Source: Myxococcota bacterium
GTDB taxonomy: Bacteria > Myxococcota_C > UBA6777
DNA: 64,000 nucleotides
Assembly (NCBI GenBank): GCA_023150835.1
Contig: JAKLKB010000024.1
Coordinates: 4,534 to 68,533 of the forward strand
Direction of reading: 5' to 3'
This document shows positions 1 through 64,000 of this stretch, piece after piece. The position numbers and the translations under genes are program-made. Each line of letters begins with the position of its first letter. Position 1 is the stretch's first letter. The notes below the pieces were generated by a model that had not been told where the DNA came from, searched no databases, and was given only the letters and a program-made list of their open reading frames with translations.

Positions 1-6
1 ATCCCT

Positions 7-459
7 GTGTGGCAAACCCTTTCGGTGTTGGGATATGCGCGGGCTGCGTCGTCTTCGTGGGCTTTGGTCGGGGCTATCGAGAGTATGCGCCAAGCATACC
101 CACAGACGACCAACACCACGCAAAACACGCTCGAAGCAAAGCCTCAGACGTCTGACGCCATGCAAAGCACGCCCGAAGCCAAGCCCCAGACGCCCGATGG
201 CGACAAAAAAACACCCGACGCCACGATCACAGAAAAGAACAGGCCGAAAGAACATACCAACCAAGTTGCCCGAACCATCGGCCTTTTCAATGTATTATTG
301 CCTTGGTGGGGTTGTGATGCGGAAGGAAAGCCGCCAAGATGCGTGTGGGTGATCACAGAAGATGCGTTGTGCGGCGTGGGCCTGTTGTCTTTGTTTCAAT
401 GCCCGCCTGCTCAAACGATCGATGCCGCAAATTTCTCATCTCGCGGCATCTTGCGATGA
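7..459 (+). CDS. 3' end of a gene that continues upstream of the window; low-complexity Q/T/P/K-rich tail; SSSWALVGAIES resembles a papain-family active-site region with Cys replaced by Ser
   Basis: Frame is open from nt 1; no recognisable domain beyond the short motif. Confidence 0.2.
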   Translation: MWQTLSVLGYARAASSSWALVGAIESMRQAYPQTTNTTQNTLEAKPQTSDAMQSTPEAKPQTPDGDKKTPDATITEKNRPKEHTNQVARTIGLFNVLLPWWGCDAEGKPPRCVWVITEDALCGVGLLSLFQCPPAQTIDAANFSSRGILR

Positions 460-477
460 AAAAAGCTGGATACAGCC

Positions 478-1425
478 GTGAGGAGGGAAGTGATGGAGCG
501 TCGAGAATTTTTCGCCAAAGCAGGCGCGTTGATGATGACTTCGATGGTTGGGGCGTCGATGGATGGGTGTGTTCATCGCGGTGCAGGGGTGGGTGGGTTT
601 GATGTACAAGGTTATCTGTCGCGATTGGACGCGGCGGATCAAAAGATGATGTCGTTGCCATCGGTGTTTCCGAAGGGTGAGAGCCACCAGAAACGCGATG
701 CTTTTGTGCGGCAAGCCTTTTCATCGCTGTTGTTGGTGGGATCGTTGCACGATATCCCCGAAGCGGCACGAAGCCATCCCGCGATCCAAGAGCGCCTGTT
801 GCGTGCGGCTCCTGTGTTGGACAACAGCTTGTTCAAAGCGGCCACGTTGGTCGAGTCCATCCCCGCTGCTCAGCGCAAAGAGATCCAGCGCTTTTTGCAA
901 AAAGAAGAACGCCAAGTCAAAGCGATGCGTTCGTTGATGCTGGATTATGGGGTGCAAGCGGGGGTTGCCAAGTCGCGGTTGATCCACGCGGATCGCTTGA
1001 TGGATCATATCCAATGGCGGATGCAAAAGCAAAATCCGTCGCTGTTGTTGGACACGCACGTCGCCAAGGTCGATCGGGTGGCCGCTTCCTTGGGGATCTC
1101 GGTCGAACAACGCCGAACACAGGGGCAGTTGACTCTCGATCCGCTGAGTGCGTGCCGTGTCTCGTCGCTGCTTGATCCGTTGGCGCAAGAGCCTTCGCGG
1201 GAATCCTTGGAAAGAGACACGCCCCCTGTTCTGGAAGCCCCCAAAAAGAAGCGCGGAAATGTGGGGTTTATCTTGATGGGGATCGGCGGTGCGCTCACCG
1301 TTGGGGGAGTGGTCGCTTCGTTGGTCGGTGGAACCAACGGCATCATCTTTGGCGGAATCTTTGGTTGGACGCCCGGCTCGATCATGTTGTTGATCGGAAT
1401 TCCCTTGGCGATTTTTGGGATTTAA
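478..1425 (+). CDS. Hypothetical exported, membrane-anchored protein; twin-arginine-like N-terminus (MERREFFAKAGA) and a Gly-rich C-terminal TM segment
   Basis: RRxFF motif followed by a hydrophobic stretch; C-terminal GFILMGIGGALTVGGVVASLVGG... hydrophobic segment; likely start at the second Met (nt ~493). Confidence 0.45.
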   Translation: MRREVMERREFFAKAGALMMTSMVGASMDGCVHRGAGVGGFDVQGYLSRLDAADQKMMSLPSVFPKGESHQKRDAFVRQAFSSLLLVGSLHDIPEAARSHPAIQERLLRAAPVLDNSLFKAATLVESIPAAQRKEIQRFLQKEERQVKAMRSLMLDYGVQAGVAKSRLIHADRLMDHIQWRMQKQNPSLLLDTHVAKVDRVAASLGISVEQRRTQGQLTLDPLSACRVSSLLDPLAQEPSRESLERDTPPVLEAPKKKRGNVGFILMGIGGALTVGGVVASLVGGTNGIIFGGIFGWTPGSIMLLIGIPLAIFGI

Positions 1426-1429
1426 GTCA

Positions 1430-1560
1430 TGTTGTGGGGTTTCACCCCGCGCCCCACAAGGGACCGATGGCCCCTTGACCCCGTATTGGCGAAGAGATCA
1501 GCGTTTTTCAGACAGACGACTCTGTTGCTTGAAACCTCGCGAACACGGCTTTTTTGGGAG
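1430..1560. repeat. ~130-bp structured interspersed element (family B), minus orientation
   Basis: Shares the core ...GGGGTCAAGGGGC...GTGTTCGCG...CAAGCGACAGAGC...TTTGAAA with copies at 8195, 16540, 18545, 27225 and 43725. Confidence 0.6.
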
Positions 1561-1616
1561 CATCTGTGTGGCTCAAGCCTATCAGAGAGAGGGTAGACAA
1601 ACGGTGGAGTAACGGG

Positions 1617-2039
1617 ATGATCGGAAAGATGCGAGCGGTGGCTTTGGAAAGAGCAGCGGTGCTCGAAGAGTTGAAGGGCCTGTTGATCGACAATCTACAT
1701 CTTTCACTACAGCCAGATGATATCGACCCTGACGCGGCGTTGTTTGGTTCGGGGCTGGGGTTGGATTCCGTCGATGCGGTGGAGTTGGTGGTTGCTGTCG
1801 AAGATCGTTTTGATCTGGATTTTTCGCGCCAGACAGCACCTTCGGAGCCTTCTTCGGCCAAAGCGAGCGATCAGGCCGAACGGACGGGGGCTTCCGCTGT
1901 GGGAGATGCTTTGAGTGGACGGCAGATCGAACAATCCATGCGGATCTTTATGCGAACGCTCAATGCTCTTGTCGACGTGATCTTGTGGGCACGCGCCCAA
2001 AGCCCGTTGGCGACGCCATCTGCGACTCGTTCTTTGTAG
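1617..2039 (+). CDS. Acyl carrier protein with an unusual ~70-aa C-terminal extension
   Basis: LFGSGLGLDSVDAVELVVAVEDRF matches the ACP phosphopantetheine-attachment helix (DS motif); the ORF is open from 1554, internal Met starts at 1617 or 1629. Confidence 0.55.
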   Translation: MIGKMRAVALERAAVLEELKGLLIDNLHLSLQPDDIDPDAALFGSGLGLDSVDAVELVVAVEDRFDLDFSRQTAPSEPSSAKASDQAERTGASAVGDALSGRQIEQSMRIFMRTLNALVDVILWARAQSPLATPSATRSL

Positions 2040-2075
2040 GCAAAAGAGACAGGCACAGAACAAAAAGACGAAGGA

Positions 2076-3248
2076 GTGCTCGGGATGGTATTGCGCGATC
2101 GGATGCAAGCAGATGTGGCGATCTGGCGAGAGGTCGATGGGGTCGAGGTTCCCGCACGCTACACGACGTTAGAGCAAGAAGTCTCGGCTTTGCGGTTTGG
2201 TGTTGGATTGAGTGATCGCTCGTATGTTTGTGTTCTGCGTTTGCGGGGGGAGGATGCTTACGACCTGTTGGATCGGTGTTGTCCGTGCGCGATGTATCTC
2301 CGCGATGGAGAAGTCCGTCACACGGTGCTTTTGTCGGAACAAGGAACCCCGATCTTGGATCTTTATGTGGGCAACGACGATGAGTCTTTTTTTGTGTTCT
2401 CGGAGGGAAAACCCGCGCAAGAAGTGTTGGCGTATTGGCGCTCGATGATCCCCGAAGGAGCGGATATCCAGATCGAGTCGTGGAATGAAACGCACGCATT
2501 GTTGGGACTCAATGGTCCCTTTGCTTGGGAGTTGCTGGCCGAGTTGGAAGGGCATCAAGTGATCGGGTTTCCATACGCGACCTTCTATCGATCTGAAGAA
2601 GAGAATCTGTTCTTTCGCCTCGGAAAGACGGGCGAGTATGGTTATGATATCTTGGTTCCGCGTGACAAGGTGGCGGCGTATTGGGCGCGTGTGTTCGAGG
2701 TTGGACGCTCTTTTGATATCTGCCCTGTCGGATTCGAGGCGTTGGAACACGCGGGGTTGGAAAACTTCTTTTTTTCGATCCGACGAGAAGGTGCGCTTGG
2801 CCTAACGCCTGTCGAGTTGCAGCTACAATGGCGTGTGTCTTACGAAAAAGACTTCTTGGGCCGTGCCGCTCTCGAAGCCGTCAAGACGAGCGATGCACGT
2901 CGCCGTGTGACGGGGATCCGCAGCGCGCATCCGTTGAGCGAGGGGGCAGCCTTGTACTGCGAAGGGGAGCGCGTTGGAGAAGTGGTGGTTGCGATGCGTT
3001 CGGTCACTTTGGGGGCGTGGATCGGCTTGGGGTTGTTGGCGTTGCCGTGGGCGCAAGCGGGTCTGGCGCTCTCGACCGAACGCGCTAAAAAGGCCGATAT
3101 GTGGACTGTTTCGATGCCCTTTGTTCGCAACTTGAGTATGTTGATCAATCCGCAAAAGCACAGTTATCGGGATGCTGCGTCTTTGGAAACGCTGCGCCGA
3201 TCTTTAAGCCAACCTGATATGTGGGTGGAAACAGCGGATGGAGCGTGA
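2076..3248 (+). CDS. Aminomethyltransferase (GcvT/YgfZ)-fold folate-binding family protein
   Basis: N-terminal LRFGVGLSDRSYVCVLRLRGEDAYDLLDRC resembles the GcvT N-terminus (VGLFDVSHMG..GxDAxxFL); GRAALEA near the C-terminal barrel. Confidence 0.5.
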   Translation: MLGMVLRDRMQADVAIWREVDGVEVPARYTTLEQEVSALRFGVGLSDRSYVCVLRLRGEDAYDLLDRCCPCAMYLRDGEVRHTVLLSEQGTPILDLYVGNDDESFFVFSEGKPAQEVLAYWRSMIPEGADIQIESWNETHALLGLNGPFAWELLAELEGHQVIGFPYATFYRSEEENLFFRLGKTGEYGYDILVPRDKVAAYWARVFEVGRSFDICPVGFEALEHAGLENFFFSIRREGALGLTPVELQLQWRVSYEKDFLGRAALEAVKTSDARRRVTGIRSAHPLSEGAALYCEGERVGEVVVAMRSVTLGAWIGLGLLALPWAQAGLALSTERAKKADMWTVSMPFVRNLSMLINPQKHSYRDAASLETLRRSLSQPDMWVETADGA

Positions 3249-3250
3249 GG

Positions 3251-3997
3251 ATGGGGAAGTTTGACGGACAAGTCGCCGTCGTGACGGGATCTTCACGGGG
3301 GATCGGTCGTGCGATCGCGATGGCGATGGCGGAAGAAGGGGCGTTTGTGTACGTGCATTATCAATCACGCGAAGACAAAGCGCGTGAGACGTTGGCGATG
3401 ATCGAAGAAGCAGGAGGGCAGGGGGCGATCTTTGGCGTAGATGTGCGCGATGCAAAGGCCGTCAACGCCGCCTTTACAGAGATATCGGCGCAGAAGGGGC
3501 CGATCGATATCTTGGTGAATAATGCGGGGATCTGTCGTGATCAGTTTTTTGCGATGATGGAAGAAGAAGATTGGCGCGACGTGTTGGAGGTGAATCTGGG
3601 CGGCGTCTACCATTGCAGCCGTGCGGTGGCGCGTTCGATGATGGCGCGTCGTCAAGGGGTGATCTTGCACGTCGCCTCGGTGGCGGGACTCCACGCAAGC
3701 TCGGGGCAGTCGAACTATGCTGCCTCGAAGGGTGCGATCTTGAGCTTGACGCGCACGATGGCTGCGGAACTCGCCCCCAAAGGTGTGCGTGTCAATGCCC
3801 TTGTTCCCGGTATGATCAACGCAGGCATGGCCGAGCGCATGGATCAGCGTATCGCACGACAAAAGCGCGAGATGATCCCTTTGCGGCGCTTTGGCGAAGC
3901 CCACGAAGTCGCCCGTGTCGCGGTGTTTTTGGCCTCGGAGGATGCCCGTTATATCGTCGGTCAGGCTTTGGTCGTGGATGGTGGCTTAACGCTGTAA
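3251..3997 (+). CDS. Short-chain dehydrogenase/reductase, 3-oxoacyl-ACP reductase (FabG)-like
   Basis: TGSSRGIGRAIA Rossmann motif, NNAG, and the S...YxxxK catalytic triad region (SNYAASKGA). Confidence 0.8.
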   Translation: MGKFDGQVAVVTGSSRGIGRAIAMAMAEEGAFVYVHYQSREDKARETLAMIEEAGGQGAIFGVDVRDAKAVNAAFTEISAQKGPIDILVNNAGICRDQFFAMMEEEDWRDVLEVNLGGVYHCSRAVARSMMARRQGVILHVASVAGLHASSGQSNYAASKGAILSLTRTMAAELAPKGVRVNALVPGMINAGMAERMDQRIARQKREMIPLRRFGEAHEVARVAVFLASEDARYIVGQALVVDGGLTL

Positions 3998-4152
3998 CCG
4001 AAGTCCTCCTCGGATACGAGATCCGCCTGTTGCGTTATCGTAAAGAGGTCGGGACAGACACAGGGGTCTGCCTAATCATAGGGCGTCTATGTACTTTGCT
4101 ACGATCACACATCATTCGGATATCGTCTAAGCCGTTGTTTTGAGAGGTATGG

Positions 4153-5169
4153 GTGATGGAACGTCGCATCTTGTGGGCTTTTCCCGGGCAAGGAACGGAA
4201 GAAGCGGGAATGGGGGTTGCGTTGGCATCGGAGTATCCGCTTGTTCGGGCGTGTTTGGAGCGGGCGTCGGATTGTTTGGGGATGGATGTGCATCGGATGT
4301 TGTTGCGGGGGAATCGGAGGATTGGAGAGACGCAGATCTTGCAGCCAGCGATCACAGCGGTGAGTGTAGGGATTGGGCGGATCTTGGAGGCGCACGGGGT
4401 GGGGCGTGGGTGGACGATCGGACATTCTCTTGGGGAGATGGGAGCGGTGTGGGCGGCGGGTGGATGGGGCTGGTCTGAAGCGATCCATCTGTCGGCGGTG
4501 CGGGGGAGTTGGATGGCGGAGGCGGCTCGACAAGTGGAAGGCGGGATGCTTGCGCTTACGGATACTTCCGAAGAAGTCTGTCAAGAAGCCATCGCGTGGG
4601 GGCGGCAGTTTGGGGCGTTTGGTTTGGCGGCACAAAATGGGCCGAGGCTGTGGACATTGACGGGGGATATCGAAGCGGTCGAAGCTGTCTTGAAGCGTTA
4701 TCCGTCTCGTCGGCTGGTGGCTTCGGGAGCTTGGCATAGTCCTCGGATGGCGGAGGCGGTGGAGCCTTTTCGTGCGGTGATGGAGGAGGCTGTGTGTAAG
4801 CTCTTGGAACGAGGTGTGCGTGACGAGGCGGCAGAGCCTTTTCGTGCGACGGTGGCGCAGGTTCCAAAAGGGCATTGGAAAGCGCATTGGATCGCGAATG
4901 CGACGGGCGATATCTGCTCTGATATCGCAGAAGTCCCGAAGCTGTTGAGTATGCAGCTAACCCAGCCGATCCTGTGGATGCTGTCGATGCAGCATTTGGA
5001 AAAAGAAGAGCTCACCGATATCGTGATCTGCGGCCCACATCGGGTCTTACAGGGGTTGTTGCGCCGTCATCTTCCGCGTGCGCGTGTCCATGCAACCGAG
5101 CATCCGCGCTTGTTGCGTGAAACGCTCGATGCTTTGGGTGATCTGCGTTCGAGAGAGGCTGTTCGATGA
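4153..5169 (+). CDS. FabD-fold acyltransferase (malonyl-CoA:ACP transacylase family)
   Basis: FPGQGTE and GHSLGE active-site motifs; its stop overlaps the next start (ATGA), which suggests translational coupling. Confidence 0.75.
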   Translation: MMERRILWAFPGQGTEEAGMGVALASEYPLVRACLERASDCLGMDVHRMLLRGNRRIGETQILQPAITAVSVGIGRILEAHGVGRGWTIGHSLGEMGAVWAAGGWGWSEAIHLSAVRGSWMAEAARQVEGGMLALTDTSEEVCQEAIAWGRQFGAFGLAAQNGPRLWTLTGDIEAVEAVLKRYPSRRLVASGAWHSPRMAEAVEPFRAVMEEAVCKLLERGVRDEAAEPFRATVAQVPKGHWKAHWIANATGDICSDIAEVPKLLSMQLTQPILWMLSMQHLEKEELTDIVICGPHRVLQGLLRRHLPRARVHATEHPRLLRETLDALGDLRSREAVR

Positions 5170-5798
5170 AGCGAAAAAAAGATGTGTTGTCGTTGGGATC
5201 AGAAGTTGTGCAGTTGTTGGTGCCGCAAAGACGGCCTTTTTTGATGGTGGATCGCGTCGAAGCCTACCAACGTGAGCCTCAAGGGTATGCGATCTGTAGT
5301 CGTTGTTTGTCGATCAACGACCCTTTTTTTGCGGGACACTTTCCTCAAATGGCCGTCTTCCCGGGCGCATTGATGTTGGAGGGGATGTGCCAAACCTCGC
5401 AGATCTTGTGTACGTTAACGATCTATCAGCGCTTCATGGAGGAACAAGGCGACGAGCCCGCGTCTCTGCTCGAAGCCTTGCGCAATCTCGAACGCGGCTT
5501 TCGCCTTGAACCCGGATACCAAGAAGAACAAGCCCGACTGTATCTTGAGCGAACACAGCAGGCCCGACGCAACAACATCGGCATGACCGCAAGCACGCAA
5601 ATGAAGTTCCTACATCCCGTCTTTGCGGGTGAACAGGTGTTTTACACTTCGCGTTTGCAGCGGCAGATGGACGAGATGTGGCGCTTTGAGGTCGAGGCCG
5701 AAGTCAACGAGAAGATCGTCGCCAAAGGCGTGGTCACGTCGATGGTTGTCCAACATCCTGCGGTCTCTTCTCTGTTGGCTGCGGTGCTTCACGGGTGA
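5166..5798 (+). CDS. FabZ/FabA-like hotdog 3-hydroxyacyl-ACP dehydratase with a ~50-aa internal insertion
   Basis: PQRRPFLMVDRV and DPFFAGHFPQMAVFPGALMLEGMCQ match the FabZ signature. Confidence 0.7.
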   Translation: MKRKKDVLSLGSEVVQLLVPQRRPFLMVDRVEAYQREPQGYAICSRCLSINDPFFAGHFPQMAVFPGALMLEGMCQTSQILCTLTIYQRFMEEQGDEPASLLEALRNLERGFRLEPGYQEEQARLYLERTQQARRNNIGMTASTQMKFLHPVFAGEQVFYTSRLQRQMDEMWRFEVEAEVNEKIVAKGVVTSMVVQHPAVSSLLAAVLHG

Positions 5799-5814
5799 GG
5801 GTGTTTTGAGTGCG

Positions 5815-7488
5815 ATGGCGATATCGATCCGAGAGATGGCTCGGAAGGACGGGAGGTTTCGAGTGAAAGAAGAGCGGGAGCGAAGTTATTGGGGATGGGG
5901 CTACGCAGATCAAGTGTTGCCTGAAAAGCTGTTGGCGCGGTTTCAAGGGACGTTGCAGATGGCGTTGGGGTTGGAGGCGTTGCGGCATCGCCAACCGTTG
6001 GGGCTTTCGGCGCTGCGGCTTCGTGTACCGCGCTTTGCATTACCCGCATCGTTGCGGGATATCTGCACGCAGGAAACGCCCGAGCGTGCAAGACACAGCT
6101 ACGGAAAAGCGTTTCGCGATGTGGTGCGCGGGCTGTACGGGCAATTCGACAACCCGCCCGATTATGTGGCCTATCCGCGAAGTGAGGCCGATATCGAGCG
6201 TTTGTTTGCGTTTTGTGGTGCATCCAACGTGGCGCTGATCCCGTTTGGTGGGGGAAGCAGCGTGGTGGGCGGTGTCGAACCTCCCCGAACAGCGGGGTAT
6301 GCGGGGGCGATATCGTGTGATATGCGCTTTTTTGATCGGGTGATACGGGTGGATCGCGAAAGTCGAACCGCAACCATCCAAGCGGGGATCTACGGCCCTG
6401 CCTTGGAGGCGGCCTTGAAGCCGCATGGCTTGACGTTGCGCCATTTTCCCCAAAGCTTCGAGTTTTCCACTTTGGGCGGGTGGATCGCAACCCGCTCTGG
6501 CGGCCATTATGCGACGGTTCAAACCCACATCGACGAATTTGTGCAGTCTGTACGGATGGTGACGCCCAAAGGTGTGTTGGAAACCCGCCCTTTACCCGGA
6601 TCGGGGGCCGGCCCAGAGCCTTCGCGTTGGGTGATCGGCTCCGAAGGGATCTTTGGCATCCTTACCGAAGCCACCATGCGCTTGCAAGATATCCCGCAGT
6701 ATCGGTCCAAAGCGACGGTGTCGTTTGCGTCTGAACCTGCGGGGTTTGCGGCGGTTCGCCAGATCAGCCAATCCGGACTCTCTCCCGCCAACTGTCGGCT
6801 GATCTCTTCGATGGAAGCTTTTAGCATGGGAGCGGGCGATGGTCGCGAGACGATCTTGTTGTTGGGGTTCGAGTCTCACGATCATCCGCAACAGCAGCGA
6901 TTGGAGCGGGCCTTGGCGATCTGCGCACAGCACGACGGCTCGCCCAAAGTCTTGCAAGGTCGGGCCTTGGACGACGAAGAGGGCGATGCTTCGGAGCGTT
7001 GGAAACAGAGCTTTTTGTTGGCTCCGTACCTGCGCGATGCGATGCTTTGTTGTGGGATCTTGCTTGAAACCTTTGAAACCGCCGTCACATGGGATCGTTT
7101 TGCTGCGTTCCATCAAGCCGTGATCGCGGCTGCGACGGATGCTTTGCAAGCACACTGCGGCGGAGGGTTGATCACATGGCGTTTTACGCATGTCTATCCT
7201 GACGGGCCTGCGCCTTATTACTCGGTGGTGGCTCCTGCCCGAGAAGGCCAAGAAGTCGAACAATGGGACGCCATCAAATCCGCTGTCTCTGACGCGATCC
7301 TCGCCTGTGGTGGCACGATTACACACCACCACGCCGTCGGCAAAGATCATCGACCTTGGTATACGCAACAGATATCCCCTCTCTTCGGCGAGATCCTCCA
7401 CCAAGCCAAACGCACCCTCGATCCCGCGTGGATACTCAACCCCGAAGTCCTCCTCCCTCCCGACCCTCCTCACTCACAACGCTCTTGA
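5815..7488 (+). CDS. FAD-linked oxidase of the alkyl-dihydroxyacetone-phosphate synthase (AGPS) family
   Basis: N-terminal YWGWGY (AGPS WNGWGY box); FAD-binding PCMH motifs PFGGGSSVVGG, EFSTLGGWIATRSGG and GSEGIFGILTEATMRL; the ORF is open from 5623, first plausible Met at 5815. Confidence 0.7.
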   Translation: MAISIREMARKDGRFRVKEERERSYWGWGYADQVLPEKLLARFQGTLQMALGLEALRHRQPLGLSALRLRVPRFALPASLRDICTQETPERARHSYGKAFRDVVRGLYGQFDNPPDYVAYPRSEADIERLFAFCGASNVALIPFGGGSSVVGGVEPPRTAGYAGAISCDMRFFDRVIRVDRESRTATIQAGIYGPALEAALKPHGLTLRHFPQSFEFSTLGGWIATRSGGHYATVQTHIDEFVQSVRMVTPKGVLETRPLPGSGAGPEPSRWVIGSEGIFGILTEATMRLQDIPQYRSKATVSFASEPAGFAAVRQISQSGLSPANCRLISSMEAFSMGAGDGRETILLLGFESHDHPQQQRLERALAICAQHDGSPKVLQGRALDDEEGDASERWKQSFLLAPYLRDAMLCCGILLETFETAVTWDRFAAFHQAVIAAATDALQAHCGGGLITWRFTHVYPDGPAPYYSVVAPAREGQEVEQWDAIKSAVSDAILACGGTITHHHAVGKDHRPWYTQQISPLFGEILHQAKRTLDPAWILNPEVLLPPDPPHSQRS

Positions 7489-7629
7489 TGGACGCCTTTG
7501 CTACAAACCCACAACGCTCTTGACGGACGCCTTCGCTACAAACCAAAACGCTCTTGACAAATTCTCCGAACACGACGAACGATCGGTCCGCTGATCTTGT
7601 TTTGCCCTTCGACCGCAAAGGAGTTTGTC

Positions 7630-8064
7630 ATGGAGATCCCCAAGTTTCTACGCGAACGTGCTGTCCAAGCCATCGATTCATTGCTTACCATCCAAGAAGC
7701 CGCCGGCCTGATGCAGATACACAACGTCGGTGCTTTGCTGGTGATCGAAGATGGCCGACTTGTCGGCCTGATCTCGGAACGCGATATCGCTTGCAAAGTC
7801 GCCGCAGAAGGTCGTGATCCAAGCACCACCCTTGTCCAACAAGTTATGACCTCCGAAGTGATCTCCGTCGTCGAAACCGATTCCCTCGAATATGCGATGG
7901 AGCTGATGCAACGCCACCACATCCGTCACCTCCCGATGATGCGCGACGGCCAAGTCCTCGCCATGCTCGGCCTCCGTGACCTCTGTGAACTCCGCGTCAA
8001 GCTCCTTCACAGCGAAAACCGCAATCTCGCTTCCATCGTCGCTCTCCACGATCAAGACGCCTGA
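7630..8064 (+). CDS. CBS-pair domain protein
   Basis: Two CBS-like units (VGALLVIEDGRLVGLISERDI ... IRHLPMMRDGQVLAMLGLRDL). Confidence 0.65.
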   Translation: MEIPKFLRERAVQAIDSLLTIQEAAGLMQIHNVGALLVIEDGRLVGLISERDIACKVAAEGRDPSTTLVQQVMTSEVISVVETDSLEYAMELMQRHHIRHLPMMRDGQVLAMLGLRDLCELRVKLLHSENRNLASIVALHDQDA

Positions 8065-8065
8065 T

Positions 8066-8160
8066 CCCGCCTCTCAAGCCCAACTACACCCCGCCTCTCA
8101 AGCCCAACTACACCCCGCCTCTCAAGCCCAGCCACACCCCGCCTCTCAAACCCAACTAGG
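8066..8160. repeat. 24-bp direct tandem repeat x4 (cgcctctcaagcccaactacaccc) immediately after the CBS gene stop
   Basis: Four near-identical units visible directly in the sequence. Confidence 0.8.
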
Positions 8161-8194
8161 TACTCCTATCCCATCGGATTGACGCGGTTGCTAA

Positions 8195-8340
8195 AAAAAG
8201 CCGTGTTCGCGCTCCTTCAAGCGACAGAGCCGTTGGTTTGAAAGACTTGTGCTCTTTTCGCCCCTCACGGGGTCAAGGGGCGGCAGTCTATGGCGGGGTT
8301 TGGGGCAACGCCCCACAAAAATCATCGAACCGCATCACTC
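8195..8340. repeat. ~130-bp structured interspersed element (family B), plus orientation
   Basis: Same consensus as 1430-1560 and the other copies. Confidence 0.6.
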
Positions 8341-8651
8341 CTCCCCTCATCGAAAAAACACCTTGAGTCCCCTTCTTTTTTCGTTGCGATCTCCGCCGAC
8401 TGTGTAGTTTTCGTAACACTTGTACAAGAAAAAAGATCGTGGTATGACAGCCACGCGTTACGCCGCAATGCCATTCAGTGCGTGACCAAGCAAGAGGAGG
8501 TGCTGGGTTTCGCAAGGATTCTTTTGGACTTGTTTGGTGCGCGTAGCGCTTGAATAACAAGCCATTGAGATGCCTTAGAACACATCATCTTGAGAAAAAC
8601 ATTGAAGAGGCGGAGGTGTCGCTGCGTTTTGCATGAGGGAGTTTTACATCG

Positions 8652-9311
8652 ATGAGGGCGTACGTCATGAGTGGGTATGATCGTTTTTCTGTAGGAGATC
8701 GAGGAAGCCTGTGGGTGGAGTCGCTGGTTTCTCCTTATCGGCGCGAAACCATCGAGGCATTGGGGGATTGTGCGGGAGGGGCTGTATTGGATCTCGCTTG
8801 TGGAGAAGGTGAGAACTTTGATCACTGGCGTTTGGGGTCGAAACATGCGCCCGCATGGGTGATCGGTGTGGACGCCTCGATCCGCAAGCTGCGCGAAGCC
8901 CACCAGCGCGTCCGTCAAGGCGGGTGGAAAAATGCAGTCCTTCTGCAAACCGAAGATTATGCTTTGGAACAGCCGTTGTTTTCGGAGTATTGGCGAAGCG
9001 ATGGTTTTGATGGCGTGGTGTGTACGTTGGGGCTGACGGCTCTCCAAGATTGGGAACAAGTGTTCTCAAGATCTTTTTCCTTATTGAAGCCGGGTGGGCG
9101 ATTCGCGATCTTGGATCGCTATACCAGCAAAGACGAATCCAATCCCGCTTCCGAAGGCACCAGTCCCGCGCCCGATTTTACACGCCGTGTCTGGGAATCC
9201 TTGGAACGTGCTTGCGATGACTTCCAGATGCGCTTTTTGGATGCTTCCCCCCGCGCTCTCGGCGGAAACCTCTATCTCGCTTCGGGAAGACGCAAACTGA
9301 TCGCCCACTAG
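8652..9311 (+). CDS. Class I SAM-dependent methyltransferase
   Basis: VLDLACGEGEN motif I; typical length. Confidence 0.55.
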   Translation: MRAYVMSGYDRFSVGDRGSLWVESLVSPYRRETIEALGDCAGGAVLDLACGEGENFDHWRLGSKHAPAWVIGVDASIRKLREAHQRVRQGGWKNAVLLQTEDYALEQPLFSEYWRSDGFDGVVCTLGLTALQDWEQVFSRSFSLLKPGGRFAILDRYTSKDESNPASEGTSPAPDFTRRVWESLERACDDFQMRFLDASPRALGGNLYLASGRRKLIAH

Positions 9312-9426
9312 ATCGCGCTTGCTTTTTTCTCCAATCGTTCCGCATCGACAGATATCGCCAAAACATCTTGATAGGGCCCGGGTATGGGGTTTTTGTCTAC
9401 TGATCCGCCCGTTGTGTGCGACCTAT

Positions 9427-9575
9427 GTAGGGGCAGCCCCCTGTGGCTGCCCAATAAAAGGGCGTCTGCGTAAAGATGTAGGGGCAGCCCTCTGTGGCTG
9501 CCCAATAAAAGGGCGTCTGTGTAAAGATGTAGGGGCAGCCCCCTGTGGCTGCCCAATAAAAGGGCGTCTACAGCA
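9427..9575. repeat. REP-like family A, three tandem ~57-bp units each containing the hairpin GGGGCAGCCCCCTGTGGCTGCCC
   Basis: Direct reading; the same unit occurs inverted at 19628-19770. Confidence 0.85.
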
Positions 9576-9617
9576 GATCGCACCTACCCTTCCCTATCAA
9601 AAGAAGGAGGCGTTTCG

Positions 9618-10316
9618 ATGCGTTTGTTTGTATTCGTGAGTTTGTTTGGCCTTTTGCTTGCCAAGGTGGAGATGTGTTCGACCCATCCATCGCTACCCGC
9701 TGAAGTGCGTGCGGAAACACCCGCCCAAGAAGACAAGTATGCGATCCCACCGCTGCCGCGTGTTCCAAACGGCGCAGAAGTGGCGATCTTTGCGGGCGGA
9801 TGCTTTTGGTGCGTCCAACCTCCTTTTGACAAACAAAAAGGCGTGCTTGCCACAAGCGTCGGATTCACGGGCGGCAGCGAAAAGAACCCCACCTACAAAG
9901 ACGTTGCCTACGGGCGAACCAGCCACACCGAAGCCTTGTTTGTGGTGTACGATCCAAAGCAGGTCACTTACGAAAAACTCTTGGATATCTTTTGGCGACA
10001 GATCCAACCCAACCAAAAAAACGGCCAATTTGCCGATATCGGGACGCAATATCGAACGGGGATTTTTTATACAAACGCGGCCCAACGCCGCGCCGCTGAA
10101 GCCTCGAAAAAAGCCATCGCTGCGAGCGGTTGCTTTCTTGCCGATATCGCCGTCGAGATCTCCAAGGCCACCCCGTTTTATCCCGCAGAAAATTACCATC
10201 AAAAGTATTATCAAAAAAATCCTTCACATTATCTGCGCTACAAGATCGGCTCGGGGCGAGCAGGTTATCTCGCCGCTCGCTGGACAGAAAAAGGCTGTCG
10301 CCCCCTCCCCAAATAA
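9618..10316 (+). CDS. msrA: Peptide methionine sulfoxide reductase MsrA (exported)
   Basis: GCFWC active site; N-terminal signal peptide. Confidence 0.8.
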   Translation: MRLFVFVSLFGLLLAKVEMCSTHPSLPAEVRAETPAQEDKYAIPPLPRVPNGAEVAIFAGGCFWCVQPPFDKQKGVLATSVGFTGGSEKNPTYKDVAYGRTSHTEALFVVYDPKQVTYEKLLDIFWRQIQPNQKNGQFADIGTQYRTGIFYTNAAQRRAAEASKKAIAASGCFLADIAVEISKATPFYPAENYHQKYYQKNPSHYLRYKIGSGRAGYLAARWTEKGCRPLPK

Positions 10317-10486
10317 GCACAGCGTCGGCGCTCGTTTCGACAGATGGGGCGTTTCTTTGGGGTGATACGATATCCTGATGTTGCGAGATCGAGTTCGGGG
10401 ATGCTCGCGAATCGATCAAGTCCAATCATCGGGGGTTTATACCGATCCGCTTGATCATGTATTGAGCGGATTTCGTAGGATGTCGT

Positions 10487-12763
10487 TCAGCGCTTGGCAG
10501 GTTGTGGCAAAGCCCGATGTTCCGAATGGGTGGCTGGGTCTGCGGCTTTGGCTACCACAAGCCGCTTGAGAGCCAACGCCGCGCTAACGCGTACTTCGTT
10601 ATCTGTGTCCTCAAGAACCTCCTTCAACGCGGAAAGCACTTCTTTGGAACCCACCCCCACCTCGCCCAAGGCTTTTGCTGCGTTCTTGCGAACCAAACCA
10701 TCTACGTCGCTGAGGGCGAAGATCAGCGCAGGGATCGCCGCACGAGCTTCTCCCTTCATCTTGCCCAGCGCCACGGCTGTATCGTGGCGCAGTTTGTTCT
10801 CCGCGTCCTTGAGGAACCGAACCAAGGTCGGGATCGCTACACGAGCTTCCACACCTATCCCACCCAATGCCTGCACAGCATTTCTGCGAACCTCCCCGCC
10901 CTTGCGTCGAAGAGTTGAAAGAAGCAACGGCACCGCCGCCACCCCCATCTTCCCCAAGGCCCACACGATATCTCGGTGAACCCAACTTTCCCCGTCCTCA
11001 AGCCCCCGAATCAAGGCTGGAATCGCTTCTTTGGCTCCCACTCCCATCTTCCCCAAGGCCAAGGCCGCTCCCTTACGAGCGAAACTCTTTTTGTATTTGA
11101 GCGTCCGAATCAAGGCTGGGAGCGCGGCTTTTGCTTTTCCTCCCATCTTACCCAAAGCTAGGGCCGCATGATAGGAGACGACGCCATCTTTATCCTTGAG
11201 AGTTCGAATCAAGGCAGGGATCGCAGAAGTGGCCTCAACGCTCATTTCCCCCAAGGCTTCGGCCACATCCTTACGAACCCCGCTATCCTTGTCTTTGAGT
11301 AACCGAATCAATGTAGGGATCGCGGCTTTGGCTTCCGCCCCCATCTTCCCCAAAGCCCTTGCCGCGCTCCTGCGAACCCAGTAATCCCCATCACCGAGCG
11401 CCCGAATCAAGGCCGAGAGCGCAGCACGAGCCTCCGCTCCCATCCCAACTAACGCCTTCGCTGCATTCCAACGAACATCGCTATCCGTGTCTTGTAGGGC
11501 TGCGATCAACGTCGGAACCGCCAACCCGCCGATCATTCCTAACGCCGATGCCGCGTACAAGCGAACGAAGCGATCTCTGTCCTTGATCGCCTGAGCCAGA
11601 GCAGGGATCGCCACATGGGCCTCCCTTCCGATCCTTCCCAACGCCTGTGATGCACTCAAACGAACGTTGTTATCCTTGTCTTGGAGAGCCTGAATCAGCG
11701 CAGGGAGCGCCGATCGAGCCTTCCTTCTCATACCCCCCAACGCAAAGATCGCAGCGTCACGAACATCGCTCTCCGTCTCGTTCAGCAGTCGCAACAGCAA
11801 CGGCATCGCTGCATCGGCCTCTGCCTCCACCCCGATTTGCCCCAACGCAAAGGCTGCTTTTTTTTGGACATCCTTCTCTTTGTCTTGGAGAGCACGGAGC
11901 AGGGCTGGAATGGCTGCCTTCGCTCTTGCTTTCATCTCGCCTAGAGCCTCCGCTGCACCAACACGAACCTTTTTGTCCTTGTGTTGGAGGGCCTTGATCA
12001 GCGGCGCAACCGCTTCCTCGCCCATCAAACCCAAGGCCCAAACACCTCCCCTGTGATCGTCGCTGTTTGGGCTTTGAAGGAGTTCGATCAACAGCGGTAT
12101 CATCCACTCGCCCATCTTCCGCAAGGCCAAGGCTCCACGAACGCGGATCTCGCGATGCTTTCCTCTAATTTGATCAAGGAGGACAGGCAGCGCACCTTTG
12201 GCCGCCACACCCATCTTCGCTAACGCCTCCGCTGCCTCCAAGCCCACGTCGCGTTCTGGATCATCAAGAGCCGTGATCAGGGATGGGATCGCCTTCGTTC
12301 CTATTCGGCCCAAAGCATAGACCGCGCCCTTACGGACCAGACGTTCATGGTTCTTGAGTGATTCGACCAAGACAGGGAGTGCCGCATCTGCCGACTCTCC
12401 CATCAAACCCAAGGCCCACACAACACGAGCGCGAACCTCCCCGTCTTTGTCCTTGACTGCTTGAACGAGCGCTGGGAACGCTGCACGAGCCTTCGGCCCG
12501 ATCTTTCCCAACGCCCATGCTGCATACGAACGCACAGAGCGATCCCTGTCCTTGAGCGCCCGAATCAGCGCTGGGATCGCCGCTTTCGCCTCTTTTCCCA
12601 TCCTCCCCAAGGCCCACGCTGCGTTTACGCGGGCTGAACTCTTCTTGCTCTGAAGTTGTTTTTGTAGGCCGATAATTCGGTCGGTATTGCCCGCGTGAAC
12701 TTTGGGGGAGAGGATAGTCAAGAGCCAGACAGCCACAAAAATTCGCCATCCTTGCTCCTGCAT
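10487..12763 (-). CDS. Secreted HEAT-repeat (PBS-lyase type) protein, ~20 repeats
   Basis: Repeating VRxxAAxALGxIG units; signal peptide begins at the internal Met (MQEQGWRIFVAVWLLTIL); the ORF is open to 12880. Confidence 0.6.
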   Translation of the reverse strand: MQEQGWRIFVAVWLLTILSPKVHAGNTDRIIGLQKQLQSKKSSARVNAAWALGRMGKEAKAAIPALIRALKDRDRSVRSYAAWALGKIGPKARAAFPALVQAVKDKDGEVRARVVWALGLMGESADAALPVLVESLKNHERLVRKGAVYALGRIGTKAIPSLITALDDPERDVGLEAAEALAKMGVAAKGALPVLLDQIRGKHREIRVRGALALRKMGEWMIPLLIELLQSPNSDDHRGGVWALGLMGEEAVAPLIKALQHKDKKVRVGAAEALGEMKARAKAAIPALLRALQDKEKDVQKKAAFALGQIGVEAEADAAMPLLLRLLNETESDVRDAAIFALGGMRRKARSALPALIQALQDKDNNVRLSASQALGRIGREAHVAIPALAQAIKDRDRFVRLYAASALGMIGGLAVPTLIAALQDTDSDVRWNAAKALVGMGAEARAALSALIRALGDGDYWVRRSAARALGKMGAEAKAAIPTLIRLLKDKDSGVRKDVAEALGEMSVEATSAIPALIRTLKDKDGVVSYHAALALGKMGGKAKAALPALIRTLKYKKSFARKGAALALGKMGVGAKEAIPALIRGLEDGESWVHRDIVWALGKMGVAAVPLLLSTLRRKGGEVRRNAVQALGGIGVEARVAIPTLVRFLKDAENKLRHDTAVALGKMKGEARAAIPALIFALSDVDGLVRKNAAKALGEVGVGSKEVLSALKEVLEDTDNEVRVSAALALKRLVVAKAADPATHSEHRALPQPAKR

Positions 12764-12861
12764 CCTCTTCCATCGTCTCGTAAAAATCCGATGCGTCGTG
12801 CTTTCCATCGAATGTTTCTCCTTTGGTAGGCGAACCCTGATTAGAAACCTCACGGCTTGGC

Positions 12862-14550
12862 CTAAATCGGTGTGATCCAAAGGGCAGAAGTGGGATGGTG
12901 GCCTTCAACGATATCGCGGGTGAGCGTCAGGGTGCGGATGCCTTCTCGCGAAGGGATCTCATAGAGGATATCGAGCATGAGCTCTTCGAGGATCATGCGC
13001 AATCCGCGTGCGCCGACTTTTTGGCGCAAGGCTTTTTCCGCGATGGCATCAAGGGCTGCCGGTTCAAAGACAAGCTGGACGCCTTCAAAGGACAACATCT
13101 GCTTGTATTGGGCGACGAGGCTGTTTTTGGGTTCCGTCAAGATCCGCACCAGCGCCGCATGATCGAGCGGATCGAGTGTTGCGCATACAGGCAACCGCCC
13201 GATCAACTCGGGCAACATCCCGTAGCGAACGAGGTCTTCGGGCAAGACTTGTCGGAGTAGATCGTCGGTGGATACGACCGATGCAAGCAGATCGCCGATC
13301 GCTTGTTCTTGCCCTGCAAGGCGGCGAGCGATGATCTCTTCAATGCCTACGAAGGCTCCACCACAGATGAAAAGGATGTTGGATGTATCGATCTGTACGC
13401 CCTCATCGCCTGATTGGCTGCGCCCCCGTGTACCCGGCAGGATGGCGCTTGTACCTTCGAGCAGTTTGAGCAGAGATTGTTGGACGCCTTCACCGGAGAT
13501 ATCCCGTGTGGCCGAAGCGGAGGGCTTTCGAGCGATCTTGTCGATCTCGTCGATGTAGAGGATCCCCCGTTCGGTTCTTTGCTTGTCGCCTTCTGCCGCT
13601 TGGTAAAGCCGCGTCAACATCTGTTCGACATCTTGGCCGACGTAGCCCGCTTCGGTCAGCGATGTCGCGTCGGCCATCGCAAACGGAACATGCAGACTGC
13701 GCGCAAGAGATTGTGCCAACAGCGTCTTTCCTGTGCCGCTTGGCCCGATCAACAGCACATTCGATTTGTGCAGTTCAACCCCGTAAGCAGGGCGCTTTTG
13801 CATGTATTCCACACGGTGATAATGGCTGTACACGGCCACCGCAAGTTTCTTTTTGGCCTGTTCTTGGGCGATTACATACCGATCCAGAAACTCCTTGATG
13901 GCGCGTGGGGTCGGAGCGTAGCCACAAGGGCGCTTTGGCAACGGAGGCGCGGAACGCACAGACGAAGAAGGCTCCTCGTGTATCGGTTGCGAAAGCGGCG
14001 TAGGCTCCTCGTGTATCGGTTGCGAAAGCGGCGTAGGCTCCTCGTGTATCGGTTGCGAAAGCGGCGTAGGCTCCGCGTGCATCGGTTGCGAAAGCGGCGT
14101 AGGCTCCGCGTGTATCGGTTGCGAAGGCGGCGTAGGCTCCGCGTGTATCGGTTGCGAAGGCGGCGTAGGCTCCGCGTGTATCGGTTGCGAAGGGGAGGGA
14201 TGGAGGGGGGGGCCATCGTCGGGGGTCAAAGAGCGAAGGGTGAGCGGGTGGTTGTCCGCATCTTGCGCGATGAAGGGTTGGATCGATCGGGCTTCGGAAG
14301 ATGCAGGAAAATGCACGCGTCGATGAGGGGCGATATCCTTCAATGTTCGGAGCCTTTCGTTTGGGTGGGGTGGTGGGCGATTTGATCCGTTGCCGATCCC
14401 GAATGTACGACAGTAGGTGGTTTGAGCCGAGTGTACGACAGTGGGCGATTTGAGCCGTTGTCGAACCCGATCGTACGATAGTGGGTGGTTTGGGCCGTTG
14501 TCGAACCCGATCGTACGATAGTGGGTGGTTTGGGCCGTTGTCGAACCCAA
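12862..14550 (-). CDS. ClpX-like AAA+ unfoldase paralog lacking the N-terminal zinc-binding domain; its N-terminus is encoded by tandem DNA repeats (true start uncertain)
   Basis: IKEFLDRYVIAQEQAKK, Walker [27 protein letters not shown] and the sensor-2 region align with the ClpX at 42313; the CxxC zinc-binding domain is absent; 8x EPTPLSQPIHE (33-bp units) precede the ATPase domain. Confidence 0.6.
   Translation of the reverse strand: MGSTTAQTTHYRTIGFDNGPNHPLSYDRVRQRLKSPTVVHSAQTTYCRTFGIGNGSNRPPPHPNERLRTLKDIAPHRRVHFPASSEARSIQPFIAQDADNHPLTLRSLTPDDGPPLHPSPSQPIHAEPTPPSQPIHAEPTPPSQPIHAEPTPLSQPMHAEPTPLSQPIHEEPTPLSQPIHEEPTPLSQPIHEEPSSSVRSAPPLPKRPCGYAPTPRAIKEFLDRYVIAQEQAKKKLAVAVYSHYHRVEYMQKRPAYGVELHKSNVLLIGPSGTGKTLLAQSLARSLHVPFAMADATSLTEAGYVGQDVEQMLTRLYQAAEGDKQRTERGILYIDEIDKIARKPSASATRDISGEGVQQSLLKLLEGTSAILPGTRGRSQSGDEGVQIDTSNILFICGGAFVGIEEIIARRLAGQEQAIGDLLASVVSTDDLLRQVLPEDLVRYGMLPELIGRLPVCATLDPLDHAALVRILTEPKNSLVAQYKQMLSFEGVQLVFEPAALDAIAEKALRQKVGARGLRMILEELMLDILYEIPSREGIRTLTLTRDIVEGHHPTSALWITPI
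14395..14545. repeat. ~45-bp tandem repeat (ccgttgtcgaacccgatcgtacgatagtgggtggtttggg) x3 at the 5' end of the ClpX-like ORF
   Basis: Direct reading. Confidence 0.7.
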
Positions 14551-14552
14551 GG

Positions 14553-16031
14553 CTACAACATCAGCGGCGACAAGACAGGGACGGTGTGGGGTTGTTCGGG
14601 GGGGCCGCCTGTGACGTAGAGCAAGAATTCCCCTTCGGTGGAGATGTGGTGTTTTTGGGCGAGGGTGGCGGTCAGTTGATAAGGGTCGTCAAATTGTTCG
14701 GGTGAGACCTGTGTGGTTTGGACGCCCCAACACAACGCAAGACGGCGACAGATCGCGGGATCGGTTGCGGCGGCAAGGATGGGAGCGGCGGGGCGTTCAC
14801 AAGAGATCATCACAGCGGTTTGTCCTGTGTGGGCGGGGACGATGATCGCACGAACGGAAAGCTCGCGAGAGAGTTGTGCGGTTCCACGGGCGATGGCTTC
14901 GCTGATCTGGAGGTCGCGGGTTTTTTGGCTGGTGGCGGGGGTGGGGTGCTTGACAAGGTCGCCGAACTGGCTTTGTTGCCATTGATGCCCTTCGACCATA
15001 CGCAGCACACGGCCCATCGTCTGGACGGTTTCGATGGGGTAGAGTCCCGAGGCGGTTTCTGCGGACAACATCACCGCGTCGGAACCCGCCATCGCAGCGG
15101 CTGCAACGTCCGTCACTTCAGCACGAGTCGGGCGAGGGCTTTGGATCATCGACTCCATCATCTGTGTTGCGACGATGACTTGGCGGTTGGCTTCGATGGC
15201 TAGGCGGATCATGCCTTCTTGGAGTAGGGGGACTTCTTCGGCGGGCATCTCTACGCCCAGATCGCCGCGTGCGATCATGATGCCTTGCGAAACTTCGAGG
15301 ATCGGACCGAGGTTTTTGACCGCCTCAGGCTTTTCGATCTTGGCGATAATCGGGATATCCACCCCTTCTTCTTTTAATAGAGCTTGCAGATCAAAGATAT
15401 CTTCAGGGCGGCGAACAAATGACAACGCAAAGTAATCCACCCCCAGCCGAGCCGCAAAACGAGCATCTTCTCGATCTTTTTCTGTGAGCGCTGGCGTAGA
15501 AAGCGAAACTCCCGGAAGATTCAACCCTTTGCGATTGGTCAACCTCCCTCCCACCCGCACCACGCAATGGATCTCGGTCCCTTCGACCTCGCGGACTTCC
15601 AGCATCATCTTTCCGTCGTCCAACAGCATCTTGTCGCCCCGCCCAACATCTCCCGCAAGTGCCGCATACTCCGAAGGAATCAGCCCTCTTTCACCTTCAA
15701 CGGGCCGCACCGTCACAGTCACCGCTTCGCCTTTTATCAGATCGATCCCCCCCTCTACAAAATGCCCAACGCGGATCTTGGGACCGCACAGATCCGCCAA
15801 GATCGCAACATGGCAGCCTTTTTGCGCGCTGATCTCTCGGATCCGATGCAACACTTCGGCGTGCTGTTCGTGCGTTCCATGCGAAAAGTTCAGGCGAAAC
15901 ACATCCACCCCCGCCTCCACAAGCTCCGCAAGGACCGCTGCTTCGCGGGATGACGGACCGACCGTTGCGATGATCTTGGTGCGGCGATGGATCAACGCTG
16001 TGCGCGATAAATCGAGTGCAAGAGGTCTCAT
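14553..16031 (-). CDS. pyk: Pyruvate kinase
   Basis: RRTKIIATVGPSS, FRLNFSHG and MVARGDLGVE motifs; true start at MRPLALDL (16031); the ORF extension to 16457 merely translates REP copies. Confidence 0.85.
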   Translation of the reverse strand: MRPLALDLSRTALIHRRTKIIATVGPSSREAAVLAELVEAGVDVFRLNFSHGTHEQHAEVLHRIREISAQKGCHVAILADLCGPKIRVGHFVEGGIDLIKGEAVTVTVRPVEGERGLIPSEYAALAGDVGRGDKMLLDDGKMMLEVREVEGTEIHCVVRVGGRLTNRKGLNLPGVSLSTPALTEKDREDARFAARLGVDYFALSFVRRPEDIFDLQALLKEEGVDIPIIAKIEKPEAVKNLGPILEVSQGIMIARGDLGVEMPAEEVPLLQEGMIRLAIEANRQVIVATQMMESMIQSPRPTRAEVTDVAAAAMAGSDAVMLSAETASGLYPIETVQTMGRVLRMVEGHQWQQSQFGDLVKHPTPATSQKTRDLQISEAIARGTAQLSRELSVRAIIVPAHTGQTAVMISCERPAAPILAAATDPAICRRLALCWGVQTTQVSPEQFDDPYQLTATLAQKHHISTEGEFLLYVTGGPPEQPHTVPVLSPLML

Positions 16032-16080
16032 CCGAATGACTCCTTTGGTTGAAGAGGCCAACCGTTGATAAGGCGCGTAT

Positions 16081-16510
16081 GGGGGCCTGCCCCTACGAAA
16101 CACCGTGTGATTTCCAATACGTAGGGGCAACCATGTGTGGTTGCCCTGTTGCTGGGGTTCGTTCAAAACGTGTGATTCCCAACACGTAGGGGCAACCCCC
16201 TGTGGTTGCCCTGTTGTTGGGGTTCGTTCAAAACAGACGGCGATGAAGAGGTCACCGACGCAACAGATCGAGGGCAGGCACACCTGTCTGCCCCTACGAA
16301 GCACCGTGCGATTTCCAATACGTAGGGGCAACCATGTGTGGCTGCCCTGTTGTTGGGGTTCGTTCAAAACAGACGGCGATGAAGAGGTCACCGACGCAAC
16401 AGATCGAGGGCAGGCACACCTGTCTGCCCCTACGAAACACCGTGCGATTTCCAACACGTAGGGGCAACCAGGTGTGGCTGCCCTGTTGTTGGGGTTCGTT
16501 CAAAACAGAT
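16081..16510. repeat. REP-like family A variant array (~3 units of ~130 bp, each with two hairpins: GGGGCAACCnnnnnGGTTGCCC and GGGCAGGCACACCTGTCTGCCC)
   Basis: Direct reading. Confidence 0.8.
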
Positions 16511-16539
16511 TCCTCGACCCTCCGGTGTTTCCGCCTTAA

Positions 16540-16685
16540 CAAGGCGCGTATGGGGTCTCACCCCACGCCCCACCATAGAGCTTTGCCCCCTTGACCCCGT
16601 ATCGGCGAAGCGAGCATCGTTCTTCACACAAACGACTCGGTCGCTTGAAACAGCGCGAACACGGGGGTTTTACCCCACCGCGTGA
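16540..16685. repeat. Family B ~130-bp element, minus orientation
   Basis: Consensus match. Confidence 0.6.
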
Positions 16686-16723
16686 CACTTATCCAACACA
16701 GGAAATGAGGACGGGAATCTGAT

Positions 16724-17170
16724 ATGGCGATCTACTTTTACGCAACACGCGGAAAATACGGCTGTTTCTCCAACTTTTCGCGTCACCCGATCCAGATCGA
16801 CGGAAAGGTCTGGCCCACAACCGAACACTACTTCCAATCACAGAAGTTCGCTGGAACCGCGTATGTCGAGCGCATCCGCCAAGCCAAGACGCCCACCGAA
16901 GCCAAAAAACTCGCGTGGAAAAGTACAGCTCCTTTCCGCGCAGATTGGGATGCGATCCGTGACGAAGTGATGCGGCGTGCCGTGTTTTGCAAGTTTTCCT
17001 CCCACCCCGATCTGCGCGAGATCTTGTTGTCCACAGGTGACGAAGTGCTGATCGAAAATGCGCCCGAGGATGCTTATTGGGGCTGTGGAGCCGATGGCAA
17101 CGGTGAAAACCGACTCGGCAAGATCTTGATGGAAGTTCGTGAAGCACTACGCGCCGAAACCATCGACTGA
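16724..17170 (+). CDS. NADAR (YbiA/DUF1768) domain protein
   Basis: FYGFSNFS-type N-terminus (RGKYGCFSNFS), TEHYFQSQKF, and EDAYWGCGADGNGENRLGKILMEVR C-terminus. Confidence 0.7.
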   Translation: MAIYFYATRGKYGCFSNFSRHPIQIDGKVWPTTEHYFQSQKFAGTAYVERIRQAKTPTEAKKLAWKSTAPFRADWDAIRDEVMRRAVFCKFSSHPDLREILLSTGDEVLIENAPEDAYWGCGADGNGENRLGKILMEVREALRAETID

Positions 17171-17300
17171 TACGAAATCCGCAGGGCGCGTGACCGCAAA
17201 ACGTAGGGGCAGAACCCCGTATCTAACACTCAGTTAGAACCCCGTACTTGCCCAACGATAGGGCGTCTTCATCGTTTCGAGCAGGGTTTTTGCGCCAAGT

Positions 17301-18158
17301 CTAGGGGGCGGAGAAGCGGACTTTTGCGCCCCAAGACCAATCGTTGTGGTAGCCTGCGATCGGGCGGAAGGTCGCACGGGGAAGATGTTTGGCGAGGTTT
17401 TGGGCATGCTCGAAAGGGATCACTTCGTCTCGTTGCGCGGCAAATATCTCGATCGGACCGCGATAATCTCGAAGTGATGCGATATTGTCCCAATCATCGC
17501 GCAACAACCAGCGCACAGGCAAAAACGGCAAGCGTCGTGCGGCCACGTCTGCAAGCCGATCATACGGCACCACCAGCGTGATCTTGTCCGGCGGAGGCGA
17601 TTGCGCCGCAAGGAAGGAGGCTGCGCCGCTACCGATCGATTCGCCCACCACACAGATCGGGTGTTTGGGATAAGTGCTGCGCAACAGCTTGTAAGCTTCG
17701 ATCGCGGCTTGATCAAAGGCGGTGCGTGAGGGACTTCCTTTGCGTTGACCATAGCCGGGATATTCGAGCAAGTAGACCGTGTCTTCCGCAGGAAACGAGG
17801 GCATCGCATACACCCGATCTGCTGCTTGGCCTGCATTGCCGTGCATCATCAACCAGATCGCTTTTGGGGCGGGGCGTTGACGCACAAACCCGATCACCTC
17901 TTCGCCGTTCTTCCAAGGCATCAGCGCGTGGGTTTGGGTGTGGTGCGATGGGAAAAACAACAGCTTTCGTTGAATTGCGGTGATCATCAGCAACAAAGCT
18001 CCATACACACCGACCGTCACAATGAGACTGCGAACAAGCCAATGTTTGGTTTGAGGGGACTGCACAGACGACTCTTGCATGGGTGTTCCCTTGGGTTGGG
18101 AGCGTTGGTGGAACAAGTGCGATGGTTCTTTGATGGGGCGCGACGCCATACTCCGCAA
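17301..18158 (-). CDS. Membrane-anchored alpha/beta-hydrolase
   Basis: HGNAG oxyanion region, GESIG nucleophile elbow, N-terminal TM helix. Confidence 0.6.
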   Translation of the reverse strand: MRSMASRPIKEPSHLFHQRSQPKGTPMQESSVQSPQTKHWLVRSLIVTVGVYGALLLMITAIQRKLLFFPSHHTQTHALMPWKNGEEVIGFVRQRPAPKAIWLMMHGNAGQAADRVYAMPSFPAEDTVYLLEYPGYGQRKGSPSRTAFDQAAIEAYKLLRSTYPKHPICVVGESIGSGAASFLAAQSPPPDKITLVVPYDRLADVAARRLPFLPVRWLLRDDWDNIASLRDYRGPIEIFAAQRDEVIPFEHAQNLAKHLPRATFRPIAGYHNDWSWGAKVRFSAP

Positions 18159-18302
18159 GGTCTTCTTTTGTGGGAAGTGCTCTTTTACAGAGAGCTACGC
18201 CCTTAATCCCCCCTCGCCTCCGCAGCGCAGCGTCGCGGGGAGAGGGGCAGGGGGTGAGGGGTAAGAAGAGCGCGAATCCTCTTTTGATCAGGCTGCTTCT
18301 TG

Positions 18303-18520
18303 GCAAAGTAGGATGCGAGCATCCTCTCAGGTACGTTCCTTCGTGCAAAGTAGGATGCGGGCGTCCTCTCAAGCACGTTCCTTCGTGCAAAGAAGGATGC
18401 GGGCATCCTCTCAGGTACGTTCCTTCGTGCAAAGTAGGACGTGGGCATCCTCTCAGGTACGTTCCTTCGTGCAAAGTAGGACGTGGGCATCCTCCCGAGT
18501 ACATTCCTTGCCTACAAGCC
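18303..18520. repeat. 42-bp tandem repeat x5, each unit containing the hairpin GGATGC-GA-GCATCC
   Basis: Direct reading; unit variants retain or wobble-pair the stem. Confidence 0.8.
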
Positions 18521-18544
18521 AAACAGCACGGACTTGTAGGCAAA

Positions 18545-18680
18545 AACCCCGTGTTCGTGCTGCTTCAAGCGAGAGAGTCGTTGGTTTGAAACCCCTGTGC
18601 TCTGTTCGCCAACAAGGGGTCAAGGGGCGATAGTCCCTTGCGGGGTGTGGGGCAGCGCCCCATCAACACTATCCAACCAC
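18545..18680. repeat. Family B ~130-bp element, plus orientation
   Basis: Consensus match. Confidence 0.6.
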
Positions 18681-18715
18681 GTAAGTCCGATACACACAAA
18701 GAAAAAAACAGTGCG

Positions 18716-19537
18716 TTATGGGGTGGGTTTGTTGGGAGTTGTGGGGGGGGGCTGCGTGGGGTTGCGTTCGGGGTTGATCTTGGGGAAGAGTTCTTCGGCG
18801 TTGGGTGGGCTGCCGAGCAGGAAGCGTCCTAAGTCGGCGATGGTGTTGTAGTGTTGGCTCCAAAGCGTAAAGCTGCGCCACCAAAGATCGCGGGGGCTAT
18901 TTTGGGCGGGGGCTTTGCCGTCGTCGGAGAGCAAGACGATCAATTCGTGGGCTTCTTGTTGTGCTTTTTTGATCTGGGCTTCTTGGAGATAGGGGATCGC
19001 GAAGGCTTGTGTGGGGTATTGGAGGAAGAGATCGCCCCACCACAGGACGTCTTCGGCATCGTCGCGAGAGCCTGTGCCTTTGGTGATCTTCTCGATCTGT
19101 TTTTGGAAGGCGTCACGTTGTTCTTGGGAGAAGATGGTTTCGTCGAAGAAGAGTGCTTGTGCCCAGCGGGTGAAGCGGCGGTCGTGAGATCGGACGATCT
19201 GGCTGAGTTCTTGGCGTCGTGCGAGCTGCTTGGGGGTCCAAGGCTTTTCTTGATCGAGATCGGCTTTGTAGTACACAAAGGTACATTCAGGAAGCTGATT
19301 CCATGCGCGCTCGTATTCTTGGAGGGTGTCGCCGTGGAAGCGGCGTTTGGCTTCGGCTTGGAGGGGATGGAAGTTTTGCAGCGTTTGCCGAGTGAGAGCG
19401 AGCGCACGGGTTCGTGAAACGCGAGGCCGCAAACGTTCTTTTTCTTGGATCTGGGCGAGTTTTGCTTGGTAGCGAGAGGACAGTTCAGAGAGGGTTTCGT
19501 CGTTGGGAAGGGGCAAGAATTCGTCTTGCAAAGTCAT
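18716..19537 (-). CDS. Hypothetical protein
   Basis: Long ORF; probable start at MTLQDEF (19537); the upstream part of the ORF translates REP sequence. Confidence 0.4.
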   Translation of the reverse strand: MTLQDEFLPLPNDETLSELSSRYQAKLAQIQEKERLRPRVSRTRALALTRQTLQNFHPLQAEAKRRFHGDTLQEYERAWNQLPECTFVYYKADLDQEKPWTPKQLARRQELSQIVRSHDRRFTRWAQALFFDETIFSQEQRDAFQKQIEKITKGTGSRDDAEDVLWWGDLFLQYPTQAFAIPYLQEAQIKKAQQEAHELIVLLSDDGKAPAQNSPRDLWWRSFTLWSQHYNTIADLGRFLLGSPPNAEELFPKINPERNPTQPPPTTPNKPTP

Positions 19538-19627
19538 CGATCCGACTCCTTTCGTGGTTTGGGTTTGTTTGACAAGGACGGCAACCATTAAGACGAAATC
19601 TTTGGTTGAAGTCAATCCCATAGGTAA

Positions 19628-19770
19628 TAGGGCAGCCACAGGGGGCTGCCCCTACATCTTTACGCAGACGCCCTGTAATAGGGCAGCCACAGGGGGCTGC
19701 CCCTACATCTTTACGCAGACGCCCTGTAATAGGGCAGCCACAGGGGGCTGCCCCTACATCTTTACGCAGA
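19628..19770. repeat. REP-like family A, three tandem 57-bp units (inverted relative to 9427-9575)
   Basis: Reverse complement of the 9427 unit. Confidence 0.85.
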
Positions 19771-20009
19771 CAACGGGCGGATCTCGTATGAGGCTCCCTT
19801 TTGTGCTTTGCGAAGTGTGAGACTCCCTTCTGTCGTTTTCCGTGTTTTCCGTGTTTTTCGTGGACTTGTCTTGTGGGGAGGAGAGGGATGGGGCTAAGAT
19901 AGGGACACACCTTGCCGAAGTGAGGTTGTTGTTGAGGTCGTCTGTGTCGTCGAACAGGACAGGCCCGTTGACGGAAAGCCTGTTCTCCATCCCAACCGAT
20001 TGAGGCGTT

Positions 20010-23000
20010 ATGTACAACCATCTTCCAATCTACCAAGCCCCGTATCCGAAAGATATCTTGCGTTCGCCTGATCCGCATGTGTTTTTTGCTTCGTTTGATT
20101 TCTTGCTTGAAAGCGACCCGAGCTTTGGCGGTTTGGGGGCATCGTTGACGATGCTTCACGCGATGATGACGAGGCCCCAGTATCTCGTTTTAGTCAAAAA
20201 GCTCCCGCTGGCATCGCAGGATCCGAAAGCTTTTTTGGCGTATGTTGTTTGTGTGCTGTACGACGCCGAGAGGGTGGAGGCGTTGCCATCGGAGGTTGCA
20301 GAAGGCTTCGCCCGATTTCTTTCCAAAGCGGAGGGGGGCGCGCTTGAGCGGGCAGCGGAACGCTTGGCGCGTTATTTGTTGATCTTTGGGCCTCAACAAC
20401 TGGTGTCGGGCCATTCGGCCTTTTCGCAGCGTTTGGGGCTGTTGCGCGAAGCGTTGTTGGTATGGATCGGGACTTTTCCTGTGGAACACCCGCCAGACGA
20501 TCAAGCGATCCGGGATCAGTTGTGGGCGATCGTGCCGCATTATTTTCCTGAGCATTTTCCGCATCTCTTCCCAAAAAACGAGCGTGTCGAGGATACGGAT
20601 TCGTGGAAAGATACGTTGGTGACGGGGGTGGATCTGCGGGGCAGACTTTCGACCTCTGTTGAACCGCCAGCCTCCTTTGAACCCCTTGAACGGCCAGCCC
20701 CGCTTGATCCGCTTGATCCGCTTGCATGGAGAGGGGAGCGATGGGAGCGTTTGAGCGCAGCGGAAGACGATTTGGATACAACGATCACGACGGGAGGATG
20801 GACCGTTGGGGAGGCATCCGACGAAGGAGCCATGTTTGGGGAGAGTCCTGACGAAGACAAGCCGAGCGGTGCGGTGCTTCCTGTGTTGTCCCGTTCGCCT
20901 GTCGTGAAGCCCGAAGCCGAAATACGCGAGGCGGGCTACGGTTTGCGCCGAGGTCAGCCGTTGGTGGAGGAACGCCCAGCGGATGCACAAAAATCCGAAG
21001 ATTGGGGAGAGGACAGCGATGATCTCCGTGTGGATGAGCTTGTTGAGTACGACGAGGAAGAAGCGGAGGAGACCTCAGAGGCCGTTCCTGCCGATGAAGT
21101 GATTCTTACGGGTCTGCCGAAACCTGCCCCGCGCCCTGCCGACGATATCCTGAGCCGCTCGATGCCTTCTGGTGCGAAACCCAAGCCCGCTCCGCCGCCT
21201 TCGTATGAAGTGGGACGTTTGAGTTTGGAATCCAAGCCCGTTCCCCCCTCTGTTGTCGAGAAGCCGCCGTTGCCCGAAGAACCTCCGTCGATGCAGCCGT
21301 TTGATTACACCAGTACGACGCGAGCGGGGGTGCTTCCTCCGACGACCTTCCCCATCCCACCCGGTGCGCCGCCGCTTCCACCGCAAACTTCGGCAGCGCC
21401 GCTTCCACCGCAAACTTCGGCAGCGCCGCCTCCCCCCCCGAAAACCTCGCAGTTGCCCCCTGCTCCGCAGAAACCCTCGGCAGCGCCGGCAGCACGTGGA
21501 GGAGTCGCACCTGTCCCGATGCGTTTCGAGCGTGACGAACACACCGTGCTATCAAGCACAGGTCAATTCGATGCTTTTCAAGGCACACCAGTGGAGGATC
21601 GTTCGACGACAACGAAGACGGAAACCGCGAAGGCCCCGCCGCTTCCCTCTGGGGGAGCGCCCGCTGCTCCGTTCGGTGGACTTCCTGCCAGCACACCACC
21701 GCTTGAACCTTCGGGATATGCGGCCCCGATGCCTCCCACCTCCCGCTCTTCGGGATATGCGGCTCCGATGCCTCCCCCTCCGCCACCTCCTCCGATCTCT
21801 TCGGCAGATGCGGCTCCGCCCGCTGTGTCTGCACCTGCTGGACCACCTGCCTTTCGTGGACCCGCAGCACCCGCGCCTGCGCCCGCAGCACTCGCGCCTG
21901 CGCCCGCAGCACCCGCGCCTGCGCCCGCAGCACCCGCACCTGCGCCCGCAGCACCCGCACCCGCACCTGCGCCTGCGTCCGATGCACCTGCCTCTGTCGC
22001 AGCGCCTGCACCCGCAGCACCTGCGAGACGGAGTGGTGGGGCGGCTCCGTCGTTGGGCAAAGGGGCGTCTTCTTTGGGTCCACAAAGCGGAGAAGTCGCA
22101 CCAGAACTGGACGATTCGAGGGACTTGGGCGGAATATCCGATCGTGAACGCAACCGCGCTCCGATGAGAGCAGCGGCGAAGCGCAGCGACGAAGCTCGCG
22201 GTGAGGCCTCGTCCAAAGATGGAGCAAAGCGTAGCGACGAAGCTTTGTTGAAAGACGCGCTGTCGACGGAGGAGGGTGCGGGAACGGGCTTTGAAGAAAA
22301 AGCGAAAAAGAAAAGAAAGGCCGCAGACAAGTACTCCGAAGAGATGGAGAAAGAGCAAGCCGAGGCACCTCGCCCCGTAGAAGAGGGCGGCGAACAAGAG
22401 ATCACGCGCAGCCAACAAGAGCTTCGCCTTGAAGAACAAAAGGCGACACTCAGCGAGCAAGACGGCCAACAAAAGCTGATCCGCAGAGAACGAGAGATCG
22501 AGCGAGCGCCCGCCAAAGAAGCCAAAGCGGAATTCGCGCAGCTTCCCGATGAAGAAGTCGCTTCTTCCGTTCTCGAAGAAGATGCTCCGTCGATGAAAGC
22601 GGATCTGGCGCAGTTTTCCGATGGAGAAGCGGCCTCTCCCGTTCTCGAAGAAGCGAGAGAGCCGAGGGCGCCCGACAAAAAATCTCTTTCGGGTGCTGCG
22701 GGTGGAGACGCCGATCTTGGCCCATCTGCGGAAGTTTCTGAACCATCGCCGATGCGTTCGTCCTTGCCGATGCCGCCAGCCCCGTCGATGCCGCCAGCCG
22801 AGATACCTCCGATCGCGTTGGGAAAAGCTCCCTATCCCCAACAAGCTCCGATCGAGGCTCCTGCGCGTTCCAAGTCAGCGTTTTCTGCGTTGGGTCGGAT
22901 CATCTCGACGATCTTGATGTTCCCATTGATCGTGTTGGCTGCGCCGTTTGCGGCGTTGTACTGGGTGGGAAAGCAGATCAAACGTGGCGTGGGATGGATG

Positions 23001-24215
23001 TTTTCACGCAGTCGGGCAGCGTTGGAGAAGAAAGCCCAAGAAAAGGGCGTCAAACTGTACGAGTTGTTTTTGAGTGAAGAAGCCACAAAGCCCGGGCCGA
23101 TCGAACGAACCATCGCACAATCGAAAGTGCTATTGCGTGTGGTCTCGGCGTTTTTTGGGTTGTGGACGGTGGCGCTGTTGTGCTTTGTGGATGCGGTGTT
23201 GTCGGTGTTTACGCAATATGCGCACAAGCTGTTGGGTTATTGGAAGACGTTGAAATCCAAAGGCAAGACCTTTTTGCGCAAACGCAATCGCACGCTGCAT
23301 CAAGGAATGGCCGAAGATCTGATGAAGTTGCGTTTGCAGCTTTCGCAGCTACTGCTGATGCCGGGGTTTTCGCCGCAAGAATGTGCGGCGTCGATCTCGA
23401 AAGAAGAACTCAAAGCGTTGGTGCTTTCGCCAACATTTCCGTTGCATCAAGTCCTTGAAGCGCGATGCCGCCTCGATGAAGTGAAGACCGATATCGGAGG
23501 GCTTTCGAGCTTTCATCTCCAGACATTTCTGAAAAAAGCGGTAAAAGGTGGGATCTTGCAGGTTGGCGAAAAGATCCTTGATCTGTTTAAGCACATCGTC
23601 CCCAATCCTTTTTTGTTTGTGCGTGGGTGGAAGGATCTGTATCTGATGTGGCGTTATATGCGCTATTCTCGGCGCGAGTTGCTTGAGATGTATGCGCGTC
23701 TTGTGGATGACTTTCAGACCTTGCTTGCGATGTCGCTTGAATCCGCCAACGCCAAAGACGCCGAAAAGGATGTCGCCCCCGAAACCATCGAACCTGTCTT
23801 GATGGCGCTGTTTCCGTATGAAGAAGCGTTGTTTGAGCGGCTGGGTTTGCAGAGAAACAGCTTGTTGCAAAAAAGCGAGATGAACCAGCGTCTTGCTGTC
23901 GAAGCGACACAGCGGGATATGCAGCGGTTGTTGCAGGTGATGTGTCTTGCAGGGCGCTTTTTGTTGCCGCAGCGTTGGTCGCGGGCTGAACTGCTGCTCG
24001 AATACCAAGCGATGTCCGCCAACAACCGTTTTTCGCCGCAAGTTGCCCTCGAAGTCGAGGCTTGGCTCGATCAAGAAGTCAAGCAGATCATCGACTCCAC
24101 CAAGATCCTCGCCCCCCATGAAGAATTCGAAGCACAGCTCCAAGAAGAGGCCCTCCGAAAGTCTCGACAACGCGCCCTGCGTAAGATCGTCAAACAACGT
24201 GGCTTTTGGGTCTGA
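20010..24215 (+). CDS. Giant (1401 aa) hypothetical membrane protein: N-terminal globular region, long Pro/Ala-rich and charged low-complexity middle, two TM helices, ~400-aa C-terminal domain
   Basis: Single uninterrupted ORF; PAPAPAA 18-bp DNA repeats at 21890-21990; hydrophobic segments near residues 960-1060. Confidence 0.6.
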   Translation: MYNHLPIYQAPYPKDILRSPDPHVFFASFDFLLESDPSFGGLGASLTMLHAMMTRPQYLVLVKKLPLASQDPKAFLAYVVCVLYDAERVEALPSEVAEGFARFLSKAEGGALERAAERLARYLLIFGPQQLVSGHSAFSQRLGLLREALLVWIGTFPVEHPPDDQAIRDQLWAIVPHYFPEHFPHLFPKNERVEDTDSWKDTLVTGVDLRGRLSTSVEPPASFEPLERPAPLDPLDPLAWRGERWERLSAAEDDLDTTITTGGWTVGEASDEGAMFGESPDEDKPSGAVLPVLSRSPVVKPEAEIREAGYGLRRGQPLVEERPADAQKSEDWGEDSDDLRVDELVEYDEEEAEETSEAVPADEVILTGLPKPAPRPADDILSRSMPSGAKPKPAPPPSYEVGRLSLESKPVPPSVVEKPPLPEEPPSMQPFDYTSTTRAGVLPPTTFPIPPGAPPLPPQTSAAPLPPQTSAAPPPPPKTSQLPPAPQKPSAAPAARGGVAPVPMRFERDEHTVLSSTGQFDAFQGTPVEDRSTTTKTETAKAPPLPSGGAPAAPFGGLPASTPPLEPSGYAAPMPPTSRSSGYAAPMPPPPPPPPISSADAAPPAVSAPAGPPAFRGPAAPAPAPAALAPAPAAPAPAPAAPAPAPAAPAPAPAPASDAPASVAAPAPAAPARRSGGAAPSLGKGASSLGPQSGEVAPELDDSRDLGGISDRERNRAPMRAAAKRSDEARGEASSKDGAKRSDEALLKDALSTEEGAGTGFEEKAKKKRKAADKYSEEMEKEQAEAPRPVEEGGEQEITRSQQELRLEEQKATLSEQDGQQKLIRREREIERAPAKEAKAEFAQLPDEEVASSVLEEDAPSMKADLAQFSDGEAASPVLEEAREPRAPDKKSLSGAAGGDADLGPSAEVSEPSPMRSSLPMPPAPSMPPAEIPPIALGKAPYPQQAPIEAPARSKSAFSALGRIISTILMFPLIVLAAPFAALYWVGKQIKRGVGWMFSRSRAALEKKAQEKGVKLYELFLSEEATKPGPIERTIAQSKVLLRVVSAFFGLWTVALLCFVDAVLSVFTQYAHKLLGYWKTLKSKGKTFLRKRNRTLHQGMAEDLMKLRLQLSQLLLMPGFSPQECAASISKEELKALVLSPTFPLHQVLEARCRLDEVKTDIGGLSSFHLQTFLKKAVKGGILQVGEKILDLFKHIVPNPFLFVRGWKDLYLMWRYMRYSRRELLEMYARLVDDFQTLLAMSLESANAKDAEKDVAPETIEPVLMALFPYEEALFERLGLQRNSLLQKSEMNQRLAVEATQRDMQRLLQVMCLAGRFLLPQRWSRAELLLEYQAMSANNRFSPQVALEVEAWLDQEVKQIIDSTKILAPHEEFEAQLQEEALRKSRQRALRKIVKQRGFWV

Positions 24216-24228
24216 TTCTGCTTAGGGG

Positions 24229-24306
24229 TTATACGAGATCCGCCCGCTGCGTGATCGTAAAAAAGTAGGGGCAGCCCCCTGTGGCTGCCCAAGCACAGGG
24301 CGTCTT
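24229..24306. repeat. REP-like family A single copy with its conserved 5' flank (TACGAGATCCGCC...GTGATCGTAAA)
   Basis: Matches 51032-51112. Confidence 0.75.
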
Positions 24307-24328
24307 CGCGCTCTCCTTCGATCACAGA

Positions 24329-24877
24329 TCACTTGGATATCGTATTATCGTCGGAGGGTGGGGGATTGCGGGGGAGGATTTGGTAGCCACAGCCTTTGAG
24401 AAGGTGGGGGCGGCTGGTGAATTCGATGCGGGGCCATTGGCGGCAGATGGCGGGCCGAAGGGGATATTGCCCGCAGCGTCCGTCTTTTTGGAGGTATCGG
24501 CAACTCATGACTTTGACGACTTCGCCGTTGGGGCCTTCGGCATCGAAGCCGCGAGAATAAAAGCCGTGTATATCTGTATGCCACCACAGCCAGAACGCCC
24601 GAAACCAAGGCCATTTGTCCAAGATCGGAGGCCATTGCATCAGGATGTAGTGGCAGCAATGACCGCGTTGTTTGCAGCCGCCTGTGATCTTGTAAGGGGG
24701 AGGGGAGAGGGTTTGGATGATTTTTTGGACGACCAGATCGAGCAGCATAAAAGGCAGGACAAGGGCTTTGAGAGCGAAGCGAAGGGGCGCGGGGGTGCGT
24801 TGTGGGGGGATGCCTTCGGGTGGAGGGCCGGGCTGTTGAGAGGATTCGGTGCGCCAGTGATGCGAACGGGCAGGCAT
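24329..24877 (-). CDS. YkgJ-family (CxxCxxCC) putative Fe-S/zinc cluster protein
   Basis: GGCKQRGHCC ... DGRCGQYPLRPAICRQWP. Confidence 0.5.
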   Translation of the reverse strand: MPARSHHWRTESSQQPGPPPEGIPPQRTPAPLRFALKALVLPFMLLDLVVQKIIQTLSPPPYKITGGCKQRGHCCHYILMQWPPILDKWPWFRAFWLWWHTDIHGFYSRGFDAEGPNGEVVKVMSCRYLQKDGRCGQYPLRPAICRQWPRIEFTSRPHLLKGCGYQILPRNPPPSDDNTISK

Positions 24878-25119
24878 GGGGGTTCCTTTACAGGGGCGGT
24901 TGGTGGGGCAGAAGATCGCTCATCGATCTTTTAATTTTTCAAAATGGAGCAAGCATAGCAAAAAGGCGTCTGTGTCGGGTTGGCTTGTGAAAGAGTGCGT
25001 AGTAAGCTGCCGATACAGCGCGACGAAGGCTTGCTTGTTTGGGGCGTCTGGGTTCGTTTTGTGCGAGTCTTTTGGCTTGTGAAAGAAGATCTTCTGCGTA
25101 CCCCACTTGATGCGCTCCT

Positions 25120-25425
25120 TTAGGATACAACGAGGCGTTCGAGGTGTGCTTGTTCTTGGAGTTCGGCTTCCGTTTTGAAGTGGATATAGGGCCACGCATC
25201 CAAAAAGAAGGGCTGCCATATTTCTTCGATCTTTTGCCGTAGGGTTGTGCGTGTTTGCTTGGATTGTGCGTTGGTGGTGGCTTTGAGGACGATCCAAAGC
25301 CACAACGCATGGTCGCCTGTCGAGTCAAGCGCGTATTCGTACTGGATTTCTTTGACTGCGTTGGTAGGCATCGCTTGTTGGATCTCTTTGAGCGCTTTCT
25401 CTAAGGAATTTTTTTGTTTTGGCAT
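25120..25425 (-). CDS. Small hypothetical protein (101 aa), co-directional with and downstream of gspN
   Basis: ORF only. Confidence 0.3.
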   Translation of the reverse strand: MPKQKNSLEKALKEIQQAMPTNAVKEIQYEYALDSTGDHALWLWIVLKATTNAQSKQTRTTLRQKIEEIWQPFFLDAWPYIHFKTEAELQEQAHLERLVVS

Positions 25426-25533
25426 GAAAACCTCTCTGTTAACTAGTATTTACTCCGATCTCGGTCCGAGAAGACATGGGTTCGAGCAAGTTAGAGCAGC
25501 GGGTGCGTTTTGTCACGGTGGCTTGGGGGCCGT

Positions 25534-26556
25534 TTAGCGGGGAGTGAAGCGAGGTTGGCCGTAGAAAGGGAAGTAGACGTTGTAAGTAATGTATCCATCG
25601 GGCTTGGGGGTGGGTAAGGCCCCGAGTCCGACTTTGAGGAGAGAGTCGGGTTTGAGGGAGTTGATGAAGTCTTTTTCGATCTTGAAGCGGATATCGCCGC
25701 GAAAGATGCTGTAGCGGAAGTTGGGGTTGAGTTGGATCTTGCCTGTCACTTGGAGGTCGATATCGCCGCCAAATGCGCGAACATTGGAGAGATCGGCGAT
25801 AGCTTTTTCCATTTTGATCTCGATATTGAGGGTGCCGAGGTTGAGGCGTGGGACGGGGAGTTCACCCATCTGGCCGGCGGGGAAGTAGCCCGGGCCGATC
25901 GAGAAGTTGCGGATCGTGAGTTTGATCTTGCCGGTGCTACGGTTGAGATCGATGGCGTTGGGAGGTGGGCGAAAGGTGGGGCGTTTGTTTTTGCCTTGTG
26001 GAGCGGGGGCGTTGGTGGGAGGGAGTAGATCGAGGTTGATATCGCCGCGAACGGCACCGAATACAGGGGCAAAAAGGATCTCAAGCAGCGGCTTGGCGTC
26101 GGGGTTTTTGAGCATCTTTCCGCTGGTGGGGCCGAGAAGGGCGAGTTGTAAGCCGTCGAGGTTGGCTTGGACGGAGATCTCGTTTTTTCGGGAGCGAGAG
26201 AACGAGCCGTTGAGTTCGCCGCTGGCGATCTCGGCAAAGAAGGAAGCCGAGAGACTGCCCCAGAGTAAGGGGAAGATGGAGAGTCGAGCGCGGACTTGCG
26301 GGATCTGAACTTCGGCGATGCCCTTGGGGACGAGACGTTGGAGGTTGAGGTCTTGGATGTGTACGCCCGTGAGGTAATAGGGGCGAAGGTCGTTCATTTG
26401 GATGCGGGTTTGGGTGGCGCGTTGGACGGGAACGGAAAAAGCGTCAAAAAGCCGTCTGTAGGGGAAAGTTTGGTAGAGGAAGAACAGAAAGGAAAAGAAA
26501 GCGAGGGCAGCATAAGCTGTCCAACGGAGGAGCTTTTGGAGACGTTCTCTTTGCAT
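25534..26556 (-). CDS. gspN: Type II secretion system protein N-like
   Basis: Position after gspM; N-terminal TM helix; beta-rich periplasmic body. Confidence 0.45.
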   Translation of the reverse strand: MQRERLQKLLRWTAYAALAFFSFLFFLYQTFPYRRLFDAFSVPVQRATQTRIQMNDLRPYYLTGVHIQDLNLQRLVPKGIAEVQIPQVRARLSIFPLLWGSLSASFFAEIASGELNGSFSRSRKNEISVQANLDGLQLALLGPTSGKMLKNPDAKPLLEILFAPVFGAVRGDINLDLLPPTNAPAPQGKNKRPTFRPPPNAIDLNRSTGKIKLTIRNFSIGPGYFPAGQMGELPVPRLNLGTLNIEIKMEKAIADLSNVRAFGGDIDLQVTGKIQLNPNFRYSIFRGDIRFKIEKDFINSLKPDSLLKVGLGALPTPKPDGYITYNVYFPFYGQPRFTPR

Positions 26557-26563
26557 GACGGCC

Positions 26564-27139
26564 TCAGTTTTGGGCGAGATCGTAAGTGGAGACAGTGGCG
26601 TTAAAGTCGGGCTTTGCGGGTTCAGAGAAGTTGGGACTCATGCGAAGCTCGCGGACTTTGACGATCTGGCCGGAGTTTTCGATGCCATCGAGAAAGCGAG
26701 CCAGAGCGCCCAGATCGGCAGCGGTGATACTGATACGGACGGAGCGTTCGCGTAGGCGAGAGGCGTTGGGGGCGGCGGAAGGTGCATCGGAGACGGGATT
26801 CATGGAGGAGATATTGATGCTGTGTTTTTGGCTGAGTTGATCGAGAAAGGTGATGAGGTTGAGGCGTCCGGCTTGTTTGATGCGCTGTTCGAGGCGTTCG
26901 ACTTTGCGTTTGGCGACTTCAAAGCGGCTTTGGAGTTGGGCGATCTGAGCCAGTTGTTTGACGAGTTCTTGGTTGCTGCTTTCGCGGCTTTTGAAGCTAC
27001 CGCCGATCACAAGGTCGCCGATGTAAAGGAGCAAGAGCAGGCCGACGACACCGATGATCAGGGCCAAGACACGATCACGCGGAGATTGTTGTTCGAGATA
27101 AGCGGTGACTTGATCAACCTTTTCTTCAAAGAAAGCCAT
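26564..27139 (-). CDS. gspM: Type II secretion system protein M-like
   Basis: Single TM helix plus coiled-coil; position in the operon. Confidence 0.5.
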   Translation of the reverse strand: MAFFEEKVDQVTAYLEQQSPRDRVLALIIGVVGLLLLLYIGDLVIGGSFKSRESSNQELVKQLAQIAQLQSRFEVAKRKVERLEQRIKQAGRLNLITFLDQLSQKHSINISSMNPVSDAPSAAPNASRLRERSVRISITAADLGALARFLDGIENSGQIVKVRELRMSPNFSEPAKPDFNATVSTYDLAQN

Positions 27140-27224
27140 AATGCTTGCATTCCTTGTGGTATAGGGCAGTTTGCAGGTGTCTCAGCAGTCAAGGGGGCTG
27201 CATTGTTCGGTCGAGGTTGTGGGG

Positions 27225-27345
27225 CTTTGCCCAACGCCCCGCGCCCTTAGCGCGGCTGCCTTGACCCCGTATTGGCGCGGTGTTCCTTGGTTTTTCAATC
27301 GAACAGCCTTGCCGCTTGAAGTGGCGCGAACACGGGGGGTTTTGT
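27225..27345. repeat. Family B ~130-bp element inside the T2SS operon, in the gspL-gspM intergenic gap
   Basis: Consensus match. Confidence 0.6.
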
Positions 27346-27360
27346 CCACAGCCCATTGTT

Positions 27361-28989
27361 TCAGCAGTCAAGGGGGCTGCGCAGGCGGAATTCGTATTTG
27401 TTTTGTTTGCCAGCGGCGCGTTGGACGACACCTTCGGGCATCTTGGCGAAACATTTGTATTCTTTGAGATTTTGTTGGATCTGTGAAGCCGCAGCATACG
27501 AATCGGTTTCGCCTTCAAGCTCGAAGTTTCGGGCGTTGATGTTGAGGCGTGTGATCTCGATCTTGAGCTTTTTGTCTTTGGCGAGGCGAGAGACGCGGTC
27601 GTAGATCTCGAGGAACATATCATAAGCGCTAATGGTAGGGATGACGGCTTGTTCGCCGGTGCCTTTGGCTTTTTGGATCTCTTCGAGCATGATGTTGATG
27701 CAGCGGGTGGGATCGGAGATGGGCTGTCCAAGGATCTGCTGACAGCGGCGTTCGACTTCACGTTGGAGTTGTGTGTTTTCTTTGGAGAGTGCGTAAAAGC
27801 CGGTAAAGACGGAGGTCATCAGCAAGACCAACAAGATGGCGGAGCCGATCACAAGGCTAGGGATGCGATCTTTGAGGAATTGGAGATCGCCTTTGTAGGC
27901 GAATTCACGTGTGCGGAAGTTGATCTGGGCAAATCGAGAGCGAGAAAGGCCGCGAAGGGCGAGAGCAAGGGCTTTATGGAGTGGGGCGTCTTGTTGGGGC
28001 CAAGCCAAGCCTTCGGCGGTGGGGATGTGTTTGGGTTGGAGCGGTAAGACGCGGAGATTGAGGCGCTGGGCGAGAAATGTAGCGATGCCTCGGAGCATGG
28101 CTCCGCCGCCTGTGATGTAGAGGGTTTGGAGTTGCTGGCTTGCGCGGCGTTGGAGGGCCGCAAAGGAGCGGCGAAGTTCGGTGAGGATGGGAGTAAAAGC
28201 GCGTTGGACGGATTGGGTTTCGGGGGAGTCGATAGCGCCGGGTGGAGCGGCGAGATCGATCTGATTCCATAGCGTCTCGTGGGCTTGGTGTGGATGGATC
28301 TGGTGGGTGGTGATGAGGGCTTGGCGAAGTTGGCGGGTGCCGCGTTGGATCGAGCGGACAAGCTCGGCGCGAACGGGTTCTTTGGGATCTTGGGGGTAGC
28401 GGCGGAACAGGGTGAGTGTGGTGTGTCGGAAACCAAGGTCGAGGACACCCCATGTTTCTTCGTCAGGTCCGGGTTCACAATCGGGAAAGAGATGGGTGTA
28501 AGGCAGTCCGTCAAGCATCAAGACGCGGGGATCGACAGCGGCTTCTTGGAGGCTGCGGAGGTAGGAGCCGACTTCTTCGATGGGGGCGTTGCCGACGAGT
28601 ACACGGGAGCCTTCTTTGGTGGATTCGATGAATTGGTAGTCATAGATCAGGTCTTCGATCTCGAAGGGCGACATCTCATCGAGTTGGAAGCTGAGGACTT
28701 GCTCGATCTTTGCGGTGTCAGAAAAGGGCAGATCGATCACGGCGCTTGCGCCGATGGATCCCGGGAGAGAGGTGATGATCTGTTCGACAGGTCCGATGGT
28801 TTGGAGCGTTTGTGCGATCGCTTGTTTGCGAGCGTTTTGGATGGATTCGGCCTCGGTTTCGGGGCCGTCGTCGAGGGGTATCGCTTCGAGGTGGTAGGCT
28901 TCGACGTTGTATTGACGGCCCGTCTGTTGAAGAACCACAGCTTTGATGGAAGCCTTACCGATATCGAGTCCGAGGATGCGTTGGGCCAT
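27361..28989 (-). CDS. gspL: Type II secretion system protein L (actin-like cytoplasmic domain plus TM)
   Basis: MAQRILGLDIGKASIKAVVL PilM/GspL-type N-terminus; internal TM helix. Confidence 0.6.
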   Translation of the reverse strand: MAQRILGLDIGKASIKAVVLQQTGRQYNVEAYHLEAIPLDDGPETEAESIQNARKQAIAQTLQTIGPVEQIITSLPGSIGASAVIDLPFSDTAKIEQVLSFQLDEMSPFEIEDLIYDYQFIESTKEGSRVLVGNAPIEEVGSYLRSLQEAAVDPRVLMLDGLPYTHLFPDCEPGPDEETWGVLDLGFRHTTLTLFRRYPQDPKEPVRAELVRSIQRGTRQLRQALITTHQIHPHQAHETLWNQIDLAAPPGAIDSPETQSVQRAFTPILTELRRSFAALQRRASQQLQTLYITGGGAMLRGIATFLAQRLNLRVLPLQPKHIPTAEGLAWPQQDAPLHKALALALRGLSRSRFAQINFRTREFAYKGDLQFLKDRIPSLVIGSAILLVLLMTSVFTGFYALSKENTQLQREVERRCQQILGQPISDPTRCINIMLEEIQKAKGTGEQAVIPTISAYDMFLEIYDRVSRLAKDKKLKIEITRLNINARNFELEGETDSYAAASQIQQNLKEYKCFAKMPEGVVQRAAGKQNKYEFRLRSPLDC

Positions 28990-29019
28990 AGGAGATTCCT
29001 TACAAGCGAGAGCATGGGG

Positions 29020-30798
29020 CTATTGGAGTTGCCAGAAGTAGACTTTGCGAGCGCCGCGAGGCTCCATAAAGATCACGGCTTGGATGCGGCGTTGGACACG
29101 ACCGACTTGTCCGACGGCTTCGACGCGAAAGAGGTCGGTGTCGGTGGTGAGGGTGATACCTGTATTGCGGTTCATTGTAAAGCGCGGAAGCTGTTGAGGG
29201 TTGATCTGCTGCTGCATGTTGGTGGCCCCGAGTCCTTGGGTGAGGTTGGAGGGGAGGACGTTGGGATTTTCGCACCAGTTGAAGAAAGCGTTGTCGTCCT
29301 CGAAGCCGAGGTAGTTTCGCCATGTCTCCATTGCTTGGACGAATTGGAGGAAGGCAGGTTGTAGAAAGATGCTTCGATCGAAGGGGGGTTTGGGGACACC
29401 GTGAGCCATGACAAGACCGCGCAGGATGTTGATGTCGGCTTGTTGGATGTTGATCCGCAAGGGGCCGTAAACGGTGAAGAGATGGCCGAAGGTTTGGAAG
29501 AAGATATCGTCCACGCCGTAGATCAAGCGAAGCTCTTTGACCGAGTCGAGATAAGAGTTTTTGGTGTAATAGCCTTTTTCATCGTAGCGGTATTTGGAGT
29601 CTTCGGTGTTGCTGTCTTCGCCAGCGACGCGGTTGTCTGGGTCGATCCAGTCTTGTATGGCGGAGATCTGTTCTTGTCGTGTGATGCGAGTGCCGTCGGC
29701 GCGAGGGTTTTCAAACAGGGGATTGTAGCGTGGTGGGGCAAAGATGGCTTCTAATTGTTTGCGCAAGACCAAGGCTTCACGGGCGCTGTAGAAGTGGTTG
29801 AGATTGAGTTTGGCGCTTTCATCGGTGAGCGTTGCGGAAAAGCGGCCACTAAAATCTCCGAAGGGATAGAGTTGGCCTTGGTCGGTGGTACGGCCTTTGT
29901 CTTTGTCTTCGTCTTTGTTGCGTTTGGCTCGACCAAAAGCACCGCCCGCGATGGACTTGATTAGGTCGGAGTTGACGGGGACGATGCTCCAAAGCTGAAA
30001 GCGATTGAGCAACATGGCGAGTTCGGGGCGTCCACCAAGCATCTGTTTGATGCCTGCTTTGAAGGTGGACTTGATCTTGCGGAACTTGTGTTCAAAGGAC
30101 AGCAAGAGGTGGGTGAATTCGAGGGAGGATCGGGCGAGGTATTCGGCACGCAAGGCATCACGGGAGTTTGCGGCCATTTGAAGTTGGACACGCGCATCGA
30201 ATTGGAGTTCGAGCGTCAGGGAGGTGGCGAGCATCAACAAGCTGAGAACAAGCAAAAGAGCGAGGCCTCGGCTGCGCTTGGCTTGCAAGCCGATCGGCGC
30301 GGAGGGGATCGTGGTTGGGGTGGTGTTGTCGTCATAGGCGGAGGGATGGGGTGTGGAAAGACGGGGGAGAGTGGTTGAAGTGGCCGAAGTGGCGGAGGGA
30401 TGAGTGAGCGTGGTCGAAGTGGCCGAAGTGGCGGAGGGATGAGTGAGCGTGGTCGAAGTGGCGGAGTGATGGGGCGTTGTCGCACGAGCGATGTTGCGAA
30501 GGCGAGGCGAAGGAGCGATGGGGATGCCCCAGAGATGGGTGCGGCGGCGTGGTGGGCGCGTTGTGGAGGCGGAAGCTGTAGGGAGAACGGTGTTTGTTGT
30601 GGAGGCGGAAGCTGTAGGGAGAAAGGCGGTTGTTGTGGAGGCGGAAGCTGTAGGGAGAACGGTGTTTGTTATCGAGGCGGAAGCTGTAGGGAGAACGGTG
30701 TTTGTTATCGAGGCGGAAGCTGTAGGGAGAACGGTGTTTGTTGTGGAGGCGGATATCGTGGGTGGGTGGGTGGGGGAGGTGTATTTGTTTTGGGGCAT
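29020..30798 (-). CDS. gspK: Type II secretion minor pseudopilin K; the mature-like N-terminus KRSRGLALLLVL suggests the true start is near 30288 (TTG), with the upstream part encoded by tandem repeats
   Basis: GspK-like RGxALLxVL N-terminus and large periplasmic body. Confidence 0.6.
   Translation of the reverse strand: MPQNKYTSPTHPPTISASTTNTVLPTASASITNTVLPTASASITNTVLPTASASTTTAFLPTASASTTNTVLPTASASTTRPPRRRTHLWGIPIAPSPRLRNIARATTPHHSATSTTLTHPSATSATSTTLTHPSATSATSTTLPRLSTPHPSAYDDNTTPTTIPSAPIGLQAKRSRGLALLLVLSLLMLATSLTLELQFDARVQLQMAANSRDALRAEYLARSSLEFTHLLLSFEHKFRKIKSTFKAGIKQMLGGRPELAMLLNRFQLWSIVPVNSDLIKSIAGGAFGRAKRNKDEDKDKGRTTDQGQLYPFGDFSGRFSATLTDESAKLNLNHFYSAREALVLRKQLEAIFAPPRYNPLFENPRADGTRITRQEQISAIQDWIDPDNRVAGEDSNTEDSKYRYDEKGYYTKNSYLDSVKELRLIYGVDDIFFQTFGHLFTVYGPLRINIQQADINILRGLVMAHGVPKPPFDRSIFLQPAFLQFVQAMETWRNYLGFEDDNAFFNWCENPNVLPSNLTQGLGATNMQQQINPQQLPRFTMNRNTGITLTTDTDLFRVEAVGQVGRVQRRIQAVIFMEPRGARKVYFWQLQ
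30300..30790. repeat. Two tandem-repeat blocks (~39-bp x3 at 30360-30480; 36-bp x6 at 30560-30780) upstream of, or within the 5' end of, gspK
   Basis: Direct reading. Confidence 0.75.
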
Positions 30799-30813
30799 GG
30801 TGTGGGCCTCGTT

Positions 30814-31581
30814 TTATTGGCGTTGAAGTGCGCCTTGCATCACGACGCGGGTACGGGTGAGGAAGGTGGTTTCTTCGCCGCTGGGGTCGGCGACGGTGAG
30901 TTTGATCTCGATGAGGGAGGGCATGATCACACGTCCGACGTTGTTTCCGATGCGTCCGCCGAACTCGACTTTTGTGGTGTCCCAGTTGTCGATCCAGTCA
31001 TTTTTGCGTTTGTCCCAAAAGCGGAAGGTCAAGCGTTTGACGCGCTCAAGCATGACATAAGCGACACCGCCGCGTTCGGGTTCGTGGTTGATGACGGGGT
31101 TGACGCGGCGCAGGAGCAGGTGGACTTTGGGGTCTTTGGGGCTGGGTTTGCCGTAATACTCGACGATGGCTTGGTCGGACTCACGGGCATTTCGGACCAT
31201 GCGGACATGGGAGAAGGTGGAGAACAAGAGTCGGCTGACGGGGGCGTCGGGAGTGCTGCGAACGAGGGTGAGGGGGATGCGGCTGAGGTCGGTGACGGCG
31301 CTCCCGGGGATGCTGACATAGGTCATGGCGATCTCACGGGCCATACGGTCGAGGACGACGCGAGCGCCGTGGTAGCGGTCGTTGATCTCGCCGATGGTTT
31401 CGCGGGCATTTTGAGTGCGAGCGATCACGCCGATGGTCGCGACGCCAAGCATACCGATCAGAAAGACGCTGATCATGATCTCCAACAAAGTCATCCCGGC
31501 TTGGGCGCGATAGAGTCGGAGGGATGGCCGAGATCGGTGAGGGATCAAGGGGTGGATTGTTGGTTGTTTTTGTCGGGGCAT
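30814..31581 (-). CDS. gspJ: Type II secretion pseudopilin J
   Basis: Prepilin-type N-terminus ...G|MTLLEIMISVFLIG. Confidence 0.6.
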   Translation of the reverse strand: MPRQKQPTIHPLIPHRSRPSLRLYRAQAGMTLLEIMISVFLIGMLGVATIGVIARTQNARETIGEINDRYHGARVVLDRMAREIAMTYVSIPGSAVTDLSRIPLTLVRSTPDAPVSRLLFSTFSHVRMVRNARESDQAIVEYYGKPSPKDPKVHLLLRRVNPVINHEPERGGVAYVMLERVKRLTFRFWDKRKNDWIDNWDTTKVEFGGRIGNNVGRVIMPSLIEIKLTVADPSGEETTFLTRTRVVMQGALQRQ

Positions 31582-32207
31582 GTTCCGGGATTCCCTGTCT
31601 GCTCGTCAAAGCAGAAAAAGTGTGTGACCACACGGACATCTTGGTTTTGTTTGCCATCTTGCCATTTGACGACGACTTCGAGTTCGCGGAGGGCTTCTTG
31701 GAGTTGCTCGAAGATCACCTTCATTTGGGACTGGATCATGCCGGAAAAGGGGCCGAGCATACCTGCGATACCGGAGGGATCGGCATTTTGCATCGGTACA
31801 CCGAGGCTTCCCATCAGAGAAGAGGCTTGTTTGGCTTTGGCTTCGGGGTCGTCGTCGGGACTGCCGCCAAGTCCGGGGATATCGTTGGGGGTGGCGAACT
31901 CCACGCGCTTGATGCAGTAGCGCCAAGTGAAGCGGCGAAACTCTTTGCCTTCTTTTTCGAAGTCCCCGTCTTTGCAGGAGCTTTTGGAGAGTCCAAAGTT
32001 GGTGCGTCCATCTTCGATCTCTTGGATCAGTTCGGCCATGCGAGCGCGGGCAAGCTGTGTGGCGGAGGTGAGATCGCGTGCGTAGACGGTCATCAAGGAG
32101 CTTCCGCCTTGGGAGTCAAGGATCACCATCATGCCCATCGAAAGGATCGCGACGGCGATCATGACTTCGAGGAGGGAGAAGCCCGCTTGTTTACTTGCGG
32201 ATATCAT
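31545..32207 (-). CDS. gspI: Type II secretion pseudopilin I
   Basis: MISASKQAG|FSLLEVMIAVAIL prepilin leader. Confidence 0.6.
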   Translation of the reverse strand: MISASKQAGFSLLEVMIAVAILSMGMMVILDSQGGSSLMTVYARDLTSATQLARARMAELIQEIEDGRTNFGLSKSSCKDGDFEKEGKEFRRFTWRYCIKRVEFATPNDIPGLGGSPDDDPEAKAKQASSLMGSLGVPMQNADPSGIAGMLGPFSGMIQSQMKVIFEQLQEALRELEVVVKWQDGKQNQDVRVVTHFFCFDEQTGNPGTCPDKNNQQSTP

Positions 32208-32910
32208 CGTCGTCTCCTTTGTTCATGCGTGCGTAGGAGTCGCGCAGATCGAGTTTTTTGTTGTGGACGGTGACGTGACCCGTCAGGGGTTTGACTTCGA
32301 GGGAAAAGACGGTTTTGCCGGAGTCTTGGAGGTAGATCACGGCGCGTTCGCAGTATCCGAGTGGAAAGCAGTGGAGATAGACGTAGCGGGGGCCTTGTTT
32401 TTTGGAGTACGGCTCTTTTTGGTGGGCGACATAGATCGACTCAAAGGACACGTCGGTGGGGAGTTTTCGGGTTTTAAGCAAGCTACCATTGAATTCGGCG
32501 AAGGTGGCTTTTTTGACTTCGAGAGAGATGGGGGGTTCTTCGCCCCAAAAGCTTTGTTGGACGGTGGGAGTGGGCGTTTGTTGTTTGGCCTCGTCTTGGC
32601 GCTTTTTTTCGGCGTCGTCTTCTTTCTTTTTGGCCTGTCTTGCGGTGGATTGCTCGCTATCGATCAGGCATTCGCCATCGGTGGAGGCTTCGACTTTGTA
32701 GGTGTCTTTGTGGAGGTCGAAGACAAGGCGCATACACAAGCCTTTGAGGGTGGCTTGGTGGTGGAGGTAGCGCAGGGTGCCAGAGAGTTTGGTGGAGGCT
32801 TCGCGGAGGCGCATGTGCGTTAGGTTGTTGTAGGCAGGGATAGAGACGCCCATGATCAAGCCGATGATGACGAGGGTGATCATGATCTCCATGAGTGTCA
32901 TCCCACGCAT
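32191..32910 (-). CDS. gspH: Type II secretion pseudopilin H
   Basis: MRG|MTLMEIMITLVIIGL prepilin leader at the internal Met. Confidence 0.6.
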   Translation of the reverse strand: MRGMTLMEIMITLVIIGLIMGVSIPAYNNLTHMRLREASTKLSGTLRYLHHQATLKGLCMRLVFDLHKDTYKVEASTDGECLIDSEQSTARQAKKKEDDAEKKRQDEAKQQTPTPTVQQSFWGEEPPISLEVKKATFAEFNGSLLKTRKLPTDVSFESIYVAHQKEPYSKKQGPRYVYLHCFPLGYCERAVIYLQDSGKTVFSLEVKPLTGHVTVHNKKLDLRDSYARMNKGDDDDIRK

Positions 32911-33004
32911 CGTCCGAAGAGATGGTCGAAGTGTGTTTGGAAGAAGTGTGGGCTGTTGCATGGGGCGTCCTTGGGTGCGGAGGTTTGGAGTGAAGGGAGG
33001 CGGA

Positions 33005-33451
33005 TCACTCTTTTTCGCAGCGGATATCTTTGGTGTTGTACTCGGTGCCACCTTCTTTTCCATCGGAGCCGAGGGAAAGCACGTCGGGGGAGTTGGGGTT
33101 GGTGAGGCTCGGGTTGCGGTAGAAGTAGTCGAAGTTCCAAGGATCTTTGGGGATCTTGCGACCAGCCCACGTTCCCGAAGTGACGAGGGCGTTGAGTCCT
33201 TCGCTGTTGGAGGGGTACGATCCTTTTTTCAAACGGTAGAGTTGAAGGGCTTTTTCGATGTTGCAGACTTGGGAGCGTGCGATCTCGATCTTGCTTTCTT
33301 CAAAGTAGCGGATCAAGCGGACACCTGCGAGGGTTCCGATCAATCCGATGATCACAACAACAACCATGATCTCGATCAAGGTCATCCCGCGCTGTGTGCG
33401 GCGTTTTTGGAGGTTTTGGGGTTGGGGCTTTGGCATGGGCATCGGTTTCAT
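33005..33451 (-). CDS. gspG: Type II secretion major pseudopilin G
   Basis: QRG|MTLIEIMVVVVIIGLIG and the conserved GspG body (GSYPSNSEGLNAL, PKDPWNFDYFYR). Confidence 0.75.
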   Translation of the reverse strand: MKPMPMPKPQPQNLQKRRTQRGMTLIEIMVVVVIIGLIGTLAGVRLIRYFEESKIEIARSQVCNIEKALQLYRLKKGSYPSNSEGLNALVTSGTWAGRKIPKDPWNFDYFYRNPSLTNPNSPDVLSLGSDGKEGGTEYNTKDIRCEKE

Positions 33452-33656
33452 TCGAGGAGCGCTCCTTTCGGAAGGTTGGACTCGCACGGTGTGGCGAGGT
33501 TCGCCGAGGTCGGCATATCGGAGGACATAGGCCAAAGGGCTGAACGGTGTGGAGGATCAGCCTCGGATGGCGTATTTGAGAACAGGGACCAAATGGCCGA
33601 TGTATGGGGCTGCTCATCCATGTGTGGGGATGGTCAGCCATGTGTGTTGTGGTCGA

Positions 33657-34925
33657 TCATCCACGTATGGCGTTATTGAGCTGCATAATGGGCATCATGA
33701 TACTCATGATGATAAAGCCGACGACAACGGCCATGGCGACGAGGATCAAAGGTTCGAGCAAAGAAGTGAGTTGTTGGACACGGGTTTCGACTTGGGATTC
33801 GTAGGCGACGGCGACGTGACCGAGCATCTCTTCGAGGTGTCCGCTGCGTTCGCCGATGGTGATCATATGCCCGACGATCGGGTCAAATTCGCCGCTGCGT
33901 TTGAGAGGGACAGCGAGGGATTCGCCTTCGCGGACGTTGTCACGGGCGTCTTCGATGACTTTGGCGAGGACGGTGTTTCCGACGATGGTCTTGACGATAT
34001 CCATCGCGGCAAGCATCGGAACACCGGAGGAAAGCAAGGTGGCCATGGTACTGGCAAAGCGGGAAGTGGCGACCATGCGGACAAGGCCACCAAAGATCGG
34101 GACACGCAAGACAAATCGGTCATAAGCGGCGATGCCTTTATCGGTCTTGAGGTAGCGTCGTAAGGAGTAGATGCCAAAGCCGATCAAGGGAAAGACGATA
34201 AACCAGTACGAGCTCATCAGGTTGCTGACGGTGATCAGGGCTTGGGTGTAGACGGGGAGTGTGGCGTTGATATCTTCGAATAGCTTGGTGATCTTGGGGA
34301 CGACGAAGGTCATCAGGATGATGACGATCAAGACGCCAACGCCCGACATGACGGCAGGATAGACGAGAGCGCCCGAGACTTGGCGGCGCAGAGCCATCTG
34401 TTTTTCGTTGAATTCGGCGAGGCGATAGAGGACTTTTTCGAGAGCGCCAGCGGATTCACCAGCGCGGACCATGTTGACATAGAGGTTATCGAAGGCAGCG
34501 GGATGTTCTCGCAAGGCTTCGGCGAGTGGGGTGCCTTCGTTGACGCGCTCTTTGATCTGGGAAAGGATGCGTTTGAATTTTTCGTTGTCGGTCTGATCGG
34601 TGAGTGCGGTCAGGCTTTCGACGAGGGGGATGCCTGCGTTGGTCAGGGTCGCAAGTTGCCGAGTGAAGAGGGCGATCTCTTGGAGGGTGACGCGCTGGAA
34701 ATACTTGGCGAAGTCGATCTCTTTGTTGAGCAGGCCATCGGATTTTTTTTCATTGCCGACCAGCTTCTTTTTGTCGACGGTGCCCGCTTTGCTTTCGTAG
34801 AGGTCGGTAAGAAAGATGCCTTCTTTGCGCAAGAGGGTTTTGAGCATACGGGGGTTGTCGGCTTCTTTGACGCCCTTGACCGTCTTTCCTTGCTGATTCA
34901 GTCCTTTGTACTCATAAGCGGGCAT
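33657..34925 (-). CDS. gspF: Type II secretion inner-membrane platform protein F
   Basis: Two GspF repeats; three TM segments. Confidence 0.8.
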   Translation of the reverse strand: MPAYEYKGLNQQGKTVKGVKEADNPRMLKTLLRKEGIFLTDLYESKAGTVDKKKLVGNEKKSDGLLNKEIDFAKYFQRVTLQEIALFTRQLATLTNAGIPLVESLTALTDQTDNEKFKRILSQIKERVNEGTPLAEALREHPAAFDNLYVNMVRAGESAGALEKVLYRLAEFNEKQMALRRQVSGALVYPAVMSGVGVLIVIILMTFVVPKITKLFEDINATLPVYTQALITVSNLMSSYWFIVFPLIGFGIYSLRRYLKTDKGIAAYDRFVLRVPIFGGLVRMVATSRFASTMATLLSSGVPMLAAMDIVKTIVGNTVLAKVIEDARDNVREGESLAVPLKRSGEFDPIVGHMITIGERSGHLEEMLGHVAVAYESQVETRVQQLTSLLEPLILVAMAVVVGFIIMSIMMPIMQLNNAIRG

Positions 34926-35008
34926 AATCCAAACCTTTGTGATGGCGAGGAGATCGTTTTGTCGCCTTTGTGTGTGCGCAGGTCACGGGAGATCGGGTGG
35001 TTTTGAGA

Positions 35009-36802
35009 TCAGTCGCGGTCTTCGGAGGTGACGCGGCTGATCTCTTCGATGCTGGTGATGCCTTGGAGAACTTTGCGAGCGCCGTCATCGCGGAGGGTGA
35101 GCATACCTTTTTGGACGGCGACTTGTTTGATGCGGCCGGAGGGTTCGCTGCGCATGACAAGAGAGCGGATATCGTCATCCATGAGCAAGAGTTCGTAGAT
35201 GCCTGAACGACCGCGATATCCTTTGTGGTTACATTCAGAGCATCCGTTTTCTTTGGGCTGATAGACGGTGTGGTGAGCGAGATCTTGGGGTCGGATGCCG
35301 ATCTGTGCAAGCTCCGAAGGAGTGGGGGTGTAAGGTTGTCGACAATGCTTGCAGAGTCGGCGCACGAGACGTTGAGCGAGGACACCGATGACAGCGGAGG
35401 AAACGAGGAAGGGTTCGATCTGCATATCGATCAGTCGGGTGAAGGCGGTGGCGGCGTCGTTGGTGTGGAGGGTGGTAAAGACCAAGTGTCCTGTGAGAGA
35501 GGCTTGGATGGCGATCTCGGCGGTTTCGCGGTCACGGGTTTCACCGATCAAGATGACATCGGGGTCTTGGCGCAAGAAGGCGCGTAGTCCTGTGGCGAAG
35601 GTGAGTCCGATCTTGCTGCTGACTTGCATCTGTCCGATGCCTTGGAGTTGGTATTCGACGGGATCTTCGACGGTGAGGATGTTTTTGTCGGGGGAGTTGA
35701 TCTTGCTGAGCGCAGAATAGAGGGTGGTGGTTTTTCCTGAGCCGGTGGGGCCTGTGACGAGGATGATGCCGTGGCTGCGGTAGAGCAGGCGTTCAAAGCC
35801 TTCGCGCATATCTTCGGAGAAGCCGATCTGATCGAGGTCAAGGAGGACGTTGGATTTGTCGAGGAGTCGGAGGACAGCGCGTTCACCGTGTCCGGTGGGG
35901 ATGGTGGAGACACGCAGGTCGATATCTTTGCCTGCGCTTTTGAGGCGGATGCGTCCGTCTTGAGGGAGGCGTTTTTCGGCGATATCGAGTTTTGCCATGA
36001 TCTTGATACGGGCGGCGATATGGGCTTGTGCGCGTTTGGGGACGGAGGCGACTTCTTGGAGAACGCCATCGATGCGAAAGCGGACTTTGACTTCTTTTTC
36101 AAAGGGTTCGATATGGATATCGGAGGCTTTTTCTTTGATGGCGCGGTAGATCAGGGTGTTGACGAGGCGGATCACAGGGGCTTCGTCATCGGATGCGTCC
36201 AAGAGGTCCATCGCTTCGTCAAGATCGTCAAGTTCGTCTTTTTGTTTTCCGACGTCTTCGAGTTCTTCTTGAGCGCCGTCAAGTCCGAAGTTTCCACGTG
36301 CGATATCGTAGGCTTGGTTGATGACGTTGAGGAGTTTTTGTTTGGGGTAAAGCAGGGGGATGGGTTCGGCGTGGAAAAGAAGCTGGATCTGGTCGAAGGT
36401 TTCGAGGTCATAGGGGTCAGCGCAGGCGAGGGTGATACAGCCGTCTTCGAGTGAAAGAGGGAGGACACAGGCTTGTTTCGCGAAGGCGATGGAGATGCGT
36501 TCAAGTAGCGAAACGTCGATTTGTCGGGGATCGATGTGTGTGGCGTAGGGGATATCGAGTTGTTCGCTGCGAGCGATCAAGAGTTCTTCTTCGGAGACGG
36601 CTTTGAGGGAGATCAAGATATCTTCGAGAGGCTCGCCGCGTTCGAGGACGAGGGCTTCGGCTTGGGCGAGCTTTTCGGGGTCGAGCACTCCACGACGCAC
36701 AAGGATCAGCTCGAAGGGGAGGTTGACGAGCGCGCCCATCGGAAGGGAAGACATCTGCGTGTGTTCGCCGAAAGAAGAGGGGGTTTGCGATGTCGAAGTC
36801 AT
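35009..36802 (-). CDS. gspE: Type II secretion ATPase E
   Basis: Walker [13 protein letters not shown], Asp box, His box, tetracysteine motif. Confidence 0.85.
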   Translation of the reverse strand: MTSTSQTPSSFGEHTQMSSLPMGALVNLPFELILVRRGVLDPEKLAQAEALVLERGEPLEDILISLKAVSEEELLIARSEQLDIPYATHIDPRQIDVSLLERISIAFAKQACVLPLSLEDGCITLACADPYDLETFDQIQLLFHAEPIPLLYPKQKLLNVINQAYDIARGNFGLDGAQEELEDVGKQKDELDDLDEAMDLLDASDDEAPVIRLVNTLIYRAIKEKASDIHIEPFEKEVKVRFRIDGVLQEVASVPKRAQAHIAARIKIMAKLDIAEKRLPQDGRIRLKSAGKDIDLRVSTIPTGHGERAVLRLLDKSNVLLDLDQIGFSEDMREGFERLLYRSHGIILVTGPTGSGKTTTLYSALSKINSPDKNILTVEDPVEYQLQGIGQMQVSSKIGLTFATGLRAFLRQDPDVILIGETRDRETAEIAIQASLTGHLVFTTLHTNDAATAFTRLIDMQIEPFLVSSAVIGVLAQRLVRRLCKHCRQPYTPTPSELAQIGIRPQDLAHHTVYQPKENGCSECNHKGYRGRSGIYELLLMDDDIRSLVMRSEPSGRIKQVAVQKGMLTLRDDGARKVLQGITSIEEISRVTSEDRD

Positions 36803-36852
36803 GGGGGCTCCTTTGTAAGCAACGGAGAAAGATATCCACGAGTGCAGCAGCG

Positions 36853-39366
36853 TTAAGGGGCTGTGGTCTTGGGTGAAGAGTTTGCGTTGTTTTTCTTTTC
36901 GTTGTTGTCGTTTTGAGCGGGGGAGAGGCCTTTGTTTTGCATCTCTTTGGCATCGGCATCGGCTTGTTTGAGACGGGCATCGACGCGCTCAAAGATGCCG
37001 GGTACACGGTCTTCACGGACATAAGGTTTGACGTTTGCGCGGGTGTAGGCGTAAAACCGCTCAAGGAACTGTTGTCGTTCTTCCATTTTTTTGCGAAAGA
37101 TCTCGCGGAAGTCGTGCATACTGGTGATGACGTAGGGGGTCATAAAGACGAGTAGATTGCGCTTTTCGACGACGCGGTTTTGGACGCGAAACAGCGCGCC
37201 AAGTAGCGGGATATCGCCGAGTACAGGGACTTTGGAAGAGCCGTTGGTGAGTTTGTCGCGGATCAGGCCACCGATGACGATGGTTTGTCGGTCTTTGGCG
37301 AGGACAACGGTTTTGATCTTGCGCTTTGCGGTGGTGGGTCCGAGTTCGGGGTCTTGGGCGGCGAGTTCGGTGAGTTCTTGTTCAAAGTCGATGCGGATGT
37401 AGGAACCTGCGTCGATCTGGGGTTTGAGTTTGAGTGTGAGAGCGACGTCTTGGCGTTGGATGTTTCGGATGGCTGGGACGCCAGCGACGCCACCTGTAAA
37501 GGTGGTTCCTGCGATGAAAGGGACGTTTTGGCCGACTTGGAGGGTGGCTTCTTCGTTGGCGGTGGTGAGGATGTGTGGGGTCGAGATCACGTCGACATCG
37601 CTGTTGCTTTGGAGGGCGCGTAGGAGGACGCTAAAAGAAGGGAGGCCGATGGCGCTATTGCCAAAGAGTCCGGCAGTTCCGGGGACTTGAGCGCCTTGGA
37701 GTCCAAAGGCAAGGCCGGTGAGGGCGGAGGGGTCGAGGACGAGGCTGTTTTGCCCGCCGAGTTGTGTACCGAGCAGGCCGACGGTGGGTTGGGCGGTATC
37801 GCCTGTGAGGTTGTTTCCGAGGCTAAAGGTCAGTCCGAGATCGCGACTTTTGTCGACGCTGACTTCGAGGATGACGATCTCGACGAAGACTTGTTTGCGA
37901 GCGATATCAAGTTGTTGGATGATGCGGCTAAGGCTTTCATAATCGCGGCGACTGGCAACGATCACAAGGGAGTTGGTGGCTTTGTCGGCGGTGATCTTGA
38001 CTTCGCCTTCAAAGAGCTCGGAGGCTTTCTTTTGTCCGATAGAACGGCGGGGAGTGCGTGCGCGGTTGGCGGTGCCTTGGGTGAGTTGGGAGAGCGTTTG
38101 AGCGAGTTCGTCAGCGGTGGCGAACTTGAGGTTGTAGACGCGGATCTGTCCGTCGTCAGGGATGGCGATATCGAGGTCGTTGACGAGTTTGGTGACGCGC
38201 TTGAGTGCGCGGGGATTGCAGAGGACGATGATCTGGTTGGTGCGTTCGTCGGCGACGATCTTGGTGATGCGGTTGGGATCGCCAGAGTCGTCGGCGGAAG
38301 TTGCGGGAGAGACGGGGCTTGAGGGTCTGGGAGAGCGGATGGTTCGGACGATGCGAACGGGGCGGATGTGGGCGGGTTGAGCGCCGACTTGGAAGAGTTG
38401 TTGGACGCGAGAGGCGATCTCTTGGGCTTGGGCATAGCGGACTTGGAGGATGTAGAGTTGGTCTTTGGTGGCGGCTTGTTCGATATCAAGAGAGCGCAGT
38501 AGCGCAACAACACGCCGGATGTTGGGGCCGTAGTCGGTGATGATCAGAACGTTGCTTCCTTGGTAGGGGAAGACAGAGCCAGCGGTGACGAGTTGGCGGA
38601 TCAGGCCGGAGATCTGGTTGGGATCGAGGAACTTGAGTCGATAAAGATAAGTGACCATCTCGTCGCGGGTGGGGACAGATCGGAGGTTTTCGTTGGTGAT
38701 GGTGGTGATGGGGCTTTGTCGGGCGGTGGTGTCGGGGATGATCTTCCAGAAGCGGCCTACACGCAGGGCGATCATTTGATTTTCGCGCAGGGCGGTAAAG
38801 AAGGCTCGGTAGGCATCGCTGAGAGGGACCTTGGATGGGGAGATGATGTGGAGCGGGCGGCCTCGGACTCTGTCGCTGACGATAAAGTTTTGGCAGGTTT
38901 GTTTGGCGATCAGTTTCACGACATCAAGAACAGAACCGGCCTTTAAGTTGAATGCGACTGGGTGTTTCCATTTGGGTTTTAGGCAGTTGTCGTCGCTGGT
39001 TACGCGGGTGGTTCCGGCGTTGTCGTTGCCGCCGAAGAGCGGAGAGGGGGCAGGTCCACCGAGGCGGAGGTTGCCGGGGCGAAAGCGGCGAGGGCGGCGG
39101 GGCTTGCGTTGTGCAACGCGGTATCGGCGAGGTGTGAGCGCAGAGCGATATCGTTGTGTGAGGGGGGGGTTGCGTGGAGTGTTGGTAGAGCGTGGGTGAG
39201 GCAAGGGAGCGCCGAGGGCCGAGGGAGAGCCGATCCCTGATAAGCCGACGGAGAGGCAAAAGGACACCGCGATCCAACGGGTGAAGGGGCGAGTGAAAAG
39301 TTGAGGGAGAACACGAGCGATAAACATCCGATCTCTCTTTTCTCGGGGTTGGTGTCTTCTCGGCAA
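36853..39366 (-). CDS. gspD: Type II secretion secretin D
   Basis: N0-N3 domains plus C-terminal secretin domain; signal peptide. Confidence 0.85.
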   Translation of the reverse strand: MPRRHQPREKRDRMFIARVLPQLFTRPFTRWIAVSFCLSVGLSGIGSPSALGAPLPHPRSTNTPRNPPLTQRYRSALTPRRYRVAQRKPRRPRRFRPGNLRLGGPAPSPLFGGNDNAGTTRVTSDDNCLKPKWKHPVAFNLKAGSVLDVVKLIAKQTCQNFIVSDRVRGRPLHIISPSKVPLSDAYRAFFTALRENQMIALRVGRFWKIIPDTTARQSPITTITNENLRSVPTRDEMVTYLYRLKFLDPNQISGLIRQLVTAGSVFPYQGSNVLIITDYGPNIRRVVALLRSLDIEQAATKDQLYILQVRYAQAQEIASRVQQLFQVGAQPAHIRPVRIVRTIRSPRPSSPVSPATSADDSGDPNRITKIVADERTNQIIVLCNPRALKRVTKLVNDLDIAIPDDGQIRVYNLKFATADELAQTLSQLTQGTANRARTPRRSIGQKKASELFEGEVKITADKATNSLVIVASRRDYESLSRIIQQLDIARKQVFVEIVILEVSVDKSRDLGLTFSLGNNLTGDTAQPTVGLLGTQLGGQNSLVLDPSALTGLAFGLQGAQVPGTAGLFGNSAIGLPSFSVLLRALQSNSDVDVISTPHILTTANEEATLQVGQNVPFIAGTTFTGGVAGVPAIRNIQRQDVALTLKLKPQIDAGSYIRIDFEQELTELAAQDPELGPTTAKRKIKTVVLAKDRQTIVIGGLIRDKLTNGSSKVPVLGDIPLLGALFRVQNRVVEKRNLLVFMTPYVITSMHDFREIFRKKMEERQQFLERFYAYTRANVKPYVREDRVPGIFERVDARLKQADADAKEMQNKGLSPAQNDNNEKKNNANSSPKTTAP

Positions 39367-39372
39367 AGGGGC

Positions 39373-40335
39373 TTATTCTTTGATCTCGTAGCGCATATCC
39401 ACGACTTTTCCGCCGCGTTGGACGGAGACGTTCAACGAGGAAGCGGACATCAGGTTGCTGTAGGCTTCGAGGGCTTTTTGGGGGCTGTTGAACTGGTAGC
39501 CGTTGATCTGGCGGATCACGTCGTCGTTCTTGATACCGATCTTTTCGTAGAGTGATCCGGGTCGGATGCTGTAAATGCGAAAGCCAACGGGCTGTCCTTT
39601 TTCAAAGAACGGAACGATCGCGGCTTTGGAGGCGAGGAGGTCGAGTCGTTCGGTGACTTTGGAGATAAAGTCGCGGGGGATCTGGTAGCGGCCATTTTCG
39701 ACTTGTCGGACTTTGCTGGTGTCAAAGTCGGTATCGCGGAGTTTTCGGTATGTATTGTAGTAGTTGTCTTGGTAGTTGTTGCCGAGCTGTCCGGCTTTTT
39801 TACCGATTTCGATAAATTCGAGTCGGCCTGAGCCGCGATCGACTTTGAGGAAGCGCGGTTCGATCTTGCAGATGCGGATGCCTTTGTAGACCTCGTCCGT
39901 TCGGACGACGATCACTTGTCGATCGATCGCGTCGTAGAGGGCGGCGACGCTGAGTGTTGGATCTGTTGCGGCGACGGTGCCTTTGAGTTCGAGAGGAAGG
40001 GTTTTGGATTCGCGGTATCCGCCAGCGGGACAGGTCGCTGTTTTGGGATCGTTGGGTTTTTCTTTCATTTTGTCTGGTTCTTGGCGTGGGGGGGGCGGTT
40101 GGAGGGGGGCTTGGTTGGGATCGAACAGGTTGGCTTGGTTGAGGACGGCGAATTGGGCGGTCTTCTTTTGAAGAGGCGACTCCATCGGGCCGTCGGAGAC
40201 GACGATGTAAGGGATGGCAGGGGGAAGGGAGGCGCGTACGGCTTGGCTGACGGTCGCAGCGAGAAAGTAGCTGCTGCTCAAGACAAAGAGCAGCTTAAAG
40301 CTCCAAAAGTGTGTCTTAAACAACAGTTCAAACAT
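39373..40335 (-). CDS. gspC: Type II secretion protein C (TM plus PDZ domain)
   Basis: C-terminal PDZ (GFRIYSIRPGSLYEKIGIKNDDVIRQINGY); first gene of the operon. Confidence 0.55.
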   Translation of the reverse strand: MFELLFKTHFWSFKLLFVLSSSYFLAATVSQAVRASLPPAIPYIVVSDGPMESPLQKKTAQFAVLNQANLFDPNQAPLQPPPPRQEPDKMKEKPNDPKTATCPAGGYRESKTLPLELKGTVAATDPTLSVAALYDAIDRQVIVVRTDEVYKGIRICKIEPRFLKVDRGSGRLEFIEIGKKAGQLGNNYQDNYYNTYRKLRDTDFDTSKVRQVENGRYQIPRDFISKVTERLDLLASKAAIVPFFEKGQPVGFRIYSIRPGSLYEKIGIKNDDVIRQINGYQFNSPQKALEAYSNLMSASSLNVSVQRGGKVVDMRYEIKE

Positions 40336-40461
40336 CTTTCACCTCGGACGGTAGGGGAGATTCGGCGAACAAGCCTCTCACTTGAGAGCAGCGAAGGGAC
40401 AATGCCTTCGGCTTGGCTGCTTTTTGGGAAGGCCGCGCACCAAGCAAGAAAACGGCGTCTG

Positions 40462-40476
40462 GCAAAAAGCAAGCCA
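40462..40476 (-). promoter_or_regulatory. Candidate sigma-54 (-24/-12) promoter for the gsp operon: minus strand reads TGGCTT-GCTTT-TTGC
   Basis: GG-N10-GC spacing is exact; ~125 nt upstream of the gspC start; an NtrC-type activator is encoded immediately upstream. Confidence 0.35.
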
Positions 40477-40650
40477 ATCACAAGATACAAGTGATTTTTG
40501 TTGTGTGTTCCAGAGAGAGAAAGCGAGGCGTGGTGGTGATGTGGAGGCCACAGCGCTGGCGCGGTCTGTTTTCTGGAGGGCGCGGCGTAGCATAGGATGC
40601 CTTGGGGCGGGATGCAAATGTTTGACATCTTGTCAACGTGGTGGGGAGGG

Positions 40651-42138
40651 CTATGGCAAAGAAGCATCTGGAGCGTCGTTGGGGTGGATGGGCCGTTCGG
40701 TGCCTTCGGAACCGTCGATTGGTAGGGGTTTTTCGTCTTCGGTTTTTTCATCTTCGGGTTTTTTGTCGCTCTCTTTGTCGCCGTCTTGAAAGGCTTCAAT
40801 CTTGCGATAGATGGTGCGGGTGGCGACGCCAAGGAGTTGGGCGGTGAGTTTTTTGTCGCCCTCAGTGCGGCGGAGAGTTTCGCTGATGACGTGGCGTTCG
40901 ATCTCATCGAGCGGAGTCCCAAAGGGGATAATAAAGTAGTTCCCATCGGTGTTGGTTTGATGGACTTCGGGCGGGAGATCGGAGGGTTTGATGTGTGTGC
41001 TGGGAGCGAGGACGACAGCGCGTTCGATCACATTTTCGAGTTGGCGGACGTTGCCGGGCCAAGCGTATTGCTTGAGGATCTCGATGGTTTCTTTTTCGAG
41101 ATGCAAAAGGGGCTTGCGGTTTTTTTGGGCGTATTTGTCGAGGAAATGTTGAGCGAGCAGGGGGATATCGTCGGGGCGTTCGCGCAGAGGGGGGATATGG
41201 ATCTCGATCACATGGAGTCGATAGTAGAGGTCTTCGCGAAAACGGCCTTGTTTGACTTCTTGGCGGAGGTTTTTGTTGGTTGCGGCGATCAGGCGGATAT
41301 CGATGGGGGTGGAGAGTGTACCGCCGAGCCGCTCAATCCGACGGCTTTGGAGGACACGCAGAAGCTTAACTTGTACGCTGGGCACGATCTCGCCGATCTC
41401 ATCGAGGAAAAGGGTTCCTGCGTGGGCCAGCTCAAATCGACCGGGCTTTGCGTTGTTTGCGCCCGTGAATGCGCCTTTTTCGTAGCCAAAGAGTTCGCTA
41501 TCAAGGAGGGTTTCAGGAAAGGCCGCGCAGTTGAGGGCGATGAACTTTTGATGGCCTCGGTGACTCAGGCGATGGATCTCGCGGGCGATGAGTTCTTTTC
41601 CTGTGCCGGACTCGCCTTGGATCAAGACGGTTGCGTCGGTGGGAGCGGCTTGTTTGACGATATCCATCGTGCGTCGGAGGGCTGGGCTTTGGCCGACGAT
41701 CAAGGGGGTTTCTTCGATATCTTGGAGGCGTTGTCGGAGATGTTGGTTTTCTTGGAGCAAAGAGGAGCGGTCAAGGGCTTTTTCGACGAGTTTGAGGATA
41801 TCGCGGCGTTTGAGTGGTTTGGTGATAAAGTCGTACGCGCCTTGTTTGATCGCTTCGACAGCGCGCTCGATGCTGCCGTAGGCGGTCATGGTGATAACTT
41901 CGGTGTGTGTGGAGATAGCTTTGATCGCTTTGAGCAAGGATAGCCCGTCCATTTGGGGCATCATGATATCGCACAACACCACATCGATCGGATGTTGGCG
42001 AACGAGATCCAAGCCTTCTCTCCCGTTTGCTGCGGTGAGTACGTTGTAGCCTTCGCGTTGAAAGATACGGCTCAACGATTCGACGTTTCCGGGTTCGTCA
42101 TCGACGATTAGGACGGTGTAGCTGTGTGCGTTTTGCAA
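40651..42138 (-). CDS. Sigma-54-dependent response regulator (NtrC family: REC, AAA+ sigma-54 activator, HTH) with an acidic C-terminal tail
   Basis: Receiver D-box, GESGTGKE Walker A, GAFTGA loop, ESELFGYEKGAFTGA. Confidence 0.8.
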   Translation of the reverse strand: MQNAHSYTVLIVDDEPGNVESLSRIFQREGYNVLTAANGREGLDLVRQHPIDVVLCDIMMPQMDGLSLLKAIKAISTHTEVITMTAYGSIERAVEAIKQGAYDFITKPLKRRDILKLVEKALDRSSLLQENQHLRQRLQDIEETPLIVGQSPALRRTMDIVKQAAPTDATVLIQGESGTGKELIAREIHRLSHRGHQKFIALNCAAFPETLLDSELFGYEKGAFTGANNAKPGRFELAHAGTLFLDEIGEIVPSVQVKLLRVLQSRRIERLGGTLSTPIDIRLIAATNKNLRQEVKQGRFREDLYYRLHVIEIHIPPLRERPDDIPLLAQHFLDKYAQKNRKPLLHLEKETIEILKQYAWPGNVRQLENVIERAVVLAPSTHIKPSDLPPEVHQTNTDGNYFIIPFGTPLDEIERHVISETLRRTEGDKKLTAQLLGVATRTIYRKIEAFQDGDKESDKKPEDEKTEDEKPLPIDGSEGTERPIHPNDAPDASLP

Positions 42139-42312
42139 GGGGTCCTCGCGATTGTTTTTGGAGAGATTTGCGCTTTTTCTCAGAGATCAGGCATCCTAAG
42201 GATGGATCGTGCTTGACAAGCACGGTGGAAAGACCGAAAACCACAAGATCGACGCTGTTTCCCGTTTTGATCTTTTCATCTGATCGGGCAAACCCGATCC
42301 ATTGAGGCTCCG

Positions 42313-43563
42313 ATGTCCAAACAGAAAGGCCAATCGAACAAGCGACTTAGCTGTTCGTTTTGTCACAAGAACCAACATGAAGTACGAAAGCTGATCGCTG
42401 GACCCAACGTATACATCTGCGATGAGTGTGTGCAACTGTGCAACGACATCATCGCCAACGCATTTGACCCCGAAGAAGCACGCCCGTCACTGGATATCCC
42501 CAAGCCGATCGAGATCAAAGAATTTTTGGATCAGTACGTCATTGGTCAAGATCTTGCGAAAAAAGTCCTGTCTGTCGCGGTGTATAACCATTACAAGCGG
42601 GTCGAATGCCGGCCTCGTACGGGGGAAGTCGAACTTCAAAAGTCGAATATCTTGTTGGTGGGACCGACAGGTTCAGGGAAAACGTTGCTTGCACAAAGCC
42701 TCGCACGTTTTCTGGACGTGCCTTTTGCGATGGCCGATGCAACGACCTTGACCGAGGCCGGTTATGTCGGCGAAGACGTCGAGAATGTGTTGGTGAGCCT
42801 ATTACAAGCCTCGGATTACAAGCTGGAGCGAGCCGAGCGAGGCATCGTATACATCGACGAGATCGACAAGATCGCTCGAAAAAGTGAATCCGCTTCGATC
42901 ACTCGCGATGTTTCTGGCGAAGGCGTTCAACAAGCCTTGTTGCGGATGCTGGAGGGGACGGTTGCCAATGTCCCCGCCAAAGGGGGCCGCAAACATCCCC
43001 ACCAAGAGTTTATCCAGCTCGACACCACGAATATCTTGTTTGTGGTGGGCGGAGCTTTTCACGGCATCGAGAAGATGATCGAAAAGCGGATCGCAGGAAG
43101 TCAGATCGGATTCCATGCGACTGTCCGTAGCAAGAAAGACTTTCGACTGGGTGAGCTTCTGCATCAAAGCGAACCCGAGGACCTAATTAAGTTTGGTTTG
43201 ATCCCCGAGTTTGTTGGACGCTTGCCTGTGGTGGCCACGATGGATGATCTCGACGAAGCCTCTTTGCTTCGTATCCTCAAAGAGCCTAAAAATGCGCTGG
43301 TTCGGCAGTACGAAAAACTCTTTATGATGGAAGGCGTCGCGCTACACTTCACCGAAGAAGCGCTCAAGGCGATCGCCAAAAAATGCATGGAACGCCAAAG
43401 CGGCGCACGCGGCTTGCGCGCCATCATGGAATCCGTCATGCTCGACGTGATGTACGATCTCCCCTCCCTTGAAGGCGTCAAAGAGTGCATCATCGACGCC
43501 GACGTCGTTCTCCATAGCGCCCCACCCACCATGATCTACAAAGAACACAAAAAATCCGCTTGA
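42313..43563 (+). CDS. clpX: ATP-dependent Clp protease ATP-binding subunit ClpX (canonical, with zinc-binding domain)
   Basis: CSFCHK...CDEC zinc-binding domain, [18 protein letters not shown]. Confidence 0.9.
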
Positions 43564-43724
43564 ACGTTGCCGAACGCTTTGCTCTGTGGGAGAGCTTTGC
43601 TCTGTGAAAGAGCCTTGCTCTCCCCCTCGCGGCAGCAGCGAGGCTTTGCGATTTTTTGGATCTTGGGTAAAAAGGTGGGAGAACGCAGAAGAAACGGAGG
43701 TGGGAGTGGCGCGGTGGGGAAAAA

Positions 43725-43860
43725 CCCCCGTGTTCGCGGTGCTTCAAGCGACAGAGCTTTTCGGGTGAAAAACGTTGTTCTCTTCGCCGATACGGGGTCA
43801 AGGGGGCTGGGACCCCTTGCGGGGTATGGGGCAGCGCCCCATCAGAGCGATGGTGGCCTA
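43725..43860. repeat. Family B ~130-bp element between the convergent genes clpX and rpsI
   Basis: Consensus match. Confidence 0.6.
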
Positions 43861-43931
43861 TCCGAGCGATGATAGCGCACCATCCGAACGGGGTAGGGCT
43901 TGATCCAATCGAGCGATCGCGTTTGAGAGGA

Positions 43932-44546
43932 TTAACGCTTGGAGTACTGGAAGCGTTTGCGGGCTGCGGGGCGACCGTATTTTTTACGTTCTTTGACGCG
44001 GGCATCGCGGGTGAGGAGTCCAGCGCGTTTGAGGGCGAGGCGGATCGGGCCGCTGTTGACGTTGCCGGCTTCGTCGAGCTTGCCGTATTGGGGATTTTTG
44101 GCGAGTTCGAAACGGGCCAAAGCACGTGCGATGCCGTGACGGATGGCACCTGCTTGACCGCTGTGACCGCCGCCGCTGACGTTGACGAACACATCGAATT
44201 GTTCGAGCATTTTGGCGGCTTCAAAGGGTTGTTGCACGATCATACGGAGGGTTTGACGGCCAAAGTACTCGTCGAGTGGGGTGTAGCGGAAGGCTTTTTT
44301 GCCGGTGCGAGCGGTGCGGGGGACGCCGAATTCGCCCTCTTGGAGTTTGGGGGAGAAGATGGCTTTTTCTTCGACGGTTTCGCCGCTACGGGGATCGGTG
44401 TAAGAGACAGTAAGATCGGCGCTTTTGGGCATGACGCGCCATTTGCGGATATGGATCTTGCCCGAGCCGGGGACAAGGATCACGCGAGCCACGGAGGTTT
44501 TGCGTTTTCCGGTGGCTTGCCAACGCTCGCCTTTTACGATCATCAT
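43932..44546 (-). CDS. rpsI: 30S ribosomal protein S9, unusually long (204 aa) because of two internal insertions
   Basis: [10 protein letters not shown]..., [33 protein letters not shown]...SKR. Confidence 0.8.
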
Positions 44547-44561
44547 GACGGTGTACTCCTA

Positions 44562-45002
44562 TTAGCCTTTGATTTCAAGATTTTGAGGTTGTTGCGCTTG
44601 GTGAGGATGCTCGGGGCCGGTATAGACTTTGAGTTTGCGGATCATCTGGCGCCCGATCGAGTTTTTGGGGAGCATCCCTTTGATGGCGAGGAGGAGCACG
44701 TCTTCGGGTTTGGTTTCGAGCATTTGGCGTGCGGTGCGTGTGCGGAGTCCACCCGGGCGACCCGTGTGTTTGCGGTACAGTTTGCGGTCGAGTTTGCGGC
44801 CCGTCAGTTTGAGGTGTTCGACGTTGATCACGACGACAAAGTCGCCGCAGTCGATAAAGGGAGTGAACTCGGGTTTATTTTTGCCCCGTAGGACAGAAGC
44901 GATATGAGCGGCGGCGCGTCCGAGGACTTGGTCTTTCATATCGACGACATACCACTTGCGCTCTTGTTGCGCGTTTTGTTCGTTCGGCATAAACGTTTTC
45001 AT
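44562..45002 (-). CDS. rplM: 50S ribosomal protein L13
   Basis: MKTF...KWYVVDMKDQVLGRAA...; start at the Met matching the L13 N-terminus. Confidence 0.85.
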   Translation of the reverse strand: MKTFMPNEQNAQQERKWYVVDMKDQVLGRAAAHIASVLRGKNKPEFTPFIDCGDFVVVINVEHLKLTGRKLDRKLYRKHTGRPGGLRTRTARQMLETKPEDVLLLAIKGMLPKNSIGRQMIRKLKVYTGPEHPHQAQQPQNLEIKG

Positions 45003-45506
45003 GTTAAAAACCTGTGTTCTTGTGCTTGTCTGCGCCAAATTTTCGAGGTTCGTTCGCCGCGAAGGACGGACGTTACCCAAAAGGAATCGGTTGTAGGACA
45101 GGCATTTGGCTAAGGGATAGAGAAAAGAGGCTTCCGTCCTTTGGGTCAGGAAGGGTGCGAAAACAGAACGTGATCTTGTTTGAACCGAGCGAGAGAGGTC
45201 ACCAGCGTCTCAAAGTGGTGTAACGGGGCTTCGAGGCGGGATCGATTCGATCTCGCGAGCGTTGCTTTGGGGGGAGGTGATCGCGTTGGCGGTGAAAAGG
45301 CTCGCCAAACACCTGTTTTCAAAGCGAGGGAAGGTTCTAACCGAAAGCATCGATCTTGTCAAGACGATTTGCGAAGTTATTGCAGTTTATGGACAAAGAT
45401 CGCGTAAAGGATGATAAAAACGCTCAGAGATCCGAGCCAAAGCATCAAGAAACCGGTGGGGTCTTTACGTGGCGCGGTGGTGGTGGTTTGATGGGCGTCC
45501 GTTTTT

Positions 45507-46298
45507 TTGGGGGTGCTACTCAAGGCGAGACTCCTTTGTGGTACGTTTGTGCGTTGTGCGTGTCAGCGGGTATGGCAAAGACGCGCTTGGACAAAGATGG
45601 GAGATCATGTGTTTTTGGTTCGTCTTGTCAAGTGTGGTGTTGTTTTTTGGCAGGTGTGGTGGGGTGTGGCGTGGGTGTGGCTTGTTGGTGCGGGCTGTGT
45701 TCCGCGAGTACGCTTGCCCGAGCCTAGGCCCTTTGTGGAAGATCGAAATAGCGGCGATGCGGCGTATCGTGCGTTGTTGTCGCGTGGTTATGCGCAGGCT
45801 CAAGCGGAGGCTTGGGAGCAGGTTGCGGCGTGTTGGGATGTTCGTGGAGCGTGGGGAAAGTTGTTGTACCAAGTGGAGTTGATATCGGGGCAGATCCCGC
45901 GTTGTCGTTTGGTGCGGATGACGTTGCATTATCAAGAGCACCGTCCGACGGCGAGTTGGAGGCGGTTGTTTGCGTTGCAACGCGATCGCTTGTTTACGGC
46001 GCAAGATGCGTACACTTTTTCGGCGCAAGTCGCACAAGAGCGAAAGGTCTTGCGTCGGCAGTGCGCAGAGGCGTGTCCGTTTGCTTTGCCTGCCTACATC
46101 GGAGCGTATCGAGGGCCGATGATGTGGCTGATGACGCGAGAACAATCCGAGCTACCGCCCGATACTCGCACTCCCCCACTGCCGCGCAGCGTACCACCGC
46201 AGCGCAGCGCACCACCGCAGCGCAGCGTACCACCGCAGCGCAGCGTACCGCCACCGCGTGATCTGCCCACCACTCGGCAGGTTCGGCCTTCGCCGTAA
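45507..46298 (+). CDS. Hypothetical protein with a C-terminal PQRSVPPQRS 18-bp-unit tandem repeat
   Basis: ORF; coding strand chosen over the Arg-rich antisense ORF. Confidence 0.3.
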   Translation: MGVLLKARLLCGTFVRCACQRVWQRRAWTKMGDHVFLVRLVKCGVVFWQVWWGVAWVWLVGAGCVPRVRLPEPRPFVEDRNSGDAAYRALLSRGYAQAQAEAWEQVAACWDVRGAWGKLLYQVELISGQIPRCRLVRMTLHYQEHRPTASWRRLFALQRDRLFTAQDAYTFSAQVAQERKVLRRQCAEACPFALPAYIGAYRGPMMWLMTREQSELPPDTRTPPLPRSVPPQRSAPPQRSVPPQRSVPPPRDLPTTRQVRPSP

Positions 46299-46318
46299 AC
46301 AACCAAGAGGATCGTGAT

Positions 46319-47599
46319 GTGAAAGATCAAAACAAACGAAACAAGCCAAGGAAGCGGGATTCTCACACGGGTATCACGGCACTTGCGCAAGGCGGAGGGC
46401 ATCGGCACTCGAAAGAGGTCGAGGCGTTTTCTTCGCAGACGAGCGCACAGGGGCAGGCTGCTGTGGTCGGCGAGAGAGTGATGACGTCGGTCGGTGAGGC
46501 CCACGTCGCGCAGGTCGAGGGCCATCTTGTGTTGGACCCGAAAGAACACGGTGGGGGGGATATCCATCCGTTGAATGATCCGCAGGACGTGCGGTTTTAT
46601 GGGATCGCCTATTGTTCGGCTTGGATAGAGGAGCGGGCATTTGAGGACGAAGGAGCTTTTTTTGCGTGGAAGCAAGAACTGAGCAAGCGTGCGCCGAGCG
46701 AAGAGGTGATCTTTTGGTTTAACATCAACGACAACATGGACAAGGAGATGCTTGCGCGTGTGCAGCGGCGTTTTGATCTGCATCCTTTGGTACGCGAAGA
46801 TATCTCGGATGTGCGCCAACGCCCGAAGTTCGAGGAGTACGAGCAAAGCTTATATATCTTGTTGAAGATGTTGACGTACAGCGAAACGAAAGAGGCGATG
46901 GAACGCGAGCAGATCAGCATCTTTTGGGGGCGGGATTGGGTGTTGACGATCCAAGAGCGCGAGGGGGATGTGTTTCAGCATCTGCGCCGCCGTTTGCGCG
47001 AAGGGATCGGGCTTTTGCGCAAAAAAGGCTCGGATTATCTGGTGTACGGTTTGTTTAGTGCGATCTTGGATCAGTACTTTGTGGTCTTGGATCGTTTGAA
47101 CGATCGGATCGAAGAGTTGGAAGATGCGTTGTTGGAACAGACGGGGCATCGGGAGCTTTTAGAAGATCTGTATCTGTTGCGCCGCCAGTTGATGCGTGTT
47201 CGCAAGGCGGTGTGGCCGGTGCGTGAGATCGTGCGCGGGATGCAGGAGTGCGAGAGTCCCATCATCCAAGAAGCGATGTCTGCGTATCTGCGGAATCTCT
47301 TGGATGAGTCGATGCAGATTGGGGATATGGTCGAAAACGCTCGTGAATTGGCAGCGAGCTTAATGGATCTGCACTTGTCTACGGTGAATGCGCGGATGGG
47401 AGTGGCGATGCGTTGGTTGGCGATGGTGTCGTTGACCTTCGTTCCGCTGAATTTGATCGCGGCGATCTATGGGATGAACTTTAAGTATATGCCTGAGTTG
47501 CAGTGGAGATACGGATATTTTGGGATCTTGGGTTTGATGGTGTTCATCGCGTCGGGTTTGACGTGGTTGTTTTATTCGAGGGGGTGGTTTCGCTCTTGA
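46319..47599 (+). CDS. corA: CorA-family Mg2+/Co2+ transporter
   Basis: YGMNF (GMN) motif followed by two C-terminal TM helices; start may be the internal Met near 46481. Confidence 0.75.
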   Translation: MKDQNKRNKPRKRDSHTGITALAQGGGHRHSKEVEAFSSQTSAQGQAAVVGERVMTSVGEAHVAQVEGHLVLDPKEHGGGDIHPLNDPQDVRFYGIAYCSAWIEERAFEDEGAFFAWKQELSKRAPSEEVIFWFNINDNMDKEMLARVQRRFDLHPLVREDISDVRQRPKFEEYEQSLYILLKMLTYSETKEAMEREQISIFWGRDWVLTIQEREGDVFQHLRRRLREGIGLLRKKGSDYLVYGLFSAILDQYFVVLDRLNDRIEELEDALLEQTGHRELLEDLYLLRRQLMRVRKAVWPVREIVRGMQECESPIIQEAMSAYLRNLLDESMQIGDMVENARELAASLMDLHLSTVNARMGVAMRWLAMVSLTFVPLNLIAAIYGMNFKYMPELQWRYGYFGILGLMVFIASGLTWLFYSRGWFRS

Positions 47600-49398
47600 A
47601 GCAGGTATGGGCGTTGTCGAGCGTGCGTTGGTGGCGAGACGTGGCGGGTGGACGTGTCGAGATCGTCTTGAGCGAATGGGGCGGAGAAGCCTTGGAAGAG
47701 GAGGACGTGATCTCTTTGAGGGAAGGCATGATCTTGTGTGGAGGACCGATCCCTTCGGAAGAATCGACATCGTATGGGTTGATCTACGATGGCCGAGAGG
47801 CTCCGTTGGCGATCGCATCGGTGCAATTGCAGGAGCAGCGTGATTATGTGCTGGAGGTCTTGTGGGAGGGGGAGGGCGAGGCTCCGCAGTTTGCGTGTTT
47901 TCCGCAGTTTTCGTCTGCGGTCTTTCATGCGCATCGGACTCGTCGCAAGGGCGTGATCGCGGGGGGAAAGTTGAACTTTCGGGATTATGTGGGAGGGGCT
48001 TGGTTTGAGGTGGATTGGGGCGGTCGGGCGATGTGGCGGGAATCGGTCGAGGTGCGCTCGAAAAAGTTGGATTATTTGCAGGAGTATGTGGTGTTGATGG
48101 AGGACTTGGCTGCACAGGCAACAGCGCTGTTGTTTCAAGTCAAAAGCCCCGTGTATGCGGTCTTTCAACAAGCCCGTGCGGGTCGTGCGCGGGCGGGCTT
48201 AGAACACTTTTTGTTGCTGCGCCATGTGTTGCTCGATCCTTCGATGGATGCGGCTTTTTGGGAGATCGCGCAATCGCCCATCCAAGCCCTTCGCCAAGAA
48301 CAGCGTTGGCGACCTACTGCACAGGTCTCTTCAATCGATCCGCGCTCTTGGTTGCGAGGGTTGCACAAAGGTGGCGTGTATCGGTCTTTTCCAGAGAATG
48401 CGGCGACGGGCGCTAACGATCGATGCCTCGAACCTCGCCGAAAACTGGGGCATCACGGAACATCGGAGCGTCACGATATCTTGCCGACTCAAGTCGTGCC
48501 GGCGCGGTTGCCTGTTTGGGCCAAGACGTGGACTTCGGATACCTCGGAAAACCGCTTTGTGTTGTGGCTGCTCGATTCGTTGTCGCGGATATTGGAGGAG
48601 ATGAGACAGGTGTTTCGTCGGGCTGGGGAAGTCGGTTATGTGGGGGAGTTGGAGCGGTTGGGTCGTTTGTGTGAAGTGTGGCGTACGCGATTGCCCTTTG
48701 CAGGGGAGGTTCCGTCGGAGTGGCCGCGTGTGTTTCCATTTGCGCATCTGCGGGGGCGGGCAGGTTATCGCGAGGTGCTGGCTTGTTCGGAGCGGATGTC
48801 TTCGATCTTGCAGCTTTCATGGGAAGAGGGGGCGCAAGCGATCGCAGGGCCGCTGCGGGATATGGCGAAACTTTACGAATACTGGGCTTTTTTTGAGATA
48901 TGGCGGGCATTGAACAAGATCGCAACGCCGACGGGACCTGTGTTTCCACAGACGGTCGAGGAATCACAGGGGCTTGTGTTGCGGCTCAAGCGCGGCGCGG
49001 ACAGTGCGCTGCATTTTGTCTCTGGGGACTTGGTGTTGGTGTTGTACTACCAACTGCGTTTTGAGGTGGGAGGCGGGATCTTACAATCATACTCTGTGCC
49101 GATGACACCCGACTTTTCGATCGTGTTGCGGCGGAAAGAACAGGTGTTGGGCGTTTTGTGTTTTGATGCAAAGTATCGGCCTGAAGGGTCGCTCGAAAAG
49201 ATGCACGCCTATCGGGACGCGTTGCGGGGTGCGTTGGGGGTTTATTTGCTGTACCCGGGAGATCCCCAAGAACCTGTGATCTTTACGCAAGATCCGAATC
49301 GTCCGCTGTTGGGGGTTGGCGCATTCCCCTTGCGTCCGCAACCCTCGGCTCGCCAATGGCTTCCTGCCTTTTTGTCGGTGATCTTGGAACAAGTTTAG
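47503..49398 (+). CDS. Large hypothetical protein whose C-terminal region carries a candidate PD-(D/E)xK nuclease motif (start uncertain, probably ~47600-47730)
   Basis: ...PDFSIVL...VLCFDAKYR...; the ORF's 5' end overlaps the corA 3' end in another frame. Confidence 0.45.
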   Translation: MEIRIFWDLGFDGVHRVGFDVVVLFEGVVSLLKQVWALSSVRWWRDVAGGRVEIVLSEWGGEALEEEDVISLREGMILCGGPIPSEESTSYGLIYDGREAPLAIASVQLQEQRDYVLEVLWEGEGEAPQFACFPQFSSAVFHAHRTRRKGVIAGGKLNFRDYVGGAWFEVDWGGRAMWRESVEVRSKKLDYLQEYVVLMEDLAAQATALLFQVKSPVYAVFQQARAGRARAGLEHFLLLRHVLLDPSMDAAFWEIAQSPIQALRQEQRWRPTAQVSSIDPRSWLRGLHKGGVYRSFPENAATGANDRCLEPRRKLGHHGTSERHDILPTQVVPARLPVWAKTWTSDTSENRFVLWLLDSLSRILEEMRQVFRRAGEVGYVGELERLGRLCEVWRTRLPFAGEVPSEWPRVFPFAHLRGRAGYREVLACSERMSSILQLSWEEGAQAIAGPLRDMAKLYEYWAFFEIWRALNKIATPTGPVFPQTVEESQGLVLRLKRGADSALHFVSGDLVLVLYYQLRFEVGGGILQSYSVPMTPDFSIVLRRKEQVLGVLCFDAKYRPEGSLEKMHAYRDALRGALGVYLLYPGDPQEPVIFTQDPNRPLLGVGAFPLRPQPSARQWLPAFLSVILEQV

Positions 49399-49600
49399 GC
49401 GTTGCAAGGGGATGAGCGTGGCTTGGATTGACAGATTTGATTTTTCGCTTGTATGTACATCGTACCATCCGAGAGATAGGCAGGTTTGGTTTTGTCCTGC
49501 GAGGCTTGACCTGTTGCTTGGAGCTTGGCAGGCAGAGCGCTGTCGCCCGTGATGCAGGCCAAGGGGCTTGACCCGTTGAGCGGAGCTTGGGAGGCGTTGG

Positions 49601-50932
49601 ATGATCAAATGGTTCGCGCTATTGGGATGTTCGGTGATCGCCTTTGCGTTGTTGGGGGGGGCTTATGCGTATTGGCGGGCCAATCCACCGCTGCCCGTCG
49701 AGGCCGAACGCTACAAGAAGGTGAGTTTGTTTGTGCCGCCCAACCCGCCTTCTTCCGCCGAGATGGAAGAGTACCTTCGACAGAGCGGTGATATGGAGAT
49801 GCGCAATATGCGCAACCTCGATCACATCCGCACCAAGATCCAATCGGGGCGTTGGCCTGCTGAGATGGAGTTGTTGTCGTGGGTTCAAGCCACCGATCTA
49901 GATCTCAAACGCTTTGAAGCGGCCTTGCGTTCGAAGGGCTGTTTTCCGCAAGAAAAAACCACACGCAGCGCGAGCGAACAGGGCGATACGCGGCGTTTTC
50001 GGTACTCGCGCTTTGTCTGGGGGGTCGAGTTGATCACGTACCAATCGTTGCTGTTTTTTCGGCGTGGTGCGGCTCCAGAGGCGATCAAACGGCTGGAGAT
50101 GTTGCACGAGAACTTGTTGCGCTACGAGATGGCGTGTGGGGCTTCGCTGTTGGTGGTCAATGTGATCTCGGCTTCTGTACAGGTGTTTTTGGATGGCGTG
50201 CTGTTTTCGCTGCGGGCTGATGGACTGACGCAAGAAGAGCATGGGCGTCTGTTGGATATCTTGTTTGCGTGGGCGACGCGCCCGCCGTTGTCTTTTGCGA
50301 TGGCGCTGCGTCAAGAAGCCCATCAGGCCAAGAAGATCATCGATCTCTTTCGCCAACAGATCAAAAACAAGATCCAACAAGCACAGCACGACGAGCAGGC
50401 GATCCCGAAAGAGGTCGGCGATGAATTTATGGATCAAATCCATGTCATTGATTTTGCCCAAACCAAGGACTTGATCGAACAAAAGTATCGTTGCTTGGTC
50501 GCCAAAGTCGAGCAACCTTTGTCGCCTGATACCTTTCAACCTTGTCCTGTCGAGCGTTATCTCCGTCGGCTGCGCAAGAAAAAGAAAGGGGAGATGTTGC
50601 TGATGTTGCGCCGCAACGTCGTGGGGCATTTTTTGCTGGCGCAGATGACGCCACGTTATCGGACGTATCTGTTGAACTGGTATGCGTCGAGATGTCGGGC
50701 CGCAGCGCATCTGGCGTTGTGGTATCGGTCTTTGAGAGCGCAGGACAAAAAGCTCGCTCCTTCGCGTTATTTGTTTGAGCCAGAGAATCCTTACACGCGG
50801 GAGCCTTTTGGCGCTTCGCTGGAACAGGTGTGCGCCTTGCCTTTGTGGATCGCGCAGGTGTATCCACAGGCCGAAGGGATCGCCGAGCGCAGCCGCCCAC
50901 CGCTACCTGCGCGATTAAAGCGCGTCGAATAG
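49601..50932 (+). CDS. Hypothetical N-terminally membrane-anchored protein
   Basis: N-terminal TM (WFALLGCSVIAFALLGGAYAYW); no recognisable motif. Confidence 0.4.
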   Translation: MIKWFALLGCSVIAFALLGGAYAYWRANPPLPVEAERYKKVSLFVPPNPPSSAEMEEYLRQSGDMEMRNMRNLDHIRTKIQSGRWPAEMELLSWVQATDLDLKRFEAALRSKGCFPQEKTTRSASEQGDTRRFRYSRFVWGVELITYQSLLFFRRGAAPEAIKRLEMLHENLLRYEMACGASLLVVNVISASVQVFLDGVLFSLRADGLTQEEHGRLLDILFAWATRPPLSFAMALRQEAHQAKKIIDLFRQQIKNKIQQAQHDEQAIPKEVGDEFMDQIHVIDFAQTKDLIEQKYRCLVAKVEQPLSPDTFQPCPVERYLRRLRKKKKGEMLLMLRRNVVGHFLLAQMTPRYRTYLLNWYASRCRAAAHLALWYRSLRAQDKKLAPSRYLFEPENPYTREPFGASLEQVCALPLWIAQVYPQAEGIAERSRPPLPARLKRVE

Positions 50933-51031
50933 AAGGGGCTTGGCGACGATGTTCTCTCTTGTGGGGGTTGGGCGCTGGTCTTGGCTGTGTTAGGGTCGCC
51001 TTCTTTGTTTGTGTGCATGGGCTACACGATT

Positions 51032-51112
51032 ATACGAGATCCGCCTGTTGTGTGATCGTAAAGATGTAGGGGCCGACCCCTGTGTCTGCCCAAGAATAGG
51101 GCGTCTACATAC
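51032..51112. repeat. REP-like family A single copy (variant GGGGCCGACCCCTGTGTCTGCCC) with the conserved flank
   Basis: Matches 24229-24306. Confidence 0.7.
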
Positions 51113-51176
51113 TCTCCTTTGTGTACACATTACTCGGAGATTGTATAACGCGTTCATTTGGAAAAAGGAGCTTTGG

Positions 51177-51869
51177 ATGTTTGGCTACACACGGTGGTTG
51201 ATCGGTCTGATCGGTTTGGGGGGCGGTTGGTTTGGGGCCGCCGCAACAGTTCACGCGGATGAGTTGAGTTTGCGTATCAAAGTCCCTTCGGGCATCTCGG
51301 ATCGGGGTGGGATGCAAAAATTACTCACCAAGGAGTTGCGCAAAAACTTGCTTGAGCAGGGGTTTGTGATCCGACCAAGCGCCAAGTTTTTGTTGGCGAT
51401 TACCGCTGATGTCGAAGAATCGGGCGGAGAAAGCGACCCACCTTCGTGTGTGGTTGCCTTGCGCTTGCAGATGGTGTTGATGCCCCAAAATCGAGAAGTG
51501 TTTACAGCCTCTGCCAACGGGCGTTCGGGCTTTAATCGCCCCACCCCGATGGATCGCGCAAAACGCATGACTTTGCGTACACAATCCACCGCTTACGCTG
51601 CGCGCTCTTTGATCAAGCCCTTGCGCGGTTATATGGAACAAGTCAAAGAAAAGATGAGTAGTCTTGAAAAAGGCCAAGTCCTCGGTCGTGCCTTGGGTAA
51701 ACCCGGACGGCGCTCGGCAGGTGGCACAGGCAGCGCCTCCGCAACCCCCGCACGGCCCGGAAAGCCCTTGCCGGGACGTCCACCCCTCCGAAAGCTCCTC
51801 CCTGCCGGCATGGACAACGACGGCAACAAACCTCCCCTCGCGATCGATTCTGAACCCTCCAAGCCTTGA
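51177..51869 (+). CDS. Secreted hypothetical protein with a Gly/Pro/Arg-rich C-terminus
   Basis: AAAAAGGAG RBS 6 nt upstream of the ATG; signal peptide MFGYTRWLIGLIGLGGGWFGAAATVHA. Confidence 0.45.
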   Translation: MFGYTRWLIGLIGLGGGWFGAAATVHADELSLRIKVPSGISDRGGMQKLLTKELRKNLLEQGFVIRPSAKFLLAITADVEESGGESDPPSCVVALRLQMVLMPQNREVFTASANGRSGFNRPTPMDRAKRMTLRTQSTAYAARSLIKPLRGYMEQVKEKMSSLEKGQVLGRALGKPGRRSAGGTGSASATPARPGKPLPGRPPLRKLLPAGMDNDGNKPPLAIDSEPSKP

Positions 51870-51879
51870 GCTTCTTTGG

Positions 51880-53736
51880 TTAGGGCTTTGCGGGGGCGGA
51901 TTTTCTCGGCGGGGCAGGCTTTGTGGCGAAGGGGAAGGGCAGTTCAAAAGCTTTCTTTTCGGTGACTTTTTTGCGGAGAAGGCTGATGCGTTGGATCAGC
52001 AGGCTCGGCGAAACAACGGCGATGTTGATATTGCCCGAGTCTTCGCCATCTGCGCCATTAAACACACCATCGTCGTTGCCTGTCGCCACGATCCCGCGCA
52101 TGAGTTGCATCGCATCCATCCGCAGGGTCAGCCCTTTGAGGGGCTTTTCTTGGCCCGTTTGTACATCGATCTGGAGCACTTCGTCGGGATTGGCGCTGTA
52201 AAGTGTGCCGCTGACTTGGCTGTAGCCGCTGAAACGCTTGAGGATATAAGCGTACCGCTGGCCTTGTTGTTTGGCTTGTTCGAGCAGTTGTTTGCGCAAC
52301 ACGCTCAAGGGAAAGGCGCGCTTGCTTTTGACAAAGGTGGTTCCGGGGCGGCTAATCGGTTGTTCACCAAAGGCGGCGCGTCCATGCCCGTTCGAGCGCT
52401 TGCGATCCTTGTAGGGTTTTCGGGACATATAGAGCTCTTTGAGTACGCCGTCTTGGATCATCGTAAGAGGGCGCGCCTTTACCCACTCGTCGTCGTAGAG
52501 ATAGTGGCTGTTGAGGGGGGTTTTTCCCCAGTAGGTCTGTGTGGGATCGTCGATCACGCTCAAAAATGACGGGATGATCGGCTTACCCAGTTTCTTTTCA
52601 AAAAATCGCGCATCATTCGGTCGCAAGAATCGGCCTGTTGAAAGCCGCGCCATCAAGATATCGAAAAACATCGCGCCACTCAACATCGGGTCCACGATCG
52701 CTGGGCCTTCGTCTGGATCGCCTTCTTCGCTTTGAACGCGGCGCTTGAGTTCTGCCAAGATCTCGTCGTAGGTGGCTTGAAGCTGCTGTTCTGTCGGTAG
52801 CTCCGCCTCGGTGCGCACAAAGCCGTTGCGCGAAGCGGTGAAGTATTCGTTGTTTTTGCCCAGATACGCCAGTGATATCGACCACAAAAGGCCGTAGTGA
52901 CGCAGCAACACACGCGAGCCATCGTTGCCCACGCCCAACAGAACGTTGTCTTCTCCGTCGATATGTACTTTGCTTTCGATCACACGGGGGTTTTGGCGCT
53001 GCGATCCCGAGATGCGGCGCACGATGCCTTTCCATTTCTTTTTGTCGAATTGCAGCAGCGGATCGAGCGGCGCTTCGTAGCGTGTCGGCGGCTCTTTGGT
53101 CAAGTCGCCCGCTTTGTCGAGTTGTTTGGGCTTGATGCTTCGGACGTAGCGTTTGCGCCAATAACGTGCGGTCGATACGCGGTAGGCGTGATCGGTTTGT
53201 TGCCACAGCAGCTTTTTCAGATTTGGGGCCGATGTATCCGTAAAGATCACATCACCCGAAGGCAGCAGCGTTCGGGTAATGCTCCAATCATATCCGTCCG
53301 AACCCGTCTGATCGAAGGCGTGATCGCCCACACGCATCTCTACACGCACTTGATGCGAAGGCTTGTTTCGGTTGTCGGCTGTGTTGGTCAGCACGCCCTC
53401 CGCTGCATGGATCACCAAACCCCGACGCTGAAGCATCCGATAACGCAGCGAGTACACTTTGGGGATCGCCCGCTTCGCGAAAAACCCCATGTAGCGCTTT
53501 TGTTCGCTCTCCATCAGATCCAACAGTTGCTTGGTTTGGGCTTTTCGTTGTGCAAGATCAACGTATGGCTTCGGCTTTTTGGCCTTGGATGCGGCCTTGG
53601 GGGTCTCTGCCTTCGGGGCGGCTCGGTGGCTCGGGCGGGAAGCGGGGGTGGCTTGCGTGGGTTGGCTGATCAGCACACCAGCCAAGCCGAGAAGCAGAAA
53701 AACACTGCGCGCTGCGCTCTTGCGTCGCTTCAACAT
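51880..53736 (-). CDS. Secreted TldD/PmbA (peptidase U62)-family-like protein
   Basis: SNGHGRAAFGEQPISRPGTTFV resembles the TldD NGRRESYAHxPMPRMTNT box; C-terminal Gly-rich GNDDGVFNGADGEDSGN; signal peptide at the internal Met. Confidence 0.4.
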   Translation of the reverse strand: MLKRRKSAARSVFLLLGLAGVLISQPTQATPASRPSHRAAPKAETPKAASKAKKPKPYVDLAQRKAQTKQLLDLMESEQKRYMGFFAKRAIPKVYSLRYRMLQRRGLVIHAAEGVLTNTADNRNKPSHQVRVEMRVGDHAFDQTGSDGYDWSITRTLLPSGDVIFTDTSAPNLKKLLWQQTDHAYRVSTARYWRKRYVRSIKPKQLDKAGDLTKEPPTRYEAPLDPLLQFDKKKWKGIVRRISGSQRQNPRVIESKVHIDGEDNVLLGVGNDGSRVLLRHYGLLWSISLAYLGKNNEYFTASRNGFVRTEAELPTEQQLQATYDEILAELKRRVQSEEGDPDEGPAIVDPMLSGAMFFDILMARLSTGRFLRPNDARFFEKKLGKPIIPSFLSVIDDPTQTYWGKTPLNSHYLYDDEWVKARPLTMIQDGVLKELYMSRKPYKDRKRSNGHGRAAFGEQPISRPGTTFVKSKRAFPLSVLRKQLLEQAKQQGQRYAYILKRFSGYSQVSGTLYSANPDEVLQIDVQTGQEKPLKGLTLRMDAMQLMRGIVATGNDDGVFNGADGEDSGNINIAVVSPSLLIQRISLLRKKVTEKKAFELPFPFATKPAPPRKSAPAKP

Positions 53737-53939
53737 GCGGACTCCTGTCGATTGTGGGTCTTGTCGTCGCATTGATCCTAGGAAAAGGCCGATATCGCGG
53801 GAAACCATAAGCAGACATCTTTTCGGCTTGCGTTTGCAGAGTCCTACGCAGCGCCTCCGATGTCAAGGTGGGGGTGATGCCGCCTCAGAAGGGCGACAGA
53901 CACGGCTTTTGCGAACTCCTCAGGTGTCAAGACGGATGT

Positions 53940-54065
53940 GATACGATATCCAGTTGATGTGTGATCGCGATGTTGATGCGATCCGCTGTAATTGCCCTAT
54001 TGGGGGGCAGCCACAGGGGGCTGCATTTGAGGGCAGCCACAGGGGGCTGCCCCTACGTTTTATGA
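53940..54065. repeat. REP-like family A, two partial inverted hairpin copies
   Basis: GGGCAGCCACAGGGGGCTGC x2. Confidence 0.7.
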
Positions 54066-54088
54066 CCGCGCTGTGGGCGGATTTCGTA

Positions 54089-54469
54089 TCACTTCGGCGT
54101 ATAAACGCAGGTCTTGGCGTTGATCATGACCTGATATTCGGCCTGACAGGTGATTACTGCACCTTCGTCAGCGCGGCGGATGCACAACAGCTTGGCGTCT
54201 TGATCGGGGTTTCCGTTCCCCGCCGGTACTTGATCGCAACACTCGCGCAACGCCACGCAACATTGGCTGTTGTCCGAACCTGCATCCGCTTCGGGGTTGC
54301 TTGGTACAGGCCGACAACGCGGATCATACGGGTCTTGGCAGCCCATCGACACCCAACAGCCCACAAACACACTCCATAAACCCCAAAAGATCATCCCGCG
54401 CAGCGCTCCAAACTTACGCATCAAAAACCTCCATCGCTTGTCGTGCAGCATCCTGTTGATTCTGTACAC
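54089..54469 (-). CDS. Small Cys-rich secreted protein/lipoprotein
   Basis: Signal peptide plus 10 Cys; preferred over the antisense ORF 53954-54379. Confidence 0.3.
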   Translation of the reverse strand: MYRINRMLHDKRWRFLMRKFGALRGMIFWGLWSVFVGCWVSMGCQDPYDPRCRPVPSNPEADAGSDNSQCCVALRECCDQVPAGNGNPDQDAKLLCIRRADEGAVITCQAEYQVMINAKTCVYTPK

Positions 54470-54531
54470 ACAAGCACCTCAAACGCACGGACTTTTTTCG
54501 GGACTGTTGCCTCTTGTGATCGCAAAGACCT

Positions 54532-55623
54532 ATGATGCCGCGACACGCGGCCCAAAAGGGCCATCTTGAGTTTAGAAAAGAAAGGTACACGATCTTGAGT
54601 GCCACAAAAACCTCCGTTCCATCGAGTCGAAACGCAGTCCACCTGAGCGTTGTCTCCGCAGATACCGACCCTTCCACTCACTCGCACGAAAGCGAAGATG
54701 CGCCCCTTGATCTGCGCGAACTCGTCGATGCTTTGTGGGTCGCAGATCGCTGCACCCAAAGCCCTCTTCCTTACACCCATCCTGCCGTGCGCGGTGTCGC
54801 TTTGCCTTCCCGACAAGCCGTCTTTGAGATGATGGATCTGATGCTCGCCGTGTTTTTCCCCGGCCACTTTGGGCGCTCTGATCTGTCCGAGTCGACCATG
54901 CCTTTTTATCTTGGCTCCACCCTCGATCGCCTGCTCCAGCTTTTACAAGAACAGATGAAACGCGGCTTGTACTTTGTGTGTTCCCACCACGACCAAGAAA
55001 CCTTGTGCGCTTGTGACGGCAAAGCCGAACACTTGACACGGCGTTTTGCTCGCCAACTCCCCACCATCCGACGCTTTCTTTGCTCTGATGTCCACGCTGC
55101 CTACATCGGCGATCCTGCCGCCTTGTCCAGCGATGAAGTGATCTTCTGTTATCCCGGACTCTTCGCCATCGCACACCAACGTGTCGCACACCAATTCTAC
55201 CAAATGGGCGTCCCCATCTTGCCCCGCATGATCACCGAACGCGCACACTCCCTGACAGGGATCGATATCCATCCCGGGGCCTCCATCGCCGAAGGGCTGT
55301 TTATCGATCACGGAACGGGCGTTGTCATCGGTGAAACTGCTGTCATCGGAAAGCGTGTCCGCCTCTATCAAGGTGTCACCCTCGGCGCAAAAAGTTTCCC
55401 CCTCGACGAACACGGCAACCCCATCAAAGGCGTCAAACGACACCCCAACCTCGAAGACGAAGTTATCGTCTACTCTGGCGCCACCATCCTCGGTGATATC
55501 ACCATCGGCGCTGGTTCCGTCATCGGCGGAAACGTCTGGGTCACCCACAGCGTCCCTCCCCACAGCCGTATCACCCAATCTTCCCATCGTTCCGAGTTGT
55601 TTGAGTCGGGTGGCGGCATCTGA
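54532..55623 (+). CDS. cysE: Serine O-acetyltransferase with an N-terminal extension
   Basis: Left-handed beta-helix hexapeptide repeats (GIDIHPGASIAEGLFIDHGTGVVIGETAVIG...). Confidence 0.7.
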   Translation: MMPRHAAQKGHLEFRKERYTILSATKTSVPSSRNAVHLSVVSADTDPSTHSHESEDAPLDLRELVDALWVADRCTQSPLPYTHPAVRGVALPSRQAVFEMMDLMLAVFFPGHFGRSDLSESTMPFYLGSTLDRLLQLLQEQMKRGLYFVCSHHDQETLCACDGKAEHLTRRFARQLPTIRRFLCSDVHAAYIGDPAALSSDEVIFCYPGLFAIAHQRVAHQFYQMGVPILPRMITERAHSLTGIDIHPGASIAEGLFIDHGTGVVIGETAVIGKRVRLYQGVTLGAKSFPLDEHGNPIKGVKRHPNLEDEVIVYSGATILGDITIGAGSVIGGNVWVTHSVPPHSRITQSSHRSELFESGGGI

Positions 55624-55719
55624 TACAAAACCATCGCTCACGAAAAGCACGCAAAAGAGGGATATGGGGCAGTGTCCTGCAAGACCAAGGAAAGAGGAGG
55701 AGGAGGGAGATGCGAAATC

Positions 55720-56075
55720 CGCTTATCGTGTGCGTCAAAATGTAGGGGCAGCCCCCTGTGGCTGCCCGACCACAGGGCGTCTACAGCGGATCGCTCCTAT
55801 CCTTCGAACACACATTTCTAGGATATCGCATGATCCGAAATCCGCCTATCGTGTGCAATATGTAGGGGCAGCCCTCTGTGGCTGCCCGACCACAGGGCGT
55901 CTACAGCGGATCGCTCCTATCCTTCGAACACACATTTCTAGGATATCGCATGATCCGAAATCCGCCTATCGTGTGCGCCAATATGTAGGGGCAGCCCTCT
56001 GTGGCTGCCCGACCACAGGGCGTCTACAGCGGATCGCTCCTATCCTTCGAATACACATTTCTAGGATATCGCATG
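55720..56075. repeat. REP-like family A array, three ~120-bp units
   Basis: Direct reading. Confidence 0.85.
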
Positions 56076-56078
56076 AGA

Positions 56079-57968
56079 TCAGCTATGGCGGGAGGTGTGT
56101 TCAAAGACTTCGAGTTTGAATTCGCCGATGGGGTCTTCGGAGAGTTCGAGGATGCTGTGGTAGCTGAGATGATCGGATTTGAGTTCGGGTTCTTCGGGGA
56201 GTTGTCGAGCGACTTCGTAGGCGAAGTGTTCGAGTTTTTGTTCGTCGGTATCGGGGGAACTGATGGCGAGGATACCGTTGAAGGGGGCGAAGATACGGAC
56301 GCGATCACCGAAGCGGATCTTGAGTTTGGACAGAGCGCCTTTGAGCAGGGCGGGGTGAGCGGCGATGGAGGCGGCGTCACGGCCCATCAGAGCGACCATT
56401 TGGATACCACGCAAGAAAGAGCGGCGGGTGGTGTAGCGCAGTTTGTAGTGGTGTAGGGCAAGATCGCGTTGGAACAGGGCTTCGGCGCGATCGATATCGC
56501 CGTTGACCATGCGCAGACCGTAGATGGTGTCGTGTTCGCATTCGTCGGTAAAGATCTCGAATAGGCCATCTTTGCGTTCGCGAAACAAGAAGGCTTCGGG
56601 TTCTTGCATCATCTCGGCATAGCAAGATTGGAAGCGTTCGCGGGACATCAAGCGTTTGCCGACGTAGCGCAGAGATTCCGAGGTCTTGTTCGAGACCAAC
56701 CAACTCACCAGCCGCGAAAGGGCTTGATCGTCGGTCGGGTCGATATGATCGGCGATATGAGCGAAGGTCAATAACTCCAACGGATTTTCGTTGCGAAACA
56801 CCATCAGCTTGCCAAAGTCAGCCCATTGTGTCGAAAAGCCGGGTGGAAGCCGATTGAGGAAGCGTTCGTAGACGCGCTCTTCTTTTTGTAGGGCTTTGAC
56901 GATGCGTTCCATCGTGAGCCAGATCTGATCGCTGATCAGCCGGCCTTTGTAGATGGCGAGCAGTTGGAGCAATTCGAGTGGTGGAAAGCGACGAGATAAC
57001 CCCGTTGTGGTGCTGATCCACCACGCGGGTTCGCTGTCGTCTTGGCCGTAGACTTCGTTGATCTCGACTTGGAAGTGCGCCGCTGCGTTTGCAAAGTGTT
57101 GCATCGCGAGGCTGTCGATGGAAAACACGATGGCTTGGAGTTTTCCTTCGCGCAGAGACTCCGCAAGGCGTGGGTCGAGCCAGTCCGCATAGATGCCGTG
57201 ATCGAGGCCCACCGCTTTGCGTTGATCGAGCGGCCAGCGGTCGATCCCGACGAGGCGACGGCGAGGGATGCTTTCTTTTTGAAAGAACTGCCAAAAGTCT
57301 TCGCTTGCGAGTTCGCGCATTTGACATTCAACTTGTACGCTGTCCTTTTCTTGGGTCGCAAACAAGAAATGTCCTTCATCCACGCGCAAGAACGCCGCTC
57401 CGTGTTCTTCGGCATCCAACAGCACTTGTCGCCATGATGAACGCACCGAAAGAACCCGCCCGATCTCTTCGAGGCAAAGCGCATCATCTAAAAAGATCGG
57501 CGCTGTATCGGGTGGACGGGTGCGGAAGTAGTCTGGATGATCGCGGAAAAATTGGATCGGATCGGGTGTCGCATCAAAACGAAAGCGGATGCGTTGGACT
57601 TCGCCTTGATCGAAGGTGAAGTCGCACAAGATACATCCCGAATGATCGGGCATTCCGACACCGAGCACTGCGCGGCGGGCATCATTGGGTGATGAGGCAC
57701 GACCGCACTTGGTGCAATGAGTGTCGATGTGCCGCGTGATCTGGTGGATCTCTTCGATCAGCTTCTCGGGTTGCAGATCATCGATCTCGATCTGCCGTCG
57801 TGATGGATAGTAATAGCTATGTTCGCAGGTGCATTGCATCACAACGTAAAATACATACGAAACAAAATACGGCTGCTCGGGGCTTGGGATGATCGAGGAT
57901 GGTTGGGCCATATCGTGATCCTCTTTGGGCAAAGGAGGGACGGGGGACGCATCGGACTTCAACACCAT
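56079..57968 (-). CDS. Hypothetical 610-629-aa protein with N-terminal Cys pairs (CTCEH...CTKCG; C..C)
   Basis: Long ORF; AAGAGGA RBS before the Met at 57911. Confidence 0.5.
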   Translation of the reverse strand: MVLKSDASPVPPLPKEDHDMAQPSSIIPSPEQPYFVSYVFYVVMQCTCEHSYYYPSRRQIEIDDLQPEKLIEEIHQITRHIDTHCTKCGRASSPNDARRAVLGVGMPDHSGCILCDFTFDQGEVQRIRFRFDATPDPIQFFRDHPDYFRTRPPDTAPIFLDDALCLEEIGRVLSVRSSWRQVLLDAEEHGAAFLRVDEGHFLFATQEKDSVQVECQMRELASEDFWQFFQKESIPRRRLVGIDRWPLDQRKAVGLDHGIYADWLDPRLAESLREGKLQAIVFSIDSLAMQHFANAAAHFQVEINEVYGQDDSEPAWWISTTTGLSRRFPPLELLQLLAIYKGRLISDQIWLTMERIVKALQKEERVYERFLNRLPPGFSTQWADFGKLMVFRNENPLELLTFAHIADHIDPTDDQALSRLVSWLVSNKTSESLRYVGKRLMSRERFQSCYAEMMQEPEAFLFRERKDGLFEIFTDECEHDTIYGLRMVNGDIDRAEALFQRDLALHHYKLRYTTRRSFLRGIQMVALMGRDAASIAAHPALLKGALSKLKIRFGDRVRIFAPFNGILAISSPDTDEQKLEHFAYEVARQLPEEPELKSDHLSYHSILELSEDPIGEFKLEVFEHTSRHS

Positions 57969-58147
57969 CTTAGAAGCAGGCCGTAGGATCGCAAATTTTT
58001 CACCCTTCTGCTTTTCGTAAAACGACAGGGTTGTTTTCTTGGATGGTGCGCTGCCCTAAACCCCACGCCCTTTGTTCGGCCCCCTAGACCCCGCATTGGC
58101 GAAGGGTGAATACACAGTCGATTGTTCGTACAGGTGGAATCTTTGCA

Positions 58148-60352
58148 TCATTCGGGGTATTGGACTTTGGCAGGGGTTGAGATCGAGTCCGAGGAGCCAT
58201 CTCCGAGAAAGCCGTTGCCTCGGTATCCCCAGCAGTGAGTCGTGTTGTTTTTCAACACGGCGCAAGTGTGGAATTTGCCAGCGGAGATCTGCTGAACATC
58301 GGACAAGGAGGCGAGCTTGGTGGGGCTGTTGAGGAGGGGGGTTGATCCCTCGCTGGCTTGATTTTGGTCGTTTTTGCCCCAGCAATAGGCTGTGCCATCT
58401 TTGACAACGGCGCACGTGTGTTCGTTTCCGCCCGATACCTGCACGACACCGGTCAAGTTTGGAACTTGGACGAGTTTGCGTGGCTCCGTGTCAGCTTTGC
58501 CGAGTTGTCCTGAAGAGTTGTCTCCCCAACAGGTGACCGTTCCGTCTTGGCGGACTGCGCAGGTGTGCGCAGTCCCAGAGGAGATCTGTTTGACGTTTTC
58601 GATGCCTTGGATTTTTTTCGGGGCTTCACCACAAGAAACGAAACTGTCGCAGAATTTCTGCATGGCCTGTCCTTCACGGTTCTCTCCCCAACAATACACA
58701 CTTCCATTGTTATCAAGAGCGCAGGTGTGTTTCGAACCAGCCGAGATTTGCAGGATGTTGTTGAGATAAGGCACACGGACGGGGTGAGCGATGTGTGGGT
58801 TGATGTGTACGGTGTCGGGTTCGAGCCCGATGCCGAGCCGCATATCGGACTGAGCGCCCCAACAAGCCACATATCCGTCGTTGAGGACAGCGCAAGTATG
58901 TTGGCCGCCTGTTGATATCTGTTTGACGTTCGCGAGCTGGACGACAGGTATGGGGGCCAAGCGCTTTTCTTGCGTGTTGTCTCCAAGTTGTCCAAATTCG
59001 TTATCCCCCCAACAATGGGCCGTTCCGTCGTTGAGGACAGCGCAGGTTTGAGCCGCACCTACGGAGACTTGTTTCACGTTGGCGAGAGTCGCGACTTGTG
59101 TGGGGGCTCCTCCCTGTTGTGATGTGCTGCCGAGTTGCCCAAAATCGTTGTTTCCCCAGCAGTGTGCGGTGTTGTCTTCGAGAACGGCGCAAGAGTGAGA
59201 GGAGCCAGCGGAGACGCTTTTGGTCTTTGTAGAAAGTTGCGCTTGGATCGGCTTTTTAGCGTTTTGGTGGGTGCCGTTGCCCAATTTCCCTAAACCGACT
59301 TCTCCCCAACATCGGGTGGTTCCGTCTTTGAGTGCGACGCAGGTATAACAGCCTCCTGCGGAGGCGTATTGCACTTCGGACAGCTCACCGATCTGCACAG
59401 GGCTTGTTTGATGGCGGGACGAGGTGCGATCAAGCTGCTTACAGGTGTTGTCTCCCCAGCAATGGAGGCTTCCGTCTTCGAGCGTGGCGCAGGTGTGATG
59501 ATGACGAGTGGAGATGTGTTTGGCGTTGGCGATGCCTTTGACTTGGACGGGGGTTGTGCGGTTTTCGGTGGTGCCGTCTCCAAGCTCTCCTTCTGTATTG
59601 AGTCCCCAGCATCGGACGGTACCGTCTTGGAGTAGCGCGCAGGTGTGCGCATGGCCGATCTCGATCTGCTTGGCGTTTGTGAGGCCCTTGACTTGGACGG
59701 GGGTTGTGCGGCTTTCGGTGGTGCCGTCCCCAAGCTCTCCATACGAATTGCCTCCCCAGCATCGGGCCGTTCCATCGTTGAGCAGCGCGCAGGTCTGGTA
59801 GTTGGCAGCGAAGATCTGCTTGATGTCGGTGATGCCTTTGACTTGGACGGGGGTTGTGCGGCTTTCGGTGGTGCCGTCCCCAAGCTCTCCTTGACTGTTG
59901 TGCCCCCAGCATTGGGCCGTTCCGTCTTGGAGTAGCGCGCAGGTGTGCCAGTAGCCTGTGGATATCTGCTGGACGTTCTTCAACGGCTGGATCAGCACAG
60001 GTTTGGTGTCGGAACCCTTTGAGTTCTCGCCTGTGTAACCGTGAATTCCCCAACAGAAGACTGTTCCGTCTTGGAGCAGCGCGCAAGTGTACCGGTAGTT
60101 TAAAGATATCTGCTTGACTTTGGACAGACCTTTGATTTCCACAGGGGTGCTTCGGTTCTCTTTCGTTCCATCCCCCAATTGTCCATCCGAGTTGTTGCCC
60201 CAACAGTACACGCTTTCGTTGGAAAGTATCGCGCAAGTGTGTACCATTCCTGCGGAGATCTGCATGGTGGTTGGTGCATGAGAACAAGCAGGCAAGAGCG
60301 CACCAAGGGCGAACGCGCAGAAGATAGATCGCCACGAGAGTTTTTCGATCAT
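58148..60352 (-). CDS. RCC1-repeat beta-propeller lipoprotein (~13 repeats)
   Basis: Lipobox LLPAC; repeating CWGxNxxGQLGDGT units. Confidence 0.75.
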   Translation of the reverse strand: MIEKLSWRSIFCAFALGALLPACSHAPTTMQISAGMVHTCAILSNESVYCWGNNSDGQLGDGTKENRSTPVEIKGLSKVKQISLNYRYTCALLQDGTVFCWGIHGYTGENSKGSDTKPVLIQPLKNVQQISTGYWHTCALLQDGTAQCWGHNSQGELGDGTTESRTTPVQVKGITDIKQIFAANYQTCALLNDGTARCWGGNSYGELGDGTTESRTTPVQVKGLTNAKQIEIGHAHTCALLQDGTVRCWGLNTEGELGDGTTENRTTPVQVKGIANAKHISTRHHHTCATLEDGSLHCWGDNTCKQLDRTSSRHQTSPVQIGELSEVQYASAGGCYTCVALKDGTTRCWGEVGLGKLGNGTHQNAKKPIQAQLSTKTKSVSAGSSHSCAVLEDNTAHCWGNNDFGQLGSTSQQGGAPTQVATLANVKQVSVGAAQTCAVLNDGTAHCWGDNEFGQLGDNTQEKRLAPIPVVQLANVKQISTGGQHTCAVLNDGYVACWGAQSDMRLGIGLEPDTVHINPHIAHPVRVPYLNNILQISAGSKHTCALDNNGSVYCWGENREGQAMQKFCDSFVSCGEAPKKIQGIENVKQISSGTAHTCAVRQDGTVTCWGDNSSGQLGKADTEPRKLVQVPNLTGVVQVSGGNEHTCAVVKDGTAYCWGKNDQNQASEGSTPLLNSPTKLASLSDVQQISAGKFHTCAVLKNNTTHCWGYRGNGFLGDGSSDSISTPAKVQYPE

Positions 60353-61052
60353 AACGAACCTCCGGGTTGTTAGGCGTGAGGCCCAACATGGGCCGATATC
60401 CACGCATGAAGTTTCTAGGTTTTCCCTGTTTTATGGGCTTCGATGTAAGGCAAGTCCTCAAATCCCCAGACTTTCAAACGCAGAAGTCATGTTTCGCCTT
60501 TTTAGAAAAGTAGCGTTAAAAAGTCTTTGTTTTTGATGGCAGTCGTGCTATAAATCAAAAGGCGTGCCAGATAGCCTTGAGCGACGGGTTGGAGGGCGAA
60601 ACTTCAAGCGGAAAGGCCAATAGAGAAGGGCGTGGCGTGGGGGGGGATTGCTTGGGATGGGTGGGCAGAAGCTGGTTTCGATAGGCGCAAGCCTGCTCCG
60701 ATCAGGCGAGAGCAGGCTCCCACAGGCGAACGGCTGCTCCATCTGGAGTGGTGTGGTATCCGTCAAGCGCGAGATCGAAGTGATCAGGGCAGGCTCCCTC
60801 GTGGCTCCACCAAAACAGAATCGCAGCACGCGAACGCACCGATAGGTTGAGCGCACTTCTTTCGGATCTCGTGTTGGTTTGTCGATTTTCTCGAAGGCGG
60901 TTGTTTCTTTCGCTTTTTTCTTGTACGCTCCCCTCCATCTTTTTTTGCAACCCTGTCTTTGCTCCCTGATGGCCCATACAAGATCCTGCCCGCAAGCCGC
61001 GACCGCGTAGGGGCTGTCCCCATCACTCAACGAAAACACTTTGGAGGTTCCG

Positions 61053-61754
61053 ATGGCTCTCCCTAAATCCAACGCGCCGACCCAACAATACTATCGCTCT
61101 GGCATCCACCTTGAGGCCATGCTCGATCTCGAAGATTGCACACGCGATCTGCTGCCCTCGATCGCTACCCACAACGAACACTTCGCCTCTCTGCTTGCCC
61201 AAGACGATAAACTCCAAGCTCTTTCCATCAAAGCCTATGCTCGCCTTCTTTGGGCAGACAACCATCTCGATAACCTCGTCCGTGATCTCTCCGCTGATCT
61301 CAAAAAGATCGATCGCCATCAACCCACCCTCCGCGCCCACGAACGCTTTTTCCCCGAAGGCGGCTTTGCCGGCGTCATCCAACCCTCTGGACGCGCTGTC
61401 TCCTCAGAGATCGACACCCTGCGCAAGCGGTTCCCCGTCCTCGATGACCTTTGCTCCCAAGCCCCTGAACTCGCCGCGCATCTCCAAAGCCTCGAAGCCG
61501 CTTGCAAAACCGCCGAAGCCGCTCTCGCTGCCGTCACTCGCCTCGATCAACAACGCGCCCAACTCAGCGTCGAGGCCGACATTCTTCGCAACGCATGGCG
61601 CACCGCTGCCTACCAGATCGAAGGCGAACTCAATCGTCGATTCCCCGGTCGCAAAGATATCGTCCGTGATTTCTTCTACTCCCCTTCGTCTGAATCCTCC
61701 ACCGCCACCGCTTCCGATGCTCCCACACCGCCTTCTCCCAACCAACCTTCCTGA
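61053..61754 (+). CDS. Hypothetical alpha-helical protein
   Basis: GGAGG RBS 7 nt upstream of the ATG. Confidence 0.45.
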   Translation: MALPKSNAPTQQYYRSGIHLEAMLDLEDCTRDLLPSIATHNEHFASLLAQDDKLQALSIKAYARLLWADNHLDNLVRDLSADLKKIDRHQPTLRAHERFFPEGGFAGVIQPSGRAVSSEIDTLRKRFPVLDDLCSQAPELAAHLQSLEAACKTAEAALAAVTRLDQQRAQLSVEADILRNAWRTAAYQIEGELNRRFPGRKDIVRDFFYSPSSESSTATASDAPTPPSPNQPS

Positions 61755-61813
61755 ACCTCGTACGCCCTCGCTGCCTCGGAATTCTTCGTTCTCCCGCACA
61801 AAAGCTCTCCTCC

Positions 61814-61990
61814 CACTCGGGCAAAAGCCGTTCGTGCGCTTCAACGAAGTTTTCCCGCTCGGGCAAAAGCCGTTCGTGCGCTTCAACGAAGTTTTCCCGC
61901 TCGGGCAAAAGCCGTTCGTGCGCTTCAACGAAGTTTTCCCGCTCGGGCAAAAGCCGTTCGTGCGCTTCAACGAAGTTTTCCGCTCGAACA
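61814..61990. repeat. 42-bp tandem repeat x~4.3 (ctcgggcaaaagccgttcgtgcgcttcaacgaagttttcccg)
   Basis: Direct reading. Confidence 0.8.
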
Positions 61991-62139
61991 AAGGCCGTCC
62001 GTCTACCCGACCCCGCTAGGCTCCGCGAGAAACCGAAAACCGTCTCGCAACCCAAGCGATACGAAATCCGAAAGATGTGTGATCAAGGCGCGTATGGGGT
62101 GGAACCCCACAAAAACCATCGAACCGCGTAAGTCCGATG

Positions 62140-62472
62140 CTATTTGTTTTGGAGAGCGCAGCCAGCGCGGGGGCTGATGTAACGGGCGGTAGAGGAATTC
62201 CAGAGCATAAGGGCGGTGGCGGTGGCGGTGACGGATTTGGTGGGGGTGTCGATGTGGATGCGGCTGTAGGGGAGGACTTGTCGGACGTAGCGTTTGCAAT
62301 CTTCTTCGGGTCGTCGGGTGACAAAGAGGCAGGAGCAAGTGTTTTGGGCGTACCAAGCGGAGTTGAGTTCGGCGAGGTTGCGGAGGTTGCGGCGATTTTG
62401 GAAGAGCCAAAAGCCCGTGAGAAGGAGAAAGAAGAACAGGACGGTGGCGAGCCACTTGAGGATGCGTTTCAT
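62140..62472 (-). CDS. Small hypothetical membrane protein
   Basis: N-terminal TM helix; ORF only. Confidence 0.25.
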   Translation of the reverse strand: MKRILKWLATVLFFFLLLTGFWLFQNRRNLRNLAELNSAWYAQNTCSCLFVTRRPEEDCKRYVRQVLPYSRIHIDTPTKSVTATATALMLWNSSTARYISPRAGCALQNK

Positions 62473-62490
62473 CGGCGGTTTGCTCCGTGT

Positions 62491-63972
62491 TTAGGGTCGT
62501 TGGGATGCGGGTTGGAGGGGGACTTGGGGCGGTGTTTTGGAGGGAGGGTTGTTGGGAGCGGGGGTGGGGGGAGAGCGACGGGCTTCGAGATCAGGCTTTC
62601 CTGTGGGGGAGGGAGGGAGTTTGGTTTGGACGGCGTTGAAGAGAAGCTCTAAGAAGCGTTCTTCTTTGAAGGTGTCGTCGCGGTTGTCGGAGGTGAGGAC
62701 GACGACGAGATCGTGGGAAGGGAAAGCGTAGATGCGCTGGCCCCAATGGCCGCTTGCGCGGAGCATATCGCGGGGGGCTTTGGGAAAGCGAGGGGGGACG
62801 TTGTTTTCGGGGCGCCCGACGTTGAGCCACCAATGCGCGCCGTATTCGCCTTTTTCGTCTGCGGGTGGAACGGTGGCGGTGAAAGCGACCCATCCTTCGG
62901 GCAAGAGGCGCTTGTTTTCCCACAGGCCGTCGTTGAGGTAGAGGTAGCCGAACTTGGCCAACTGGCGGGGCGATGCGTAGAGATAAGAGGAACCGACGAC
63001 GTTGTTGGAGCCGTCGCGTTGCCAAGTGACGTTTTTCATGCCGATGCGATCGAAGAGATGGGTCCACATCCATGTGTCCATGTTTTGGCCTTTAAGGGCG
63101 GAGCGCAAGACGGCGACGGCGAGATTGCTGGTGCCGCTGGAATAGTACCAATGGGAGCCGGGCTGGAAGCGCATGGGTTGTTGGGCGGCAAAGGCTCCCA
63201 TATCTTTGCGGCCTTCGCTGTAGAGCATGGCCAAGACAGAAGAATCGAAGAAAGAGGCTTCGTAGCCTTCGCGCCAAAAGAGGCCGGGGGTCATTTGGAG
63301 GAGATGGCGGATCGTGATGGTTTTGTGTTGTCCGCGATCCAAGGGCTTGTAGAGGGTGGAGGCGGGCTGATCGAGCGAAAGCAGTCCTTGTTGCTTGGCG
63401 ATACCGTAGAGGGCGTTGACGAAGCTTTTGCTGACAGACCAAGCGAGATGGGGGCGATCTTTGTCAAAGCCACGAGCGTATTTTTCAAACGCGAGATAGC
63501 CGCCTTTGACGATCACCAAGCCGTCGGTACGGATGCCTTTGCGATCTTGGTCGTTGCCTGTACGGGCAAAGGTGTATTGATCGAGTGCTGCGAGGGCTTT
63601 GGCGTTGATGCCGAGGTCTTCGGGCTTTTTGGTTTGCCATTGTTGGGTCGGCCAGTAGGTGCGGTTGCGTACGACGGGAGAATAGGCGGTGATGGCTTGG
63701 CCCAAGGTCTTGAGGCCGACGGGGAGGGGGTTGGGTTCGGGCTGTTTACAGGCGATGAGCCAAGGAAGGCAAAGCAAGCAAAGAAGGGGTGTAAGGTGAG
63801 AGGGCAGGGTGAGGGGAGTGGTTTTGAGGGAGGCATAGGGTCGGTAGATGCGGAAGAAAGCGAAGAGAGCGCGTGCGGCGAAGAAGAAGCCAGCAAGTTG
63901 AAGGAATCGCGGAAGCAAGGGGCGAAGGGAGTCACGGGGGGCGCCTGCGTCTTGGAGGGTGACGTGGAGCAT
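62491..63972 (-). CDS. Beta-lactamase-family serine hydrolase (lipoprotein-like N-terminus)
   Basis: SVSK (SxxK) nucleophile motif; YSS (YxN-like) region; size. Confidence 0.6.
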   Translation of the reverse strand: MLHVTLQDAGAPRDSLRPLLPRFLQLAGFFFAARALFAFFRIYRPYASLKTTPLTLPSHLTPLLCLLCLPWLIACKQPEPNPLPVGLKTLGQAITAYSPVVRNRTYWPTQQWQTKKPEDLGINAKALAALDQYTFARTGNDQDRKGIRTDGLVIVKGGYLAFEKYARGFDKDRPHLAWSVSKSFVNALYGIAKQQGLLSLDQPASTLYKPLDRGQHKTITIRHLLQMTPGLFWREGYEASFFDSSVLAMLYSEGRKDMGAFAAQQPMRFQPGSHWYYSSGTSNLAVAVLRSALKGQNMDTWMWTHLFDRIGMKNVTWQRDGSNNVVGSSYLYASPRQLAKFGYLYLNDGLWENKRLLPEGWVAFTATVPPADEKGEYGAHWWLNVGRPENNVPPRFPKAPRDMLRASGHWGQRIYAFPSHDLVVVLTSDNRDDTFKEERFLELLFNAVQTKLPPSPTGKPDLEARRSPPTPAPNNPPSKTPPQVPLQPASQRP

Positions 63973-64000
63973 GGTCTCAAGCCAAAGGCCAAGGGTCCAA

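What the first reader, a model, noticed from the sequence alone, without database searches (positions are those of the whole stretch)
47503..50932. Two co-directional unknowns downstream of corA: a ~600-aa protein with a candidate PD-(D/E)xK nuclease core, plus a 443-aa membrane-anchored partner
The larger protein's C-terminal region has PDFSIVL...VLCFDAKYR..., the classic D-x(n)-(D/E)xK arrangement on predicted beta-strands, preceded by ~400 aa with no recognisable motif. This architecture resembles the McrC-like or DUF2357/DUF524-type accessory nucleases of defence systems, but no ATPase or GTPase partner is adjacent. The downstream gene encodes an N-terminally anchored protein of unknown fold. 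A REP copy follows the pair at 51032.
Basis: inference. Interest (0 to 1): 0.55.

Follow-up and report, generated by a model that had tools for sequence, protein, structure and literature searches.

The report
Solo McrC-type nuclease without its motor
The larger gene encodes a McrC-family restriction-type nuclease with an intact active site, from a small Myxococcota lineage that lost the usual McrB GTPase partner yet kept the nuclease under selection at a fixed housekeeping locus; the downstream "partner" is probably just a syntenic periplasm-facing protein.

Summary
Both ORFs are real and under purifying selection (dN/dS 0.12-0.20, similar to corA). ORF1 (probable start TTG 47596, 600 aa) matches Pfam DUF2357 (E 3.5e-26) plus PDDEXK_7/DUF524 (E 1e-19). 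What is unusual is the context. Among surveyed homologues, 32 of 32 outside the clade abut a McrB-type P-loop gene. ORF1 instead belongs to a clade (NJ bootstrap 30/30) with no such neighbour in 0 of 8 informative loci. These clade members sit in stable non-defence contexts (rplM-rpsI/corA, dctQM, SRPBCC). Within the clade the nuclease motifs are 100% conserved. Two DUF2357 hallmark motifs have decayed in several sublineages, and the stalk-tip insert evolves neutrally. ORF2 is an N-terminally anchored, all-helical protein with four invariant cysteines, probably periplasm-facing. It is adjacent to ORF1 only in the seven syntenic loci, and three out-of-clade ORF2 relatives have no McrC-like neighbour. 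A two-gene defence system is therefore not supported. A McrB gene elsewhere in the genome could not be excluded.

The parts
47596..49398 (+). ORF1: solo McrC-family nuclease, 600 aa from the probable TTG start. The maximal ORF starts at GTG 47503, and GTG 47563 is an alternative start.
   Evidence: Pfam DUF2357 E 3.5e-26 and PDDEXK_7 E 9.7e-20. Foldseek top hit is 6UT6_G, E. coli McrC, E 4.2e-4, probability 0.98. dN/dS is 0.13-0.20. The start overlaps the corA stop, and NCBI annotates a 600-aa version.
47596..47964 (+). N-terminal beta-rich region of ORF1 (aa 1-123), probably the McrC 'scaffold' domain.
   Evidence: The AF2 model shows beta strands, and the Foldseek hits for this part are Ig-like sandwiches. 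E80 and Y84 of QLQEQRDY are invariant even in McrB-linked homologues. The all-beta N-terminus of DUF524 proteins is described in PMC1913061, and the scaffold barrel of TgMcrC in PMC7680126.
47965..48627 (+). DUF2357 (McrC finger-type) domain, aa 124-344. It includes the clade-specific NFRDYVGG motif (47974-47997) and the DTSENRF motif (48538-48558). The GYREV motif follows at 48763-48777.
   Evidence: Pfam match, motif census, coordinates.
48370..48492 (+). Hypervariable, low-confidence insert (aa 259-299). In the AF2 model it lies between the two strands of the predicted beta stalk, so it is inferred to be the stalk tip.
   Evidence: Length varies from absent to about 60 aa among clade members, with SGYH-like repeats in L005. 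pLDDT is below 50. dN/dS is 0.6-1.0 here against 0.06-0.26 in the rest of the protein.
48868..49395 (+). PD-(D/E)xK nuclease domain (PDDEXK_7/DUF524). Motif I E428 in LYEYW (48871-48885); motif II P505-D506 (within 49105-49116); motif III D524-A-K526 (within 49162-49179); motif IV MHAYRD (within 49198-49227).
   Evidence: Pfam match. Motifs are invariant in 14 of 14 solo and about 98% of 185 other homologues. Motif definitions come from PMC1913061. dN/dS is 0.055-0.09.
49601..50932 (+). ORF2: 443-aa N-terminally anchored (or signal-peptide-bearing) all-alpha protein of unknown function, probably periplasm-facing.
   Evidence: SD GGAGG followed by ATG. AF2 pLDDT 68, all helical, TM helix aa 2-27. 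No significant PDB fold match. The family has 47 clusters, with C114, C179, C365, C411, N339 and G342 invariant in 44 of 44 members, and basic N-termini before the TM helix in many members. dN/dS is 0.12-0.14.
46319..47599 (+). corA (Mg2+/Co2+ channel). Its stop overlaps the ORF1 start. It is absent from the same position in L004 and L008, so it is not an obligatory part of the unit.
45597..46298 (+). Conserved small lipoprotein gene (lipobox LVGAGC) with a Pro-rich PPQRS-repeat tail. It is the first gene of the syntenic block.
   Evidence: Orthologues occur in L001, L002, L004 and L005 at 37-82% identity, all with a ...G-C lipobox. Start coordinate.
51066..51091 (+). REP-like hairpin repeat copy downstream of ORF2.
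   Evidence: 9 copies in the window with up to 3 mismatches, 0 expected.

Best explanation
ORF1 is a McrC-family endonuclease with the canonical layout: a beta-rich scaffold, a DUF2357 finger domain and a DUF524/PDDEXK_7 PD-DxK catalytic domain. It belongs to a vertically inherited clade, found in Myxococcota and 'Deltaproteobacteria' MAGs, in which the adjacent McrB GTPase gene has been lost. Shown: the catalytic centre (E428, D506, D524, K526 and the MHxYRD helix) is intact and is the most strongly constrained part of the protein. Inferred: it is an active metal-dependent phosphodiesterase that most likely acts as a dimer through its nuclease domains, as McrC does, without GTP-driven translocation. 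The former McrB-binding finger has been retained as a structural or regulatory module whose stalk tip is free to drift. Its fixed position among housekeeping genes suggests a resident cellular role, such as nucleic-acid repair or processing or constitutive low-level restriction, rather than a mobile defence cassette. The substrate is unknown. ORF2 is a separate, periplasm-facing helical protein that is syntenic with ORF1, and possibly co-transcribed with it, but is not a mechanistic partner.
For: Family and fold: Pfam DUF2357 plus PDDEXK_7; Foldseek top hit E. coli McrC 6UT6_G; all four DUF524 motifs present. Loss of partner: no McrB-type gene in the 64-kb window. 0 of 8 informative clade loci have an abutting G-x-[ST]-G-[ST]-G-K-[ST] ORF, against 32 of 32 distinct non-clade homologues with at least 2 kb on both flanks. 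Homologues at 27% identity sit in textbook contexts: MrcB_N-AAA_5 plus McrC-like in L012, and Vsr, C5-MTase, AAA and McrC-like next to transposases in L011. Clade: the window group, L004/P0067, P0068-70 and L014 are monophyletic in 30 of 30 NJ bootstraps. Vertical inheritance and housekeeping context: the lipoprotein-[corA]-ORF1-ORF2 block next to rplM-rpsI occurs in seven loci, with all genes diverging in parallel; other clade members follow dctQM (L014) or an SRPBCC gene (L009). Selection: ORF1 omega is 0.13-0.20, the nuclease domain 0.055-0.09 and the stalk-tip insert 0.6-1.0. Relaxation of DUF2357 hallmarks: the ENR Arg is present in 175 of 185 non-clade proteins and the GYR Arg in 181 of 185, but these are lost in L004/P0067, P0070 and L014, while the nuclease motifs are intact in 14 of 14. 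ORF2 unlinked.
Against: Only about 10 kb of flank per relative, and 64 kb for the window, could be inspected, so a McrB gene elsewhere in these genomes is not excluded. In the window's own lineage both DUF2357 motifs (DTSENRF, GYREV) are still intact, and the domain has omega 0.07-0.26. This is what one would expect if a ring-ATPase partner were still engaged. E. coli McrC has no known nuclease activity without McrB (established knowledge of EcoKMcrBC), and ORF1 has no added DNA-recognition domain, so how a solo enzyme would find its targets is unexplained. The AF2 model is only moderate (pLDDT 64, pTM 0.42). The clade is small (about 12 distinct proteins in three known contexts), and the count comparison is not phylogenetically independent. 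ORF1-ORF2 adjacency does persist down to 38% ORF1 identity, with gaps as short as 26-34 bp in L002 and L008.
Confidence: 0.6

Rival explanations
1. ORF1 is still the nuclease subunit of a McrBC-type restriction enzyme whose McrB GTPase is encoded at a distant locus (a split system).
For: The DUF2357 domain is under purifying selection, and the DTSENRF and GYREV motifs are intact in the window lineage. Bell et al. note that McrB and McrC are occasionally separated by intervening genes.
Against: None of 8 informative clade loci has a McrB-type gene within 3.6-47 kb, whereas 32 of 32 non-clade homologues have it abutting. The two motifs decay in three clade sublineages while the nuclease stays intact. 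The stalk-tip region, which in McrC plugs the McrB ring (PMC7680126), evolves neutrally and varies by up to about 60 aa.
Confidence: 0.22
2. ORF1 and ORF2, perhaps together with the upstream lipoprotein, form a new two- or three-gene envelope-coupled defence or stress system in which a membrane-anchored sensor controls a cytoplasmic nuclease.
For: ORF1-ORF2 adjacency is conserved in seven loci down to 38% and 49% identity, while the downstream flank and the presence of corA vary. Intergenic gaps are only 26-77 bp in L002, L008 and L004. No convincing terminator or promoter lies in the window's 202-bp gap.
Against: All seven loci belong to one syntenic lineage, so the adjacency may be inherited gene order. 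Clade members L009 and L014 lack ORF2. ORF2-family members P0020, P0022 and P0025 lie in three unrelated contexts without any McrC-like gene. ORF2's body is probably periplasmic, given basic N-termini before the TM helix and four invariant Cys. There is no PADLOC hit and no island features.
Confidence: 0.1
3. ORF1 is a decaying remnant of a former McrBC cassette with no current function.
For: The partner is absent, part of the finger domain is degenerate, and an independent orphan (P0071/L010) exists whose nearest relatives are McrB-linked.
Against: The reading frame is intact and full length in at least 12 distinct proteins spanning 34-99% identity. omega is 0.13-0.20 overall and 0.055-0.09 in the nuclease domain, equal to or lower than corA. 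The catalytic motifs are 100% conserved.
Confidence: 0.03

Closest known systems
DUF524/DUF2357-type McrC-like subunits of McrBC-like and LlaJI/BsuMI-like restriction systems (COG1700; Pfam PF09823 + PF04411)
   Same: Same two Pfam domains in the same order. Same beta-then-alpha N-terminal region. Same nuclease motifs: E, PD, DAK and MHxYRD. Similar length to some members, such as the 593-aa and 605-aa proteins of L012 and L011.
   Different: Those proteins abut a McrB-type AAA+ GTPase gene (32 of 32 in the survey), often together with a methyltransferase, Vsr or transposases. ORF1 and its clade have no such neighbour and sit in stable non-defence contexts. The clade has its own invariant NFRDYVG motif and shows decay of the DTxENRF and GYREV motifs in some lineages.
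E. coli K-12 McrC (EcoKMcrBC; PDB 6UT6 chain G) and Thermococcus gammatolerans McrC
   Same: Best structural match of the ORF1 model. Finger-plus-nuclease layout with a PD...DAK catalytic motif. A weak profile match aligns ORF1 DTSENRF with EcMcrC 101-EDTLANR.
   Different: No detectable sequence similarity by phmmer or hmmsearch against PDB sequences, and a different Pfam family (PF10117 for EcMcrC). EcMcrC is 348 aa, lacks the N-terminal scaffold, and works only within a McrB hexamer (PMC7680126). Equivalence of any ORF1 residue to the GTPase-stimulating Lys157/Arg263 was not established.
CoCoNuT CnuC (McrC homologues with insertions in DUF2357; Bell et al. 2024, PMC11090510)
   Same: McrC-derived proteins with N-terminal beta-sandwich domains and insertions inside DUF2357.
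   Different: CnuC proteins pair with CnuB/McrB (NxD clade), carry coiled-coil, CSD or zinc-ribbon insertions, and in some types have inactivated nucleases. ORF1 has no partner, its insert is a short low-complexity loop, and its nuclease is intact.

Membership tests
McrC-like DUF2357 + DUF524/PDDEXK_7 protein family (COG1700) | N-terminal DUF2357 (PF09823) domain | tested here: met
   E 3.5e-26, 92.4 bits against a cut-off of 23.3, aa 155-375 of the 631-aa ORF.
McrC-like DUF2357 + DUF524/PDDEXK_7 protein family (COG1700) | C-terminal PDDEXK_7 (PF04411) nuclease domain with motif I Glu, motif II PD, motif III DAK and motif IV MHxYRD (as defined in PMC1913061) | tested here: met
   Pfam E 9.7e-20. 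E428, P505-D506, D524-A-K526 and M536-H-A-Y-R-D541 are all present and invariant across the clade.
McrC-like DUF2357 + DUF524/PDDEXK_7 protein family (COG1700) | McrC-like three-dimensional architecture | tested here: met
   The only Foldseek PDB hit with E < 1e-3 is 6UT6_G, McrC (E 4.2e-4, probability 0.98). TM-scores are low (0.17/0.26) and the model is moderate (pLDDT 64).
McrBC-type (Type IV / LlaJI-like) restriction system | McrB-type AAA+ GTPase gene in the same operon or neighbourhood | tested here: not met
   None in the 64-kb window. 0 of 8 clade loci against 32 of 32 other homologues. A distant locus in the genome could not be searched.
McrBC-type (Type IV / LlaJI-like) restriction system | GTPase-stimulating Arg/Lys on the McrC finger helical bundle (TgMcrC R263 / EcMcrC K157; PMC7680126) | tested here: inconclusive
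   Candidate arginines in DTSENRF and GYREV are present in ORF1 but lost in three clade sublineages. Their equivalence to R263/K157 was not established, because hhalign against EcMcrC gave only E 0.09.
McrBC-type (Type IV / LlaJI-like) restriction system | Location in a variable defence island, or linkage to methyltransferase, type I R-M or mobile-element genes | tested here: not met
   Conserved synteny with rplM-rpsI, clpX and corA in seven loci. No methylase, integrase or transposase nearby, and no compositional break.
McrBC-type (Type IV / LlaJI-like) restriction system | GTP-dependent cleavage of modified DNA | not testable with these tools
   Requires biochemistry.
Known anti-phage defence systems (PADLOC-DB v2) | Match to a PADLOC protein model | tested here: not met
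   ORF1 has no hit at E <= 1. ORF2 has only chance-level Cas3d hits at E 0.03-0.04.
ORF2: any curated protein family (Pfam, NCBIfam) or solved fold | Significant profile or fold match | tested here: not met
   No Pfam or NCBIfam hit. Best Foldseek PDB E is 0.19, to designed helical repeats. It belongs to an unnamed family of 47 clusters at 50% identity.

The most novel reading that the evidence does not exclude
A McrC-derived nuclease has been domesticated. After losing McrB it became a McrB-independent, chromosomally fixed enzyme with a cellular role in a Myxococcota lineage, for example in DNA or RNA repair or processing, or in a defence mode that needs no translocase. The old ring-binding finger would then be repurposed as a regulatory or dimerisation module.
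Probability: 0.3. Interest if true: 0.6.

Novelty: new variant of a known kind. Interest (0 to 1): 0.4.

Why it matters
McrC is regarded as an obligate accessory of the McrB GTPase motor, and large censuses such as Bell et al. 2024 kept only McrB-containing neighbourhoods, so orphans were mostly set aside. A clade that keeps a fully intact McrC nuclease under strong purifying selection, with no neighbouring motor gene, in housekeeping synteny, and with the finger motifs decaying, suggests this nuclease can work, or be regulated, without GTP-driven translocation. If confirmed, it would be a compact natural example of a defence nuclease being repurposed. It would also allow a direct test of what the DUF2357 finger domain does apart from activating McrB. 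The effect on annotation is modest: such genes should not be called McrBC systems or defence loci on domain content alone.

Tried and rejected
1. Direct sequence searches of PDB chains with ORF1 (phmmer) and with the 15-sequence profile (hmmsearch) returned only chance hits. McrC similarity is visible only through Pfam and fold comparison.
2. hhalign of the family profile against E. coli McrC gave only a 38-column match at E 0.09. I therefore did not claim which ORF1 residue corresponds to the GTPase-stimulating Lys157/Arg263.
3. The hypothesis that short (~600 aa) length marks solo proteins is rejected, because the 593-605-aa homologues in L012 and L011 are McrB-linked.
4. The hypothesis that all orphan proteins form one clade is rejected. 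P0071/L010 groups with the McrB-linked L019, L029 and L016, and 'all solo' was monophyletic in only 1 of 30 bootstraps. The clade is defined without it.
5. My first partner count used a biased 'informative' filter, so I recounted using only loci with at least 2 kb on both flanks.
6. The nearby ClpX-like AAA+ gene as a surrogate motor is rejected. It is a standard zf-C4_ClpX/AAA_2 protein about 4 kb away, and it is on the opposite strand in L004 and L008.
7. corA as a functional partner is rejected, because it is absent between the lipoprotein gene and ORF1 in L004 and L008.
8. The genome-contig scan with the close-clade profile returned only one extra genome. Rfam and tRNA scans of the window found nothing.
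9. ORF2 against PADLOC gave only chance-level Cas3d hits, and the ORF2 fold search gave only generic helical-repeat noise.

Full report
OBSERVATION. The two ORFs exist as described: 47503..49398 (+; maximal ORF 631 aa) and 49601..50932 (+; 443 aa). The upstream gene is corA (TIGR00383 E 4e-78). The conserved part of ORF1 begins at QVWALSS. A TTG at 47596 overlaps the corA stop (cTTGAag) and is preceded by GAGGGGG. In the orthologous locus L002 the same junction is a 4-nt overlap. This start gives 600 aa, the length NCBI annotates for MCK6509832.1, 'DUF2357 domain-containing protein [Myxococcota bacterium]', in the 99%-identity cluster. The REP-like hairpin repeat is real: 9 copies in the window against 0 expected, with one at 51066-51091.

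WHAT ORF1 IS. ORF1 matches Pfam DUF2357 (E 3.5e-26) and PDDEXK_7, the former DUF524 (E 9.7e-20). Knizewski et al. 2007 (PMC1913061) defined DUF524 by four motifs: a motif I Glu, PD, DAK and MHxYRD, preceded by an all-beta then alpha-helical region. ORF1 has E428 (LYEYW), P505-D506, D524-A-K526 and M536-H-A-Y-R-D541. These residues are invariant even in homologues at about 25% identity. An AlphaFold2 model built from a 15-sequence alignment is of moderate quality (pLDDT 63.7, pTM 0.42). It shows a beta-rich N-terminus, a helical middle part with a long beta hairpin, and an alpha/beta C-terminal domain. Its only Foldseek PDB hit below E 1e-3 is chain G of 6UT6, E. coli McrC in the McrBC complex (E 4.2e-4, probability 0.98). 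The remaining hits are Ig-like sandwiches matching the N-terminus. This agrees with the scaffold-finger-nuclease layout described for McrC by Niu et al. 2020 (PMC7680126). Bell et al. 2024 likewise treat DUF2357 as the McrC N-terminal domain (PMC11090510).

CONTEXT. No McrB-type GTPase is adjacent or anywhere in the window. The only AAA+ proteins are two ClpX-like proteins and a sigma54 activator. The window is otherwise housekeeping: T2SS genes, pyruvate kinase, glycine-cleavage T protein, rpsI-rplM and a TldD-like protease. It shows no compositional break. Close homologues (99, 86, 78 and 67% identity) come from Myxococcota or Myxococcales MAGs and show the same gene order: clpX / rpsI-rplM / small lipoprotein / corA / ORF1 / ORF2. 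Two more divergent loci (L004 and L008, 38-39% ORF1 identity) keep rplM-rpsI / lipoprotein / ORF1 / ORF2 but lack corA. All genes of the block diverge in parallel, which indicates vertical inheritance at a fixed locus.

A SOLO CLADE. A profile search recovered further relatives, and a metagenome scan returned 80 loci. Loci scoring above 500 bits on the clade HMM have no same-strand P-loop ORF nearby other than clpX about 4 kb away. These loci are the window, L001, L002, L005, L013, L004, L008, L009, L010 and L014. Among other homologues with at least 2 kb on both flanks, 32 of 32 distinct proteins abut an ORF of at least 300 aa carrying G-x-[ST]-G-[ST]-G-K-[ST]. For the clade loci the figure is 0 of 8 informative loci. 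This comparison is not phylogenetically independent. At 27% identity the contexts are textbook: MrcB_N-AAA_5 followed by the McrC-like gene in a Methanobacteriales MAG (L012), and Vsr, C5-methyltransferase, AAA and the McrC-like gene beside transposases in Rhizobium (L011). A neighbour-joining analysis of 169 proteins recovers one clade in 30 of 30 bootstraps, comprising the window group, L004/P0067, P0068-P0070 and L014. P0071 (L010) groups instead with the McrB-linked L019, L029 and L016, so it is a separate orphan. Clade members outside the syntenic group also lie in non-defence contexts. L014 has dctQ-dctM-[McrC-like gene with a 4-nt overlap] followed by a 231-aa Sir2/CobB-like gene. L009 has the gene after an SRPBCC gene, near dctPQM and TauE.

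SELECTION AND MOTIFS. dN/dS for ORF1 against L005, L001 and L002 is 0.20, 0.13 and 0.16. For the nuclease domain it is 0.055-0.09. ORF2 gives 0.12-0.14 and corA 0.13-0.17. ORF1 is therefore not a decaying remnant. An insert at aa 259-299 has dN/dS of 0.6-1.0, pLDDT below 50, and lengths from absent to about 60 aa, with SGYH-like repeats in L005. In the model it lies between the two strands of the beta hairpin. I infer that this is the stalk tip, which in McrC plugs the bottom of the McrB ring (PMC7680126). The correspondence is an inference from the secondary-structure order, not a structural superposition. In a census of 185 distinct non-clade and 14 solo proteins, the nuclease motifs are intact in 14 of 14 solo proteins. 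The DUF2357 hallmarks behave differently. The Arg of DTxENRF is present in 175 of 185 non-clade proteins and the Arg of GYREV in 181 of 185. Both are lost in L004/P0067 and in P0070, and the first is also lost in L014 (ENPENIF). Both are intact in the window lineage. Conversely, NFRDYVG is nearly invariant in the solo proteins and variable elsewhere. hhalign against E. coli McrC aligns DTSENRF with 101-EDTLANR only weakly (E 0.09). I therefore do not claim which residue corresponds to the GTPase-stimulating Lys157/Arg263.

ORF2. ORF2 has no Pfam or NCBIfam match and no meaningful PADLOC match. AF2 (pLDDT 68, pTM 0.68) predicts an N-terminal TM helix (aa 2-27) and an all-helical body. The best Foldseek PDB E-value is 0.19, to designed helical repeats. 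An exhaustive profile search finds 47 clusters at 50% identity, mostly 400-480 aa. Across 44 full-length members, C114, C179, C365, C411, N339 and G342 are invariant. Almost all members have an N-terminal hydrophobic helix followed by an ANP motif, and many have strongly basic N-termini before the helix. By the positive-inside rule and the paired invariant cysteines I infer a periplasm-facing body. A cleavable signal peptide (AYA|Y) is an alternative for the window protein. ORF2-like genes occur beside ORF1-like genes only in the seven syntenic loci. Three out-of-clade ORF2 relatives lie in three unrelated contexts with no McrC-like gene, and the clade members L009 and L014 have no ORF2. In the window a 202-bp gap separates the genes, with no convincing promoter or terminator. 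In L002 and L008 the gap is 26-34 bp. Co-transcription is possible, but a mechanistic partnership is not supported.

MECHANISM. Shown: ORF1 is a McrC-family protein with a complete and strongly constrained PD-DxK active site. The clade has no McrB neighbour. The locus is stable and sits among housekeeping genes. Inferred: ORF1 is a metal-dependent endonuclease acting without GTP-driven translocation, probably as a dimer through the nuclease domains, as McrC dimerises in McrBC (PMC7680126). The finger domain would be retained for folding, regulation or oligomerisation. The substrate and biological role are unknown. The main weakness of this reading is that a McrB gene elsewhere in the genome could not be excluded and that the finger motifs are intact in the window lineage. 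I give the split-system rival 0.22, a new ORF1-ORF2 system 0.10, and a dead remnant 0.03.

COMPARISON AND NOVELTY. ORF1 is a member of the known DUF2357/DUF524 McrC-like family, and NCBI already annotates it as a DUF2357 domain-containing protein. It fails the system-level criteria for McrBC: it has no McrB neighbour and no island context. The literature held here describes DUF524 as linked to COG1401 (PMC1913061) and as a McrBC-like subfamily (PMC2614495). The 2024 census kept McrB-containing neighbourhoods plus only manually annotated orphans. I found no description of a conserved McrB-less clade, although this library is incomplete. I rate it a new variant of a known kind, of moderate interest.

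Noticed in passing
window 9427-9452, 9529-9554, 19630-19757 (three copies at 51-bp spacing), 24265-24290, 51066-51091, 54031-54056, 55742-55767: A REP-like intergenic hairpin repeat family, GTAGGGGC(A/C)G(C/A)CCCCTGTG(G/T)CTGCCC, with 9 copies in 64 kb and none expected by chance. One locus holds three copies in tandem at 51-bp spacing.
   Followed up: partly
window 10487-12880 (-) and 12862-14550 (-): A second ClpX-like AAA+ gene (AAA_2 plus ClpB_D2-small, 562 aa with a roughly 250-aa N-terminal extension and no ClpX zinc finger hit) overlaps the start of a 797-aa HEAT-repeat protein gene. This unusual AAA+/HEAT pair is distinct from the canonical clpX at 42313-43563.
   Followed up: no
window 20010-24215 (+) and 56079-57968 (-): Large ORFs of 1401 aa and 629 aa have no Pfam match at E <= 1e-3.
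   Followed up: no
window 58148-60403 (-): A 751-aa protein is made almost entirely of RCC1 repeats (13 repeats; WD40_RLD E 8e-163), a eukaryote-like beta-propeller.
   Followed up: no
window 45597-46298 (+): A conserved small lipoprotein (lipobox LVGAGC) has a C-terminal proline-rich tandem repeat (PPQRS x4) whose repeat number differs between orthologues. It is the first gene of the syntenic block, and in L004 and L008 it directly precedes the McrC-like gene.
   Followed up: partly
L005 about 10000-10170 (ORF1 orthologue insert): The stalk-tip insert of the KLAP109 orthologue is expanded by a G-[HY]-[FH]-G-[AT]-S / SGYH-like low-complexity tandem repeat. The same site has no insert at all in P0003 and L004.
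   Followed up: partly
L014 5705-10527: In a 178-kb metagenome contig the clade member is fused into a dctQ-dctM operon (4-nt overlap with the dctM stop) and is followed by a 231-aa Sir2-family gene. L009 also has dctPQM nearby. Both the window's corA and L014's dctM are membrane-transporter genes whose stop overlaps the start of the nuclease gene.
   Followed up: partly
L010 8001-9746: A second, independent McrB-less McrC-like gene (P0071, with a faint extra PF10117 McrBC hit) lies between a bPH-domain gene and a short-chain dehydrogenase gene. Its nearest relatives (L019, L029) have the McrB-type gene immediately downstream rather than upstream.
   Followed up: partly
window 46319-46700 (+): The corA ORF as listed has a roughly 120-aa N-terminal extension before the Pfam CorA match begins (aa 130), and the true start may be further downstream. 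A PPQRS-repeat-encoding region and several long alternative-frame ORFs overlap here.
   Followed up: no
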